This document shows positions 1-63,718 of a stretch of DNA of 63,718 nt, in pieces (the first letter of the stretch is position 1; each line of letters opens with the position of its first letter). The DNA is from Pseudomonadota bacterium (GTDB lineage Bacteria > Chloroflexota > Ktedonobacteria > Ktedonobacterales > JADMIN01). The stretch covers positions 1-63,718 of the forward strand of contig JAJPIU010000130.1 of NCBI GenBank assembly GCA_021324535.1, given 5' to 3'. The notes beneath the pieces are model-generated. The model saw nothing but the letters and a program-made list of their open reading frames with translations, was not told the origin of the DNA and ran no database searches. The translations under genes and the position numbers were made by a program.

Positions 1-1
1 C

Positions 2-2062
2 CCAGCGCCGAACGCCGATTCGCTCGCTATGTCCGACATCCTCGTGCGGGCGCGCCCGACAATGGAGGACGTCTACCAGTTTGTCGAGACGACCGAGTGT
101 GTGATTGGCTTCTGCGACGCCGAGGGGCGCCTGATCGATCTGATCGGCTCGCCTACCTTGCTGGCCACACTCACCGCTATCGGCTGGGGCGTCGGCTCAT
201 GCTGGAATGAGGAGTGCGCCGGAACAAACGGCGTCGCGCTGGCGCTGCTCGATGCGTTTCCTATGCAGGTGAGCGGCGAGTCACACTACTGCGCGGCGCT
301 GACCCCTTACTGCACTTCCGCCGCGCCCGCCTACGATACGCTGGGCAGCCCTGTCGGCGCTGTGATCGCCATCACGCCCGCCGCTGAGGGCCACCTGCAT
401 ACGCTGGGGATGGTCAGCGCCGCCGCCAACGCGCTGACCAGCGAGCTACGCATGAACCTCTGGCTAACCAGCGCCAACGAGCGCCTCACCGAACTTCACG
501 CCATCTTGCAAACGCTCTCCGAAGGAATCATCCTGCTGCGGCCAGACGGTGTGATTGCCCAGATGACAGCCCACGCCGGGCGGCTGCTCAATCTGGCTCC
601 TGCGCGTGTCACAGGGAGACGGCTTGGCGACATCATCGGCTTGCCGGGCGCGCTCACCGATGCCTTACGTGTGGCTCGCGAACTGCACGATGAGGAACTG
701 ATTTTTCGTGTAGGCGACGAGCGCATCACCTGCCTCTGTACACTGCGCCCCGTCGCGCCGTCTTCCACTGGCGGCTTCCTCCCAGACAAAGCCACCCCCA
801 CTCTGGCGATTCCTGAGATTCCTGAGATTCCTGCGGATGGCAGTCGCCGTGGCTTCGCGCCGCCAATCGGCCAGGCGTACACACTGCGCACACAGCCACG
901 CGCCATCGTCGGCTGCTTTGTGCTGACGCTACGGAGCATCGAGCGAGCGCAACGTCTGGCCCACCGTATGATGGGAACCCAGGCGCGCATGCGATTCAAC
1001 AACATCATCGGGCAGAGTCCAGCGCTGCTCGACGCGCTCCGGCTGGCGCATATTGCGGCGGAGGGCGCTTCGGCGGTGCTGTTGCACGGCGAAACGGGCG
1101 TTGGCAAAGAAATCTTCGCACAGAGCATCCATAACGCCAGTCCGCGCGCCGAAGGGCCGTTCGTTGCCATCAACTGCGCCGCCATTCCACGCGAGCTGAT
1201 CAACAGCGAACTGTTTGGCTACGAAAGCGGCGCGGGCGGCGAACGTTCTGGCCGCCCCGGAAAGTTCGAACTGGCCAACGGCGGCACACTCTTTCTGGAT
1301 GAGATCGGTGATATGCCGCACGACTTGCAGGCCAGCCTGTTGCGCGCCATCGCCATGCGCAGCATCGTTCGCGCTGGCGGCCAGCGCGAACGCCCTGTGG
1401 ATGTGCGGATCATTGCCGCTACTCACACCAACCTGCCCGATGCCGTACGCTCCGGCGCGTTTCGCTCAGACCTCTACTTTCGCCTGAACGCTTTCCCCAT
1501 CGAGATTCCTCCCCTGCGCGAACGTGCTGGCGACCTGCCGCTGTTGGTGGAAGCCATCCTGCTACGCCTCAGTATCCGTCTCAATCGCCACCTGGGCATC
1601 GAGGCTGAGGCGCTTACCATGCTGGAGTCCTATGCCTGGCCGGGTAACATCCGCGAGCTTGAAAACGTGATCGAGCGTGCGGTCTATATCTCCGAGCGCG
1701 GGGTGATCGAGTACGCCGACCTGCCCGAAAACATCCGCGCGCCACAGGCGTATGCCATGCCACTTGCCGCGCCTATCCTCATCGCCGCTGAGCCACCCTT
1801 TGCGGACTTCCCAGGCCGTCGCAGTTCCACCCTCTCAGCTATGCCGCGCCACGAGACAATAGCCGCCATAGAAGCAGCCGCGCCGACGCCACCCACCGAG
1901 CCGACTGCGAAGAAGCGCCTGCGCCATGAAAACGAGCTTGCCGAGGAGTCGCTGATCCGTCGCATGCTACGTGAGCGTCATGGCGCGTTGGGTGAGGTCG
2001 CGCAGGCGCTCGGCGTCAGCCGCTCCACCCTTTGGCGCAAGATGCGCCGCTATGGCATCTAA
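2..2062 (+). CDS. dhaR: DhaR-like GAF-PAS-AAA+-HTH (Fis) transcriptional activator, probably 5'-truncated by the window edge
   Basis: GAF (GTNGVALAL), PAS, Walker A GETGVGKE, Walker B LFLDEIGD, WPGNIREL, C-terminal HTH LGVSRSTLWRKMRRYGI. The frame is open back to nt 2 (first ATG at 29). It lies directly upstream of dhaKLM and its layout matches E. coli DhaR as I recall it. Confidence 0.8.
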   Translation, partial: PAPNADSLAMSDILVRARPTMEDVYQFVETTECVIGFCDAEGRLIDLIGSPTLLATLTAIGWGVGSCWNEECAGTNGVALALLDAFPMQVSGESHYCAALTPYCTSAAPAYDTLGSPVGAVIAITPAAEGHLHTLGMVSAAANALTSELRMNLWLTSANERLTELHAILQTLSEGIILLRPDGVIAQMTAHAGRLLNLAPARVTGRRLGDIIGLPGALTDALRVARELHDEELIFRVGDERITCLCTLRPVAPSSTGGFLPDKATPTLAIPEIPEIPADGSRRGFAPPIGQAYTLRTQPRAIVGCFVLTLRSIERAQRLAHRMMGTQARMRFNNIIGQSPALLDALRLAHIAAEGASAVLLHGETGVGKEIFAQSIHNASPRAEGPFVAINCAAIPRELINSELFGYESGAGGERSGRPGKFELANGGTLFLDEIGDMPHDLQASLLRAIAMRSIVRAGGQRERPVDVRIIAATHTNLPDAVRSGAFRSDLYFRLNAFPIEIPPLRERAGDLPLLVEAILLRLSIRLNRHLGIEAEALTMLESYAWPGNIRELENVIERAVYISERGVIEYADLPENIRAPQAYAMPLAAPILIAAEPPFADFPGRRSSTLSAMPRHETIAAIEAAAPTPPTEPTAKKRLRHENELAEESLIRRMLRERHGALGEVAQALGVSRSTLWRKMRRYGI

Positions 2063-2138
2063 TTGACCGCCTGATCGCCTTCGCCCTACAACACCGCTCG
2101 CCCTCTGCGAACACGTTCCCGTCGCGCACTTGCAACGC

Positions 2139-2167
2139 TGTTTCACTCTTGCGACAAGCATGTTTCA
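2139..2167. promoter_or_regulatory. candidate DhaR upstream activating site
   Basis: Imperfect inverted repeat TGTTTCA-ctct-TGCGACA (2139-2156) plus a second TGTTTCA at 2161-2167, in the dhaR-MIP intergenic region. A perfect palindrome AAAGCATGCTTT is at 2202-2213. Function is inferred. Confidence 0.35.
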
Positions 2168-2404
2168 TAGGCGCATTATCTTGTGGCTACAGAGCGGTGT
2201 GAAAGCATGCTTTTGTGACCAATTTTCCGAACGAGCAGAGTGCATGAATCGGCTTGAATTGAGGCTTTCAGAGCTAAAGCGCAACGAATTTTTTAGAGGT
2301 GTCTAAAAACAGCTATCTTTTTCCACTTGCGCAATGTACCATCTCTCCCATCCACACATCCTGAGTCGTGGAGGCACTGGCTGCCATGTGGCAGGAGGTA
2401 TTCG

Positions 2405-3196
2405 ATGCAGAAAGAACCGACCCTTGTCCAGAAGTTAGCCGCAGAGTTCATTGGGACGGCGCTGCTGACCCTGATCGGCGCTGGCTCCGTCACCGCCACT
2501 ATCACCCTGGAGTCCGGCTCGGGCGCGAAGTTTTCCGAGGCAGACCTGGGTGTGATCTCCCTCGCGTTTGGGTTTATCATTATTGCGATGGTGTACTCCA
2601 TCGGCAAAGTCTCCGGCTGTCAGATCAATCCCGCTGTCAGCATCGCACTGGCGCTGACAGGTCGTCTCAGCTGGACGGCAGCAGCGATGAACATCGTGGC
2701 GCAGTTCGCCGGGGCCATCGCAGGAGCCTTTGGTATCGTCGCAATGTTTGGCACGCACGCCGCAGCGACAAGCATTCTCGGTGTCACCTCGTATGGCGCA
2801 GCGATCAATCCTGTGCAGGCCATCGCCGCTGAGGCCATCGGCACGTTCATTCTGGTCTTCACCATCTTTGGCGTCGCGGTCGATCCGCGCTCACCTAACG
2901 GCTGGGCGGGTCTGGTGATCGGTTTGGTCGTGGCGGCCATTATCTTCGTGGTGGCGCCTGTCACTGGCGCGTCGCTCAATCCCGCGCGTACCTTTGGTAC
3001 GGTCTTCGTGCAGGCGATCTACGGCGGCAAAGCGTTCTACGATCAGTTCTATGTGTATGTGATTGGCCCGGTGTTGGGTGGCGCGCTTGGCGCCTTCGCC
3101 TATGACTTCATCGCCTCGCCGAAGTCTGCCGCGCAACCTGCGCCCAGCCCAACCGAACAACCGGCAGCCGTGCCAAGCGCCGCCAGCCGTAGCTAG
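2405..3196 (+). CDS. MIP family channel (AqpM-like aquaporin)
   Basis: AEFIGT, SGCQINPAV, GASLNPARTFG; AGGAGG RBS at 2393-2398 before ATG 2405. Confidence 0.92.
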   Translation: MQKEPTLVQKLAAEFIGTALLTLIGAGSVTATITLESGSGAKFSEADLGVISLAFGFIIIAMVYSIGKVSGCQINPAVSIALALTGRLSWTAAAMNIVAQFAGAIAGAFGIVAMFGTHAAATSILGVTSYGAAINPVQAIAAEAIGTFILVFTIFGVAVDPRSPNGWAGLVIGLVVAAIIFVVAPVTGASLNPARTFGTVFVQAIYGGKAFYDQFYVYVIGPVLGGALGAFAYDFIASPKSAAQPAPSPTEQPAAVPSAASRS

Positions 3197-3263
3197 CCTC
3201 TCTGCGCAGTTATCATGAAGCGCCCTCAGTTGAGGGTGGAACCACAGAGGAGTGTATACGCGA

Positions 3264-4265
3264 ATGAAGAAACTGATCAACTCGCCAGAGTCGGTGGTTG
3301 ATGACGAACTCCACGGACTTGAGGCGGCGCACCCAGATCTGGTGCGAGTGGACTTTGAGAATCATATCGTCGTGCGCGCCGATGCGCCTGTGGTGGGCAA
3401 GGTCGGCGTCATCTCAGGCGGCGGCAGCGGCCATGAGCCAATGCACGGCGGCTTTGTCGGGCGCGGCATGCTCGACGCCGCCTGCCCAGGCGCGGTCTTC
3501 ACCTCGCCCGTGCCCGACCAAATGCTGGCAGCCACCCGCGCAGTAAACGGTGGCGCTGGTGTGCTGCACATCGTCAAGAACTACACAGGCGACGTACTGA
3601 ACTTCGAGATGGCGGCTGAGCTTGCGCAGGCGGAGAACATCCAGGTGGCCAGCGTCACGATGGATGACGACGTAGCGGTGAAGGATAGCCTCTACACGGC
3701 AGGGCGACGTGGCGTCGGCGCAACTGTGCTGGCGGAAAAGATCGTCGGCGCGGCGGCAGCGGCAGGCGCGCCGCTTGAGCGGGTGGCCAACCTCTGCCGC
3801 AAGGTAAACGCCAACGCCCGCAGCATGGGGATGGCGCTCACCTCGTGCACGGTTCCTGCGGCTGGCAAGCCCACGTTTGAACTTGGCGACGACGAGATGG
3901 AAATCGGCATCGGCATCCACGGCGAGCCTGGGCGCACACGCATGAAGCTGGCTCCTGCGGCGCAGATCGCTGAGTTGCTTCTCTTGCCGATCCTCGAAGA
4001 CCTTCCCTTCCGATCTGGTGATACCGTGCTGGCGTTCGTGAACGGCATGGGTGGCACGCCGTTGATCGAACTTTACGTGATGTATAACGAGGTCAGCCGC
4101 ATCCTCAAAGGCAAAGGCGTCACCATCGGGCGCAACCTGATCGGCAGCTATATCACCTCGCTCGAAATGGCCGGTTGCTCGGTGACGCTGCTCAAGTTGG
4201 ACGACGAACTGACCCAGCTCTGGGATGCGCCTGTCCACACGCCAGCGTTGCGCTGGCGCGCCTGA
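3264..4265 (+). CDS. dhaK: dihydroxyacetone kinase subunit DhaK
   Basis: MKKLIN start, [37 protein letters not shown]. Confidence 0.95.
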
Positions 4266-4294
4266 GCGAGTGAGCGAGTGAGCGAGTGAGCGAG
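4263..4294. repeat. 8-bp tandem repeat (TGAGCGAG)x4 beginning at the dhaK stop codon
   Basis: Directly visible: tgagcgag tgagcgag tgagcgag tgagcgag. Confidence 0.9.
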
Positions 4295-4450
4295 CGCCCA
4301 CACAACAAGCGCATGGCGAAGGCTGGCGACGCCGCAACCTTTTGAGTCTGTTTCGGCAGCGCTTGCCTTCCCGGATGATCCATTTGGTCGTTACAGCTAT
4401 GCGTGCTCTGTGTAGGGAAGATCACTGAGATCGCAAAAGGAACGATATGT

Positions 4451-5077
4451 ATGACACCTGATCGTACCTGCGTGTTGGCCTGGCTGCGCCGGTCGGCGGC
4501 GGCGCTCCATGAGCAACGTGACTACCTGACCAGCCTCGACGCCGCCATCGGCGACGCCGACCACGGCATCAATATGGATCGTGGCTTCACCGCTGTACTG
4601 GATAAACTACCGACGGTGGCCGAGGCCGATGTAGGAACCATCCTCAAAACGGTCGGCGCCACACTCGTCTCCACGGTGGGCGGGGCCAGTGGCCCGCTCT
4701 ACGGCACGGCGTTTCTGCGAGCGGGCACTGCACTCGCCGGGCGCCAGGAGCTTCGCCCTGTGGATGCGCTTGCAGGTTTCGAGGCGGCCTATGAGGGAAT
4801 CGTGGCGCGCGGAAAGGCGCAACGGGGCGAGAAAACCATGCTCGATGCGTTTGGCCCCGCGCTGGATGCGCTCCGAGCCGCCATCGAGGCGAAGCAGCCC
4901 TTCGCCAATGCCCTGCGCGCCGCCGCTGATGCCGCTCAGGCTGGCGCGCTGGCCACCACCCCAATGATGGCGACGAAGGGGCGCGCAAGCTATCTGGGCC
5001 AGCGCAGCATAGGTCATCAAGACCCTGGCGCCACCTCGCTTGCCCTCTTCTTTCAGATGATGACGGATGGGAAGTAG
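4451..5077 (+). CDS. dhaL: dihydroxyacetone kinase ADP-binding subunit DhaL
   Basis: LDAAIGDADHGINMDRGF, GGASGPLYG, KTMLD, GRASYLG, DPGATS. Confidence 0.95.
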   Translation: MTPDRTCVLAWLRRSAAALHEQRDYLTSLDAAIGDADHGINMDRGFTAVLDKLPTVAEADVGTILKTVGATLVSTVGGASGPLYGTAFLRAGTALAGRQELRPVDALAGFEAAYEGIVARGKAQRGEKTMLDAFGPALDALRAAIEAKQPFANALRAAADAAQAGALATTPMMATKGRASYLGQRSIGHQDPGATSLALFFQMMTDGK

Positions 5078-5084
5078 GACGCCG

Positions 5085-5486
5085 ATGGCTGTGGGACTGG
5101 TAATCGTGTCGCATAGCGCGCGCCTGGCAGAGGGCGTGGTCGAGCTGGCGGCTCAGATGACACATGGCGCCGTGCGGCTGGCCGCTGCTGGCGGCATGGA
5201 CGACGGCGGCATCGGCACCTCGCTGGCCAGGGTCACTCAGGCGATTGCCAGCGCGGATAGCGGGGACGGCGTGGTGGCGCTGATAGACCTGGGCAGCGCC
5301 GCACTCATCGCCGAGATGGCGCTGGAATCGCTCGACGCCGAACAGCGGGCGCATGTGCGCCTGAGCGGCGGACCACTGGTGGAGGGCGCGATTTTGGCGG
5401 CGGTCGAAGCCTCGGTTGGCAGCCCGCTCGACGAGGTGCTGGCGACTGCGGAGAGCGCCCGCAGTCTGGAAAAACTGAAGAGATAG
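5085..5486 (+). CDS. dhaM: dihydroxyacetone kinase phosphoryl donor subunit DhaM (EIIA-Man-like only)
   Basis: GLVIVSHS (phospho-His), DLGSA, PLVEGA. Confidence 0.92.
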   Translation: MAVGLVIVSHSARLAEGVVELAAQMTHGAVRLAAAGGMDDGGIGTSLARVTQAIASADSGDGVVALIDLGSAALIAEMALESLDAEQRAHVRLSGGPLVEGAILAAVEASVGSPLDEVLATAESARSLEKLKR

Positions 5487-5514
5487 ATTCAGAAGAGATA
5501 AAGGGTACAAGGGA

Positions 5515-5790
5515 ATGGCGACCGTTGAGAAAACGCTGATCCTGGTCAACAAAGTTGGGCTGCATGCTCGGCCTGCCGCTCTGTTCGTCCAGACAGCGGC
5601 TCGCTTTCAGGCGTCGGTGCGGGTGGTGTGTAACGGACGTCAGGCGGACGCCAAACGCATTTTGCCAGTGTTGCAATTGGGCGCCGAACAAGGCTCCGTC
5701 TTGCGCCTTTTCGCGGAAGGGCCAGACGCGGATGAGGCAATAAACGCACTGACCAGGCTGGTTCAGGAACGCTTCGGCGATCCCGAATGA
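5515..5790 (+). CDS. ptsH: phosphocarrier protein HPr
   Basis: GLHARPA His15 motif; 91 aa. Confidence 0.92.
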   Translation: MATVEKTLILVNKVGLHARPAALFVQTAARFQASVRVVCNGRQADAKRILPVLQLGAEQGSVLRLFAEGPDADEAINALTRLVQERFGDPE

Positions 5791-7739
5791 GCGGCAAAAA
5801 AGAAAGTGTTTGCACTATGAATGTTCAGAGGGATGAACGCGCCACCAAACGCGACGCCACCGTCACACCAGGCGATGACCACATCAACCGGCGCCAAGGA
5901 CAAGGCATCGGAGCGTCGCCTGGCGTCGCCGTTGGCCCTGTGCTGCTCTATCGTCAAGCCGGTGGCGCGCTTCCCTCCATTCAGCCTATTCAGCGCCCTG
6001 CGCACACTGATCCCGCCGCAAACAGACATACTCCCAACACAGGATTTGATCCGGCGAATGAGCGTGCCCGACTGCGTAAGGCATTGGCTGCGGCAGTAAA
6101 CGACCTGCGCGCGCTCGAGGCGCAGGTACGCACGGAGATAGGCGCGCAGGAGGCTGGCATCTTCGCGTCACAGGCGTTGATGCTTGAAGACCCAACCATC
6201 GAGGAGCGCGCCAACGAACTGATCGAGGCAGGCGCCGACGCATCTGTTGCGCTCACCCAAGCGACGGAAGAGCAGGCCGAATTGTTGCTGACCCTACCCG
6301 ATCCGCTCTGGCAGGCGCGTGCGGCGGATGTACGCGACGCCGCTGAACGTGCGTTCCGCTGGCTGGCCACCGGCGCGACGCAGAGCCAGTCGCTTGCCGA
6401 GCGTATCGCGGCTATGGGGGCTCCGGTCATCGTCGTGGCCGACGATCTGACGCCATCTGATACCGCGCACATGCGACCGGATACTGTGCTGGGCATTGCT
6501 CTGGCACAGGGAAGCACAACTGCACACGCAGCCATTCTTGCGCGGGCGCTGGGCATTCCGGCGGTGATGGGCCTGGGCGACGCATTCATCTCGCGGCTGG
6601 CCGATGGTGATACGCTGATCATAGACGGTGCGACGGGCGAGGTGATAGCCCACCCATTTGCGGAACAGGTTGTGGCAGCGACGGCTGAGATGCAGACTCG
6701 CCAGGCGCAACGCACGCAACAGGGGCGCCAGACGCGCGCCTGGCGGTGGGCGCCGGGGCGGATGCGCGATGGCGTCGCCGTGCGGGTGATGGCGAACATC
6801 GGTGGGGTGGCCGACGCGCGCGCCGCCGCCGAAGCTGGAGCCGAAGGGATAGGCTTACTACGCACGGAGTTTCTCTTCTCCGGCCTGGCCACGCTGCCCA
6901 CTGAGAATGAGCAAACTGAGATGTACTGCGACATCCTGGACGCCTTTCGCGCGCCGGAGCCATTCGCCGGTCGCGTCCGCCACCCTGTCATCATTCGCAC
7001 ACTCGACGCAGGCGCCGATAAGCCATTACCCGCGCTGGCGTCGCTGTTTGCCCAGACAGAGGCCAATCCAGCGCTGGGTGTGCGTGGCATTCGTCTAAGT
7101 CTTGCCGCGCCGGATGTGCTTGCGACGCAGTTGCGGGCCATTGTGCGAGCAGTGGCCCGCACTGGCGTGCAGGCGCGCATCATGGCGCCGATGATTGCCA
7201 CTCTCGAAGAGTTGCGCGCGATTCGCCAGGCGCTACGCACAGCCCGCGATGACCTGGCGCGCCAGGGAATACGGCTTGCCCAGGCGATTCCACTGGGCAT
7301 CATGATAGAGACGCCCGCCGCCGTTTTTGCCTGTGACGATCTGGCGCGTGAAGCAGCGTTTTTTAGTATCGGCGCCAACGACCTGACTCAATATGTGATG
7401 GCTGCAGATCGCCTGAACGCGCAATTGGCTGCCCTGTGCGATCCGCTACAACCGGCGGTGCTACGGGCCATCGCGATGATCACCAGTGCGGGCCAGCGTG
7501 TGGGGCGTCCGGTTGGCGTCTGCGGTGAGATGGCGGGCGACCCCCAGCTTGCGTTGCTATTGGCGGGGCTGGGCGTACACGAGGTCAGCATGACGCCACA
7601 GCGTATTCCGGCGGTGAAAGAGGCGCTGGCGCGCTACACACTCGCCGAGGCGCAGGCGACGGCGCAACGCATCCTCGCCGCGCCCACCTTCACCGAGGCG
7701 CTGGCGCTATTGAACATGGCGTTCCCCAACAACACATAA
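5787..7739 (+). CDS. ptsI: PEP-protein phosphotransferase (PTS enzyme I)
   Basis: TAHAAILARALGIP (phospho-His), GIGLLRTEFLF, NPALGVRGIR, SIGANDLTQY, GVCGEMAGDP; ATGA overlap with HPr; start uncertain. Confidence 0.93.
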   Translation: MSGKKESVCTMNVQRDERATKRDATVTPGDDHINRRQGQGIGASPGVAVGPVLLYRQAGGALPSIQPIQRPAHTDPAANRHTPNTGFDPANERARLRKALAAAVNDLRALEAQVRTEIGAQEAGIFASQALMLEDPTIEERANELIEAGADASVALTQATEEQAELLLTLPDPLWQARAADVRDAAERAFRWLATGATQSQSLAERIAAMGAPVIVVADDLTPSDTAHMRPDTVLGIALAQGSTTAHAAILARALGIPAVMGLGDAFISRLADGDTLIIDGATGEVIAHPFAEQVVAATAEMQTRQAQRTQQGRQTRAWRWAPGRMRDGVAVRVMANIGGVADARAAAEAGAEGIGLLRTEFLFSGLATLPTENEQTEMYCDILDAFRAPEPFAGRVRHPVIIRTLDAGADKPLPALASLFAQTEANPALGVRGIRLSLAAPDVLATQLRAIVRAVARTGVQARIMAPMIATLEELRAIRQALRTARDDLARQGIRLAQAIPLGIMIETPAAVFACDDLAREAAFFSIGANDLTQYVMAADRLNAQLAALCDPLQPAVLRAIAMITSAGQRVGRPVGVCGEMAGDPQLALLLAGLGVHEVSMTPQRIPAVKEALARYTLAEAQATAQRILAAPTFTEALALLNMAFPNNT

Positions 7740-7861
7740 ACAACAACAATACGTAGCCATCGTTGTTCTTCGCCATCCACATGGCGTACATGATGTCCGC
7801 AGTGGTTCCACACCGCGACTCATTCGTAGCGCGTAGCAAGCACAGTAAAGGAGCCTGTACG

Positions 7862-8320
7862 ATGATCGCCGAGACCATGACACAGACAGCCATCGCCGTC
7901 GCGCCCCCAGCCGATCCGTGGGATGCCCCCTATTTTGGCGGTATAGTCTATTTTTCCTATCGCCCGACGCCACTGCCAACACCAGCCACAAGCGAGGCTG
8001 CGCTGGCTAAGCTGCCGTACACGGTGAACGCCTGGGAACCGTGGGACGCGCCCTACTTTGGCGCTCCCATCTACCTGAACTTCCCAGGGTTTTCAGATAA
8101 TCATGTGGTGACAAACGTCCTGCTGGCCGCCGCGACACGTCCAGGCGAGCCGGAACCAGCGTTGGCGCCCCAGGTGGAGGATGTGGGCGTCTCGCCAGAA
8201 GACTCAAGCTCTTCCGCGATGTCTGGAGCCGGAGTGGGTAGCGCCATTGTTCACTCCATTAGTGGGGCGCGGCAAAACTGGTTGACTCGACTCTTTGGGG
8301 GATGGCGCGCCAGGAGATAG
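7862..8320 (+). CDS. hypothetical protein with duplicated PWDAPYFG motif
   Basis: AAAGGAG RBS before ATG 7862; the two motif copies differ only at synonymous positions. Confidence 0.7.
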   Translation: MIAETMTQTAIAVAPPADPWDAPYFGGIVYFSYRPTPLPTPATSEAALAKLPYTVNAWEPWDAPYFGAPIYLNFPGFSDNHVVTNVLLAAATRPGEPEPALAPQVEDVGVSPEDSSSSAMSGAGVGSAIVHSISGARQNWLTRLFGGWRARR

Positions 8321-8432
8321 CGCGCTGGTTCATCCAGCATACAGGAAACAAGAAGGAAGAAGCGCCGCCAGTTGCGTAAGATATCTCGAAGGAAACGCCG
8401 ATCACGGACGATCAGGTGGAAGTTGCTCGATG

Positions 8433-8441
8433 TGCTATAAT
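8433..8441 (+). promoter_or_regulatory. extended -10 promoter element upstream of queD
   Basis: TG-C-TATAAT; a second TATAAT near 8550. Confidence 0.5.
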
Positions 8442-8605
8442 AGGGACACGTCTGATGTTTCTGGCGCCGTTTGCCAGAGAGAGCAGCGCGCTTTGTGCGA
8501 TCTGTTATGCGATGGAGAATGGCATAAGGCGTGCGCTCAGCGTATAGCGTATAATTCCTGATGTCACTATGATGTGGTTGACCAGAGGGGCGTTGCGGAG
8601 TTGGC

Positions 8606-9208
8606 ATGTCGTGGAAGATCGTGATTGAACGAGGCAATCTAGGATTCGCCGCCGCACATTTCATCACCTTTGAGGGGCGGTGTGAGCCACTGCACGGTCA
8701 TAACTATGGTGTGCATATCGAGCTGGCGGGCGCGTTGACCCGCGACAGTTATGTATTTGACTTCGTGGCGCTGAAAGACATCACGCGGGAACTCTGCAAA
8801 GCATGGGATCATCGTTTCCTGTTGCCGTTGCAGAACCCCAACCTGCGGCTCACCGAGACGGCGCGCGAATGGGAGATCGTCTACACTGGAGCGTTTGACG
8901 CGCAGCCAATCGCCTCAAACGCTCCCACCCTGCCCGCGCCATCCTCAGACGCCACCGGCGCTACGGAGCCACTGCGCTATGTGATGCCCAAAGAGACGGT
9001 GGTCGCGCTGCCGGTGGATAATGTCACCGCCGAGCGGCTGGCAGAACACCTGGCCATGAGGATCGTCGAACGCCTGCGTCAACGATTGTCGGCCATGCCC
9101 ACCGCGTTCGAGGCGCTCACCTCGCTCACGGTGGGGGTCGCTGAGACGGAGATGCAGACAGCGGTCTATACGCTCGATCTCCGCAACCTTGCCAAAGCCA
9201 CATCGTAG
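8606..9208 (+). CDS. queD: 6-carboxytetrahydropterin synthase / PTPS family protein
   Basis: FAAAHF, CEPLHGHNY (Cx3HGH), WDHRFL, TAERLA. Confidence 0.82.
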   Translation: MSWKIVIERGNLGFAAAHFITFEGRCEPLHGHNYGVHIELAGALTRDSYVFDFVALKDITRELCKAWDHRFLLPLQNPNLRLTETAREWEIVYTGAFDAQPIASNAPTLPAPSSDATGATEPLRYVMPKETVVALPVDNVTAERLAEHLAMRIVERLRQRLSAMPTAFEALTSLTVGVAETEMQTAVYTLDLRNLAKATS

Positions 9209-9347
9209 AAACAACATACCTAATTTACTGATCCGAAGTCACATCACAGTGCCGGAAAAGACCACGCCAACGGTGGCGCGGCGAACCCCGGCGCGGAGCA
9301 AAGCCGCTCCACAGCAGGCCAGTGTTGGCCGAGGAGGAAATCCGTTC

Positions 9348-10610
9348 GTGGCTATCAAGCAACCCAAAGAATTGAACCCATTTGTTGAAGCAGTCGCCCA
9401 GTTCGACGCCGCCGCCGACATGCTCGGACTCGAACCCGACATCCGCGCGATCTTGCGTGTGCCCAAGCGCGAGCTGACCGTCAATTTCCCCGTGCGTATG
9501 GATGATGGAAGCATCCAGATGTTTACCGGCTATCGCGTGCAACACAACATCAATCGAGGGCCAGCCAAGGGCGGCATCCGCTATGATGCGCGCGTCTCGC
9601 TTGATGAGGTGCGGGCGCTGGCGATGTGGATGACCTGGAAATGCGCCGTCGTCAATATCCCCTTCGGCGGCGCCAAAGGTGGCGTGATTGTTGACCCACG
9701 CAAGCTCTCCGTCCACGAGCTTGAGCGCCTGACCCGCCGCTATGCGACCGAAATCTCCACTATTATCGGGCCGGAAAGCGACATCCCTGCGCCCGATGTC
9801 AACACCAATCCTCAGATTATGGCCTGGATTATGGATACCTATTCCATGCACCACGGCTACTCCATCCCCGCCGTTGTTACCGGCAAGCCGCTCTCCATTG
9901 GTGGCAGTGAAGGCCGCATGGAGGCGACCGGGCGCGGCGTGTATGTGGTAACGCGCGAAGCCTGCCGTGCGCTCGGCATTCCCATGGAGGGCGCGCGTGT
10001 GGTGGTGCAGGGCTTTGGCAACGTGGGCTCAATTACCGCCCGCCTGATGGCCCTGGCCGGATGCAAGGTCATCGCTGTCGCCGACATCTACGGCGCGATC
10101 TACAACGAAAATGGGATTGACATTCCGGCGGCGATCCGCCATGTGCAGGAACGCGGTCGCCTGGAAGGCTTGCCCGGCTCTGAACAGATTCCTAGCGCCT
10201 CGCTGCTGGAAACCCCCTGCGACATCCTGATTCCGGCGGCCACCGAAGGCGTGATCACCGAGGAGAACGCGTCACGCATCCAGGCGAAGTTGATCGTCGA
10301 GGCGGCCAACGGGCCAACCACTGTCGAGGCCGACGCCATCCTGAAGGCGCGCGGCATTCCCGTTATCCCTGACATCCTTGCCAACGCGGGCGGCGTGACG
10401 GTCAGTTACTTCGAGTGGGTGCAGGACGTGCAGCACTTCTTCTGGGGCGAGGATGAGATCAACGCTCGCCTCGAAAGCATCATGGTGCGCAGCTTCAAGG
10501 CTGTGCAGGCCAAACGCGACGAGAAGGACTGCGACTATCGCATGGGCGCCTATCTGCTGGCCGTCGCGCGGGTGGCCGAGGCGACCCAGGTGCGCGGCGT
10601 CTATCCATAG
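9348..10610 (+). CDS. gdhA: Glu/Leu/Phe/Val dehydrogenase (glutamate dehydrogenase)
   Basis: GPAKGGIRY, PFGGAKGG, DIPAPDVNT, VQGFGNVG, EAANGP, PDILANAGGVTVSYFEWVQ; AGGAGG before GTG 9348. Confidence 0.95.
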   Translation: MAIKQPKELNPFVEAVAQFDAAADMLGLEPDIRAILRVPKRELTVNFPVRMDDGSIQMFTGYRVQHNINRGPAKGGIRYDARVSLDEVRALAMWMTWKCAVVNIPFGGAKGGVIVDPRKLSVHELERLTRRYATEISTIIGPESDIPAPDVNTNPQIMAWIMDTYSMHHGYSIPAVVTGKPLSIGGSEGRMEATGRGVYVVTREACRALGIPMEGARVVVQGFGNVGSITARLMALAGCKVIAVADIYGAIYNENGIDIPAAIRHVQERGRLEGLPGSEQIPSASLLETPCDILIPAATEGVITEENASRIQAKLIVEAANGPTTVEADAILKARGIPVIPDILANAGGVTVSYFEWVQDVQHFFWGEDEINARLESIMVRSFKAVQAKRDEKDCDYRMGAYLLAVARVAEATQVRGVYP

Positions 10611-10614
10611 TCTG

Positions 10615-10660
10615 CCTCACCCCTGATCTTCCTCTGCCGCAAGGCGGGGAAGATCAGGGG
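10615..10660 (+). repeat. REP-like palindrome after the gdhA stop
   Basis: CCCTGATCTTCC...GGAAGATCAGGG stem preceded by CCTCA; resembles the family at 16096, 23372, 29853, 31538 and 57269. Confidence 0.6.
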
Positions 10661-10775
10661 CGTGGTTGGCGGGCGTGCGCACGCGCGCCTGGCGGCCGCA
10701 GGGCGCCAAGGCGGCCAGTCGGCCTGCCGCCACCAACTATCGCTGTTCCTTCTAGTTGTTTCATTAGGAGCGTCC

Positions 10776-13133
10776 ATGTCGCTGTCGCACTCTCCACAGC
10801 GCGCGCCGGACGCTCCTGTTGTGTCTCGTTCATCTTCGCCTGTTTCCCATGCTCCAACCAGCGATCAGTCCGATGCGTCCGGCGCTACCCCATCGCTTCG
10901 CATCGCGCCACCTGCCAGGGTAGCGCGCCACTCGCCGCTCTTCAAGGCAAGCGAGTGGATGATCGCGCCGATACTTGTGCTGGCGGCGGTGTTGCGGCTC
11001 TGGCGGCTGGGAACTTCCGTGTTCGATATTGATCAGGCGGGCATCTTTATCATGGCTCGCGACGCCGTGGCGCATGGTATGCTGCCCGCCACCGGCATCG
11101 TCTCCTCCATCCAGACGTTCTGCCCGCCCGCTACGATCTATCTCTATCTGCCGTTTGCGCTGGCGGGCAATCCGCTGGTGGGCGTCTACGCGACCGCGCT
11201 GGCAAATCTTGCCGCTGTGGGGCTGGCGTATTTCTTCATGCGGCGCGTGTGGGGCTACTGGCCTGCGCTGCTTGGCGCGCTCTATTTCGCCGTCGCCTAC
11301 TGGCCGGTGTATTTCAGCCGCTTCATCTGGCAACAAAACCTCCTGCCGCCGCTCGTCATGCTGCTGATGTTGGGGGCGGCGCAGGGGATGGCGAACCGGC
11401 GCGCAGGCTGGCTGATGTGGGCAATCCCGCTCTGGGGTGTGATGATCCAACTGCATCCCAGCGCACTACCGTTGGCGATTGTCTTTCCACTGGCCTGGCT
11501 GCTAGGGCCGCAGAGCGTGCGCCGGCGCGATCTGGCGATAGGCATAGCCCTCTTTGTGGCGCTTTTCATTCCCACTGTCATGTGGGAGTACGCCTCGCAC
11601 GGCTACGATCTGCCCTACTATCTGGCCTATTTCCATCATCCCTCCCGCCTGGATGCGCAGGCGTTTGTGCAGTTCATCGCCATCTCCGGCCTGCCGCCTG
11701 ATCTGCTTGGTAATGGGATTGCCTGGAAGCTGTTGCTGGAGTTCAGCCGCGCGCTGCCCTGTGTCGCGCTGGTGTATGTCGCGGCGCGTGTGCTCGTTGG
11801 CCTGCGTCAGGCGCTCGGCGTGGGGATGCGCGTGTCGCGTGGGCCGGACGTAAGCGCAAAGCATGCTCCTCGTGTGGCCGGAATATTGGCGGCGCTGGAC
11901 TGGCTGCGCGCGCCGGAACGTCTGCGCTGGCGAGTGGAGGCGCTGCTGGTGGTGTGGCCCGCCTCGCTTGTGCTGGCCTTCACCAGCCATCACTCGCCCG
12001 TCTACCTGTCGTACTACATTCCATCGTTTCCCGCGCAGTTCCTGGCATTGGGCGTGTTGCTCTATGACGGATGGCGATGGCTTACCGGACTGGGCGCACG
12101 CAACCGGCAGGCGTCCGAGCAGCATAACTCCTCCATTGGCATGCTGCCTCAACTGAGCGGACAGGTGATCCTTGCGACTGGCCTGGTTGGCGCACTGCTG
12201 TTTGTCATCCTGTGGGGCAACCTCGGCGCGACGCCTGCCGCCTACGCCACGTATCCCGGCCAGTTGCAGGCGGAGGAGGCTGGCCTCACGCAGGCGGAGG
12301 CGCTGGTACGCGCTCAGCATGTTGGGCGTGTCACGCTGAACGCTACCTTCAACACGCTTCAGCCCATGCAATACCTGCTGCTGAACGGCTACGGGTTGAG
12401 CGCGCCCACGCAGATCACATCGTCGGGTAATTGCCTGGTTGGGCCATTAGCCCAGGCTCCGACGCTTTATCTCATGACAGGCGGCGTTGGCCCAGCCGAG
12501 ATGTATCTCGAACATCTGCCGGGCGTTTCTAATCTGTTTGCGAATACGCCGGGCGGCGCCTACTACCGTGCCTACCTCGTATCGTCCACAGCGTTCCAGT
12601 CCGCGCTTGCGCCGTTGTCTTTTCCTCATGCCACTGCGCTCCGGCAGGCTGGAGCGACTTCCTTGCGCGCCAACTTTGGGGGCATGCTGGCGCTAACCAG
12701 CGCATGGCAGGCGCGTGGCATTGGGGGCGCGTCTGATCTGGCGCTCGCCGCCGATCTGCTGGCCGACCCGCCCGGCGTCGCCTTTAGCGCGCAACTGGCG
12801 CTGAACATCTCGCTGCTTGGGGCAAATGGGCAGGCGTTGGAGCAGGCGCAGGCGCGCTGTGTGATGGCGCCCTGGCAGTCTGGGCAGCGTCTGTATTTCT
12901 TCTATGCGCGGGTCAGCGCAGACAAGCTGGCGCAGGCTTCCACATTACAGATGGCGGCGCAACGCATCCAGTCTGACATCCCCGCAAGCGTCACGTTTGG
13001 CCCACTGGCGCTGGAAAGCGCCTACGACCTGGGGACGATCTCCTACTATGAACCACAACAGACGATGCCGCTTCAGCCCGGCGCGTGTAGACAACCATTG
13101 ACGTGCGCGGGCGACGACGCGCAATGGGGATGA
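10776..13133 (+). CDS. GT-C fold membrane glycosyltransferase (ArnT/PMT-like) with C-terminal extracellular domain
   Basis: TM1 LRLWRL followed by an acidic DIDQ loop, many TM segments, FSRFIWQQNL, IQLH; AGGAG before ATG 10776. Confidence 0.7.
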   Translation: MSLSHSPQRAPDAPVVSRSSSPVSHAPTSDQSDASGATPSLRIAPPARVARHSPLFKASEWMIAPILVLAAVLRLWRLGTSVFDIDQAGIFIMARDAVAHGMLPATGIVSSIQTFCPPATIYLYLPFALAGNPLVGVYATALANLAAVGLAYFFMRRVWGYWPALLGALYFAVAYWPVYFSRFIWQQNLLPPLVMLLMLGAAQGMANRRAGWLMWAIPLWGVMIQLHPSALPLAIVFPLAWLLGPQSVRRRDLAIGIALFVALFIPTVMWEYASHGYDLPYYLAYFHHPSRLDAQAFVQFIAISGLPPDLLGNGIAWKLLLEFSRALPCVALVYVAARVLVGLRQALGVGMRVSRGPDVSAKHAPRVAGILAALDWLRAPERLRWRVEALLVVWPASLVLAFTSHHSPVYLSYYIPSFPAQFLALGVLLYDGWRWLTGLGARNRQASEQHNSSIGMLPQLSGQVILATGLVGALLFVILWGNLGATPAAYATYPGQLQAEEAGLTQAEALVRAQHVGRVTLNATFNTLQPMQYLLLNGYGLSAPTQITSSGNCLVGPLAQAPTLYLMTGGVGPAEMYLEHLPGVSNLFANTPGGAYYRAYLVSSTAFQSALAPLSFPHATALRQAGATSLRANFGGMLALTSAWQARGIGGASDLALAADLLADPPGVAFSAQLALNISLLGANGQALEQAQARCVMAPWQSGQRLYFFYARVSADKLAQASTLQMAAQRIQSDIPASVTFGPLALESAYDLGTISYYEPQQTMPLQPGACRQPLTCAGDDAQWG

Positions 13134-13146
13134 GTGGGCGATGCGC

Positions 13147-15852
13147 TCATTCGGATGATTGCGGCGTAGAGCTAAGCAGCCGATCCAGCAGCGCCAGTTG
13201 CGTGAGGCGCGGTTGGATGGCTTCCAGCGGAGGGGCAAACAGCAAGGGCTGATCGGGGTTGGCGAAGAGGACAGCGAAATCATCAGGCGCAAAGGCAGAC
13301 GCGAGGCGCTGCGCATATAAGGTACCGAGTTGGGCGCAATAGTAGTTCGCGTCATAGGGAGGAAGGTCTGCCTCATCGAGCGCCTCCACATAGGCGTGCG
13401 GGTCAGTTGGCGCGTCCGTTGTTTCCTCTGAGTCCCATCGCTCCGGCAGCAGCGCGAAACGCCCCTGCCCCACGCAGTAGTAGCGAATGCGTTCTCCCCG
13501 CTGCCAGGTGGAGCGCCCGCTGGCCAGCGCCGCCTCATACATCGCCTCGCGCCGCTTCCCACGTTCGCGCTGATATTGCTCTGGCGTCTTGGTCAGCCGC
13601 GCGCTGACGCATACCTCCTGCGTGGGAATCTGCCGCCGCCTGAGACGTGTGATGGTCTCCAGATAGGCCGCACGCACGCCTGGGATGTCGCCTGCGAGCA
13701 GACAGGTGAGCGCCTGCCGTAGAAATGCCTCGCCATATGGCTCCATCCGCCGGGAATGGAAGGCGACTCCGCGCAGGGTGAGCCGCCCCTCGTAGCACAG
13801 CGTGGCGTAGTTCTTCACCTCATGCGAGAGCATCGCTGCGTAGCGCGCCTCGTATTCCAGCCGCACCAGCGGTGGCAACGTCTGGCCCACCTCGGCCACA
13901 CAGCGCCGCTCGTCGCCCTCAGTCCAGCCCTCAGGCGCAGCGAAGTAGACGCCATCGGTATCGGCTTCAAGCAGTGTCACCCCGCGCGCCACCAATTCGC
14001 GACAGAGGTGGTCGAGCGTGGCGCGTCCGTGAGCAGTGACTTCATTGGCGGCTGGCACGTCGGCCAGCCGACAGAGACCGGGCGCCGCCAGATAGCCATA
14101 CGCCGCATTGATCACGATCTTAAGACCAGCCGCCATCCCTTCCTGGGTCTTGCGCGCCACTGCGTCTATGCCTGGCTGTTGTCCTGCGCGCTTGGCGGCC
14201 AACCGTTGTTCTACAAGCAGATCCACCAGCGTCAGGAACACGTCAAGCGAATCACGGGCTGGGGCGATGCGATGCTGACGAATGAGCGAGGGATACAGGC
14301 TGGCGATGTCGCACTTGACCACCTGACGGGCGACGCCTGCCGCGAAGAGATAGGTTGCCCCGCCACTGTGCGACATGGATACCTCATCGCCCTCCTCATC
14401 CCCGCCAGGATGCGCCAGAGACACAAAAGCATCGTTCCCATCTGCGTCTAGGCCTGCTTCCGTGTCCGCTGGCTCTCCTTTGCGCGCCCGATTGGGCCGA
14501 TAGGCGGGCAGGGCCGCGCCCGCATGCAGATAGGCGCGAACGATCAGGGGATCGAGAATGCCCGTGGCTGGTCCGGCCTCGGCGACACGCTCATAGCGGC
14601 GGGGAGCCATCTGCGCCAGCACAAACGCCGGGCCACCCAAGAGCGCGCTGACAGCGGCAGCCTCGTCCACGTCGTCCAGGGCATAGCGGCGCACTCGGTC
14701 GGGATCGCTCCGCCAGACATGTCCCACCTCCGCGCCTTCGATATATTCGCGCGTTGGCCTTGCCACCCCTAGCGCCCGCGCGACGGCTTTGAGGCCATGC
14801 CCAGGCAATGAGCGCGCGGAGAAATCGTAGCGCCACACAGCGTCCAGCGTGTCTATGATCTCGCGGCCAGGGATCACCAGCCGCCCGCGCCGGGTTTCAT
14901 CGTTTTTCTTCGAAGCGGTGTCGCCTGCATGCTCTTCACCGGAAGCGGATTGCCAGCTTCCCCAACCTCCCCAGGCGCGCCGGGGCGCCGCCCGCCGGAA
15001 GTACGGCGCAGGCAGTCCTGGGCGTTGCAGGGCCAATGGTACGCCTAAATGCGTGGCGCGCGCCATGAGGAAGGGCAGATCGAATCCGGCGAGGTTGTGG
15101 TTTTCCAACACATCGGGATCATGCTGGCGCACGAGGGCGACGAAACGGCGTAACAGGTCGGCCTCGGCGGCGTCCGGAGCCATCCCGCGCGCCTGCCCCT
15201 CCGCCACATCCAGCGTACAGCGCAGCCCGCGATTGTCGCGCAGGGCAATCAGGAAGATGCGATGGCGCGCAGGGTCGAGTCCCTCGGTTTCGAGGTCGAA
15301 GGCGAGCCGGTGTATGGCATCCCACTGCAGGTCACGAAAATAGACCTGGCCGCTGAGCGTCAGGTATTGTTCTTCAAAGGGGAGCCAGAGCAGATCATCG
15401 GGGTCAACCGCGCTCAGACGCTCGACAGCATGCCCTAGCGTATGCGAGAGCGCACGGCGGAGCAGGCGTTCCAGCGTGTCGGCGTGGTTTGCGCTGACGA
15501 GGTAGCGCAGGTGGCCTGGGCCGGTGAGATGCTGTACCCAGATCGCCTGATCGCTGGTCGTGTTGGCCTGTGGGGCGCCTGACCCGATGTCGCCGTTAGT
15601 GTGGATGGTTGGGTGAAACAGCAGCGGCGCATCGGTCGCGTACAGCCCATCGAGCGTGGGCAGGGCCGCCCAGGGGCGAAACCGCGTGTGCTCGCGCGTG
15701 AGCGCGCCGGTCTCCGGGAGGCGTCGCCAGCGGATCACGCGCCCATCCCGCTCGACCCACAGCCCCACAATCCCAGGCGTCGTATCCCAGCCCCATAGAA
15801 TCTCCTGCGCCCAGGTGGAATCGCCAGGGGTTCGCTGAATTTCTTGCCACAT
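13147..15852 (-). CDS. polB: family B DNA polymerase with 3'-5' exonuclease domain
   Basis: ExoI FDLET, ExoII HNLAGFDLPFL, ExoIII YALDD; motif A DIASLYPS, motif B KIVINAAYGY, motif C ADTDG. Confidence 0.9.
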   Translation of the reverse strand: MWQEIQRTPGDSTWAQEILWGWDTTPGIVGLWVERDGRVIRWRRLPETGALTREHTRFRPWAALPTLDGLYATDAPLLFHPTIHTNGDIGSGAPQANTTSDQAIWVQHLTGPGHLRYLVSANHADTLERLLRRALSHTLGHAVERLSAVDPDDLLWLPFEEQYLTLSGQVYFRDLQWDAIHRLAFDLETEGLDPARHRIFLIALRDNRGLRCTLDVAEGQARGMAPDAAEADLLRRFVALVRQHDPDVLENHNLAGFDLPFLMARATHLGVPLALQRPGLPAPYFRRAAPRRAWGGWGSWQSASGEEHAGDTASKKNDETRRGRLVIPGREIIDTLDAVWRYDFSARSLPGHGLKAVARALGVARPTREYIEGAEVGHVWRSDPDRVRRYALDDVDEAAAVSALLGGPAFVLAQMAPRRYERVAEAGPATGILDPLIVRAYLHAGAALPAYRPNRARKGEPADTEAGLDADGNDAFVSLAHPGGDEEGDEVSMSHSGGATYLFAAGVARQVVKCDIASLYPSLIRQHRIAPARDSLDVFLTLVDLLVEQRLAAKRAGQQPGIDAVARKTQEGMAAGLKIVINAAYGYLAAPGLCRLADVPAANEVTAHGRATLDHLCRELVARGVTLLEADTDGVYFAAPEGWTEGDERRCVAEVGQTLPPLVRLEYEARYAAMLSHEVKNYATLCYEGRLTLRGVAFHSRRMEPYGEAFLRQALTCLLAGDIPGVRAAYLETITRLRRRQIPTQEVCVSARLTKTPEQYQRERGKRREAMYEAALASGRSTWQRGERIRYYCVGQGRFALLPERWDSEETTDAPTDPHAYVEALDEADLPPYDANYYCAQLGTLYAQRLASAFAPDDFAVLFANPDQPLLFAPPLEAIQPRLTQLALLDRLLSSTPQSSE

Positions 15853-16095
15853 GGTTGCGCCGCTTCCTTCTCTTTGCCTCTCAGCATGTTACCACACGCG
15901 ACGGAAAGCTAGCCAGCGCATGTGACCAGGCATGTTTGGCAAGTTGAATGACTCCATTGGATTAGCAACGAGGTCTCCAGCGCCTTTCAAGCGGAATGGA
16001 ACGAGATTCGGCAGATCGACCCATCGCTTGCCCAATGGATGATGGGCCTGGCGCAGTCCGCCGAACCTCCGCTTCACCCCCCCCCACAAAAAACA

Positions 16096-16149
16096 CCCCC
16101 TTCCCATCAATGGGAAGGGGGCTAATGAAGGGACGGTGGGGTTAGGTCA
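16096..16149 (-). repeat. REP-like palindrome
   Basis: CCCCCTTCCCAT-CA-ATGGGAAGGGGG, one mismatch from the copy at 57271-57296. Confidence 0.75.
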
Positions 16150-16155
16150 ACGGAC

Positions 16156-18030
16156 TCATGCTGGCCCTTGCAGCAGCGCGGCATAGCTGTCAACCGGAAC
16201 GGGATCGGGGCCTCCGGCGTCGTAGGCTGCGGCGCCCACCATCGCCAGCATAAAGCCAAGCACCACCAGCTCGGGATAGGGGATCGGTAGGTTGTAGGCG
16301 ACAACGCCCACGCCAATCCCCACCAGCAGACTCAACACAATGGCGATGGGCCAGGCGGAGAAGACGCCACGCGCGCGGACGGCTCCATAGAAGGCTAGGG
16401 CAATGCCGATGATCTCGAAGATGATCGCGCCGACGAAGAGCGCATGCGAACCTTCCATCGCGTTCACACCCTGCACAAGCACATTGTTGTGGAAGCCCTG
16501 AATCGCCGCGATGATTTCAAGCGTCGCCGCGCCAAGCATTGACCACAACGAGAGTTTGCGCAGGTTGCTCATCGGGCGGCGCTGAGTCAGGATCGTAAAC
16601 TGCAACGCAGCCAGCCCACCCATCAAGAGTAAGCCCCAAAAGGCGTCATGCAGACCGCCCGGGCCGGGCTGATAGAAGAGCGCCAGCGCCTCGATCTCAA
16701 AGAATGAGGGCATCGAGAGCAGCGAGAATCCCATCAGATAGATCAGCAGCAGCGTGCCCAGCACGAGCCACTGGCCGACACAGCCAAGCTGCTCGGCGGC
16801 GGTCGGTGCGAACTCTCGCTGTGTGCCCCACGTCCAGACGAACGCCAGGATGGCGATGCTCGTGGCGATCAGCAGACCAAACGGCGTCTGTGTGGGGTCG
16901 CTCACGTGGATAACCGTCGCGCCCAGGCCAATCCAGACCAGCGCGAACGTGCCCGCCAGCACGATGCTATTGCGGCGTGTGCTCCAGAAGTAGAGGCCCA
17001 TCATGAAGAGGCCAAAAGGGATGCTGAAGACAATCGCGCAGATGATATAGCCGGTAAACGGCGTGAAGGTACAACTCCCAGGGATGTTGCTGACCTGCGA
17101 ACACTGCACCCAGAACTGCTGGCTGTCCACTTTATGGATCACAAACACCAGCGGATAGACCACTGCCCAGATCACCAGCAGCGGGATACCGATGTTGCCA
17201 AGCAGCCCTACCACACCGTGCAGATAGACGCTCGGCATGAACTGCGCCCGTGCGTTGACCATCGTCGGCAGCAGCCAGACGAGCAGCGCAAAGAGCGCCA
17301 GCCCCAGCGCCGCAAAGAGCATGACGTTGCCAATCGCCCCTTTGACGAAGTTCTTGGGGTTGAAGACAATCGGCGCAAAGGTGTAGATGGTCAGCCAATA
17401 GGCCACCAGCGCCAGCGACGCAGTGATGCAGACGCGCGTGATGATCGTGCGTCCCAACCCATTGAGCCGCCCACTGAGCACCACAGGATTGAGCAAGGCA
17501 ATAACGAGCATTCCCAACCCAATGAACAGACCAATCTCGCCCACCGCCGCAAGATCAATGCTCTGTGGTTGAAACCAGATAGGATTGAACAGGTAGGCTT
17601 TATGTGGATCGGGCCAGTAGGTGGTCGTCACCGTTTGTTTGCCATTGACAACTGCGCTTGATGTTACCGCGTCGGGCAGAAACTCATGCCAGGCGCCCGT
17701 CGTCACCTGATAGATGAAGAAGCCGCCAACTGCTGTGATAGCCGCGCCAACCAGACCAAAGAGCGGCCAGGGGATCAGCGGCTTAGGGTCATATAGGAAG
17801 GAGATCTCGAAGGCCAGCACACCCAACCCGACACTGACCAATCCCAACGCCAGAAACCCCTGCTCCATCAGCGCGAGCTTGGCGTTTGTGCTAATGTTGA
17901 AGAAATAGCCGGGAACCTGAGCGATCAGGATCGCCGCCATAAAGAAGAATCCCACCGCGATCAGGGTCGCCCGCGCCCATGACATCGGCTGCTCATGTTC
18001 GCGTTGGGGCGCCGCCGCTGACACTTGCAT
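16156..18030 (-). CDS. large polytopic membrane protein of unknown function, last gene of the cytochrome bc cluster
   Basis: 624 aa, roughly 15-16 hydrophobic segments by eye; AAAGGGAG RBS; co-oriented with the qcr genes. Confidence 0.8.
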   Translation of the reverse strand: MQVSAAAPQREHEQPMSWARATLIAVGFFFMAAILIAQVPGYFFNISTNAKLALMEQGFLALGLVSVGLGVLAFEISFLYDPKPLIPWPLFGLVGAAITAVGGFFIYQVTTGAWHEFLPDAVTSSAVVNGKQTVTTTYWPDPHKAYLFNPIWFQPQSIDLAAVGEIGLFIGLGMLVIALLNPVVLSGRLNGLGRTIITRVCITASLALVAYWLTIYTFAPIVFNPKNFVKGAIGNVMLFAALGLALFALLVWLLPTMVNARAQFMPSVYLHGVVGLLGNIGIPLLVIWAVVYPLVFVIHKVDSQQFWVQCSQVSNIPGSCTFTPFTGYIICAIVFSIPFGLFMMGLYFWSTRRNSIVLAGTFALVWIGLGATVIHVSDPTQTPFGLLIATSIAILAFVWTWGTQREFAPTAAEQLGCVGQWLVLGTLLLIYLMGFSLLSMPSFFEIEALALFYQPGPGGLHDAFWGLLLMGGLAALQFTILTQRRPMSNLRKLSLWSMLGAATLEIIAAIQGFHNNVLVQGVNAMEGSHALFVGAIIFEIIGIALAFYGAVRARGVFSAWPIAIVLSLLVGIGVGVVAYNLPIPYPELVVLGFMLAMVGAAAYDAGGPDPVPVDSYAALLQGPA

Positions 18031-18150
18031 GGCTCGTGCTCCCTTTCAGTGAAGACAATGAATTTGTACGAGATCGAAAAAGACCGTATCGGAACAGGCT
18101 AGGCGTGTGCGCGCCAGCAAAGGGCCAACGCGCAACACGCGGCTCCGAAC

Positions 18151-19197
18151 CTATTTGACAGTGATCCATCCGGTCATGGCAGGGTGAATGCCGCAGATGA
18201 AGGGATAGTCACCGGCTTTGGTGAAGGTATAGCTGTAACCAGGAGCGCCCGGCGCCATGATCGCGGAGTCGGGGAACTTCCCGGTTCCGGCGGCGCTTGG
18301 TTGGCTGACCACGTCATGCGGTGTTGAGCCGGATGAATGGTTGACCCAGGTGACAACGGTGCCTGGCGCGATGATGACGTTTGAGACTCCCGGATGCCCG
18401 ACGATCTGCCAGCCAAAACCGGAAGGATTGTTTGCGTCATCCACCGCCTCGATGGTGATCGTTTTCTGGCTGCTCAGATCCACGAACGACGTGGCGGGCG
18501 GCTTCTGTGGCCCGTTGCCTGCCTTCTTCTGCGCTTCATACTCGGCGATCTGCGTGGGGTTGGTCAATGACTGGAAGACGTAATCGAAGCCGTTGACGTT
18601 CTCCAGGTGATTGAGCGAGCGATATTGCGGATCGGACGAGCGGATCAGCGCAACAAGATAGGTGATGTCGTCCTGAGTCAGCGAACCACCGTAGGTATTG
18701 AGCCAGGCAGGCATCAGCAGCTTGCTGGGATCGCTGGGATTGGCAATGCCGCCGGAGATGATGCGCGTCAGGTCTTGGTCGCTCAGCTTGTTGACGGCGC
18801 TGTTGTCGTTGAGTTGCGGTCCGTTGAGGCCTTGCCCCAGGAAGCCGTGGCAGGTCGAGCAGTATTGCCCAAAGAGCGCAGCGCCCCGTTTCAGCGTCAG
18901 GTCGTACTGCTGCGCCTGGGCGTTGGCCTGCGCCTGGGGCTGCGAGAACGCCAAGAAGGGGATGATCAGCCCTGTCACGATGACAAGGAGCAAGGCTGCG
19001 TAGCCGGTTTTCGTCACCGCGTTGGCGCGCATGTAAAAGATATAGATCAGCGCCGAGACCACCACCGAGACCACCGCCAGCCCATAGGCCAGGTTTGACG
19101 GATTGAGTCCGCCGGTCACGCCCATCAAGGCAAAGATCACGGCCAGCCCGATACCTATCGAGATGACGACCAGCCCAGGATTACGTGTATTCTCCAT
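18151..19197 (-). CDS. membrane-anchored cytochrome c fused to a C-terminal cupredoxin (plastocyanin/amicyanin-like) domain
   Basis: 3 N-terminal TM helices; CSTCH heme motif and MPAW axial Met; type-1 Cu ligands PHDV...CGIHPAM. Confidence 0.88.
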   Translation of the reverse strand: MENTRNPGLVVISIGIGLAVIFALMGVTGGLNPSNLAYGLAVVSVVVSALIYIFYMRANAVTKTGYAALLLVIVTGLIIPFLAFSQPQAQANAQAQQYDLTLKRGAALFGQYCSTCHGFLGQGLNGPQLNDNSAVNKLSDQDLTRIISGGIANPSDPSKLLMPAWLNTYGGSLTQDDITYLVALIRSSDPQYRSLNHLENVNGFDYVFQSLTNPTQIAEYEAQKKAGNGPQKPPATSFVDLSSQKTITIEAVDDANNPSGFGWQIVGHPGVSNVIIAPGTVVTWVNHSSGSTPHDVVSQPSAAGTGKFPDSAIMAPGAPGYSYTFTKAGDYPFICGIHPAMTGWITVK

Positions 19198-19289
19198 ATG
19201 AAAACGCCAACCTCACAACCTACGATAGTTTTGCAGTTCGCCTGCCCACCGTACATCGTTGTGGGCCAGACAGTGCGCTTCAGGTCAGC

Positions 19290-19985
19290 CTACGAAGCCG
19301 AGCAGACACCCGCCGGTGGCTGCAAGATGCGTGTGGTCGGATCAGGCCGCTCGACGCGTTGGTTCAGCTTGCCCGTATCCACCGTTACCGTCCCGCTTTT
19401 GTCGAAGGCGAGAGGGAAGCGGTCAAGACTGCGCGGCGCCGGGCCGTCGAGATACTCACCGTCGATGTTGTAGTGCGAACCGTGGCACGGACACTTGAAG
19501 CTGTTGCAATCGTCGCGGAACGGTACCTTGCAGCCGAGGTGGACACAGACCTGGTAGAGCGCCAGCCAGTAGGAGCCATCGCTATCCACCGTCCAGTCCT
19601 CCGCCGTGAAGGCATTCTGCAAATTCGTGCCGCCCAGCAGGAATTTCGTGCTGCCACCGGGGAGCAGGTGCATGATATAGGACTTCGCGTCCGGCTCGTA
19701 GAACATGCCCTTCTGGTCGAGCGCAAAGTCTTTCTGCTGCGCGCCGACATAGGTGGTCTTGTTCTTGAGCGAGATCACTGTGCCAAACTGCCCGGCGAGA
19801 TTGGGGTAGAGCATATAGAGCGCGCCTGCTACCGCTTCGACGCCGACGATGCCAACCGTTACGCCGACAGCGCGCCTGAGGAACTGACGCCGACTCAGCC
19901 CTTTGTGCTCCAACTCCGCCGATTCCGCGCCGCCGCCAGTCAGCACCTCGTACTCTTGTGGCGTGCGGTCTGATCGTATCGCCAT
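19290..19985 (-). CDS. qcrA: Rieske 2Fe-2S subunit of the cytochrome bc complex
   Basis: Tat signal SRRQFLRR; CVHLGC and CPCHGS boxes; GPAPRSL. Confidence 0.93.
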
Positions 19986-20006
19986 CTCAACATGCCTTCC
20001 TTAGGT

Positions 20007-20552
20007 CTACAGGTCGAAGTAGATGTTCTGCCAGGGCCAGATCCACTGCCAGCCAACACCGCGGAAGAAGCTGCCTTCCAGGACTGTTACCGCGAAGAAG
20101 AGTGCGAAGATGGTGAACAGCGCGATGGAGAGCTTGCGATCCTCAAACGCGCGGCTGGGGTTGCGATCCACATAGGGCAATATCGCCAGCGCCACCAGCA
20201 CAAAGCCCGGCAGCAGCACACCGGCCACCGTCGGCGGGAAATAGTGCAACTCTTCTTGCAGCCCTAGGAAGTACCACGGCGCCTTCGCAGGGCTGGGCGT
20301 CAGGTTCGGATTCGAGTGATCACGGAGTGGCGCGTCTATCACGATGGAGACCATCGTCAGCACAACCGTCATCAGCATCGCCGCCAGGAACTCACGCACC
20401 AGCAAGTGCGGCCAGACGAAGACGGAATCTTCGAGCTGCTTCTCGACGCGCGTCACCGCCTCCTGCTTCACCACCGCCAGCGTGCGGTAACGCTTCTGGG
20501 TTGCCGCTGGTCTTGGTTCAGTTGTCGCCGGTCTCGGTTCGGTTGTCGTCAT
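20007..20552 (-). CDS. cytochrome b C-terminal part (subunit IV / PetD-like)
   Basis: VWPHLL, NPNLTP.PAKAPWYFLGLQE (PEWY-equivalent), LPYVDR; three TM helices. Confidence 0.88.
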   Translation of the reverse strand: MTTTEPRPATTEPRPAATQKRYRTLAVVKQEAVTRVEKQLEDSVFVWPHLLVREFLAAMLMTVVLTMVSIVIDAPLRDHSNPNLTPSPAKAPWYFLGLQEELHYFPPTVAGVLLPGFVLVALAILPYVDRNPSRAFEDRKLSIALFTIFALFFAVTVLEGSFFRGVGWQWIWPWQNIYFDL

Positions 20553-20735
20553 GTTTTCGCTCCCGTTTTGGGCTGCCGATAACACAGTTGTAACACGGTT
20601 GGCACGGACAGCATACACAATTACGTTTGCGCGCTTATGATAACGGCTAAAGCGTCTCGCGCGCTCTCGCTCTCTAAAACGATGGGAGACGCCCACACGC
20701 CACCCCATCCGCAATAGACGAGGCGGCGTGCCATG

Positions 20736-21557
20736 TTAGCTGAGCGAGGCGACTGGCTCACGCTCGGCGGCCTGCCGGGCGCGCGCCTGCTCGATCTCGC
20801 GGCGGGACGGCGGTGGTGGCCCTGCCTCGCCGCCATCCTTACGAATGCGCCAGAAGTGAACGGCCATCAGAATCGCCGCAGCAAGCGGTAAGCCGATCAC
20901 ATGCAGCGTATAGAAGCGGATCAACGTTGGCTGGCCCACGCCCACCGGCTGGCCCGTCAGGAAGTTATGCGCAGCCGTGCCGAAGATCGGCGCATAGGAC
21001 GCCATGTTCGAGCCGACGGTGATCGCCCAGTAGCCGATCTGATCCCACGGCAACAGGTAGCCGGTGAAGCTGAGGAGCAAGGTGGTCAGGAACAGTGCGA
21101 CGCCGATCACCCAGTTGAACTCCCGTGGCGGCTTATAAGCGCCATGGTAGAAGACGCGAATCATATGTAGCGTGACTGTCACCACCATCAGATGGGCCGC
21201 CCAGCGGTGCATATTGCGCACCAGGTTGCCAAACGCCACCGCGCTCTGGATCTGCTGAATGTTGGCGTAGGCGATGGTCTGATCCGGGACGAAGTAGAAC
21301 ATCAGGAAGACGCCCGTGATCGTCAACACCAGGAACAGGAAGAACGACAACCCGCCCAGGCACCAGGTATAGGTAATCTTCATTGCCTTGCGGCTGACCT
21401 TCACCGGATGCAGGTGCAGGAACACGTTGCCCATCATCACGAGGGACTGATTGAGCGGCGTATCCGGGTAGCCATGCCGGAAAATCGAGCGCCAGACCTG
21501 GCTCTCCGTCACCTTTGACCATGTGCGGTCAACCAGGCTCCGATTCGTCGTACTCAC
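20736..21557 (-). CDS. qcrB: cytochrome b N-terminal part (cytochrome b6-like)
   Basis: [47 protein letters not shown]; GAGGAGG RBS before GTG 21557. Confidence 0.93.
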
Positions 21558-22033
21558 TACGCTGCCTCCTCGGCCAGTTGCGGATTGCGCAGCCTGTGTA
21601 GGATACGCTTGTGGTTGGAATCTGCGAATACTGATAACTTCATATAGTGGGGTGGCGCTACGAATGCCGCTCACGCTTATTGCAATCGCTACTGCCAAAA
21701 GTGCATGCGCGCATCTCGCGTGCCAACAGTTCCGTCGCCTGGGCGCTTTCTGCTCCGTCAACCCTCTACAGCGTTTGATCGTACCAGAAGCGTGCGGCGA
21801 ATGCAACTCCCCTCACCCATATGGACGGATGAGACCGCCTATCACATCGCTCATCACCTATCATACTCCCTGCAAAAGGGCGCACGTAGTTTCTCGCTGT
21901 GACGAGCGGTTAAAGTACAGTGTACCCGATTATCTGGCCCGCTTCATCAGGTATACACCTGATTTTGCGTGGTTTTGGCGCTTAGGCCGGGCGCCTTTCG
22001 CGGAATTGGGTGTAGCATGGAAGCGCGGCGCTG

Positions 22034-22063
22034 TTGACAATACAGGCCGATCCTTCATATACT
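22034..22063 (+). promoter_or_regulatory. sigma70-type promoter
   Basis: TTGACA-18 nt-TATACT upstream of the ORF at 22205. Confidence 0.55.
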
Positions 22064-22204
22064 CGTACTCGGCATATATCCCTACGCCTATAGATGCGGC
22101 GTTAAGGAATATGGGAGGCGGTATTCAGCGCCATATGGCGCGCTGCGGCGACTGTGCTTGTCGCGGTCTTATTTCGCCTATAATTCAATCAGGAGGTATC
22201 ATCC

Positions 22205-22396
22205 ATGCGCGGAGCAAGTTATGGTTTGATTGTGATTGGCGTGCTTGTGCTGATCTTTGGTCTCATCAATCATGAGGTGCATGTCATCAATTTTCCTAGC
22301 GCCAGCACCTATATCGCAGGCGCCGGAGTCGTGATCGCCATCATTGGCGGCGCGTTGCTCTTCCTGGGCGGCGCTCGTCCCAGTTCTGGACAATAG
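22205..22396 (+). CDS. small two-TM membrane protein
   Basis: AGGAGG RBS at 22191; two hydrophobic helices; 63 aa. Confidence 0.75.
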   Translation: MRGASYGLIVIGVLVLIFGLINHEVHVINFPSASTYIAGAGVVIAIIGGALLFLGGARPSSGQ

Positions 22397-22500
22397 GCGT
22401 CGCGAGAAAAGCCCTACGCGCTCTTCCGCTCTTGTGATATACTGCCTGTGGAACATGCTTTCCAGCAGCGAATACGCAAGTCAGCCGAGGAGCGCACACA

Positions 22501-23040
22501 ATGGCCGACGAAACTACCCCTGAAGCGGCGCGCGAGACACGCGAGACGACAAGCGCCACACCTCCTCTTTCACGCGCAGAAGCGGCCCTGATCGCAGCGC
22601 GTGTCTATGCGCTTGTGCTCGCGTGCCCCGCCGGGCGCGTGACCACCTATGGCTGGCTAGGCGCTGCGGTGGGGTATCCTCATGGCGCACGCATGGTCGG
22701 TTGGATCATGAACGAGTCGCCCCGCTGGGCGAGCGTTCCTGCGCAACGGGTCATCAACGCGAAGGGTGAACTCACCGGCAGCTGGGCCTTTGGTCAGCGC
22801 GGACGCATGCGCCAATTGCTCGAACAGGAAGGCATCGTTTTCACCGAGGCCGGGCGCGTCAACATGAAACGCTACGGGTGGGATCCCATGCGCGACCTCG
22901 ACGCGGCCACACGCCAGCGCATCCTCGATGCGGCCACCCCCACCGACGCAGAGGTAAGCGATCACCTGCTCCACCTCCTGCTGGACGATCCCGCCTCGCC
23001 GTTCCATCTCGCCCGCAAGGATATAACCGACGCCGAGTAA
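22501..23040 (+). CDS. MGMT family alkyltransferase-like (ATL) protein
   Basis: PAGRVTTYG, ARMVGW, VPAQRVINAKG, LLEQEG; no active-site Cys. Confidence 0.85.
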   Translation: MADETTPEAARETRETTSATPPLSRAEAALIAARVYALVLACPAGRVTTYGWLGAAVGYPHGARMVGWIMNESPRWASVPAQRVINAKGELTGSWAFGQRGRMRQLLEQEGIVFTEAGRVNMKRYGWDPMRDLDAATRQRILDAATPTDAEVSDHLLHLLLDDPASPFHLARKDITDAE

Positions 23041-23371
23041 GCAGAAGTTCTCTGCCGTAGCGCCGCGCTCCTGGGCGGCGTGTGATCCTTGCCCGAAACA
23101 GCGTTCGCTCTGCGTAACGAGTCTTGCCCATAAATTGAGTACCGCCGCCGTCTCAGCTGGCGCGTCTCGCAGGCTAAAACCTCATCTGGTAGCATAGCCG
23201 TTTCCTTTCTTCGATGGTGGGTACACCGTTCGGCGCAAGAATGAGATGAAGTTCACCCACCCGATAAAAAAGCTGGCCCTGGAAGATGTTCCAGAACCAG
23301 CCCCACACGCCGCCTGAGACGGCGGTACTTGTGTGGCAGAGGCAGGTCACGCGCCCGCCTCGCTGTCCAGA

Positions 23372-23407
23372 TTCCCTCCCTCACTGGGGAAGGAGCAGGG
23401 AGAGAGC
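23372..23407 (-). repeat. degenerate REP-like palindrome after the hppA stop
   Basis: minus strand TAG-GCTCTCTCCCTGCTCCTTCCCCAGTGAGGGAGGGAA. Confidence 0.5.
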
Positions 23408-25645
<2,238 letters not shown>

Positions 25646-26077
25646 GAGCCTATGCCCCTCCTTCTAAACCTGGCCAACCAGAGGCCGAGTAGACAACGCT
25701 GCGTTGCGTTGAGGCAGGGCCACGCGAACACGCGACAGGCCAGCGCGCCCCGTTGCCACTCGCTAGAGAACTGGCGATACCTGTCGTTCGCGACAATTTC
25801 TGAGGAAAGGGGGCACATGCTGGCGCGCCTGCGGATGCGGGCTCCTGGGGAGACCGAGCGACGCGGAAACAGCCCACGCGCTTGCAGCTTGTCTCAGGCG
25901 CGCGTTGTTTGCCTCCGCCGGTTTGGGTCTGCCGCCAGTGAGTGAGATCACGCCGAGCGTACCGCATACGGAGCAACAACGCATAACACAACGAGTGTAG
26001 CATAGGCGCGATACTCTTTGCAAGCGATATATCGCCTGCTTCGGCGCCAATTCAAGTCAAATCAATATATCGTTATG

Positions 26078-27472
26078 TCAAATGTTAGGAGCAGCGCCGA
26101 GATCGTTCAGGTCGCGCGCATACGTCTGAGCGGCAGGCAGCGCGACAAACGCGCCCACCAGCAGCGCGGGCAGACAGACGATCAACAGGGCAATGGCCTC
26201 GCGCTCGTGCAGCGCGGTGGAGATTGCGCCCACCACTCCAGGCGCCCACACATCGCCCAGCAGGTGTGCGAGGAGGTTAGCCACCGCGACCGCTGTCCCG
26301 CGCATGGCGGCTGGCGTGGTATCTTGCAGCATGGCAGCTAGCGGGCCTGATTGCAGATTCAGCGCGAAGACGGCGATGATTCCAGTGAGCAGGAAGACCG
26401 ACAGGGAATGGGTGATCAGCAGGAGCAGCAGAAACGGCGCGGCTAGCGCGAAGCTGACGCCAACTGCCAGCACACGCCCGCCCGTATAGCGCGCGCCCAG
26501 GCGATCCGCCAGCGTGCCGCCAAGCGCCGCGCCGGTCGCCCCGCCGACGACGATCAGCCCAGAAGTGATAGCCGCGCCGCTGGCCCCCAGATGAAACGGG
26601 CCACGTGGCGACCGCAGATAGATGGTGAGAAATGCGATGCAGGGCGTGATGACGATGAACGCAAGCGCCTGCAAGATGACGACCGCCCAGACCGTGCGGA
26701 TACGCAGGACACGCGCGAGATGATTCCGCAGGTTCGCAAGCCCGCCGCTGCTCCATTCGCTTGCAGGCGCCTCGTCTATGGATGGCCGCGCGGCGCGCGG
26801 CGGCTTATCTACAGGCGTTGCTGGCCCCTCGGCGACGAACCACATGGCGATGGCGAGTCCCAGCCCCGGCAGCCCTGCCACCAAAAAGGCGACGCGCCAG
26901 GCCAGGTGACTGGGCAGCCAGACGAAGAGGGCGGCGCTCAGCGCGTAGGCCAGCGCCACGCCCAGCAGTTGTCCCACCTGCCAGCGGCCCAGGATGCGCG
27001 CCCGCTTTTCCAGCCCGTAGTAGGCGCTGAGGAGCGCCGTGCCTGCCGGAAAGTAGCTGGCCTCGCCCACGCCCACCAGCGCCCGCGTGATGAACAACGA
27101 GGCGAAGTTCCCGGCGAAGGCGCTGGCTCCGCTGATCACGCTCCAAAAGGCGACGCCAACCGCGACGATCTTCGCGCGGGGGAAGCTCCAGTCGGCCAGC
27201 ATGCCCAACGGCAGCGCGGAGAGCGTATAGACCAGCAGAAACGCGCTGCTGAGCAGACCGATCTGGCTGTCCTTCAAGTGAAACTCACTTTTGAGCGTTG
27301 GCCCCACCGCAACGATGATCAGCCGGTCGAGGTAGTTGAGCGCATTGATGAGGAACATCAGCCAGAAAACACGCCGCGAGGTGTTGATGAGCGGTTGCCT
27401 CCAACCTCCACCATGCGCCCTGTTTTCTCTGCTCATTGTACTCACCGCGCCGCCACGCTTTTTGCTCGCCAT
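26078..27472 (-). CDS. MFS transporter (spinster-like)
   Basis: NALNYLDR, motif-A-like GMLAD, RALVGVGEA, GGTLADR; about 12 TM; start uncertain. Confidence 0.88.
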   Translation of the reverse strand: MASKKRGGAVSTMSRENRAHGGGWRQPLINTSRRVFWLMFLINALNYLDRLIIVAVGPTLKSEFHLKDSQIGLLSSAFLLVYTLSALPLGMLADWSFPRAKIVAVGVAFWSVISGASAFAGNFASLFITRALVGVGEASYFPAGTALLSAYYGLEKRARILGRWQVGQLLGVALAYALSAALFVWLPSHLAWRVAFLVAGLPGLGLAIAMWFVAEGPATPVDKPPRAARPSIDEAPASEWSSGGLANLRNHLARVLRIRTVWAVVILQALAFIVITPCIAFLTIYLRSPRGPFHLGASGAAITSGLIVVGGATGAALGGTLADRLGARYTGGRVLAVGVSFALAAPFLLLLLITHSLSVFLLTGIIAVFALNLQSGPLAAMLQDTTPAAMRGTAVAVANLLAHLLGDVWAPGVVGAISTALHEREAIALLIVCLPALLVGAFVALPAAQTYARDLNDLGAAPNI

Positions 27473-27736
27473 ACGCTTCCTATCGTTCTCGCCTGTTGTG
27501 CCCTGTCGTTTCGCTTCCAAAGATATTCTGGCAGACCGCGCGCCAGCGCGCAAGCATTTCCCCTATTCCACGTCAGCATACCAGATAGCGACGCGAGACA
27601 TCCCCTACCGCCGCCGTCTCTGGCGGCGTGTTTGGCCGAATCTACACCTTGCACGCCGGGCAACGAATACCCACCCGTAGCGCCGCACTCCTGGGCGGCG
27701 TGGATCTACGCAGCTACATCCCAGCCTACCGACGTT

Positions 27737-28003
27737 TCATTCCCCCTCGGCCAGCGTCTTCAGCATCTCCTCCATATGCTTGCTGAGATCGTGTCCCTCG
27801 TTGGGATAACATGTCGCATGACAATTGGGGATGGCGCGGGCGAGATAGTGCCCTATCGAGAGCGGCGCCATGTTATCCTCTTCTCCATGCCAGAGGTAGA
27901 CGTCTGCCGTGATGTCCCCAACGCGAAAGCCCCACGGTCGCGTTGCCAGCCAGCTTTCCCATGCCAGCCCCTGGCCGCCCTGGCGCGCTGGCTCTGTGAC
28001 CCC
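27737..28003 (-). pseudogene. C-terminal fragment of an alpha/beta hydrolase
   Basis: Manual translation, not in the ORF track: ...RQGGQGLAWESWLATRPWGFRVGDITADVYLWHGEEDNMAPLSIGHYLARAIPNCHATCYPNEGHDLSKHMEEMLKTLAEGE*. In-frame stop at 28004-28006 upstream; no nucleophile half. Confidence 0.75.
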
Positions 28004-28033
28004 TCAGTCGCCGCTGTTGGTAAAGCGCGTGGG

Positions 28034-28717
28034 TCAGTAGCCTTGATTTGATAACTCCATTAAACGCTGACCAATTAGGCGAAGAACAACACGAGTATTT
28101 TCTTCGGAACCAAGAGCCTTTTGAAGGTCTTCTGTACGGCTTCGTAGTTCCTCAATCTGACTTCCATGCGCAGTTATAGCGCTATCATATCTACCTGACT
28201 GAGCTACTATACGCTGCTCGGTCGCGTCTATCTCCTGCTTTGCTCCTACAAGTTCTTCCAAAATTCGCTGCCCTTCCATCTGCATAGCATATTTTGTCCT
28301 TTCGGCTTCTTCCACAATATGCTGCTCGATTGCTGCTATCTTTTGTTGGGCATCCTGTATATCCCTGAGAAGGGCGTCGAGAGAAGCCTGCTTTGTCGCT
28401 ATTTCGTGCCATAAATGTAAGGCGCTCTCGTTGGTTGGGATTTGTAACAGGCGCTCAATCTCTGTAAGGCGAGGGTCAACATCTTGCTTGATTTCTGCTC
28501 TCATTCTTGATCGGAAACTGCTTAAGCGGTTATTGATAATCATCCTAAGCCGCTTTTCAAGCGATGTTCCTGAATCACCTTCAGGTGATTCCAAAGCTCT
28601 TTCGAGACCTACTTCCATGAGTTGCGTTTGTCTTCGCTGATATATCATTGAACCAAGAGCCGTGAGAGAACCGAAGATACCGAGGCCGATGCCAATACCA
28701 GTTGCAACATCAAGCAT
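28034..28717 (-). CDS. hypothetical protein, N-terminal TM helix plus coiled coil, AT-richer than flanks
   Basis: 227-aa ORF; heptad-like E/Q/K/I composition; visibly lower GC. Confidence 0.65.
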   Translation of the reverse strand: MLDVATGIGIGLGIFGSLTALGSMIYQRRQTQLMEVGLERALESPEGDSGTSLEKRLRMIINNRLSSFRSRMRAEIKQDVDPRLTEIERLLQIPTNESALHLWHEIATKQASLDALLRDIQDAQQKIAAIEQHIVEEAERTKYAMQMEGQRILEELVGAKQEIDATEQRIVAQSGRYDSAITAHGSQIEELRSRTEDLQKALGSEENTRVVLRLIGQRLMELSNQGY

Positions 28718-28895
28718 ACAGAAGATCCCTCTTTCCGATCTCCAGAGATGAGCGGAGGCTAAACCATGCTCATACTTATCTCTTGCTCAGTATACACGAA
28801 GTTGGCGCCAAATGTAAGTCGAAGAGGAAAAAATCTATGATGTCAAATGGCCTTCAAGGTCAAGATCAGGTGTAGATAGGTGAGCAACAGAGTAT

Positions 28896-29294
28896 TTGGA
28901 GGCATACCTGCCAGGCGATGCAGTAGATGGCTGGGAGATGCTGGCCTCGAAGGTTGCTTTTCAGCAGCGCGTCACGGTCATGCGCGATAGGCTGCGCACG
29001 CCACGCGGCGCCGAGATGGACTACGTGTGGGTCGCCAGCGAGCTACAACCGCTTGGGAGGTTCTATCCTGCTCCTGGCATGATGTCCCATTGCGTGCATG
29101 TGTTTGTGGCCCAAGCGCCACAACCGGGCGAACCGGCCCACGACGAACAAGAGATCGTCGAGGTCGTCATGCTGCCGTGGGATGAGCTAGTGGAGCGTGT
29201 CATCCACGGCGACGAGGCATTGGATGTGACGTTGGCGTTTGCAGTATTGCGCTATGCTGCTCAGACTCAGGCGAACACTCAGGCGAAGTCGTAG
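28896..29294 (+). pseudogene. ADP-ribose pyrophosphatase-like Nudix hydrolase with internal deletion
   Basis: N-terminal RDRLRTPRG..YVWV joined directly to LGRFYPAPG..VHVFVA..DEQEIVEV; the GX5EX7REUXEEXGU box is absent. Confidence 0.6.
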
Positions 29295-29677
29295 TCGAGC
29301 GTGAACTCCGCTGGTGGTTCGTGCCCTGCCACGCTGCGACCACTGCCTATCAGTCCGCTCAGCTCGCCCGTCGCCGAGCCAGGGACGACTGTGACGGTTG
29401 CCTGTGCCACGCCATCCTCGAATGTGCCAACGTGCTGAAGGACGAAGCTCCCTGTGCGTTCGCCCAGCCGCCCGGTCACACGCTCCTGACCGGTATAGTA
29501 GGCAATGCCGTTGCTGGAATAGCACATCAGATAGATGACGTGTCCCTCGGCTTCGAGGTTGCCGTGATAGGTGAAGACCACCTCGGCGCGAGTCAGCTTT
29601 GGCTGACCCTCCGGCTCGTCGTAAGGTTTCTCATCCCAGCTTTTCACGGTGAAGCTGCTGGCTGCGTGTGTGGGCAT
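29279..29677 (-). CDS. DUF3224 family protein
   Basis: FTVKSWDE, GSFVLQHVG, VVPGSATGELSGLIG; GAGGAG RBS; TG-C-TATACT at 29767-29759. Confidence 0.85.
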   Translation of the reverse strand: MPTHAASSFTVKSWDEKPYDEPEGQPKLTRAEVVFTYHGNLEAEGHVIYLMCYSSNGIAYYTGQERVTGRLGERTGSFVLQHVGTFEDGVAQATVTVVPGSATGELSGLIGSGRSVAGHEPPAEFTLDYDFA

Positions 29678-29852
29678 GTGGTGTTTCTCCTCTATGTGTC
29701 TGTGTTGGCGCTACTGGCGCGCATCCAACTTCGGCGCCGTTCGTCAGGTTGTCAGCGCAGTATAGCACGTTGTCATGAACGTATGTACCAATTGGCTGGC
29801 ATAGCCATTGAGAAAATGGATCGCGCAACCGGCGCTCCAGCCTGCCTATAAG

Positions 29853-29895
29853 TTCCCCTCTCCCGTTGCGGCGGGAGAGGGGCCAGGGGTGGGGG
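29853..29895 (-). repeat. REP-like palindrome immediately after a stop codon
   Basis: minus strand TAG-CCCCCACCCCTGGCCCCTCTCCCGCCGCAACGGGAGAGGGGAA. Confidence 0.75.
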
Positions 29896-30522
29896 CTATG
29901 GCCCGCTGCCCGACGCAAACTTGGTTATTTGCCCGCTGATCATCCACTGCCCATGAACCAGCGTCAACGTGAAGGTAAAATCCATCAGATTGTGAGGCGA
30001 CGCCTTCTCAACGCTTCCATTGCTTTGTGTCTCGGTGAACGAAAGCCATATGATACCTTGCGCCGCCACACTGGCGGTTGCGCCAGAGACGTTGATCTGC
30101 GAAAATGTAAGCGTTCCGGCGCCTGCGTCCAGCACATGAAACGCGCCGCTCCGTTCGCTGGAGATGGCCTGTTGCGCCTGAGCCATCTCCGCAGTAAGCT
30201 GAGGGTTGGTATACCACTTGCCAAGCGTCTGTTGCGCGTTGGCGAGCATCTGCCGCTGGATGGCGTCACGCATAGGGCCGCCGTGATAGCTGGCTGGGGG
30301 TATCTGCGCCTGCCGCTCGGCGATCACCGCCTGCTGGCAGACCGTGCGAATACGTGGCGCCTCGCGGGCGTAGACCAGTTGCGCCTGGGCGGTTTGTACG
30401 ACGACGAACACACCCACCGCCAGCGCGATGACTATGGCAAGCGCCACGCCGCCCCACAGCAGCCGCCGCCTGGGCGCGCGACCGGGCGTTGTAGTGATAC
30501 TGCTGCCGCGTTCCTGCGACAT
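29896..30522 (-). CDS. membrane-anchored exported protein, possible NTF2-like C-terminal domain
   Basis: RRR followed by a hydrophobic helix; C-terminal FTFTLTLVHGQWMI strand pattern. Confidence 0.65.
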   Translation of the reverse strand: MSQERGSSITTTPGRAPRRRLLWGGVALAIVIALAVGVFVVVQTAQAQLVYAREAPRIRTVCQQAVIAERQAQIPPASYHGGPMRDAIQRQMLANAQQTLGKWYTNPQLTAEMAQAQQAISSERSGAFHVLDAGAGTLTFSQINVSGATASVAAQGIIWLSFTETQSNGSVEKASPHNLMDFTFTLTLVHGQWMISGQITKFASGSGP

Positions 30523-30570
30523 CCCTGACCTCTCTTCCGTTTTGCGCTCAACTGGATGGAATAGTACGCC

Positions 30571-31500
30571 ATGAACAAGAAGCCAACCAACCAATCACTC
30601 CCGTCCGCACCCCGTCCAGTATACCATACAGAGCAAGCGGAAACATCAATGCCAGAGAACGTACACACCATCACGCGGATGGAGCCGCAAGCGCGCCATC
30701 CCGACCGCTATAACATCTGGCTGGATGGCCGCTTTGCTTTTGGGATGGCGGGTTCGCTGGCGCTGGCCAAGAACTTGAGCGTTGGAAGCATGCTGAGCGA
30801 CGCCGAGATCGCGCGGTTGCGTGTGGCAGAGCAAGAGCAAACGCTGTTTGATGCGGCGCTGCGCTTCCTGGGCGCGCGTCCACGCAGCCGCGCCGAGGTG
30901 CGCCAGCGGCTCTTGCGCGCGAAGCCTTCACATTCCAGGCGCGCCACGACGCATGCTCCATCACGGCGTCAATTCATGCGCCAACGGACGCGACAAAAGA
31001 ACGACGTGGAGCACAGTGCAGATGATGAACTAGCGGGCGCCGAGGCAAACAGTGGGAATGATCTTATTGAGACTGGTGAGGAAATAGAAGGGATGGGCGA
31101 GGCGGACGCAAGGGAGGCGCGGCTGGCGCTGATCGAGCGTGTGCTCGACCGATTGGAGCAGCTTGGCCTGGTGAATGACGCAGCCTTTGCCAGCTTCTGG
31201 GCCGAGCAACGTGAACGGTTCAGTCCGCGCGCCGCCCGCGCCATCACCCAGGAGCTGCGCCAGCACGGCGTAGACCGCGCGATTGCCGCCGAGGCAAGCG
31301 ATCCCGACCGCGACGAAGAGCAGGCGTTGCTTGCCGCGCGCCAGCGTCTACGTAGTCTACATACCGATGACTACACGACTTTTCGCACGCGGCTCGGAAG
31401 CTTCTTGCAGCGGCGCGGCTTTGGCTACGAGGTCGCCGGGCGTGTCATCCGCCAGCTCTGGGCAGAAACACATGAAAGCATGCCCGACGATGAATGGTAG
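30571..31500 (+). CDS. recX: regulatory protein RecX
   Basis: RYNIWLDGRFAF, ALRFLGARPRSRAEVRQRL, GLVNDAAFA, ELRQHGV, FLQRRGF; start may be 30649. Confidence 0.9.
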   Translation: MNKKPTNQSLPSAPRPVYHTEQAETSMPENVHTITRMEPQARHPDRYNIWLDGRFAFGMAGSLALAKNLSVGSMLSDAEIARLRVAEQEQTLFDAALRFLGARPRSRAEVRQRLLRAKPSHSRRATTHAPSRRQFMRQRTRQKNDVEHSADDELAGAEANSGNDLIETGEEIEGMGEADAREARLALIERVLDRLEQLGLVNDAAFASFWAEQRERFSPRAARAITQELRQHGVDRAIAAEASDPDRDEEQALLAARQRLRSLHTDDYTTFRTRLGSFLQRRGFGYEVAGRVIRQLWAETHESMPDDEW

Positions 31501-31537
31501 AGAGGGGCGTCGGCTGACAGACCGCGCCCGTCTTCGC

Positions 31538-31580
31538 TTTCCCTCCTCTGCCGCAGCGAGGAAAGGGTCAGGGGTGGGGG
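31538..31580 (-). repeat. REP-like palindrome immediately after the deaD stop
   Basis: minus strand TAG-CCCCCACCCCTGACCCTTTCCTCGCTGCGGCAGAGGAGGGAAA. Confidence 0.7.
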
Positions 31581-33707
31581 CTATCGCCTATCCCGTGTGC
31601 GCCGCTCAGCAAAGGAACTATACGTGCGGCCTGCGCCTTTGCGTCCAGGCGCGCCGGTGGAACGCCGCCCACCAAATGAGCCGCGTGGGCTGCTGTGGCG
31701 ATCCTCCTCATCCTCGGATCGCTCCCACGGGCGTCCTCGCTTTGCCGGACGGTCGCGGTCACGATCACCACGTCCGTCGCGCGCGTCCTGCTGCCATTGC
31801 TCGTCGGGCCGGGCCAGGCTGGCACGCGGGTCACGCCCACGGATGGTGGTGCGGTTGAGCGCCGAGATGATGGCGCCTGCCTGCGCTTCGGGCGCCTCCA
31901 CAAACGCAAATGTATCGTAGAGATCAATATCGCCGATCTCATCTCCAGGCACACCCGCCTCGTTCGCGATGGCGCCCACAATATCAGCAGGGCGCACGCC
32001 GTCGCGTCGGCCCACACGCAAGAAGAGCCGCGCCATCGGTTGCCCGGCCCCACGGCGTTCGCCACGTTCACGGCGTCCGCGCGGCGCTTCGAAGCCTTCT
32101 GTGCGCCTGCCCGATGGCGCGGAGCTTGCCTCCTGGATGTCATCCCAGCGGCGGCGTTCGCGCCCCTCTCGTCCATCGCGGCTTTCACGGGTTTCCAGTT
32201 CCGGCGGAGCTGGCGGCTCCGGCTGCGCCTCATACCACGAGGTTCCATGTCCAGGACGACGCGCCTCTCGCGCCTGCGCCGCCATCTTAAAGGCCGCCGC
32301 CGCCAACTCGGCCGGCTCGCGGGTGTCGGCCAGGTCTTCTACCAGCGCCAGGAACGGATCGAGCTGCCCCTCGTCGAGGATTTCAAGCACGTCCTGCCGG
32401 AAGGTTGCCCGGCGACGCGCCGCTACATCGGCTGGCGTTGGCAGCCGCAGCCGTTCGAGTCGGCGGTGGATGGCGTGTTCGATGAACTGCAACTGGCGGC
32501 GTTCGCGCGGCGTGATCAACGTCAGCGCCTCGCCGCTCTGTCCGGCTCGGCCCGTCCGCCCAATGCGATGTACATACGACTCAGCGTCAACAGGCAGGTC
32601 ATAGTTGATGACATGGCTCACATCGGGGATGTCGAGTCCGCGCGCCGCCACATCGGTCGCCACCAGCAATTGCGTATGCCCGGCGCGGAAGCGTTCGAGC
32701 ACACGCTCACGCTGCGACTGGTTGATCTCGCCGTGGATGGCCTGCGCCAGATAGCCCATGCTATTGAGTTGTTCAGCCACCGTGTCGGCGTCGCGGCGTG
32801 TGCGGACAAAGATGATCGCTGACTCCGGCTCCTCCAGGTCGAGGATGCGCGCCAGCGCCTCAGGCTTGGCGTAGGCTGCCGTCTCGTAGTAGACCTGGCG
32901 TACCAGCGGCGCAACCGCCTCGCGTGCGTCAACGCTCAGTCGGACGGGGTCGTGTAAATACTGCTCGGCAAGCCGCGCAATGCGAGGCGGAATCGTCGCG
33001 GAGAAGAGCGCGCTCTGCCGCTCGCTGGGCAGCGCCGTCAGGATCGCCTCGATGTCTTCGATGAAGCCCATATTGAGCATCTCGTCGGCCTCATCGAGGA
33101 TGACGGTACGCACGCTGCTCAGGTCGAGCGTCTTGCGTTCCAGATGATCGAGCAACCGCCCTGGTGTGCCCACCACTACCTGCACGCCCCTCGCCAGCGC
33201 GCGAAACTGCCGCTCGTAGGGTTGGCCGCCGTAGATCGGGATCGTCACCACCTCGCGATACTTGCCAAAGGCATGGATCGCCTCCGCCACCTGAATCGCC
33301 AGTTCGCGGGTGGGCGTGACGATCAACGCCTGAGGCTTGAGGTCGCTCTCGTTCAGCCGCTCGATGATCGGCAAGCCATACGCCGCCGTCTTGCCCGTGC
33401 CGGTGGGCGCCTGGGCGATCACATCGCGCCCGGCGAGCATCGGCTCAATCGTCTGCAATTGAATGGGTGTCGGCGCGCCAAAGCCTAGATCGGCGATGGC
33501 TCTGAGCGTCAACTCTCCAAGCCCAAGCGCCGCAAACGCTTTGGCGCTCTCGTCCATCTCGGCGCTTACAGTATCGTTCGTTGTGGCACTCTCGGTCGCC
33601 GTCGTCGTTGTCGTCTCTTCGGCGGTCGCGCTGGCCGCCTGGCTGTCGCCTGCGTCGGGCGTGTTGATTTGTTCCGTTTGATTGAGTGAATGTCCCAAAT
33701 GTCCCAT
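31581..33707 (-). CDS. deaD: DEAD-box RNA helicase with DbpA RNA-binding domain (DeaD/CsdA)
   Basis: APTGTGKT, PTRELA, DEAD, SAT, ARGLD, HRIGRTGR, GRRDGVRPADIVGAIANE; start uncertain. Confidence 0.93.
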   Translation of the reverse strand: MGHLGHSLNQTEQINTPDAGDSQAASATAEETTTTTATESATTNDTVSAEMDESAKAFAALGLGELTLRAIADLGFGAPTPIQLQTIEPMLAGRDVIAQAPTGTGKTAAYGLPIIERLNESDLKPQALIVTPTRELAIQVAEAIHAFGKYREVVTIPIYGGQPYERQFRALARGVQVVVGTPGRLLDHLERKTLDLSSVRTVILDEADEMLNMGFIEDIEAILTALPSERQSALFSATIPPRIARLAEQYLHDPVRLSVDAREAVAPLVRQVYYETAAYAKPEALARILDLEEPESAIIFVRTRRDADTVAEQLNSMGYLAQAIHGEINQSQRERVLERFRAGHTQLLVATDVAARGLDIPDVSHVINYDLPVDAESYVHRIGRTGRAGQSGEALTLITPRERRQLQFIEHAIHRRLERLRLPTPADVAARRRATFRQDVLEILDEGQLDPFLALVEDLADTREPAELAAAAFKMAAQAREARRPGHGTSWYEAQPEPPAPPELETRESRDGREGRERRRWDDIQEASSAPSGRRTEGFEAPRGRRERGERRGAGQPMARLFLRVGRRDGVRPADIVGAIANEAGVPGDEIGDIDLYDTFAFVEAPEAQAGAIISALNRTTIRGRDPRASLARPDEQWQQDARDGRGDRDRDRPAKRGRPWERSEDEEDRHSSPRGSFGGRRSTGAPGRKGAGRTYSSFAERRTRDRR

Positions 33708-33910
33708 AAACTCCCCATCACACCCACTGCGATCCGTTCTTCCTGTCGCGTAAGGCGATGGGGTCACGATGGGTGTTTCTTCAATAGTGTTGTCGTCTGC
33801 CGCACTCTCTCCGAATATATTCTATCCCATCGCGCTGGCAAACCGCCAGCGGATAGGCCGCCTGGCGTCGCATAGCTTCCTCTTGCAAAGTTATCATAGC
33901 GCCTTTCTGG

Positions 33911-34219
33911 CTAATAGCGAATCTGGAAGCCGACGAACGTTCCCTGCGCCTCTTCCCAGGCCACCTTCACCTCGCTGACGCCCGTTTTATTCGGCCCGGC
34001 CCATAGCGCATCAAGGAAGCGTTCGAGCGCGGCGTGTGTTCCCTCGGCCACCACCTCCACCGAGCCATCCGGCAGGTTGCGCACATAGCCGCGCACCCCC
34101 AGCACACTGGCATGGCGTTGGGCGAAAAAACGATAGCCAACGCCCTGCACACGACCCATCACGCGCGCGTTCAGACGAACAAATTGATTCGCTTGATCGT
34201 CATCAGGGCTGTCTGGCAT
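33911..34219 (-). CDS. acyP: acylphosphatase
   Basis: GRVQGVGYR, GYVRNLPDGSVE. Confidence 0.93.
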   Translation of the reverse strand: MPDSPDDDQANQFVRLNARVMGRVQGVGYRFFAQRHASVLGVRGYVRNLPDGSVEVVAEGTHAALERFLDALWAGPNKTGVSEVKVAWEEAQGTFVGFQIRY

Positions 34220-34766
34220 GTGGTTTCTTCGCTTTCCCAGGGGTGGCTGTAGATGTAGCAGCCATCAACGGCTCCAATTCGCGGCGAATCTGCCGGTAGG
34301 TGTTCTGTAGGAAATCGGGCATCACCTTGACATCGGCCAGCACCGGCATGAAGTTAGTGTCGCCATTCCAGCGCGGCACGATATGCAGGTGCATGTGATC
34401 GGCGATGCCAGCGCCCGCCACCGTGCCCTGATTGATGCCCATATTGTAGCCCTGCGGCCCCATCGCCGCGCCAAGCGCCGTCAGGCATTTCTGCGCCGTC
34501 GCCATGATGTCGGCGAGTGTCGCCGCGTCGAGCTGCTGGATGCCCGGCTCATGGACGTAGGGGGCGATCATCAGGTGGCCGTTGTTATAGGGATACAGAT
34601 TCATGATGACAAAGCAGCGTTCGGCCCGCGCCAGAATCAGGTTCTCTTCGTCGCGGTCTTCCGCTGCTTTATCACAAAAGATGCACCCGCTGCCCTTCTG
34701 CTTTTCTGCGTTGTCGCTATCGCCTGTGATATAGGTCATGCGCCAGGGCGCCCAGAGTTGCCGCAT
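34203..34766 (-). CDS. HIT family protein (Ap4A phosphorylase-like)
   Basis: LWAPWR, CIFC, NLYPYNNGH, HMHLHIVPRW. Confidence 0.92.
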   Translation of the reverse strand: MRQLWAPWRMTYITGDSDNAEKQKGSGCIFCDKAAEDRDEENLILARAERCFVIMNLYPYNNGHLMIAPYVHEPGIQQLDAATLADIMATAQKCLTALGAAMGPQGYNMGINQGTVAGAGIADHMHLHIVPRWNGDTNFMPVLADVKVMPDFLQNTYRQIRRELEPLMAATSTATPGKAKKPHARQP

Positions 34767-34862
34767 GCGTCGTCGTCGCTTTCCGTGTCTCTTCGTCTTG
34801 AGGTTCGTAACTTTTCATATGGTACTATAGAGGCAATGGCGATCAGCAAGGGGAAGGGTCAG

Positions 34863-35264
34863 ATGAACGAAAAGAACGAGCAGCCAGCCAATCATGTGAG
34901 TGAGCCATCGTCTGGAAGCCAACCGAATTTCTCTGAACAATATGGCTTGCAGGCGCGCGAGGCGTTGGTGGAGGTGGTCAACGCCGATCTGGCGACGGGG
35001 GCCGATGCGCTGGCCCAGGCCCGCGCTTACGCTGCACGCGGCAAGCCCGATTTTGTGCTGGCCTATCTGCTCTCGTCCGCACTCGACACGACGCTGAGCG
35101 AGGCCGACAAGCGCACACTCTATGCGCTTGCCCACGAGCGCCGCGCCGACTACATCGAGCGGAAAGCGCGTGAGTTCGAACAGACATATCACCGCGACTT
35201 CCCGTTGCTCTACATCGAGGCGAAACATGACCGCGCGCTGGCCCGGCAGATTCGCGCAGGCTAA
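34863..35264 (+). CDS. hypothetical helical protein
   Basis: Protein-like composition; purine-rich RBS before ATG 34863; divergent from HIT. Confidence 0.6.
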   Translation: MNEKNEQPANHVSEPSSGSQPNFSEQYGLQAREALVEVVNADLATGADALAQARAYAARGKPDFVLAYLLSSALDTTLSEADKRTLYALAHERRADYIERKAREFEQTYHRDFPLLYIEAKHDRALARQIRAG

Positions 35265-35334
35265 TTGTCTCTCTTCTCGCAGTATCGTTTCCACCATGTG
35301 GCTACGTCAGCCCAAGCGCCAGGAGGTATCTCTC

Positions 35335-35778
35335 GTGCCCACCATTCGAGAGCTCAGCGAGCAGGAGACACATCTTGCCTATCCGGCGCTGCTTGAGCTA
35401 CGTCCCCACCTTGACGCTCGCGAGCACATGGTCGAGATCATCAACACACGCCAGCGACCCGAAGGCTATCGCCTGATTGGCTCGTTTGTGGAGGGCCGCG
35501 AAGAAGCAGTGGCGGTTGCGGGTTTTCGCTTGCTGCATAGCCTCGCTTGGGGACGTTTTCTCTATGTTGATGATCTGAGCACGTGCGCTGAGTATCGCCG
35601 CCAGGGACACGGTGAGCGGCTAATGCAATGGCTGGATGAGGAGGCGCGGCGGCTAGGCTGCGACCAGCTTCACCTTGATTCAGGCGTGCAGCGCCACGAC
35701 GCGCACCGCCTGTATCTGAACCAGCGCATGCAGATTACCGCGCACCACTTTGGGCGCGTGCTCTCAACAGAGGAATAA
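35335..35778 (+). CDS. GNAT family N-acetyltransferase
   Basis: LYVDDL, RRQGHG, LHLDSGVQRHDAHRLY; AGGAGG RBS. Confidence 0.9.
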   Translation: MPTIRELSEQETHLAYPALLELRPHLDAREHMVEIINTRQRPEGYRLIGSFVEGREEAVAVAGFRLLHSLAWGRFLYVDDLSTCAEYRRQGHGERLMQWLDEEARRLGCDQLHLDSGVQRHDAHRLYLNQRMQITAHHFGRVLSTEE

Positions 35779-35798
35779 GGACAAAATGGGGAGCCGCT

Positions 35799-36179
35799 AT
35801 GGCGAATCAGCAACAACCTACTGAGCATGTGGCTACCGAGGCGCCGCCGATTCCTTTACAGGCACTGGCAGATAAGGCCGAGCTACGTGCACGCCTCTGT
35901 GAGATATTGCGTCAGCCTGCGTATGGTGTTATTCATGCCAGCTTATTTGGTTCGTTTGCGCGTGGCGAAGATCGCCCTCTCGCCGATCCTGATCCCAGTG
36001 ATATTGATCTCCTCGTGGAACTCAAGCCAGGCGTCACGCTGTTCGGCTTGATTCGCTTGCAGCAAGCCCTGGAAGATACAACAGGCAGAAGTGTTGATAG
36101 TATTACGGATCGCCAGCTCGCGCGAGCACACCCGCTCATGCGCGAACACATTTTACCAGATTGTGAGCCTTTGCTATGA
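35799..36179 (+). CDS. minimal nucleotidyltransferase (MNT antitoxin)
   Basis: LFGSFARGE...SDIDLLV...VD. Confidence 0.85.
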   Translation: MANQQQPTEHVATEAPPIPLQALADKAELRARLCEILRQPAYGVIHASLFGSFARGEDRPLADPDPSDIDLLVELKPGVTLFGLIRLQQALEDTTGRSVDSITDRQLARAHPLMREHILPDCEPLL

Positions 36180-36415
36180 CTTCCCCTCGCCAAGCGCCAA
36201 AGGCTGCGGAAATCTCTCTGGATGAGATGATCCAGGCGATTGACCTGATCATTCGTTACACACAAGGACAAAGCCTCGATCAATTTCAAGCAGTGGGTAA
36301 CGAAGAAAAGCAAGATACGGTTATCCGTCCCATAGTGAGGCGTAATGTAATTACTGAGCAATGCCGATATGAGGCGCTAGACGAGACGTGGAGGGCAACA
36401 TATGGCGGACGATGA
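36176..36415 (+). pseudogene. truncated HEPN/DUF86 toxin
   Basis: ATGA overlap with MNT. The DUF86-like N-terminus (LDEMIQAIDLIIRYTQG..F...QDTVIR) stops resembling the family near 36330. No Rx4-6H motif. Confidence 0.65.
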
Positions 36416-37145
36416 TCGAACGGTCTGGAAGCGCGCGGCGGCTGAATCTGCGGCGGCCAGCGTTCCCGATGGTGTGGTAGTGGGCCTGGGCAGCGGCTCT
36501 ACCGCTGAATTGATGCTGGCGGCGCTTGCCGAGCGGGTACGTGGTGGCTTGCGTATCACTGGCGTCGCCACCTCCGCGCGCACCGCCGCGCTGGCGAACG
36601 ACCTGGGCATCCCCTTGCTGGCGATTGACGACCTGCAAGGGACGCTCGATATGAGCCTCGACGGCGCCGACGAGGTGGTATTGCCCACGCTCGATCTTGT
36701 CAAGGGACGTGGCGGCGCGCTGCTCCATGAGAAGCAGGTGGCGCTGGTGAGCCGCTTTCGCGTGATCATGATTGACGAGAGCAAGCTGGTTCAGGCGCTC
36801 GGGACGACGGTTGCCGTTCCGGTGGAGGTGGTGGCCTTTGGCTGGCGTCAGACCGCGTTGAGACTCACCACGCTGGGCTGCCAGCCGACGTTGCGCCGCC
36901 AGGACAGCGTCTCAAACCTCCCATTTGTTACTGAGAGCGGCGCCTATATCCTCGATTGCGCGTTTGGAGCCATCACGCAGCCTGCTGCGTTGGCCAGCCA
37001 GATCAAAGCCATCACAGGCGTGGTGGATCACGGCCTCTTCGTGGGAATGACCGAGCGTGTGTATGTTGGCGGAGCAAATGGCGTCGCCACGTATGATGTC
37101 GCGCCAGTCGGCGCACAGGCGCCTGTGCAGCCAACGCACGAGTAA
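36402..37145 (+). CDS. rpiA: ribose-5-phosphate isomerase A
   Basis: GLGSGST, DGADEV, KGRGGALLHEK, GVVDHGLF. Confidence 0.95.
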   Translation: MADDDRTVWKRAAAESAAASVPDGVVVGLGSGSTAELMLAALAERVRGGLRITGVATSARTAALANDLGIPLLAIDDLQGTLDMSLDGADEVVLPTLDLVKGRGGALLHEKQVALVSRFRVIMIDESKLVQALGTTVAVPVEVVAFGWRQTALRLTTLGCQPTLRRQDSVSNLPFVTESGAYILDCAFGAITQPAALASQIKAITGVVDHGLFVGMTERVYVGGANGVATYDVAPVGAQAPVQPTHE

Positions 37146-37159
37146 AAGGGAGACATCCA

Positions 37160-37447
37160 ATGGCAGGCTATGTGATTGTCAATGTGCTGGTCACTGATCC
37201 CGAACAATACGAGAAGTATAAGCCGCTGGCTGCCGCTGCGGTCGCTCAGTATGGCGGACGCTATCTCGTGCGCGGCGGCGCGATGGAGTGCGTTGAGGGG
37301 AACTGGCCACAGCGGCGCATCGCCGTGTTGGAGTTTCCCACTGTAGAGGACGCGCGCCGCTGGTATTTCTCACCCGAATATGAGGCGGCCAAGCGTGTGC
37401 GCGCGGGCGCGGCGACCGGCGACTTTATCATTGTCGAGGGCGCATAA
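37160..37447 (+). CDS. DUF1330 family protein
   Basis: YGGRYLVRGG, VLEFPT..A..WYFSPEY. Confidence 0.88.
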   Translation: MAGYVIVNVLVTDPEQYEKYKPLAAAAVAQYGGRYLVRGGAMECVEGNWPQRRIAVLEFPTVEDARRWYFSPEYEAAKRVRAGAATGDFIIVEGA

Positions 37448-37501
37448 ATCGTTCAGCGTTCTCTGTTCGCCCGAAATCTGAAAAGCTAAAGGAAACATCT
37501 T

Positions 37502-38443
37502 ATGCGCTTTGGCCGCCATATGCCTACCGAGTCGCGCCCAGTGCAGGCATTGCGCCAGTTGGTGGCGATGGGTGGCGACGCGATGCAGCTCTTCGTCACC
37601 AATCCCCGTAGCTGGCAGGCGCCCGCGTATAATCTCGCCGAGGAGCAGGCGATGCGCGCCGCACGCGCGGAGCTTGGCGATCCGGCGCTCGTCGCCCATG
37701 CGGCCTATCTGATCAACCTTGCCTCCCCGCGCGACGACTATTTCCCTCAATCCGTGGCGCTGCTCCGCGCGACGCTGGATCGCACAGCCAGGATCGGTGG
37801 CGAGTCGGTGGTGTTTCATATTGGCAGCCACACCGGCTCTGGCGTCGAGGCTGGCCTCGCCCGTTTGATTGACGGCATTGCGCAGACATTGGCGCCAGCA
37901 GAGAATGCGAACGATACTGACGGCGCGCCCGGAGTGGATGGAGCCTCTTACAGCCAGCCGCTCTTATTGCTTGAAAACGATACCGGCGGAGGCGGCAAGC
38001 TGGGCGCCAGCTTCGAGCATCTTGCGCGTGCGCTCGATGCGCTGCCACACTACGCCGACCGCCTGGGCGTCTGTCTGGATACGGCGCATCTCTGGGGCGC
38101 GGGCTTCGATATTGGGACACCTGAGGGAGCCTGCGCCACGCTCGATGAGGTTGACCGCGTGATTGGCCTGGCGCGGGTGCGGGCGCTGCACGTCAACGAT
38201 TCACGTGAGCCGCTGGCAAGCCATCGCGATGTGCATGCGCGGCTGGGCGAGGGAACGATCCCTCTGGTTGGCATGCAAGCCTTTCTGTGCGATCCCCGCC
38301 TGACTCATACGACGGCGCTGCTCGAAACGCCGCTCCCCACGCTCCCTAACAAACAGGTGGACTGGCAGACCGAACGCGAAATATTCCAGCGCGCCCGTGC
38401 GCTTGCCGGGCTGCCCACGCCAGAGGGTGATGTGGTACCATGA
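37502..38443 (+). CDS. nfo: endonuclease IV (AP endonuclease)
   Basis: HAAYLINL, VFHIGS, LEND, CLDTAH, HVNDS, DVH, LET. Confidence 0.92.
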   Translation: MRFGRHMPTESRPVQALRQLVAMGGDAMQLFVTNPRSWQAPAYNLAEEQAMRAARAELGDPALVAHAAYLINLASPRDDYFPQSVALLRATLDRTARIGGESVVFHIGSHTGSGVEAGLARLIDGIAQTLAPAENANDTDGAPGVDGASYSQPLLLLENDTGGGGKLGASFEHLARALDALPHYADRLGVCLDTAHLWGAGFDIGTPEGACATLDEVDRVIGLARVRALHVNDSREPLASHRDVHARLGEGTIPLVGMQAFLCDPRLTHTTALLETPLPTLPNKQVDWQTEREIFQRARALAGLPTPEGDVVP

Positions 38444-38490
38444 CCTCACAAGATCAATCCTCTCATGGAACATACAAAGGAGCAGAAGCA

Positions 38491-39105
38491 GTGGCAAATT
38501 TACGGATAGCGGTGTTGGGTGTCGGAAATATCGGCGGATCGCTTGGCAAACGCTGGATCGCGGCGGGTCATCAGGTGGCGTTTGGCGTCGCGAACCCTGA
38601 GACGAGCGCGAAGGCGCAGGCGCTCACAGCGGATGTTGGCGAGAAAGCGACCATCACATCGGTCGCCCAGGCCATCACAGACGCCGATGTCGTCGTCTTC
38701 GCCATCCCTGGCAAAGCAATGGACGAGACCATCGCCGTGAACGCTGACGCGCTGACTGGTAAACTGGTCATTGATGTCGCCAATCGCGTTGGCGAACCGG
38801 TCTTCAACAGCTATGCCACGTTCCAGCGCCTCGCTCCAACGGCGCAGTATGCGCGGGCGTTCAATACACTTGGCTGGGAAAACTTTGTAGATTCCACATT
38901 CTCAGGTGGCCCCGCCGATATGTTCTATGTGAGCGCAGATGGTAGTCAGCCAACTGTCGAGACGCTGATAAGCGATGTCGGCTATCGCCCCGTTCGGCTG
39001 GGCGCGGGCGATCAGGCCGATCTGGTGGATGCGCTGTTGCGGCTGTGGTTCACACTGTCACGCACATATGGCCGCCGCCTCGCCTTCAAGATCGTGACGC
39101 CATAG
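38491..39105 (+). CDS. NADP oxidoreductase, F420-dependent-like family
   Basis: IAVLGVGNIG Rossmann motif, VIDVAN, RAFNT; AAAGGAG before GTG 38491. Confidence 0.8.
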   Translation: MANLRIAVLGVGNIGGSLGKRWIAAGHQVAFGVANPETSAKAQALTADVGEKATITSVAQAITDADVVVFAIPGKAMDETIAVNADALTGKLVIDVANRVGEPVFNSYATFQRLAPTAQYARAFNTLGWENFVDSTFSGGPADMFYVSADGSQPTVETLISDVGYRPVRLGAGDQADLVDALLRLWFTLSRTYGRRLAFKIVTP

Positions 39106-39115
39106 GAATTGTGAT

Positions 39116-39490
39116 CTACTCAGGCGCGGGCTGTAGCAATTGCAGGTAGTTCCCGTCAGGGTCGAGGAAGGTTGCTACCCATCCGCCCCAATGTTCGCGT
39201 TCTGGCTCGCGCACGAAGACGACGCCACGCGCTTTGAGCCTCGCCGCAGCCGCATGAATATCCGTCGTATCAAACGTCAGCATGGCCCGATATGGCTCCG
39301 TGGGCGCCTCTTTGACTTCGCTATGATATGCAGGATGGATAATCAGTCCACCGCTGACCAGCCTGCCCTGCGCGTTGACGGGTATGCCCACCACCTCGTG
39401 ATAAAACGCCTTTAGCCGTGCCGGATCAGCCGTTGCGATAATGATACTCCCTAGCGTCAGTGGTGTATCGTCGGATTGCTGCTCTTGCAT
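39116..39490 (-). CDS. VOC/glyoxalase family protein
   Basis: FYHEVVG, WGGWVATFLDPDGNYLQL. Confidence 0.85.
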   Translation of the reverse strand: MQEQQSDDTPLTLGSIIIATADPARLKAFYHEVVGIPVNAQGRLVSGGLIIHPAYHSEVKEAPTEPYRAMLTFDTTDIHAAAARLKARGVVFVREPEREHWGGWVATFLDPDGNYLQLLQPAPE

Positions 39491-39524
39491 CTTATACCAC
39501 CCCTTAACAGGAAAGGATACATCT

Positions 39525-39836
39525 ATGAATCAGGAAATCGAAGTACGAGACAATCCAGCCGCCAGCCGCTACGAGGCGCATGCTGACGGCAAAATCGCTG
39601 AGATTGCCTACGAGCGCGACAGCGACCTCATGATCTACCTGCATACTGAAGTGCCGAAGGAGCTTGAGGGACGCGGCATCGCCAGCCAGATGGCAAAGTA
39701 CGCCCTCGATGAGGCAGCCGCGCACCACTTGAAAGTCGTCCCGCTCTGCTCCTATATGGCGAGCTACATCAAACGTCACCAGGAATATCTGCCCCTGGTG
39801 GTTCCCGAAGAGCGCGACCGCGTGCTCAACGGCTGA
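39525..39836 (+). CDS. YjdJ-like small GNAT acetyltransferase
   Basis: HTEVPKELEGRGIAS, VVPLCSY. Confidence 0.87.
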   Translation: MNQEIEVRDNPAASRYEAHADGKIAEIAYERDSDLMIYLHTEVPKELEGRGIASQMAKYALDEAAAHHLKVVPLCSYMASYIKRHQEYLPLVVPEERDRVLNG

Positions 39837-39845
39837 TACTGTCGC

Positions 39846-42800
39846 TTAGCGCGCATCATCGTTGTCTTCGCTGTCCTCATCATCGCCGATCACCTCCTCG
39901 ACCTCAGCCACCACATCCTCCTCGCGTTCGCGCTGGAGTTCGATAGGGTCGCTATCCTCGGCGGCGATGATCGGCGGCGCGTCGGGCGGCTCTGGCGGCA
40001 ATACGCCAGTGTCTAGTATCGCCTCTGCCTCTGTGGAAGACTCTGCTGAGACGGCAGCCTCTGGCTCGCCAGTCAACGGCGTCACTGTCATCGAGGGGAG
40101 CGCGCGACTCATTGCTACGCTGCCACGCAGCATCAGCCGCCACGCCTGCGTCAGCCGTGGCCGCAACGCTTCGAGCCGTTGGCGCATCGCCTCCTGCTGA
40201 GCGGTACGGCGCTCATCTGCATTGGCTCTTTTGCCAGATCGCGTGGGCGATGTGTCCCGCCAGAGGTCGCGCGCATCGAGCGCCTGGCTCACCGCGCTCT
40301 GCGCCTGTTGCAGCAGGTCTATCGTCTGGTTCAGCGAGACCAACAGATCGCCCTCCGCCAGATCGATCCGCTTGAGTAGCGTGGCGAGCGTGAAGCCGCG
40401 CGCCCAGTTGAGCGCCACGCTATGGAAGCCGTCAACGATGCCGGGCGTCATCGCCAGCCCCTCGCTATCCTCGAACTCCTGCACATCGCGCAGCACGCGG
40501 TAGACGATCCGCCGCACCTGGCGCAAGCTATCGGGCAGCGTCGCCAGATTGCGCAATGAACGGTCATTATCGAAGGTGAACCAGCTAAACACCTCGGCAA
40601 GCTCGGAAGGATCGAGCGTATCGAGCGCGCCGCCCAGGATAAGTTCGCAGAGCAGGATACCCGCCGGATGGAAGATCGCGCGCAACAGGCGGCCACGCAG
40701 CGTGAGCTCGTCGTCGCGCCCGATGTAGCCAAAGGCGCGCATCACATAGATTGTCGCGTTGAGTTCGGCGGTGGCAGCGTTGCTCAGCGCGCCCGGCCCC
40801 TGGCGTTCGCGTCGTCGCTCATGCTTGCCGCCTTTGCCTGCTTTCTGTTTCTGTGATGGATGGCCTGGCTCATAGTACGCCCGCAGGTCGTCCTCATCAT
40901 CCTCCGCATAATAATTCCTTCCCCCACGCCGCAGGCTCACGGCGCCATATGCGGCGACGCGGTGACGCTGGTACTCCCGCAGGCTTGCCGCGACAGCATG
41001 GCGCAGCCGATCCAGGTCACCAGCGCGCCAGAGGTTCAGCACGGTGTTGTAGCGCACGTTGAAGGCGCTGGTCACAGGCTCCAGCGGGCCGGTCAACGCC
41101 GCGAACGATGGCTCGAACGCCTCCCACGGCGAATAAGGGATCACTGCGGCTCCCTTCTCATCCATGCCACGGCGACCGGCGCGCCCGGTGAGCTGCTGAT
41201 ACTCATTGGGGGTCATCAGGCGCATCTGTATACCGTCGAACTTGCTCAGGCTGCCTACTACCACGCTCCGCGCAGGCATATTGATCCCTAGCGCTAGCGT
41301 ATCGGTGGAAAATACCACCCTCAACTCGCCGCGTGCGAACAGTGTCTCGACCATCACCTTCAGCGCAGGTAACAGCCCGGCATGATGAAAGCCAATGCCG
41401 CGCGGCAAGAGCAACAGCAGCCGTTGCGCCTGTTCGAGCCGCTGCTCTTCGGGTGGCAGCGTGCGAATCCATGCCTGGGTCTCGGTGGCCAGCCGGGCAC
41501 GCTGTTCCAGGCTCACCAACAGATGCGTGGCCGCTCCATCCGCCGCAGCCTCCACAGCGCGCCTGCCTGGCAAGAAGTAGAGGCATGGCAGCAGATTCGC
41601 GTTGCGCAGCGCCGTGATGACCTCGGCGGGGCGTGGTGTCATATGCTCAGGCGGCAACTCGTCCTCTTCGTCTGGCCCTGCGTTCCCTACGTTCCGTGTG
41701 GCCCCTGCTTCGCCTGCTTTCCCTGCGTCGTTTACTTCGTCTGATGGCGCGCCAACTGCATTTGGGCCATAGCGCCCATAGCTGCCGGTAATGAAACGCC
41801 GCCCACGCCCGAACATACGCGCCAGTTTCGCCTCGCCACCGATCTTCGGGAAGCGTTCCACCCGTTGGCCTGCCGCGTTCTGCACAAGGTGTAGCGTGTC
41901 GTCGAGGAAGTAGTAGTGTTCGAGTGGGATGGCGCGCTCGGCGTGGTAGACTAGCGCCATTGGCCCGTGAACCTCCTCGATCCAGTGGCGGAGTTCGTCG
42001 GCGTTGCTCACTGTGGCGGAAAGCCCCACGAAGGTAACATGCGGCGGCGAGTGGATGATCGCCTCCTCCCAGACAGGGCCACGTTCGGGATCGTTGAGGT
42101 AGTGCAGTTCGTCGAAGATGACGCAGCCCACGCTCGAAAGTTCCTCATCCAGACGAGCGCGACGTGCAAGCTCGGCCACATCCGCAGCAGAGGGGAGCGC
42201 CGCTGCCTGTGGGCGCAGTCCGCCGCCAGGGGCGCTTGCGCGCTGGGTGATGGCGCTGAGCAAGGCGTCAGCCTCTTCCGCTATGGATGGTTCCTCATGT
42301 GAGGCGCTGGTGTGGGCGGCGCGTAATCCTTCGAGCAGCATATTGCGATAAATCTCGGTCGTCATCACGACGATGGGCGCCGAGGGATTCTCTACGATGT
42401 CGCCGGTCATCAGGCCAACCTGTGTTGGGCCATAGAGCGCCCGCAAGTCGCGGAACTTCTGGTTGGAGAGCGCTTTGACAGGCGCGGTGTAGATCGCCCG
42501 CTCTCCAGCCCGTTGCGCCAGCCAGATGGCCGCCTCTGCCACCACTGTCTTGCCAGTTCCAGTAGGAGCTGCCACCAACACCGAGCGCCCACTGGCCAGG
42601 TGCGCCGTCGCCTCGCGCTGGAACGGATCGAGCGCGTAGGGCTGCGTCGCGGCAAATTCCTCCACCAGCGCCAGCGCCTCGATAGTCGGCGTATACGATG
42701 TATATGATGGTGTGCGTTTCGTACTGCTCGTCCGGCGCTCCACACGGCCAGGCGCCTTCCCTGCTTGTAGAGCTCGCGAGCCGTCGTCAACCGATGGCGC

Positions 42801-42977
42801 GGTGTGCATTCCAGGCGATCCAGGCGTAGGCAGCTTCGCGGTGGGCATCCCTTCGGCGGCATGTGTATCTTGCTCTCGTTCGCCTTTGCGCACGCGCCTC
42901 ACCCTGGGCAGTGGAGATGCGTTTTCACTTTGCTCGTTATGCTGTTTATGCTGTTTATGCTGTTTATGTTGTTTCAC
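39846..42977 (-). CDS. Ski2-like DExH RNA helicase (HelY-like)
   Basis: APTGTGKT, KALSNQK, TTEIYRNML, DELH, LSAT, HHAGL, TLALGINMPA, QLTGRAGRRG, C-terminal DSHCT-like EGD; start uncertain. Confidence 0.9.
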   Translation of the reverse strand: MKQHKQHKQHKQHNEQSENASPLPRVRRVRKGEREQDTHAAEGMPTAKLPTPGSPGMHTAPSVDDGSRALQAGKAPGRVERRTSSTKRTPSYTSYTPTIEALALVEEFAATQPYALDPFQREATAHLASGRSVLVAAPTGTGKTVVAEAAIWLAQRAGERAIYTAPVKALSNQKFRDLRALYGPTQVGLMTGDIVENPSAPIVVMTTEIYRNMLLEGLRAAHTSASHEEPSIAEEADALLSAITQRASAPGGGLRPQAAALPSAADVAELARRARLDEELSSVGCVIFDELHYLNDPERGPVWEEAIIHSPPHVTFVGLSATVSNADELRHWIEEVHGPMALVYHAERAIPLEHYYFLDDTLHLVQNAAGQRVERFPKIGGEAKLARMFGRGRRFITGSYGRYGPNAVGAPSDEVNDAGKAGEAGATRNVGNAGPDEEDELPPEHMTPRPAEVITALRNANLLPCLYFLPGRRAVEAAADGAATHLLVSLEQRARLATETQAWIRTLPPEEQRLEQAQRLLLLLPRGIGFHHAGLLPALKVMVETLFARGELRVVFSTDTLALGINMPARSVVVGSLSKFDGIQMRLMTPNEYQQLTGRAGRRGMDEKGAAVIPYSPWEAFEPSFAALTGPLEPVTSAFNVRYNTVLNLWRAGDLDRLRHAVAASLREYQRHRVAAYGAVSLRRGGRNYYAEDDEDDLRAYYEPGHPSQKQKAGKGGKHERRRERQGPGALSNAATAELNATIYVMRAFGYIGRDDELTLRGRLLRAIFHPAGILLCELILGGALDTLDPSELAEVFSWFTFDNDRSLRNLATLPDSLRQVRRIVYRVLRDVQEFEDSEGLAMTPGIVDGFHSVALNWARGFTLATLLKRIDLAEGDLLVSLNQTIDLLQQAQSAVSQALDARDLWRDTSPTRSGKRANADERRTAQQEAMRQRLEALRPRLTQAWRLMLRGSVAMSRALPSMTVTPLTGEPEAAVSAESSTEAEAILDTGVLPPEPPDAPPIIAAEDSDPIELQREREEDVVAEVEEVIGDDEDSEDNDDAR
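42937..42975. repeat. 9-bp tandem repeat encoding (KQH)n at the helicase N-terminus
   Basis: ttatgctgt repeated about 4 times. Confidence 0.8.
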
Positions 42978-43149
42978 CTGTAGAGAACCAGTCTATTGTC
43001 TTCGTTGGCTGCGCGCCCGCGCGAAGGCGCCAATCAACGATTACGATCAAAATCTAACGTCAGATCAAGAAGATACGTATGATGAGACGAAGAGCGGAAA
43101 GCATTGGCCCCGCTCTATGCGTTTTTGACCGTTTCCTGCGCTATACACT

Positions 43150-44655
43150 CTACTCATGGGCGGCTGTCGCCTCTGTCGCCCCTGGCGTATCCGGGGTACT
43201 GGCTGTATCTGGCGTGTCCGGCGCGAAGATATGCAATGGGGCAGACGCCACCCGTGTGAAGACGGGAGTATGCGCGCATACTTCGCCATCGAGCGTCACA
43301 TCCAGCGGCGTCGGTTCATCGGGTGTCTCGATGACCACCGCGTGGGCGCGGAACCGGGAAATCCCCGGCGCGATCAACTCGCCATGCGCATCGGCCAGCT
43401 CCGCAAAGGCCGCCCGCTCAGCCTCTTCTTCATGCAGGGCTCCCTTGCCACCCTGGCGCCCAACGAGGGGCAGTCTCCCCGCCCATCGGCCCAACCTCGT
43501 CAGCAGGTGATCAAGCGTCGCGCGCAGGCTGCCTGGATCCGGCGCCTCGACCAACAGGAAATCAAGCAGGCCATCCGAACCATCAGCGCCGGGGACATTG
43601 AATCGAAGCGCGCCTCCAAAAACCGGCTGGTTGATGATGGCTAGTTGCAACGCATGGCAATCGATCACATGCGTCTTGCCACGCCCCGGCGGCGCCCACT
43701 GCTTGCCCACGCTATAGCCCTGGTATCCCTGCAAGCGGAGGATCAGGCGGATCGAACGGGCATGCTGCAACGCCTCCATTGCCGAAGCGGCGTAGGTCAG
43801 CGCGCCCCACTGGCGTCGGCGTTCGGCGCTGGTGGCCAGCCGCGCAAACTCGACGTTCAGACCCAGCGTCAGCGCATGCAGAAAATATTTTTGATCGCTC
43901 GGCGGCGCGTTCACCTCCCCACCTTTTGTCGTTCCCTCAGCGACAACAGCGCCATGCTTGTTGGTATGCTTGAGCCAATTGCGCAAGGCGTGGCGTTCAC
44001 GCCGCTCGAAGTGAACAATCCGTTGGCGTAGCTTGCTCCAGAATAGCCGCCGTCTCACATCGGTCTGTTCATTCGCCAGTTCGTCGCCTTCGCCCAACCG
44101 GAGTTGTTCATTGAGCGCCAATGCGCCAGTGGGAATGACCTGTCCCACATCGCTGGGAACTGCCTTGCCCCTGGCAATGATCTGCGCCGCCAGCGCCACA
44201 TCCATTGGAATACCCAGTGAGCGCGCGACATCATTCGATGTCCCCAGCGGCAGGATGCCCAGCGGCAACCCGGCCTGCATGGCGAGTGTCGCTGCTGCGC
44301 CCACTGTGCCATCGCCGCCTGCCGCCACCACCGCGACACACCTCCGTTCGCGCCAGAGCGCAATCTGGCGAGCGGCGAACCCTGGCTGCCCTACCTCAAT
44401 CGTCAGCGCGCTGCATGCCGCCTCAATGCCGGCCTGCGCAAGCGCCTGGTGTGTTGTCTCCTTTGCAGCAGTTATCTCGGCCTCGCTATGAGCCGTGTGA
44501 TGAACCGGTTCGCCGCTGATCTCGCCCCGCGCGAACCGCCCCGCGTGTGGACTGATGAGCAGAGCGACCGGCCCACATGGTTGAGCGACTGTGAGAGGCG
44601 CATGACGTGGCGAGCGGTCATATTCCCTTGAAGGCGTGGCGTCTGCGTTGCGCAT
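43150..44655 (-). CDS. diacylglycerol/lipid kinase family protein
   Basis: SPHAG, AGGDGTV, LPLGTSNDVAR, LDGE. Confidence 0.87.
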   Translation of the reverse strand: MRNADATPSREYDRSPRHAPLTVAQPCGPVALLISPHAGRFARGEISGEPVHHTAHSEAEITAAKETTHQALAQAGIEAACSALTIEVGQPGFAARQIALWRERRCVAVVAAGGDGTVGAAATLAMQAGLPLGILPLGTSNDVARSLGIPMDVALAAQIIARGKAVPSDVGQVIPTGALALNEQLRLGEGDELANEQTDVRRRLFWSKLRQRIVHFERRERHALRNWLKHTNKHGAVVAEGTTKGGEVNAPPSDQKYFLHALTLGLNVEFARLATSAERRRQWGALTYAASAMEALQHARSIRLILRLQGYQGYSVGKQWAPPGRGKTHVIDCHALQLAIINQPVFGGALRFNVPGADGSDGLLDFLLVEAPDPGSLRATLDHLLTRLGRWAGRLPLVGRQGGKGALHEEEAERAAFAELADAHGELIAPGISRFRAHAVVIETPDEPTPLDVTLDGEVCAHTPVFTRVASAPLHIFAPDTPDTASTPDTPGATEATAAHE

Positions 44656-44797
44656 ATGCGGTATCCTAGTCTGTTGTTTCTACCGTTGTCCTGTCGTTCT
44701 GCCGGTTTGTGTGGGAATACTTTTCTCATCACTGTATCACATGTATCACACAAAAATGGGAAACCATCAATAATCTTGTCAAAACGTAGCGAAACGC

Positions 44798-44826
44798 TTG
44801 ACGATCTGACGCCACTGTGTTATGGT
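44798..44826 (+). promoter_or_regulatory. sigma70-type promoter for the ORF at 44885
   Basis: TTGACG-17 nt-TATGGT with extended TG; direct repeat TGTATCACA x2 at 44733-44750 upstream. Confidence 0.55.
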
Positions 44827-44884
44827 ATGCGCGACAAACGAGAGACCAATGCGCCCCTGTGGGGGAAGGAGCGATAAGTAGCAT

Positions 44885-45115
44885 ATGGCGCAGCCGGTAA
44901 CTGATAAGGAGCTGTTGCGGCTCCAGATACAAGCCTATGAGTTTTACGCCGGTTTGATTGGCCGTGCGGTGGTCAGTGGCGCGCATGATGCAAAGATGCC
45001 ACGCTGGGATGAGCAACGCGCCATAGAATATCGCGAGCTGGCCGAGCAACTTCGCCGACAATTGGCTGAACTTGAGGCAACGTCGCCTGCTGAGACCACG
45101 TCTGGTCAATCATAA
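44885..45115 (+). CDS. small helical hypothetical protein
   Basis: AAGGAG RBS and promoter; helix-turn-coiled-coil-like pattern. Confidence 0.6.
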   Translation: MAQPVTDKELLRLQIQAYEFYAGLIGRAVVSGAHDAKMPRWDEQRAIEYRELAEQLRRQLAELEATSPAETTSGQS

Positions 45116-45225
45116 ATCATTTCAATAGCTTTTAGCCATGTCTCGTCTCACGTTTATATCGCGTAGCGCGTGACGATGTGATCATGATCAGCCCTGCGTG
45201 TTCGAGTGGGGCAGGGAGCGTGGGG

Positions 45226-46308
45226 ATGGCAGCGCGTTTCGTCCTGACGAGCAGACTCAGTAACATCATACAAATGATCACGCTCTCACGCCAGAGCGGC
45301 ATCCTCCGCGTGATACGTGGTCAAGGCGCCTTGCGCGAGATGGGGCAGATACGCTTCGTGCGTGGCGAGCCAGTCTCGGCGTTGCTTGGCGAAACGACCG
45401 GCGGCGGCGCCTTGAACGTCCTGGCTAACTGGGGTGAGTGCGCCTATGCGTTCGATGAAACCTTCGGCGCCGACGACACAAGCGATCCATCCATGGATGC
45501 GCCCGGTGGCATGGGATCGTTTGGCGCCGACTCCCCTCCACCGGCTTATCCCCCTTCATCGTTACCAAACGGCGCCTCATCCTCATCATGGCCTTCGTCC
45601 TATGGCTACATTCAGGTACCGCCCGGCGCTCATTCTGGTATGCCGCCCGCAGCGACTCCATCCTATCCCTATCCGGATGATAACGCCCGTGGATCGCCTG
45701 GCTATGGCGGAGGATATGGCGGAGGATATGGCCCATACGAGGGTGGCTACACACCCAGACCAACCGAGACGGGGCAGAATGGTTATGGCGCCCCTCCCGG
45801 TTATCACCCATCGAGCATGCCGACTCCGGATCGCTATGGGGGAGTGGGGGCCGAACGACAAGAACGCGCCCGGCAGAATCCTAACTATTCGCGCCCGTTG
45901 CCCAACCTACCGAATCTGCAAAATCTGCCGAACCTGCCAAATCTTGGCCCGCTAGGTGGGCCATCGTATCCGGGTGAGACAGGGTCGCCTACGCCCGCAA
46001 CGCCGTCTCCTCTTCCATCTATGCCATCGGTCTCATCTTATGGGCCGCCATCCCTACCAGGATCGGGCCAGGCGTCAGCGCACCCGACCCATACCCTACA
46101 GCCGGAGATGCTGGCGGCTGTTCCCGTGCGAACGGAGATCGCGACGAATATCGAACAGTTACCGCTCGACCGCCGTGAGCGCATGGTGTTGTTGTTGGTG
46201 GACGGGCAGCGAAGCATCTCCGATTTGATTCGCCTGACACGCCGCAGTGAGCAAGAGTTCTACGCGGTCTTGAACCATCTGCGGATGCTTGGCCTGGTGC
46301 GAATGTAA
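45226..46308 (+). CDS. DUF4388 (PATAN-like) domain protein with P/G/S/Y-rich linker and C-terminal winged helix
   Basis: LSNIIQMITLSRQSGILRV..GQIRFVRGEPVSA..ALNVLANW..YAF; C-terminal LLLVDGQRSISDL..L..LGLV. Confidence 0.75.
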   Translation: MAARFVLTSRLSNIIQMITLSRQSGILRVIRGQGALREMGQIRFVRGEPVSALLGETTGGGALNVLANWGECAYAFDETFGADDTSDPSMDAPGGMGSFGADSPPPAYPPSSLPNGASSSSWPSSYGYIQVPPGAHSGMPPAATPSYPYPDDNARGSPGYGGGYGGGYGPYEGGYTPRPTETGQNGYGAPPGYHPSSMPTPDRYGGVGAERQERARQNPNYSRPLPNLPNLQNLPNLPNLGPLGGPSYPGETGSPTPATPSPLPSMPSVSSYGPPSLPGSGQASAHPTHTLQPEMLAAVPVRTEIATNIEQLPLDRRERMVLLLVDGQRSISDLIRLTRRSEQEFYAVLNHLRMLGLVRM

Positions 46309-46557
46309 GACGATAGAGGCGACAGAGGCGATACTTGTACCGGTTCTCTATACACAATCGCCGATGAACGGTACAATAGTCGTACCATTGTCTACGGCTG
46401 GCGTTTGTTTGCGCCGAATACGTCGGTTCATTCGTTCTTTTTGTGAGAGCAGAAAGGGCTATACGGCGTCAGGCGGTCATGTCATAGAGAAAGCAGCGCT
46501 GGTAGCGCAGTGCAGCCAGGGGGCAGTGCAGCCAACCCAGGCATGCAAGAGAGGAAG

Positions 46558-48498
46558 ATGGGTATGGGTCGAAGAGGGTTGCGACTGGGTATTCGCGCGC
46601 AACTGACCCTTGTCGTGTTGCTAGGCGCGATTCTAAGCACCGCCGCGACACTGTTTATCGCCAATAGCGCCATCCAAACGTATGCGCTTCAACAGGCGCA
46701 GGCGCAGGAGCAAGGCAACGCCAAGATCGCGTTGTTGGTTCTGCGCACGGAGTATGGGCAAAATATTTCCATAAGCCCTGACGATCACTTGGTGGTTGAC
46801 TCCCCTGCGGTGGGGCAAGACCTTTCCAATGCGACAGCGCAAAACGACTACGGCAAGGTGGTGCTCAATGATAACAACGACTATGTGGATCAGGTACAGC
46901 AATTGATCGGCGGCGAGGTCAGCATTTATCAATGCGCCAGCCCCGATGGCACGCCGACCCCATGTGACCGCATCGCCACCACGTTCCGTGCGCCCAACTC
47001 AGGGTTCACAGGCGCACGCGAAACCGGTTCGCAGTTTCTTCTCGAAACCGCCATCGCTCAGCATATGGGGCTTGGCCCCAACCAGACGCCGCACGAATGG
47101 TCAGGGGTTGATACGCTCGACGGCAAGCAATATTACACCGATTATCAGCCACTCTTCGATCCACAGAGCAACGTGATTGGTGTCCTCTCTGTTGGGGTGC
47201 CGCTCGATACGGTGACAAACTTCCAGCAGACGACGACGATTGAGTTGTTGCTGTTGGGTCTGATCATCATGATCGCCGGTATCATCTTTGCCGTCCTCTT
47301 CGCTTCGGCCATCGTCAACACGCTTCAGCAGGCCGCACGCCAGGTGAGCGCCGCCTCAGCCCGCTTGAACGCCATCGCCGGACAGCAGGCTGGTGGCGCG
47401 CAACAGCAGGTCTGGGCGGTCAACTCGATCAACAAGGCGCTGCAAAACTTCGCCGAGATGACGCGCGATGTCTCGCGGCGCACCGACCAGCTCTCGCAGA
47501 TGGGCAACCAGGTCATTCAACGGCGCGTCGAGATTTCCCCCGTGCAGATTGATTCGATCCTGGCCTATATGACCCGCTCGGTGCGCGACATTAGCGTGGC
47601 CAGCCAGCAAGAGGCCGCGCAATATGAGCGCATGACCAGCGCTATGCAGGCGGTTATCGAGATTGCCGAGCAGGTGGCGGGCAACTCCGATCAGGTGACT
47701 GAGAGTGTGGAGCGCCTGGATCTGGTTATCGCCCAGTTGCAGCAGCTCGTCGGCGTGAGCCGCTCCAAGCAAGTGGTGGATGACGCCGAGGCGGCAAACG
47801 CCGAACTGGAAGCGCAGATGAACCTGAACGATATGCGTGGCGCACTCAGCGACCAGCCACGGCTGATGGGCGCGCGCGCCGCCGCATCTTCGGCCAGCAT
47901 GCGCAACGGCATGACCGGCTCCATGAATATGGGCCAAATGGGCAATATGGGCGCAGCGCAGATGCGCGGTTTGCCCCCTGGTCAAATAGGGCAGATGGGG
48001 CAAATGCAACTTGGCCAGTTTGGCGGCGTAGGGCAGGGATCGCAAGGAAACATGGGCCAGATGGAGACGGCGCAGTCCACCGGGAGGCTCAATATGCGTG
48101 GCGGCTATGGCGTGCCGCAGAACCAGCGTTACCCAATGAATGGCCAGCAAATGGGCGGCCAGGCGGGCGGGATGGGCCTTCCGCCGCTTGGCGCGAACCA
48201 GGGCGGCCAGGGCATGCGTGTCGGCGCGGGCATGGGCGTCGGCAGCAGCGGCAGCATGAATGGGCAGATGGGGCGTATGGGCCCATCTGGGCCGATAGGG
48301 CCGATGGGCGGCCAGGAACCCGGCCCAATGGGACGTATGCCATTTGACGACGATGGCGCCTACGGCCACTATGATCGCCCTGACCCCTACGACCGCTCCG
48401 GGTATCTCGGTTCGGGTGGCCCTGGCGGCGGGCAGGGGATGTCTGGCCCGTCGGCTCCCGGTGGGCCGGGCGCGCCACGCCGCCGCATGCGCCGGTAA
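46558..48498 (+). CDS. Cache-domain transmembrane receptor with truncated MCP-like coiled coil and G/M/Q-rich tail
   Basis: TM1; Cache-like RIATT..G.RETG..YYTDYQPLFD...VIGVLSVG; TM2; methylation-helix-like arms; low-complexity C-terminus. Confidence 0.75.
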   Translation: MGMGRRGLRLGIRAQLTLVVLLGAILSTAATLFIANSAIQTYALQQAQAQEQGNAKIALLVLRTEYGQNISISPDDHLVVDSPAVGQDLSNATAQNDYGKVVLNDNNDYVDQVQQLIGGEVSIYQCASPDGTPTPCDRIATTFRAPNSGFTGARETGSQFLLETAIAQHMGLGPNQTPHEWSGVDTLDGKQYYTDYQPLFDPQSNVIGVLSVGVPLDTVTNFQQTTTIELLLLGLIIMIAGIIFAVLFASAIVNTLQQAARQVSAASARLNAIAGQQAGGAQQQVWAVNSINKALQNFAEMTRDVSRRTDQLSQMGNQVIQRRVEISPVQIDSILAYMTRSVRDISVASQQEAAQYERMTSAMQAVIEIAEQVAGNSDQVTESVERLDLVIAQLQQLVGVSRSKQVVDDAEAANAELEAQMNLNDMRGALSDQPRLMGARAAASSASMRNGMTGSMNMGQMGNMGAAQMRGLPPGQIGQMGQMQLGQFGGVGQGSQGNMGQMETAQSTGRLNMRGGYGVPQNQRYPMNGQQMGGQAGGMGLPPLGANQGGQGMRVGAGMGVGSSGSMNGQMGRMGPSGPIGPMGGQEPGPMGRMPFDDDGAYGHYDRPDPYDRSGYLGSGGPGGGQGMSGPSAPGGPGAPRRRMRR

Positions 48499-48552
48499 AC
48501 CAAATCACCAGGGCGCCATCGCTAGATGCCCTGCCCGCTCGGTGATTTCACT

Positions 48553-48592
48553 ACGAACTCGTCGGCGCCCGCTGGCGAGTTCGTGCTATACT
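48553..48592 (+). promoter_or_regulatory. hairpin followed by an extended -10 element
   Basis: ACGAACTCG...CGAGTTCGT inverted repeat, then TG-C-TATACT at 48584-48592. Confidence 0.45.
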
Positions 48593-48681
48593 GTGTGTAT
48601 TCTTTTCCGTCCTTTTTGCGTCTTGACTCTTGAGTCATGTGCTCACAGCGACATCCCAGTGGTGAAAGGTGGATAGCGTAG

Positions 48682-49119
48682 GTGTTCGAAGACGTCATTT
48701 CACAGGTGCCACTCTTCCAAAGCCTCACAAAGCGTGAGCTACAAGTGTTGGCCAATAACTGCCGCGAGCGCGAGTATCCCGCCGGGTCAGTGCTTCTGCG
48801 GCAGGGGGAGACCGGCGTTGGCCTGTTTATCATTACCAGCGGGCATGTGAATGTCACCCAGACCACGCCTGATGGCGAGACGCGCGAGCTTGGTTCTTTT
48901 GGGCGCGGCGACGTGCTGGGGGAGATGTCGTTGCTCGATGATCAACCCCGCACGGCGACCGTTGTTGCCAGCGAACCGACAACTGCTCTTGTCATTCCCG
49001 TCTGGGATTTCCGGGCGGCGCTACGTGAGTCGCCGGATATTGGCATCAAGCTGCTGACGGTGCTGAGCCGTCGTCTGCGTCGCGCTGAGGCGCAAACGCA
49101 CGAGCAAGCGCACAGCTAA
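48682..49119 (+). CDS. stand-alone cyclic nucleotide-binding domain protein
   Basis: LRQGE, LFIITSG, LGEMSLLDDQPRTATV phosphate-binding cassette; no HTH. Confidence 0.9.
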   Translation: MFEDVISQVPLFQSLTKRELQVLANNCREREYPAGSVLLRQGETGVGLFIITSGHVNVTQTTPDGETRELGSFGRGDVLGEMSLLDDQPRTATVVASEPTTALVIPVWDFRAALRESPDIGIKLLTVLSRRLRRAEAQTHEQAHS

Positions 49120-49298
49120 TTTTCGAATGCGCTTCAATCGCCAGCATATGTTGGCGTTGGTCTACAACAGCCTACAACCCCTGCTTCCAGGCGCAACTGA
49201 TCCAGAACGCGCGTGGAGCGGGGGTTGCGCGCGTTCCAAAGCATCTCACCCGATTCCCGGAATCGAACGGGGACGCGGGCAAGTGAGGAGTCAAATGT

Positions 49299-50636
49299 AT
49301 GGCAAAGTCAGCGGTCAAGGAGCCAAAAACTCTCTCCACATCGCAACCAAAGCGACCGGAAGGCGATGTGATCGCCGCACTCGAGGCGCGTGGATTGATC
49401 AGCCAGATAACCGAGAGCAGCCTGCGCGAGGCTGCGCTGAATACACGCCTGACGGTCTACTGCGGGTTTGATCCGACGAAACCGAGCTTGCAGATCGGCA
49501 ATCTCGTGCCGGTGATCGTGCTGGCGCACTTCCAGCGTATGGGCCATCAGCCTATCCTGGTGGTGGGCGGCGGCACCGGTATGATCGGCGATCCCAGTGG
49601 CAAAGACAGCGAACGTGTGCTCCAGACGACCGAGCAAATACTGGCGAACGCCGAGCGTGTGCGCCAGCAGTTGTCGGGCTATCTCTCGTTCGAAGGGCCT
49701 AACGCGGCGATCATGGTGAATAATTACGATTGGCTGAACGCAATCTCATTGATCGAGTATCTGCGCGATGTGGGCAAGCATTTCAGTGTCAACGCGATGG
49801 TGGCGAAGGAGTCGGTCAGGGAGCGGTTCGAGAACCGAGAGCAGGGCATCTCCTACACAGAGTTTAGCTACATGATCCTGCAAGCGATTGACTACCGCCA
49901 TTTGTTTGACGTGTATGGATGCACGGTGCAGGTGGGGGGGAACGATCAATGGGGCAATCTCCTGTCGGGCGTTGATCTCATCCGCCGCACACGCGACGCA
50001 CACGTACACGCGCTGACTGCGCCGCTGATCACCTCGGCCACCGGCGCAAAGCTGGGCAAGAGCGAGAAAGGCGCGCTCTTCCTCGATCCGGAGATGACCA
50101 CGCCGTACGAGCTCTACCAATACTGGATCAACACCGACGACCGCGACGTGGGGCGTTACCTGCGCGTCTTCACGTTCCTGCCACTGGAAGAGATCGCCAA
50201 CCTGGAACGTGAACAGGCTGAGAACCCATCCAGCCGTGTGGCGCAGCGGCGGTTGGCGTTTGAGATTACACGGCTTGTGCATGGTGAGGCGGTGGCGCGC
50301 GGGGTGGCTGGCGTCTCACATGTGTTGTTTGGCGGTGGGATCGCCGACCTGACGCCCGATACGCTGCCTTACCTGGCGAGCGTTGTGCCCACCACGCCAA
50401 TTGCGGCGCAAGCCCTAGCCGCCGGTCTGCCACTGGTAGAGGCGTTGGTCACGGTGGGCGCGCAGCCATCACGCGGCGCGGCGCGGCGGCTGATCCAGCA
50501 GGGAGGACTCTACATCAATGAGCAACGCTGCGCCGACCCCGAACGCATATTGACGGCTGATGACGCGCTGTTTGGGCGCGCCATCCTCATCCGCATGGGC
50601 AAGAATAAGTATCATCTGCTGCTGGCGGAGGAGTGA
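49299..50636 (+). CDS. tyrS: tyrosine--tRNA ligase
   Basis: YCGFDPT, GDPSG, EFSYMILQAID, QVGGNDQWGN, KLGKS, C-terminal S4 domain. Confidence 0.96.
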   Translation: MAKSAVKEPKTLSTSQPKRPEGDVIAALEARGLISQITESSLREAALNTRLTVYCGFDPTKPSLQIGNLVPVIVLAHFQRMGHQPILVVGGGTGMIGDPSGKDSERVLQTTEQILANAERVRQQLSGYLSFEGPNAAIMVNNYDWLNAISLIEYLRDVGKHFSVNAMVAKESVRERFENREQGISYTEFSYMILQAIDYRHLFDVYGCTVQVGGNDQWGNLLSGVDLIRRTRDAHVHALTAPLITSATGAKLGKSEKGALFLDPEMTTPYELYQYWINTDDRDVGRYLRVFTFLPLEEIANLEREQAENPSSRVAQRRLAFEITRLVHGEAVARGVAGVSHVLFGGGIADLTPDTLPYLASVVPTTPIAAQALAAGLPLVEALVTVGAQPSRGAARRLIQQGGLYINEQRCADPERILTADDALFGRAILIRMGKNKYHLLLAEE

Positions 50637-50657
50637 TGGCGCGTGTTCGCCAGGAGG

Positions 50658-51047
50658 CTATTGCCGCCGGAGGGCGATAGCCTCCACCTCCACCAGCGCG
50701 CCTTTGGGCAACTCGGCCACAGCGACAGTTGAGCGGGCTGGCGGATCGCCTGTGAAGAACTCGGCGTAGACGCCGTTCATCGCTGCGAAGTTTCCCATGT
50801 TAGTGAGAAACACCGTCGTCTTGACAACATCCGCCAGTGAGCTACCGCCAGCCTGCAAGACCGCGCTGAGGTTTTCGAGCGCACGGCGTGTTTGTGTCTG
50901 CACATCGTCGCCCTGCAACTCTCCGCTGGCAGGGTCAAGCGCCACCTGGCCTGAAGCGAACAGCAGGTTCCCTGCCGCTATCGCCTGGCTATAGGGGCCG
51001 ATGGCCGCTGGGGCCTCTGTCGTCGAGACTCGTTCACGATCCGCCAT
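50658..51047 (-). CDS. ridA: RidA/YjgF family enamine deaminase
   Basis: APAAIGPYSQA, SGQ, PARS, LVEVE. Confidence 0.92.
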   Translation of the reverse strand: MADRERVSTTEAPAAIGPYSQAIAAGNLLFASGQVALDPASGELQGDDVQTQTRRALENLSAVLQAGGSSLADVVKTTVFLTNMGNFAAMNGVYAEFFTGDPPARSTVAVAELPKGALVEVEAIALRRQ

Positions 51048-51134
51048 GATCGCCGCTCCCTTCATTAGTAATACGAATGATTCGGAAGACAGACCAAAAA
51101 AGAAGCCGCTGTGCAGCGGCGGAACGCTCGATGT

Positions 51135-51434
51135 TTACATCTGTTCGGAACGAATAAGAAAGCTGCCGACGCTCGATGACTCCGCCATGCGATTGAGCAT
51201 GCGGACGGCGCGCGCATGCTGGGGGTGTCGCCCGAAGCGGTGCAGCGCCGCCTCGTCGGCCAGCTCAATCACCAGCATGGCATGGCGATAGTCGGGTGTG
51301 TTGTTGACTCCATAACGAATGCGCTGCACACCGGGAATCTCGAAGAGCAGAGCGCGCACGTCGGTCAGAGAGCGATCAATCGTTGCGCGCGAGATGTCCG
51401 GCTTGAATCGTATGATGACTTCGTGTCTGATCAT
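51135..51434 (-). CDS. Dabb (stress-responsive A/B barrel) family protein
   Basis: MIRHEVIIRFK, IPGV, HPQH. Confidence 0.75.
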   Translation of the reverse strand: MIRHEVIIRFKPDISRATIDRSLTDVRALLFEIPGVQRIRYGVNNTPDYRHAMLVIELADEAALHRFGRHPQHARAVRMLNRMAESSSVGSFLIRSEQM

Positions 51435-51561
51435 ACAGGGTGGTATGTCACTTTCTCTGCTGCCTCCACTGACGCCATCTGCCAGGGGATACCTAGCAAC
51501 AATCGTAGCGTGTAGCCCACCGTTCAGGCAAGAGTACCGGCGGCGCCAAAAGCCGCATGAA

Positions 51562-52637
51562 CTATGTCAATTGTACCTCGTCCCGGCAGACGGCCAGCGC
51601 CCGCGCTGCCAATGATGGAATGCCGCGATCCAGTGTCGCGAAGAAGGGATCGTCGGTCGTGCCCGCCAGATGGCGCTTGTAGCTGCCTTCCAGCAAGATC
51701 GCCAGCTTCCAGATCGCCAGGGCCACATAGAACGCCACATGCTCCATGCGCCGCCCCGTGCGTTCGGCGTAGCGTTGGGTGAGTTGCGCGCGCGTCAGGA
51801 AGCCCGGCTGCTCCGTCACGCGCCAGGCGTCGTCGCCAAGCGCGCCAAAATCGGGATCGCCCGGTTCGCGCCAGAACGAGAGTAGATAGCCAACGTCGGC
51901 CAGCGGATCGCCAAGCGTCGCCATCTCCCAATCTACCACCGCCAGGATGCGCGCGGGTGGCTCAGGCGCGAACATCGCGTTATCGAGCCGGTAGTCGCCA
52001 TGCACGATGGTGGCCGGGCCGGATTCCGGCATATTGGCTTGCAGCCAGGCCGTCACGGCGTCGAGGTCGGGCAGGGGGCGTGTGCGCGAGGCGTCGAGCT
52101 GGCCTATCCAGCGGCGCAACTGGCGTTCGATATAGCCCTGCGGCTTGCCGAAGTCGCCCAGACCAATCGCCTGCCAATCCACAGCATGCAGATCGGCCAG
52201 TCGGTCGATCAGCTCTTCGCTCAGTCCGCCGCACGCTTCGGGCGTATCAAAGGCAGACGGCAGCTTTGCGCGGATCACAATGCCTGGCACGCGCTCCATC
52301 AGATAAAATGGCGCGCCAATCACACTCTCGTCCGCGCAATAGAGCACAGGACGAGGTACGGGAAAACTCGTTTGGGCAAGCGCGCTGATGGCCCGGTACT
52401 CGCGTCCGACATCGTGCGCGGTTGGCAACAGCGGCCCGCGCGGCGGACGCCGCAAGACATACTGCTCATCGCCGCGCATGACGTAAAACGTCTCGTTGGA
52501 GTGGCCGCCGCGAATGCGTTCGACTGTGATGGGTATATCGCCGCCGGATAGTTCCCTCGCGAGATAGGTTTGCAACGCCTGTGGGTCTACCAGGGGTGGG
52601 AGCGACTGCTGCGCTGGTTGTGTCGTCGGTTGTTCGC

Positions 52638-52641
<4 letters not shown>
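51562..52641 (-). CDS. APH-like phosphotransferase (ACAD10/11 N-terminal / LvaA-like)
   Basis: GGHSNET, VLRRPP.G.LLPTAHDVGRE, HGDYRLDN, DWEMATLGDPLAD. Confidence 0.9.
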
Positions 52642-53882
<1,241 letters not shown>

Positions 53883-53917
53883 CGGCGACGCCTTTCTTGG
53901 GTATAGTGTGTGAATGG

Positions 53918-53982
53918 GGCAGGCGCCTCAAGCCGCGCCTAGAGGCTTGCGCTTCAGCCACGAAGGCCGCCTGCGCGGCCTG
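53918..53982. repeat. second type of REP-like element (two short palindromes)
   Basis: AGGCCGCCTGCGCGGCCT hairpin plus CAAGC...GCTTG and AGGCGCCT; single copy in this window; family resemblance is from recall. Confidence 0.4.
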
Positions 53983-54050
53983 TAGTAGGGCAACGCATCT
54001 GCCGCTGGCTGTATTCGACAGCATGGGAGGGCGTTCGTCAAGGGAGTGTC

Positions 54051-56750
54051 TTACAGCCGTGGATCAACCGGCTCGCTTTCCAGCGCCAGCACACCAAACA
54101 CCGCCTGATGCGTGCGCCAGAGTGGTTCGCCGCGTGTGAAGCGTTCCAGCGCCTCCACACCCAGCGCGAACTCACGGAGGGCCAGCGTGCGTTTGGCGCT
54201 CAGCCCCCGTCGCTTCAATCGCACGAGGTTGGCCGGTTCAGTGTAGTCTGGCCCGTAGATGATGCGCAGGTACTCACGCCCACGACACTTCACCGCAGGC
54301 TGCGCCCAACCCTTTGGCCCGCGTAACAGAAACGACGACGGCTTGACCACCATTCCCTCGCCGCCGTTCGCTGTTAGCTCCTCCCACCAGGCTATCACGG
54401 TGGCGCACTCAGCCTCGTCGGCGAGCGTCGCCAGCCGGTAGCGCGTCGCCATAAACAATGTATCCGCCTCGGCCAGCCGTGCCAGTTCGCGCATATGCCA
54501 TTCGTGGTCGCGGTCGAGATACGTTTTTCCTTCGGTCGCCAGCAGATGAAACGGCGCAATGCGTAGCCCATCAAGCCCTTCGGTGGGCCAGCAGTAGCGT
54601 CCATACGCTTCGGCATAGCGCGCAAGGTTTTCCGCGCGGGTTGTCAGCCTCTCCGCTAGCGCCGCCAGTTGCTCACGCTCCGTAGTGGGCGTCTGCCCAT
54701 CATTGGCTGGCAAGCGATCAATCGCCTGCTGTGTCACCTCGCTTGCCATCTCCAGCGCCGCCTGCCCTGCCGCAGCGACGGGCGCATACTGCGTGCGCAG
54801 CAAGCCCTGCGCCTTGGCGCTCCACGGCAGGATCTCGGCGTCCAGGCAGACCCAATCGGTGGCGAAGCGATCCCACCAGCCAGCGGCGGTGAGCGCGTCG
54901 CTCAGGCGAGTAATCAAGGCGTGGTCGAGTGTGTCGTCATCGAAGAAACGCCTGCCGGTGCGCGTATAGCATGCCCCCGGCGCCGTGCCTGCGTCCGCGC
55001 CAAAACGACGATGCGCGGTAGCTTCATCGCGACAAAGCACCAACACGGCACGGCTGCCCATGTGCTTTTCTTCGCAGATCACCTGCGTGGCGCCCTGCTG
55101 GCGATAATAGCCCAACGCCTCCTCCGGGCGTTCCAGCCAGCCATCGCGCGGTGAGGTCTCGCTGGGCGACATGGTGGGCGGCAGGTAGATCAGCCAGCGC
55201 GGATCGAGCGCAAAGCGGCTCATGGCTTCGAGCGCAGCCGCCGCGCGATCCTCCTCGATGATCACCTTGCCCATGAGCCGCGTCGGGATGATCTGCTTGC
55301 CCAGCACGTCTTCGATGCGCAGCAGCGTATCAACCGCGCCTGCGGATATACCTGTGGATGCGCCTGTCTCATCTTCCACCGGCCCGGTGCCCATCGCCGC
55401 CGGCTGCCCAGGCGTGGCCCCCATCGCGGTTCCAAGCGGGCGCTTTGGCTCGGCGTACATGCGGCGCGCAGGCACGCTGACCGTCTCGCGTTCGGGCCAG
55501 CGTAGTGCGGTGAGTTTGCCGCTGTACACACAGCCTGTATCAATGTTAATCGTGTTGTTGAACCAGACGGCTTCTGGCACGGGCGTGTGACCATAGACGA
55601 CAGAGGCGCTGCCGCGATAGTCAGCCGCCCAGTTGGCGCGCACCGGCAGGCCAAATTCATCGGTCTCGCCGGTTGTCTCGCCATAGAGCGCAAACTCGCG
55701 CACACGGCCCGATGCGCGCATCTGATACGCCTCTTTCATTCCGGCATGGGCCACCACCAGCGCGCCGTCATCCAGCACAAGATGCGAGACCAGGCTCTCG
55801 ATAAACGCAATGTAGGTGCGTTTCCAGGCGTCACGTTCGCTCTTTGGCAGCGCATTGATTTGATCAAGACTATCCTGTAGTCCGTGGCTGATCTTCACCT
55901 GGCGCCCGCTGAGCGCGCGTTGCAGCTTCACATCATGGTTCCCCGGCACGCAAAACGCCCGCCCCGCCGCCACCATTCGCCGTGCCAACGTGACCACCTC
56001 CACCACACCCGGCCCACGATCCACCAGATCGCCGACGAAGATCAGCCGCCGTCCATCGGGATGGCGCAGGCCACGCTCAGGCTGCTCAGCGTCGTCCTGG
56101 TAGCCAAGCATGCCAAGCAACTCGCGCAGTTCTTCGTAGCAGCCATGCACATCACCGATGATGTCGAACGGGCCATGTTCGTCGCGCTTATCGCTGTAGA
56201 GCGGAACACGCTCGATGCGCACTGCGTCTACCTCGGCGGGCGAGCGTAGAAGGTACACCTGCCGGAAGCCTTCGCGCGCCAGGCCATGTAGCCCACGGCG
56301 GAGCGCCTGGATATGGTTGCGCACGACATGCGCGCCAAACTGGCGGTCGGGTCGGCTGGCGTTACGTTCCTGACTGATGCGCTCGTCAATATCGAAGACA
56401 ATGGCTATGGGCAGCACGTCATGTGCGCGGGCGATGTGAACGAGCGGGGCGCGATCCTGTGGCTTGACGTTTGTGGCATCCACGACGACGAGCCGCCCCA
56501 ACGCCAGCCGCAAGCCGGCGATATGGTGAAGCGCATCGAACGCCGCGTGCGTGACGGTTTGGTCGTTGGGATCATCCCCCACCACGCCGCGATAGGCGTC
56601 GGAACTCAACACCTCAGTGGGCAGGAAGTGGCGCGCGGCAAAGGTACTTTTGCCGGAGCCAGAGGCGCCGATCAGCGCGACCAGGCACAGCTTGGGGATG
56701 GTGATGAGCCGCTCTCTGCTTCCGCTCTGCGTCTCCCTCGTGTCTGCCAT
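54051..56750 (-). CDS. pnkp: polynucleotide kinase-phosphatase-ligase Pnkp (RNA repair)
   Basis: Kinase GASGSGKST and DATN; metallophosphatase DVHG, GDLVDRG, GNHD, YGH; ligase EEKHMGSR, EGMVVKP, KCRGREYLRIIYG, C-terminal DPRL. Confidence 0.95.
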   Translation of the reverse strand: MADTRETQSGSRERLITIPKLCLVALIGASGSGKSTFAARHFLPTEVLSSDAYRGVVGDDPNDQTVTHAAFDALHHIAGLRLALGRLVVVDATNVKPQDRAPLVHIARAHDVLPIAIVFDIDERISQERNASRPDRQFGAHVVRNHIQALRRGLHGLAREGFRQVYLLRSPAEVDAVRIERVPLYSDKRDEHGPFDIIGDVHGCYEELRELLGMLGYQDDAEQPERGLRHPDGRRLIFVGDLVDRGPGVVEVVTLARRMVAAGRAFCVPGNHDVKLQRALSGRQVKISHGLQDSLDQINALPKSERDAWKRTYIAFIESLVSHLVLDDGALVVAHAGMKEAYQMRASGRVREFALYGETTGETDEFGLPVRANWAADYRGSASVVYGHTPVPEAVWFNNTINIDTGCVYSGKLTALRWPERETVSVPARRMYAEPKRPLGTAMGATPGQPAAMGTGPVEDETGASTGISAGAVDTLLRIEDVLGKQIIPTRLMGKVIIEEDRAAAALEAMSRFALDPRWLIYLPPTMSPSETSPRDGWLERPEEALGYYRQQGATQVICEEKHMGSRAVLVLCRDEATAHRRFGADAGTAPGACYTRTGRRFFDDDTLDHALITRLSDALTAAGWWDRFATDWVCLDAEILPWSAKAQGLLRTQYAPVAAAGQAALEMASEVTQQAIDRLPANDGQTPTTEREQLAALAERLTTRAENLARYAEAYGRYCWPTEGLDGLRIAPFHLLATEGKTYLDRDHEWHMRELARLAEADTLFMATRYRLATLADEAECATVIAWWEELTANGGEGMVVKPSSFLLRGPKGWAQPAVKCRGREYLRIIYGPDYTEPANLVRLKRRGLSAKRTLALREFALGVEALERFTRGEPLWRTHQAVFGVLALESEPVDPRL

Positions 56751-56813
56751 GCCCACTCTCCGCCGCTGCTCTTCCGCCCTGCTCGCATCTTCCTGGCTGT
56801 CATAGTATAGCAT

Positions 56814-56849
56814 AAAAACCCCTCGCTCAGTGTAGATTGAGCGAGGGGT
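56814..56849 (-). terminator. intrinsic terminator after pspAA
   Basis: 12-bp stem ACCCCTCGCTCA/TGAGCGAGGGGT followed by T5 on the minus strand; TG-C-TATACT for pnkp follows at 56812-56804. Confidence 0.75.
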
Positions 56850-56867
56850 CAGAGCGAAGCGGCGATG

Positions 56868-57140
56868 CTATTCCACTTCCGCCTTGGCCAGCGCCTCGCG
56901 TGCCTCGTCGAGTGACATATCGGCGGCGGGGATGATCAGATCGGAAGTGACCACCTCATCATTCGCCACAGGTGTGCCCTCGCGCTGGATGAACGCGACA
57001 ACCTCTTGCAAGGTGGACGTGAAAGCGTCGGTATCGTTCTGTTGTATGGCCTGCGTTAGACGCTCGTCGAGGTGTTCCACCTCAGCGCCGTGCTGGTCAT
57101 CGAGGCGATACTGGTTATCTTCCTGGATGCGTACAATCAT
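56868..57140 (-). CDS. PspA-associated protein PspAA
   Basis: MIVRIQEDNQYRL...SDLIIPAADMSLDEA; directly downstream of pspA; GGAGG RBS. Confidence 0.8.
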   Translation of the reverse strand: MIVRIQEDNQYRLDDQHGAEVEHLDERLTQAIQQNDTDAFTSTLQEVVAFIQREGTPVANDEVVTSDLIIPAADMSLDEAREALAKAEVE

Positions 57141-57268
57141 GTGCGTTGCCCCTCCGTATCTACATCTATGAGAATGGTGACAAACAACAAGCGGCGCGGG
57201 TACAACGTATTGTACAACACATCAACGCTCAATGGAATGCACAACCTATCCCTGTTCCGCACATCACA

Positions 57269-57311
57269 TTCCCCCTTCCCATCTATGGGAAGGGGGCAGG
57301 GGGATAGGTCA
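57269..57311 (-). repeat. REP-like palindrome overlapping the pspA stop
   Basis: minus strand TGA-CCTATCCCCCTGCCCCCTTCCCATAGATGGGAAGGGGGAA. Confidence 0.75.
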
Positions 57312-58082
57312 GTCGTTCCCGTGTGCGCCGCTTGTCTCGCTGGCCGGTGGCAGTTGCGCCTGTGAGCCAGACTCACCAGAGGGAAGCTGCATCTGTGCTT
57401 TGAGCGCGGCAAGCTGGTTGTCTACCTCCGACTTGTTGCTCAAAGAGGCAAGCTGCCGGTCAATGTCGTCTCCGGCTGGCGCGCCAATTTCGGGCAACGC
57501 GCCGGAAGATGTGAGTTCATCGAGCGCATTGGCGCGCGCCTGCATCTGCAAGACACGATCCTGCGCCCGCTGCACGGCCAGGTTGACATCCGTCATCTCC
57601 TCGGAGATACCCGACGCCGCCTCTTGAATCTTCACCTGCGCCTGCGCCGCGCCATATTGCGCCTTCACCATCTCTTTCTGAGAGCGGAAGGCTTCAACAC
57701 GCTGCTGGAGGCGTGACTGCATATCAATGAACTTCTGCTGCTGCGCCTTCAATTGCTCGATCTGCTGCTCGAAGGCGTCGATCTGGGACTGCAAGCCCTG
57801 CTTGCGTTCGAGCGCCCGCCGCGCCAGGTCTTCCCTGTTTTGCTCAAGCGCCCGGCGCGCCTGATCGTCGTACTTCTGCATCTGCGCCTGAATCTGCGCC
57901 TCTTGCTGTTCGAGCCGCTTCTCGTTCATCGTCACGTCAACGATGCTGCGCCGCAGGTTCTGCAACTGTTCGAGCTGCTTCTCATACGAATAATCGAGCG
58001 CCTGCCCTGGGTCTTCGGCGCGATCCAGGAAGGAACTCATCACTGTCTTGATATAGTTCGTAAACCGGGAGAACACACCCAT
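57309..58082 (-). CDS. pspA: PspA/IM30 family protein
   Basis: MGVFSRF amphipathic helix, LDRAEDP, REDLARRAL, long coiled coil. Confidence 0.92.
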   Translation of the reverse strand: MGVFSRFTNYIKTVMSSFLDRAEDPGQALDYSYEKQLEQLQNLRRSIVDVTMNEKRLEQQEAQIQAQMQKYDDQARRALEQNREDLARRALERKQGLQSQIDAFEQQIEQLKAQQQKFIDMQSRLQQRVEAFRSQKEMVKAQYGAAQAQVKIQEAASGISEEMTDVNLAVQRAQDRVLQMQARANALDELTSSGALPEIGAPAGDDIDRQLASLSNKSEVDNQLAALKAQMQLPSGESGSQAQLPPASETSGAHGND

Positions 58083-58204
58083 TGCCTGATCTCCTCTTAC
58101 CCTTATCTTCTGTTCGTCTTACGACATCCAACGACCCATATCTTAATGATACGCGATGTGGATGATGTTTGTCTTAGAAACCGGCGTGCGCGGAGAAACC
58201 CGCA

Positions 58205-59569
58205 TTACTGGCGAATCAGCGCCAATACCTCGTCGCGGTGGCGCTCCATCTCCTCCAGCGTATCGGCCTCCAGGTTCAACCGCAACAGCGGTTCTGTATT
58301 GGATGGCCGCACATTGAACCACCACGTTGGGAAGGAGACCGTCACGCCATCAAGGTGATCGATCTGGCCGCCCTCGGCAGCGTACTTCTGCTCAATAGCT
58401 GCCATGCGCCCCTGCTGATCGCGTACTTCGCTGTTGACCTCGCCGCTGCGGTAGCGCGTGTCAATCGCCGAGACCAGTTGCGAGAGCGTCTGGCCACTCT
58501 GGCTGACGAGCTCTAGCGCCGTCAGGAAGGCGATCAGCCCTGAGTCGGCGTACCAGTTGTCGCGGAAGTAGAAATGGCCGGAATGCTCGCCGCCAAAGAT
58601 GGCGTTTTCCTCGCGCATCTGCGCCTTGATGAACGAATGGCCGACGCGCGTGCGAATGGCGCGTCCACCCTCTCGCTCGATCAATTCTGGTACGGAGCGA
58701 GAGCAGATCAGGTTGTAGAGGATCGTCGCGCCAGGGTGGCGTTGCAGCATACTCTGCGCCACCAGCGCCGTCACCATGTCGCCGCCCAAAAGCTGACCGT
58801 TCTCGTCAACCAGGAACATACGGTCGGCGTCGCCGTCAAACGCCACGCCCATCGCGCAGCCCTCCGCTGGAACCACACGCCGCAGTTCCTCGGTGTTTTC
58901 CGGCTCGATGGGGCTGGCGGGATGATTGGGGAACGAGCCGTCAAGCTCGAAGTAGAGCGGAACCAGCTCACAGGGCAGCTTCTCGAAGACGCGCGGGATG
59001 ATCAGCCCGGCCATGCCGTTGCCCGCGTCCACCGCGATCTTATAGGGCTTGACAGTGGCCACATCAATGAACGAGAGCGCGTGCGCCACGAAATCATCAA
59101 GCACGTCGCGCTTGATCACCTGGCCCTGGCGCGTGGGTGTGGCGAACTGGCCCGATAGCGCAATATCACGGATCGCGAAGCCACCTGTCTCCGAGCTAAT
59201 GGCGATGGCGTTCTCGCGGCACATCTTGATGCCGTTGTATCTGCCGGGATTGTGCGAGGCAGTGATCATGATACCGGCGGGATAGCCAAACTTGCCGACC
59301 GCAAAATACAGTTCGTCGGTCGAGGTCATCCCCAGGTCAATCGCGTCAGCGCCTTGCTCGGTGACGCCGCGAATGATCGCCGCCGCCAGCGCGGGCGACG
59401 AGACACGCATATCGCGCCCAATGGCGACGCGATCCACGCCGAGGTATTGCACAAACGCGCGCGCCACTAGATAGGCCGCCTGGTCGGTGAGGTCGGTTGG
59501 ATACACCCCCCGCACATCGTAGGCGCCAAATATCTTCGGGTCTATGTCGGGTTTTGCCGGAGTGGACAT
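58205..59569 (-). CDS. phosphomannomutase/phosphoglucomutase
   Basis: AYDVRG, TASHNP, FDGDADR, GEHSGH, RPSNTEP. Confidence 0.95.
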   Translation of the reverse strand: MSTPAKPDIDPKIFGAYDVRGVYPTDLTDQAAYLVARAFVQYLGVDRVAIGRDMRVSSPALAAAIIRGVTEQGADAIDLGMTSTDELYFAVGKFGYPAGIMITASHNPGRYNGIKMCRENAIAISSETGGFAIRDIALSGQFATPTRQGQVIKRDVLDDFVAHALSFIDVATVKPYKIAVDAGNGMAGLIIPRVFEKLPCELVPLYFELDGSFPNHPASPIEPENTEELRRVVPAEGCAMGVAFDGDADRMFLVDENGQLLGGDMVTALVAQSMLQRHPGATILYNLICSRSVPELIEREGGRAIRTRVGHSFIKAQMREENAIFGGEHSGHFYFRDNWYADSGLIAFLTALELVSQSGQTLSQLVSAIDTRYRSGEVNSEVRDQQGRMAAIEQKYAAEGGQIDHLDGVTVSFPTWWFNVRPSNTEPLLRLNLEADTLEEMERHRDEVLALIRQ

Positions 59570-59656
59570 CTAGGGATCGCTCCTTTCGCTGACGCGGGCT
59601 TGTCGTCGCCTGGGTCGTTGTCTGGGTCATTGTTTATCGCCAGCATACGACACCCA

Positions 59657-60865
59657 TTAGAAAATGGGAAGGAGCAAGAGCGCGCGCCCGATGATCTCGC
59701 CGATGAAGACAAATGAGACACACAGATACAACATGCCCGTGGCCGACTGGAACGAGCGCCCGCGTGTGAGATAGAGCGCGACCGCGCCCAGCGCCAGCGA
59801 TGACACAAACCCAAGCAAGTATTGCAGGATCGCCAGCACGCCAACGCTCAGCGGCGCCTGACGGAGGGGAACGGCCTGGTGTGGCGTTGTGGATGGCGAA
59901 CCAGCGCCGGGCGTTGTCGCGGGTGTGGGAGTCGCAGGCTTCATGCCGCCAATCGATCCCTTTCCGGTGGTTGATCCAGCCCCGGCGGTGGGGGTCGTCA
60001 CAACGATCTGGCCGTTCGCCCCCGTCTGGATGGTTGTTCCTGGGGTGACGGTGGTTGTGCGCAGCGAGGGATGCGCCGTGCTGGGGCCGATCAGCAGCGA
60101 GAAGACCAGTTCCAGGACGAGCGCGCCAAGCATCAGCGTCGTCACAAACTCCAGTGGCTTGCCTGAGGCAGTTGGCGTGTTGAGATACCAGTGGCCCAGC
60201 AGCATCGCCGTCATCACGCCGCCAAGCGCCAGCGCCCCCAGCAGAAACGCGCCCACCAGGAACGCGCCATCCAGTCGGCTATCTGCCAGCGTGCGATAGG
60301 CCATGCCCACTACGAAGACGGCGGCCAGCCCTAGCGCAGCGGTCAGCCCACCAAGCGCAAAACGTATCTCACGGATGGTGATTATTCCCACGCCAGGCAG
60401 CCGGAACAATGGTTTGAGCGTCATATCCGCCGGTTTGGGCGGGCGTGGCTTCTTGGGTGTGGCTGGCCCGTCCTCGGCGGCGATGTCGCTGAGCGGCGTC
60501 AATTCCTCCTCGTGCTCGCTTGCGGCAGGGCGTTGGCGTCTGCGCGGCTTCTGGCCTTTGCGCGGCTGGCGATCCAGCCAGAGCAACACATTCCAGGGCA
60601 GCAGCAGCGCAGAGAAGAGCAGCACAAGCGTCCCCTGCGCGTCGAGCCAAGGGGTATCCAGCCCTAGGCCGCGCATGACGGCGGGCGAGGCGAAGGCGTT
60701 CATGGCGCCGATGGTGAGGGCGGCGAAGATGACATAGAGCACGCCCTGAAAGATAACGAAGCTGCGGCTGGAATCGCCCCGCAGGTCGAGCGCATACAGG
60801 CACACAAACGAGCCGACGGTGAGTTCGAGCAGCACGATAAAGAGCGCGGGTGGCAGCGTCTGCAT
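59657..60865 (-). CDS. polytopic membrane protein with AMLLGHWYL motif
   Basis: About 8 TM segments, SATGMLY near the C-terminus, two low-complexity loop insertions. Confidence 0.7.
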   Translation of the reverse strand: MQTLPPALFIVLLELTVGSFVCLYALDLRGDSSRSFVIFQGVLYVIFAALTIGAMNAFASPAVMRGLGLDTPWLDAQGTLVLLFSALLLPWNVLLWLDRQPRKGQKPRRRQRPAASEHEEELTPLSDIAAEDGPATPKKPRPPKPADMTLKPLFRLPGVGIITIREIRFALGGLTAALGLAAVFVVGMAYRTLADSRLDGAFLVGAFLLGALALGGVMTAMLLGHWYLNTPTASGKPLEFVTTLMLGALVLELVFSLLIGPSTAHPSLRTTTVTPGTTIQTGANGQIVVTTPTAGAGSTTGKGSIGGMKPATPTPATTPGAGSPSTTPHQAVPLRQAPLSVGVLAILQYLLGFVSSLALGAVALYLTRGRSFQSATGMLYLCVSFVFIGEIIGRALLLLPIF

Positions 60866-61047
60866 AAGTCCTCTATCTTGTATCCTGGAGTGCGGTGAAG
60901 TTGTGAAGATGGGTAGGCCAGTGGTGGCGTACCCCTTGCTACACACTGATTATAACGCGACATGCGCCAGCGACGTTCCGTTCCCTCTATCTTGAGCGGC
61001 ATATAATATGGGCCAGGAGATGATTTCGCAGCGGGAGGGGTAACGCT

Positions 61048-63051
61048 ATGTCGGCGCCCGTCGTCGGCCCACCATCCGCGCCACCGGAAGATGAGGCGCA
61101 TACGCAGCCGCCAGCGCCGGGCGGATTGTTGCGCATTCGTCGCATAATGGCCGCTCTGATGGGCGCATGGCCGGTTGCATGGCGCACGCGCTGGCCAGCG
61201 CTGCGTGGCTATGTGGCGGCGATAGGCGGTGTGGCGCTGGCCAGCCTGGCGATTGTGATGAGCCAGCTTGTGGCGCATATCGAAAACATCTCGCTGCTCT
61301 ATCTGCTGGTGGTGTTGGGGCTGGCTGCCTTCTTTGGGCGCGGCCCAGCGATCTTTGCTTCGGTGCTGGCCTTTCTGGCATATGACTTCTTCTTCATTCC
61401 CCCGCTCTATCGCCTGACGGTCAGCGATCCCACCGAGTGGCTCTCGCTGCTGGCGCTGCTGGCGGCCTCGCTGGTGGCCGGGCAACTGGCTACCGTCATG
61501 CGGGCGAGGGCGCGCGAGGCTCGTGAGAGTGAGCAACGCACGGCCACGCTCTATGCGCTCGCGCAGTTGATCAGCAAGACGACGGACGAGGAGGCGTTGT
61601 ATGTTGCTCTGACGGAGCGTGTCGTCGAGGTTTTTAGGCCGTTTGGCGTCGAAGCCTGCGCGATCCTCCTGCCGGAGGGGGAAGACGTCGCAGAAGATCA
61701 GTGGGCGCCCATAGGGCAGATGCGCGCCTACGGAACTGGAACGAAGCTCACCGTGCGTGCCCTGGCCCCGACGGATACTCCCTTCGCCAACGTATTGCGT
61801 CTGACCGAGCGGCGAAATGTGACACGCGCGACCTGGGCGTACGAGCATGGCCTTTCCACAGGAGGCGCCATCCATCCCGACGCCAACAATCACAATCACA
61901 ATCACGTATCCCTGCCGAGCAAGAAAAACAGCGCCTCATCTGACGCCACGCCAACCATCTTCTTTGCGCCGTTGCAGATCGGCTCGAAAACACTTGGTAT
62001 ACTGGCGGTCGCCGGGTATGGGGCGCTCTGGCGCTTGATGCTGGGCAGCCGTGCGGATATTGCCAGGTGGGTGAGAATGCCGATGGGGGTGAAGCTCTCA
62101 ATTCAGCGGACACCGCGCCGATTGCTTCGCTTCATGGGTGGCTCCCGACGTTGGCGCGTAGCGCCAGATGCGCAGCTTGCTCCGGCGCGTGCGCTCTTCG
62201 CGGGCTTTCGTGATCAGATTGCGCTGGCGGTGGAGCGACAGCAGCTTGCGCGCGAGGCTGTGCATGTGGCGGCGCTGCGCGAGAGCGACCGCATGAAGAA
62301 CGCCCTGCTTGGCACGGTGACGCACGATCTGCGCACGCCGCTTGCTTCGATTCGTGCGGCGACCGAGAGCCTGTTGGAGGCTAGCGCCGCCTGGGATGAG
62401 GAGCAACGTCGCTACTTTCTCGAGACCATCCATTCCAGCGAGATGCGCCTGAGCCATATGGTCGCAAACCTGCTCGATCTCTCACGACTGGAAGCTGGCG
62501 CGGCTATCCCACAGAAACAGTGGTATCCCATCGGCGATGTGATCTCCGCCACGCTCGACCGGCTCGATCTCATCGGCGTGACGGCAGGTAGGCCAATCGA
62601 GCTGGATGTTCCCACAGACCTGCCGCTGGTTCCGCTGGATCACGAGCAGATCGAAGAGGTGGTGACGAATCTGATCGAAAACGCCGTCAAGTATTCGCCC
62701 GCCGGTAAGCCAATCGGCGTGAGCGCCCGCCTTGTGAAGTCGGCCCATGCCAATGAAACGGGTGAAATCGAGGTTCACATTAGCGATCAGGGTGAGGGAA
62801 TCCCCGCAAGTGAGTTGACGGCGATCTTCGATAAGTTCTATCGTGTGCAACGGGGGAAACGTGGCGGCAAGCAACCTGGTGGCGCTGGCCTGGGGTTGGC
62901 TATCTGCGCGGCAATTATTGCGGCCCACGGTGGGCGCATCTGGGCGGAAAGCCAGCCTGGGCTTGGTTCGACGTTTATCTTCCGGCTGCCGATCCCTCGC
63001 GATGATGCGCGCCCGCTCCCGACGGAGGGTATCTCCAATGCCAACGAGTGA
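61048..63051 (+). CDS. KdpD-like sensor histidine kinase (DUF4118-GAF-HisKA-HATPase)
   Basis: YDFFFIPPLY TM block, H-box THDLRTPL, N-box NLIENAVKY, DQGEG, IFDKFYR, GAGLGL. Confidence 0.9.
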   Translation: MSAPVVGPPSAPPEDEAHTQPPAPGGLLRIRRIMAALMGAWPVAWRTRWPALRGYVAAIGGVALASLAIVMSQLVAHIENISLLYLLVVLGLAAFFGRGPAIFASVLAFLAYDFFFIPPLYRLTVSDPTEWLSLLALLAASLVAGQLATVMRARAREARESEQRTATLYALAQLISKTTDEEALYVALTERVVEVFRPFGVEACAILLPEGEDVAEDQWAPIGQMRAYGTGTKLTVRALAPTDTPFANVLRLTERRNVTRATWAYEHGLSTGGAIHPDANNHNHNHVSLPSKKNSASSDATPTIFFAPLQIGSKTLGILAVAGYGALWRLMLGSRADIARWVRMPMGVKLSIQRTPRRLLRFMGGSRRWRVAPDAQLAPARALFAGFRDQIALAVERQQLAREAVHVAALRESDRMKNALLGTVTHDLRTPLASIRAATESLLEASAAWDEEQRRYFLETIHSSEMRLSHMVANLLDLSRLEAGAAIPQKQWYPIGDVISATLDRLDLIGVTAGRPIELDVPTDLPLVPLDHEQIEEVVTNLIENAVKYSPAGKPIGVSARLVKSAHANETGEIEVHISDQGEGIPASELTAIFDKFYRVQRGKRGGKQPGGAGLGLAICAAIIAAHGGRIWAESQPGLGSTFIFRLPIPRDDARPLPTEGISNANE

Positions 63052-63718
63052 GCGCGATCCACAAGACGCACAACCACAAGCCATACCATCCAGCGACACA
63101 GGCCAACCTATCTCAAACGCAGGCGCGCCCAGGAAGGTTGAAAAAGGCGCGCGCGTGCTGGTGGTTGACGATGAGCCGGAGCTACGCCGCGCCGTCAGTT
63201 TGCGGTTGCAGGGTGAGGGCTTCGTTGTTGCAGGGGCCGAGACAGGCGCCGAAGGGCTTGAGATGCTGGCGCGCTGGCGGCCTGATGTGATCATCCTCGA
63301 TCTCTCGCTGCCTGATATGGACGGACTCGAGGTGTGCCGACAGGCGCGGGCACGGTCAGCGACGCCAATCATTGTGCTCTCCGTGCGGGAAAGCGACGAC
63401 GACAAGGTGACGGCGCTTGAATCTGGGGCCGACGACTATCTGACCAAACCCTTTAGCAGCCGCGAACTGGTAGCGCGCGTGCGTCTGGCCTTGCGCCATG
63501 CCGCGCAGGTTGCTGGCGGATCAGGCGCCGCAACAGAGGCGCGCTTCCAGACGGGCGGTCTGATGATTGACTACACACGCCGCCTTGTCACCGTGGATGG
63601 CAAGGATGTCCATCTGACACCTACTGAATACGACATGCTCAAATATCTCGCGCGCCACGCAGGCAAGGTGATCACCCGTCGCACGCTGCTTATTGGCGTG
63701 TGGGGGCCACAGTACGCC
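63038..63718 (+). CDS. KdpE/OmpR-family response regulator, 3'-truncated by the window edge
   Basis: Manual translation from ATG 63038: VLVVDDEP, ILDLSLPDMDG, GADDYLTKPF, LTPTEY, HAGKVIT..LL..VWG. Confidence 0.9.
   Translation, partial: MPTSERDPQDAQPQAIPSSDTGQPISNAGAPRKVEKGARVLVVDDEPELRRAVSLRLQGEGFVVAGAETGAEGLEMLARWRPDVIILDLSLPDMDGLEVCRQARARSATPIIVLSVRESDDDKVTALESGADDYLTKPFSSRELVARVRLALRHAAQVAGGSGAATEARFQTGGLMIDYTRRLVTVDGKDVHLTPTEYDMLKYLARHAGKVITRRTLLIGVWGPQYA

Follow-up and report, generated by a model that had tools for sequence, protein, structure and literature searches.

The gene at positions 46558..48498 of the + strand in the window, the 63,718-nucleotide stretch of DNA analysed here, encodes a chemoreceptor-like protein whose Cache sensor is joined to a short, tipless helical hairpin. 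On balance, we read this gene as encoding the sensor of a lineage-specific signalling pair, made up of a receptor and a partner protein. The real output partner of the receptor is probably the product of the upstream gene, which combines a partial PATAN-like domain, a low-complexity linker and a winged-helix-like domain (PATAN-wHTH). It is this PATAN-wHTH gene, and not the long tail of the receptor, that accompanies the hairpin module almost always.

The receptor is encoded in a single open frame (46510..48498, + strand; all features given below lie on this strand), and translation from the ATG at 46558 yields 646 aa (ORF list). The true start is likely the next ATG, at 46564, rather than 46558, since M3 is almost invariant in the family alignment, the database copy of the receptor has 644 aa, and the purine-rich agagaggaag lies immediately 5' of ATG 46558, six bases ahead of 46564. 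The strings quoted in the initial annotation (QQAGGAQQQVWAV, RRVEISPVQIDS, ISVASQQEAAQYERMTSAMQAV...LQQLVG, MGQMGNMG, GQMGQMQLGQ, GPMGRM and the terminal RRRMRR) are all present in the translation. The parts follow one another as TM1, an sCache_3_3 domain, TM2, a helical hairpin of 150 residues and a tail of 241 residues. Two TM segments were found in a hydropathy scan, at about residues 14-37 and 228-254. TM1 and the basic stub ahead of it (residues 1-37, 46558..46668) are conserved in the family alignment (mean pairwise identity 0.70), and TM2 (residues 228-254, 47239..47319) runs on into the cytoplasmic helix in the AlphaFold2 model. This architecture is not a one-off, as 162 database proteins were retrieved at E <= 1e-3. 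Kinship with histidine kinases was considered and rejected: the CreC/DcuS matches in NCBIfam span Cache-TM2 only and lie far under the cut-offs, and the absence of any invariant or nearly invariant His from the hairpin module in the family alignment counts against a histidine kinase as well.

The extracytoplasmic sensor domain (residues 40-222, 46675..47223) was assigned by Pfam, PDB profile search and Foldseek. Pfam matches sCache_3_3 (PF17202) to residues 103-223 (E 1.2e-13, 51.7 bits versus a cut-off of 28.8); all 61 scanned family members match this model, and the Cache fold is present. The nearest solved structures in both the PDB profile search and Foldseek are the formate-bound 8py0 and 8py1 (for 8py0, PDB profile E 2.1e-5; Foldseek E 4e-8, TM 0.82 normalised by target). 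In these formate sensors, a Thr, an Arg and a Tyr (T100, R111, Y160) contact formate, and a Phe closes the pocket (PMC11804620). In the alignment from the PDB profile search, S122, R138 and Y196 of the receptor align with T100/R111/Y160, and each of the three is retained in 59 of the 61 members. The Ser/Thr, Arg, Tyr triad is therefore common to the receptor and to 8PY0 and 8PY1 (PMC11804620). Differences from these sensors lie in the low identity (~22%), in an extra loop of the receptor bracketed by C126/C136, a Cys pair that is invariant in the family, and in the output module. Moreover, family members differ at the position of the pocket-closing Phe (F 17, Y 13, S 12, A 11, C 3 of 61), where the window receptor has Ser. 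The best reading of this domain is that of a predicted small-carboxylate sensor.

The cytoplasmic hairpin begins with a descending helix (residues 255-321, 47320..47520; AlphaFold2 and alignment), which matches the beginning of the MCP signalling domain in alignments and holds the invariant QQxxGxxQQVWA as well as the invariant Gln pairs Q276/Q277 and Q283/Q284. A turn, RRVEIS (residues 322-327, 47521..47538; AlphaFold2 and alignment), occupies the position of the MCP tip; R323 and E325 are conserved, as is P328 immediately behind. The ascending helix (residues 328-398, 47539..47751; hhalign and BLASTP) corresponds in alignments to the final ~71 residues of the MCP signalling domain. In the AlphaFold2 monomer model (mean pLDDT 77.6), helix 216-321 is unbroken and is followed by loop 322-327 and helix 328-398, so that the hairpin is joined straight to TM2 without a HAMP-like break. 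The range proposed earlier for the two helices, 47320-47755, corresponds to residues 255-399. The initial annotation had also noted that HAMP is missing, and indeed neither HAMP nor MCPsignal was among the 11 Pfam families matched by the window receptor at E <= 1.

Its further claim, that the conserved tip is lost, holds for the whole family. MCPsignal (PF00015) was reported on none of the 120 listed homologues (162 proteins at E <= 1e-3). Nor was it among the 25 families listed for 61 members; since the least listed of these families was matched by three members, at most 2 of the 61 can match MCPsignal. A strain-specific deletion of the tip was rejected, as the short hairpin is found throughout the family. 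The module alignment is gap-free and strongly conserved, with a mean pairwise identity of 0.77 versus 0.51 for the sensor. That is, the hairpin is the best-conserved region of the receptor. According to Pfam, the sensors to which it is joined are of three types well known from chemoreceptors: sCache_3_3, dCache_1 and 4HB_MCP_1. A search among representatives with no length window gave 50 module matches of 51 to 697 aa, and when 12 of them were scanned with Pfam for fused or longer forms, none had an added enzymatic domain.

The two helices had been likened to the methylation helices of MCPs, and they do resemble both ends of the MCP signalling domain in hhalign, BLASTP and shuffle comparisons, the kinship being remote. 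An hhalign comparison of 145 modules with the signalling domains of 32 MCPs of the same order placed the C-helix on the last 71 MCP residues (score 46.3, probability 89.5%); the alignment of the N-helix ran from position 10 of the MCP domain onward (score 41.4, probability 80.8%). As controls, the reversed MCP scored 28.6 and 40 heptad-block shuffles scored at most 33.4, a value hit by one of the 40; for the narrower profile, 30 column shuffles reached at most 19.0 and reversals at most 22.4. In the alignment of hairpin and MCP domain, positions ~67-215 of 289 in the latter have no counterpart. A phmmer search of the module against 1.84 billion representatives retrieved one true MCP, P0163 (E 7.9e-4), whose identity was confirmed by its MCPsignal match (E 8.5e-29). 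BLASTP aligned receptor residues 300-388 with residues 333-427 of P0163 (E 2e-4) and residues 257-359 with 140-244 (E 0.002), and the tip region of P0163 (residues 245-332) remained unmatched. We take the hairpin to be a remote relative of the membrane-proximal (methylation-helix) segments at either end of the MCP signalling domain; the receptor would then lack any counterpart of the ~90-150 residues that make up the flexible bundle and the CheA/CheW-binding tip in MCPs.

Alternatively, the module might not derive from MCPs but be an independent coiled-coil hairpin, with Q/A/S-rich heptads convergent with MCP helices. Sequence-to-profile methods all fail to reach MCPs, as this reading would predict. 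The PDB profile search with the receptor returned no MCP chain at E <= 10, and the plain module HMM, run against the six-frame translation of the genome, ranked the MCP of the che cluster 11th only (E = 6). BLASTP of the receptor against the two MCPs of its own genome was not significant either (E 0.045 and 0.099). Homology is carried by the profile-profile comparison together with one marginal phmmer match in 1.84 billion proteins, one heptad-block shuffle did reach 33.4, and DUF948 gave weak matches below its cut-off in 17 of the 61 members (best E 0.0066), other helical families being likewise weak. Structural matches of the hairpin to MCPs weigh little here, because helical hairpins match one another easily. 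However, convergence would have to account for both halves being collinear with the correct MCP ends in two independent comparisons, and for scores that neither the 40 + 30 shuffles nor the reversals reached. A bona fide MCP and the module have the local match LNAIAxQQAGGxQQQ in common, the module sits on three sensor types typical of chemoreceptors, and the MCPs of this order also have a C-terminal low-complexity tail. An origin by convergence is therefore a reading to which we give little credence.

The tail itself (residues 406-646, 47773..48498 including the stop codon) had been described as more than 200 residues long, and this is correct: it is a low-complexity segment that contains 24.9% G, 11.6% M, 9.5% Q, 8.3% P, 7.5% R and 0% K and ends in RRRMRR. 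GC content is 0.63-0.71 over the region, and a 337-aa antisense ORF overlaps it. A frame artefact was nevertheless rejected, since the frame is open for 241 codons, the tails of homologues are alike in composition, and the last ~30 residues of the closest homologue, P0004, are nearly identical to the window tail. Among 135 stored family proteins, 129 have at least 60 residues beyond the module (median 214 aa), and the pooled composition is stable (22% G, 13% P, 10% M, 7% R, 0.3% K).

The initial annotation proposed that the receptor may cluster or signal through this tail. The receptor would then act via a disordered, G/M/Q-rich segment that forms condensates or prion-like assemblies, and the hairpin would be a mere spacer. 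The prevalence and stable composition of the tails fit such a role. In addition, the window tail is the most Met-rich (11% versus 2.1% in the proteome) of the 297 low-complexity segments in its genome, where 297 of 3416 crude ORFs have polar low-complexity stretches of at least 80 aa and only 6 of 3416 pass a strict G/M-rich filter. Two motifs also recur in the tails, DWRxPPxP (54/129) and PxGRMx[F/Y] (21/129). However, similarity of tail sequence is confined to close relatives, and the tail-coding DNA contains short 9-nt tandem repeats (47929-47952 and 48260-48309), slippage repeats of a kind typical of weakly constrained sequence. Tail-less proteins with the module also exist, namely P0143, P0148 and the dCache paralogues at loci L059, L060, L073 and L074 (509-522 aa). 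Most of the 32 canonical, tip-bearing MCPs examined from the same order have G/P/Q-rich tails of their own, of roughly 90 to 370 residues, so the tail is no substitute for the tip. Finally, the high identity of the hairpin fits a passive spacer poorly. The tail is thus real and keeps its composition, yet it is not specific to the receptor, and the case for it as the receptor's output is weakened. Tail-driven condensation as this output is unlikely, and the wider reading with the hairpin as a spacer strikes us as quite improbable.

The gene upstream of the receptor (45226..46308) was delimited from the ORF list, Pfam and an alignment of orthologues; its frame is open from a GTG at 45178, and the starts of the orthologues (MAAR/MAAQ) correspond to 45226. 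A PATAN/DUF4388-like N-terminal domain (~45226-45480) and a winged-helix-like C-terminal domain (~46123-46305) are separated by a P/G/Y-rich low-complexity linker. In the window copy the match to DUF4388 (PF14332) stays under the 25-bit cut-off (E 2.6e-4, 21.4 bits) and covers profile positions 9-46 of 122; at E <= 1, 26 of the 28 orthologues match DUF4388 (best E 8e-7). The nearest Atlas clusters are PatA_N (score 0.97). Matches at the C-terminus are weak and are to winged-helix families (PF0610-like_N in 14/28, HTH_9 in 8/28 and HTH_27 in 6/28; best E 5e-4). Downstream of the receptor lies a gene for a 145-aa single-domain cyclic-nucleotide-binding protein (48682..49119), which matches cNMP_binding (PF00027) over profile positions 1-88 of 89 (E 1.9e-26, 92.3 bits versus a cut-off of 27.5).

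Whether the linkage to the DUF4388 gene is conserved had been raised in the initial annotation, and it is. The PATAN-wHTH gene lies upstream of the receptor in 18 of 19 loci from the same family and in 10 of 10 from two other families, and the receptor gene is followed by the cNMP-binding gene in 17 of 19 and 10 of 10, respectively, a synteny that partly mirrors shared descent because all compared genomes are kin. We consider the order PATAN(DUF4388)-linker-winged-helix, receptor, cNMP-binding to be a conserved predicted operon. Rfam gave no match at E <= 0.1 within 44400-49400. A scan for promoters and terminators yielded consensus-level sites only, with nothing decisive on co-transcription.

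In MCPs, the tip is the site of CheA/CheW binding and trimer-of-dimer formation. Because it is missing here, we infer that the receptor is uncoupled from chemotaxis. Whole-genome searches agree with the earlier statement that the window has no che genes: the window is contig C151, and MCPsignal was found on C193 and C95 only (six-frame translation), CheW on C193 and C231 only. A che cluster (CheW, MCP, CheA) is present elsewhere in the genome, on C193. The receptor could still be chemosensory, either as a modulator or CheR/CheB methylation sink or by coupling to the che cluster via its PATAN neighbour. A full-length DUF4388/PATAN gene (C193:26393-26863) indeed lies directly upstream of the che cluster, whose MCP shares a G/M-containing tail with the receptor, and a CheR gene exists in the genome. 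The hairpin corresponds to the methylation-helix region, complete with the two invariant Gln pairs, and cyanobacterial PATAN regulators act in Che-like pathways (bioRxiv 10.1101/2021.06.11.447907). Nevertheless, che genes were found beside the receptor operon in none of the 29 loci examined (1.5-5 kb flanks), and CheR is encoded on another contig, as part of a 1153-aa fusion. The partner has a winged-helix domain and not a receiver domain, and with the tip gone there is no known site for CheA/CheW or for trimers of dimers. We therefore regard a remaining chemosensory role as improbable and favour the PATAN-wHTH protein as the partner.

The pairing of receptor and PATAN-wHTH gene extends to a second set of loci. 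A dCache paralogue of the receptor has the same hairpin, and in 12 of 15 loci its gene is immediately preceded, on the same strand, by a paralogous PATAN-wHTH gene. The 11 partners of dCache receptors are separated as a clade from the 28 partners of sCache receptors (SH-like support 1.0, branch 0.89). A cNMP gene was found beside the dCache pairs in 1 of 13 loci only, on the opposite strand; it is therefore specific to the sCache operon and was rejected as a member of the core pair. The genome of the window has exactly two module genes and two PATAN-wHTH genes, and here the dCache paralogue and the second PATAN-wHTH gene lie apart, on C132 and C117. The 635-aa ORF that follows the latter gene gave no match in Pfam and was rejected as a module receptor.

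Across the phylum, the module was found in 28 of 301 genomes and the PATAN-wHTH profile in 34 of 301. Both are confined to the four families of one Chloroflexota order (0 of 267 genomes outside it). Since the receptor family occurs almost throughout three of these families and was not found in the 267 other genomes, it likely controls something characteristic of the order. In one family, PATAN-wHTH matches number up to 9 per genome versus 1-3 module genes, so the pairing is not strictly one to one.

We propose the following mechanism for the pair. The receptor would act as a homodimer in which the two hairpins assemble into a short four-helix bundle. When the sensor binds a small carboxylate, TM2 and the packing of the bundle would shift, and the bundle or its conserved turn would bind or release the cognate PATAN-wHTH protein, which passes the signal on. 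This onward step might be DNA binding via the winged helix; alternatively, the protein might control another machine, as cyanobacterial PATAN proteins do. The sCache system could receive a second-messenger input through the cNMP-binding protein. Rather than the primary output, the G/M-rich tail would be a flexible and rapidly evolving extension that derives from the tail-bearing MCPs of the order; it may serve as a tether or spacer and may hold short motifs. A bolder version, which we put forward as doubtful, is an undescribed pathway confined to this order. Here, a receptor derived from an MCP that shed its tip would hold and release a PATAN-winged-helix regulator at the membrane and relay signals to transcription or to a machine without phosphotransfer. 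The sCache system would also be gated by the cyclic-nucleotide-binding protein, and the Met-rich tail would tune the relay as a clustering element sensitive to redox state or crowding.

Full-text searches of literature outside subscription returned no account of a family of this kind. Chemoreceptors are the textbook sensor whose output hangs wholly on a conserved tip. In this family, the upper part of the MCP scaffold seems to have been re-used as a stand-alone output module with a different partner. PATAN (DUF4388) proteins outside cyanobacteria would gain a candidate upstream receptor, and 'output-less' Cache sensors a candidate downstream partner.

Like MCPs (PF00015, including those of this genome on C193 and C95), the receptor consists of TM, Cache sensor, TM and an antiparallel cytoplasmic helical hairpin, of which ~60 residues at the start and ~70 at the end align to the corresponding ends of the signalling domain; with the MCPs of its order it also shares a long low-complexity C-terminal tail. 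In contrast to MCPs, it has no HAMP, its hairpin comprises ~150 residues versus ~290 in the MCPs of the order, and its gene is linked to a PATAN-wHTH gene rather than to che genes. The tip block of the genome's own MCPs (QTNLLALNAAI...GRGFA) has no counterpart, and the receptor fails the Pfam model.

Af1503-type receptors are output-less membrane sensors with a separate adaptor, and PtsG-Mlc is a case of membrane sequestration of a regulator. By analogy, the system described here may follow a similar logic, with a sensor that lacks enzymatic output standing beside a small adaptor or regulator, the presumed output. It would differ in having an MCP-derived hairpin rather than a HAMP domain and another partner architecture, and the families would be unrelated.

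PATAN corresponds to DUF4388 (PF14332), and PATAN domains bind partner machines such as a pilus motor; the cyanobacterial PatA-type regulators PixG and PixE bind the type IV pilus motor (bioRxiv 10.1101/2021.06.11.447907). PATAN proteins of the PixG/PixE type act as protein-binding adaptors downstream of MCP-like receptors. In common with PixG and PixE, the upstream neighbour of the receptor has what resembles the N-terminal part of a PATAN domain. Unlike the PixG/PixE systems, the receptor/PATAN-wHTH pair contains no CheA-type kinase, and its PATAN part is followed not by a receiver domain but by a low-complexity linker and a winged-helix-like domain.

The receptor gene lies on the forward strand as a single long ORF (46510..48498), and translation from the ATG at 46558, from which residues are numbered here, yields 646 residues containing every string quoted in the initial annotation. 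The true start is probably 46564, because the family alignment begins at residue 3 (the nearly invariant M3), the database copy comprises 644 aa and a purine-rich stretch lies immediately 5' of 46558, six bases ahead of the next ATG. A hydropathy scan revealed two transmembrane (TM) segments (approximately residues 14-37 and 228-254), and Pfam placed sCache_3_3 at residues 103-223 (E 1.2e-13), with a further match to the related Cache_3-Cache_2 model. The 11 Pfam families matched by the receptor at E <= 1 include neither HAMP nor MCPsignal, and an NCBIfam scan gave nothing useful beyond Pfam. In an AlphaFold2 model built from a 61-sequence alignment (mean pLDDT 77.6), the Cache fold is followed by an unbroken helix (216-321), within which TM2 extends directly into the cytoplasm, then by a loop of six residues (322-327) and a helix running back (328-398). 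On the cytoplasmic side the model predicts a hairpin about 150 residues long, hereafter the module, that leaves no room for a HAMP domain. The TM-Cache-TM arrangement with no HAMP, as first proposed, is confirmed by these analyses.

The initial annotation had further described the protein as lacking the tip, the CheA/CheW-docking hairpin end of methyl-accepting chemotaxis proteins (MCPs). Using a word-seeded search of 5.8 billion proteins, we retrieved 162 relatives at E <= 1e-3. The 120 of them that were listed comprise 361-690 aa and, where a source name is given, are mostly called 'cache domain-containing protein' of Ktedonobacterales (two are called 'methyl-accepting chemotaxis protein'); none of these 120 has a precomputed PF00015 match. 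One relative, P0082 (63% identical over the ordered part), bears the source label of a Nitrososphaerota archaeon MAG, probably a binning error, since outside this one case the family keeps to a single bacterial order. A Pfam scan of 61 aligned members found sCache_3_3 in all 61. MCPsignal was absent from the 25 families listed for them, the rarest of which occurs in 3 members, so at most 2 of the 61 could match it, and tip loss is common to the family. The module alignment is nearly gap-free and strongly conserved, with invariant blocks QQxxGxxQQVWA, RxxQLxxMGxQ, R323, TRSxRxIS and RMxxAMQAVxExAxQV, and the module is the best-conserved part of the receptor (mean pairwise identity 0.77 versus 0.51 for the sensor). 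A tip deletion specific to one strain is ruled out, since the short hairpin lacking MCPsignal is found family-wide and aligns nearly gap-free. Some receptor match occurs in 40 of 41 related genomes, and all 41 encode at least one canonical MCP. Of the 41, 32 carry the sCache orthologue at full length (E <= 1.5e-68): 22 of the 25 members of the window's family and all 10 from two further families. In one more genome it is split over two contig-end fragments, and for the six genomes of a fourth family the search gave either a weaker match of paralogue type or nothing.

We then compared the module with MCP signalling domains. A PDB profile search with the receptor (E <= 10) returned no MCP chain, only the Cache sensors 8py0 and 8py1. 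BLASTP against the two MCPs of the window's own genome gave E values of 0.045 and 0.099, and when the module HMM was run on the six-frame translation of that genome, the che-cluster MCP ranked 11th (E = 6). Profile-profile comparison of 61 orthologues with 32 MCP signalling domains from related genomes aligned the C-helix (residues 330-402) with the final 73 positions of the 289-position MCP profile (score 39.0, probability 74%) and the N-helix with MCP positions 10-66 (score 28.9), versus at most 22.4 for reversed sequences and at most 19.0 for 30 column shuffles. Applying a 145-module profile (Neff 3.6), we obtained higher scores, 46.3 (89.5%) for the C-helix and 41.4 (80.8%) for the N-helix, versus 28.6 for reversed sequences and at most 33.4 for 40 heptad-block-preserving shuffles. 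The helices are collinear with the ends of the MCP domain. A phmmer search of 1.84 billion representatives with the module gave 50 hits at E <= 1e-3, among them a genuine MCP, P0163 (E 7.9e-4; its own MCPsignal E 8.5e-29). BLASTP aligned receptor residues 300-388 with residues 333-427 of this MCP (E 2e-4) and residues 257-359 with 140-244 (E 0.002, including the common stretch LNAIAxQQAGGxQQQ); its tip region was unmatched in both alignments. Fold matches in the ESM Atlas are likewise MCPs (TM 0.84-0.88 normalised by query), which carries little weight because any long helical hairpin would match in this way. Taken together, these comparisons make descent of the module from the membrane-proximal portion of the MCP cytoplasmic domain quite probable, and the first assignment of descending and ascending methylation helices appears essentially right. 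By the defining features of the MCP family the receptor is nevertheless not an MCP, since it neither matches the MCPsignal domain model nor has the tip. The term 'tipless MCP-like receptor' thus describes a resemblance and a probable descent, but not membership among MCPs.

The best solved relatives of the sensor are the formate-bound sCache domains 8py0 and 8py1 (profile E 2.1e-5 and 1.5e-4; Foldseek E 4e-8, TM 0.82 normalised by target, 22% identity). According to the available text of PMC11804620, formate is contacted in 8py0 by T100, R111, Y160 and the pocket-closing F175, and in an HMM alignment these residues fall on S122, R138, Y196 and position 211 of the receptor. S122, R138 and Y196 are each kept in 59 of 61 members, and position 211 is occupied by F in 17, Y in 13, S in 12 (the window has Ser), A in 11 and C in 3. 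With the three residues kept, a small carboxylate would be the likeliest ligand; given the variable position 211, ligands other than formate are possible. An extra loop is flanked by the invariant cysteines C126 and C136, which would fit an extracytoplasmic disulfide.

The module is portable: the 50 phmmer representatives join it to sCache_3_3, dCache_1 or 4HB_MCP_1/TarH, all of them classic chemoreceptor input domains. The dCache_1 combination is found in P0155, P0156, P0160, P0162 and P0164 and in the second copy of the window's genome (contig C132), the four-helix 4HB_MCP_1/TarH sensor in P0143, and in P0148 the module follows only two TM helices. The longest of the 50 hits has 697 aa, and no enzymatic domain stands beside the module in the 12 proteins scanned with Pfam. 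In a phylum sample of 301 genomes the module was detected in 28, all from the four families of one order, and in none of the 267 genomes outside that order.

Directly upstream of the receptor gene lies a gene on the same strand (45226..46308) for a protein we call PATAN-wHTH. The available text of bioRxiv 10.1101/2021.06.11.447907 equates PATAN with DUF4388/PF14332. The N-terminal 85 or so residues match this domain in 26 of 28 orthologues (best E 8e-7; the window copy, at 21.4 bits, falls under the 25-bit cut-off), and the closest clusters in the Atlas are those of PatA_N (score 0.97). The middle is a P/G/Y-rich linker of variable length, and numerous winged-helix families are matched weakly by the last 60 or so residues (LPLDRRERMVLLLVDGxR...DLxRLTRR...LGL). 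The MAAR/MAAQ position, 45226 in the window, is where orthologues begin. Between this gene and a divergent DAGK/YegS-like gene extends an intergenic region of about 570 nt (44656-45225) that is lower in G+C (0.50-0.55), with two promoter-like sites on the forward strand at 44745 and 44798 and no Rfam match. Downstream of the receptor, 48682..49119 (forward strand) encodes a 145-aa protein consisting of one cNMP-binding domain (E 1.9e-26).

The same-strand order PATAN-wHTH, receptor, cNMP is widely kept. Among 19 loci of the window's family, 18 have PATAN-wHTH and 17 the cNMP gene; in L011 and L015 the contig ends before the place of the cNMP gene, and L007, with no PATAN-wHTH match, starts at contig base 1, about 1.3 kb ahead of the receptor. 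All 10 loci of two more distant families have both neighbours, though the receptor is only 33-50% identical; intergenic gaps there are small or negative (in L062 receptor and cNMP genes overlap by 4 nt). The linkage to the DUF4388 gene, one of the points that the initial annotation had put forward for checking, is thus conserved (18 of 19 plus 10 of 10 loci). The dCache paralogue likewise has a paralogous PATAN-wHTH gene directly upstream on the same strand in 12 of 15 loci, the exceptions being that of the window's own genome, L075 and L078. In a tree of 39 PATAN-wHTH proteins, 11 dCache partners separated from 28 sCache partners (SH-like support 1.0, internal branch 0.89). Module genes and PATAN-wHTH genes each number exactly two in the window's genome, whose unlinked second PATAN-wHTH copy (C117) groups with the dCache partners. 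There (5025-8133, L079) the gene is followed by one for a largely disordered, acidic 635-aa protein with no Pfam match, and no receptor. The PATAN-wHTH profile matched 34 of the 301 phylum genomes, all in the module's order, and none of the 267 outside it, the same phyletic range as the module; an expansion is seen in the family having only dCache-type modules, with up to 9 matches in a single genome. The cNMP gene is not a companion of the dCache pairs: it was found at 1 of 13 loci, there on the opposite strand. In two genomes of a neighbouring family (L059, L060), sCache operon and dCache pair lie about 2.6 kb apart and are convergent. From this genomic comparison across kindred genomes we infer that PATAN-wHTH is probably the receptor's partner. 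The strongest argument is that receptor and neighbour were duplicated together and both pairs were retained, as cognate signalling pairs are. Atlas clusters fusing cNMP_binding with PatA_N (75 members) and HTH_24 with PatA_N suggest, as leads only, that the three operon products work together.

The initial annotation had proposed that the receptor may cluster or signal through a disordered tail of more than 200 residues dominated by G, M, Q, N and P. This tail is present (residues 406-646; G 24.9%, M 11.6%, Q 9.5%, P 8.3%, R 7.5%, no Lys, net charge +3). Of 164 stored proteins, 135 have the C-helix AMQA motif (the window protein counted twice, some contig-end fragments included), and 129 of these extend at least 60 residues beyond the module (median 214, maximum 286). 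Pooled, these tails contain G 22.4%, P 12.6%, M 9.7%, A 9.5%, R 7.4% and K 0.3%. Tail sequence is kept only among close relatives (the last 30 or so residues are common to the receptor and P0004); the motif DWRxPPxP occurs in 54 of 129 and PxGRMx[F/Y] in 21 of 129, including GPMGRMPF in the window. Since 9-nt tandem repeats in the tail DNA encode MGx units, growth by slippage is suggested. Tandem repeats of 9-18 nt are located in the PATAN-wHTH linker (45703-45732, 45910-45944) and the receptor tail (47929-47952, 48260-48309), encoding YGGG, PNLQNL and MGx units, and both disordered segments appear to grow by slippage. An antisense ORF of 337 aa opposite the tail-coding region (47356-48369, reverse strand; Ala/His/Arg/Leu-rich) most likely reflects the repetitive, G+C-rich character of the coding strand and not a gene. 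Among 3416 crude ORFs of the window's genome (at least 150 aa, greedy non-overlapping, some surely spurious), 297 contain polar low-complexity sequence spanning 80 aa or more, the receptor tail being the most Met-rich. Only 6 ORFs, including the che-cluster MCP, pass a strict filter (G >= 18%, M >= 7%). Besides the receptor and this MCP, the filter retained just four ORFs (C6:14113-14979, C65:1310-4438, C78:9291-10901, C98:3316-4152); they encode putative regulatory or membrane proteins, one with about 55 N-terminal residues that may resemble a CsrA-type regulator. Most of 32 canonical MCPs of the order (L001, L002, L027-L056) have G/P/Q/Y/N-rich tails of about 90 to 370 residues (five have 30 or fewer). 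Many of these tails end in an aromatic residue (...PDRY, ...GESY, ...DLY, ...QPYE) and may be very long tethers to a C-terminal docking motif. P0143, P0148 and the dCache paralogues of 509-522 aa have modules but no tail. The tail is real, maintained in composition and unusual in its Met bias; it is an inherited habit of the lineage's receptors, dispensable for the module elsewhere. Since such tails are habitual and tail-less modules exist, the evidence argues against the tail as the output and fits descent from a tail-bearing MCP. The first reading was right about the anatomy of the receptor, but the tail-based mechanism it proposed finds no support here.

What the evidence supports best is a receptor-partner pair, receptor plus PATAN-wHTH, confined to one order. 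A probable carboxylate sensor would act through an MCP-derived short bundle on a cognate PATAN-winged-helix protein, with the cNMP-binding protein as a possible extra input in the sCache operon. Full-text searches of the openly accessible literature found no description of such a family. The window's genome also has a che cluster on contig C193 with CheW, a 673-aa MCP with intact tip and CheA (approximately 26393-36000; CheW at 29192, MCP 29795-31816, CheA-like ORF at about 35259), a second MCP on C95, a CheR fusion protein, three class III cyclase domains and one clear T2SSE-type ATPase. Because a full-length DUF4388/PATAN gene (E 5.2e-18) directly precedes the C193 cluster, PATAN proteins flank canonical and tipless receptors alike. 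In Synechocystis, PATAN response regulators bind the type IV pilus motor, according to the available text of bioRxiv 10.1101/2021.06.11.447907.
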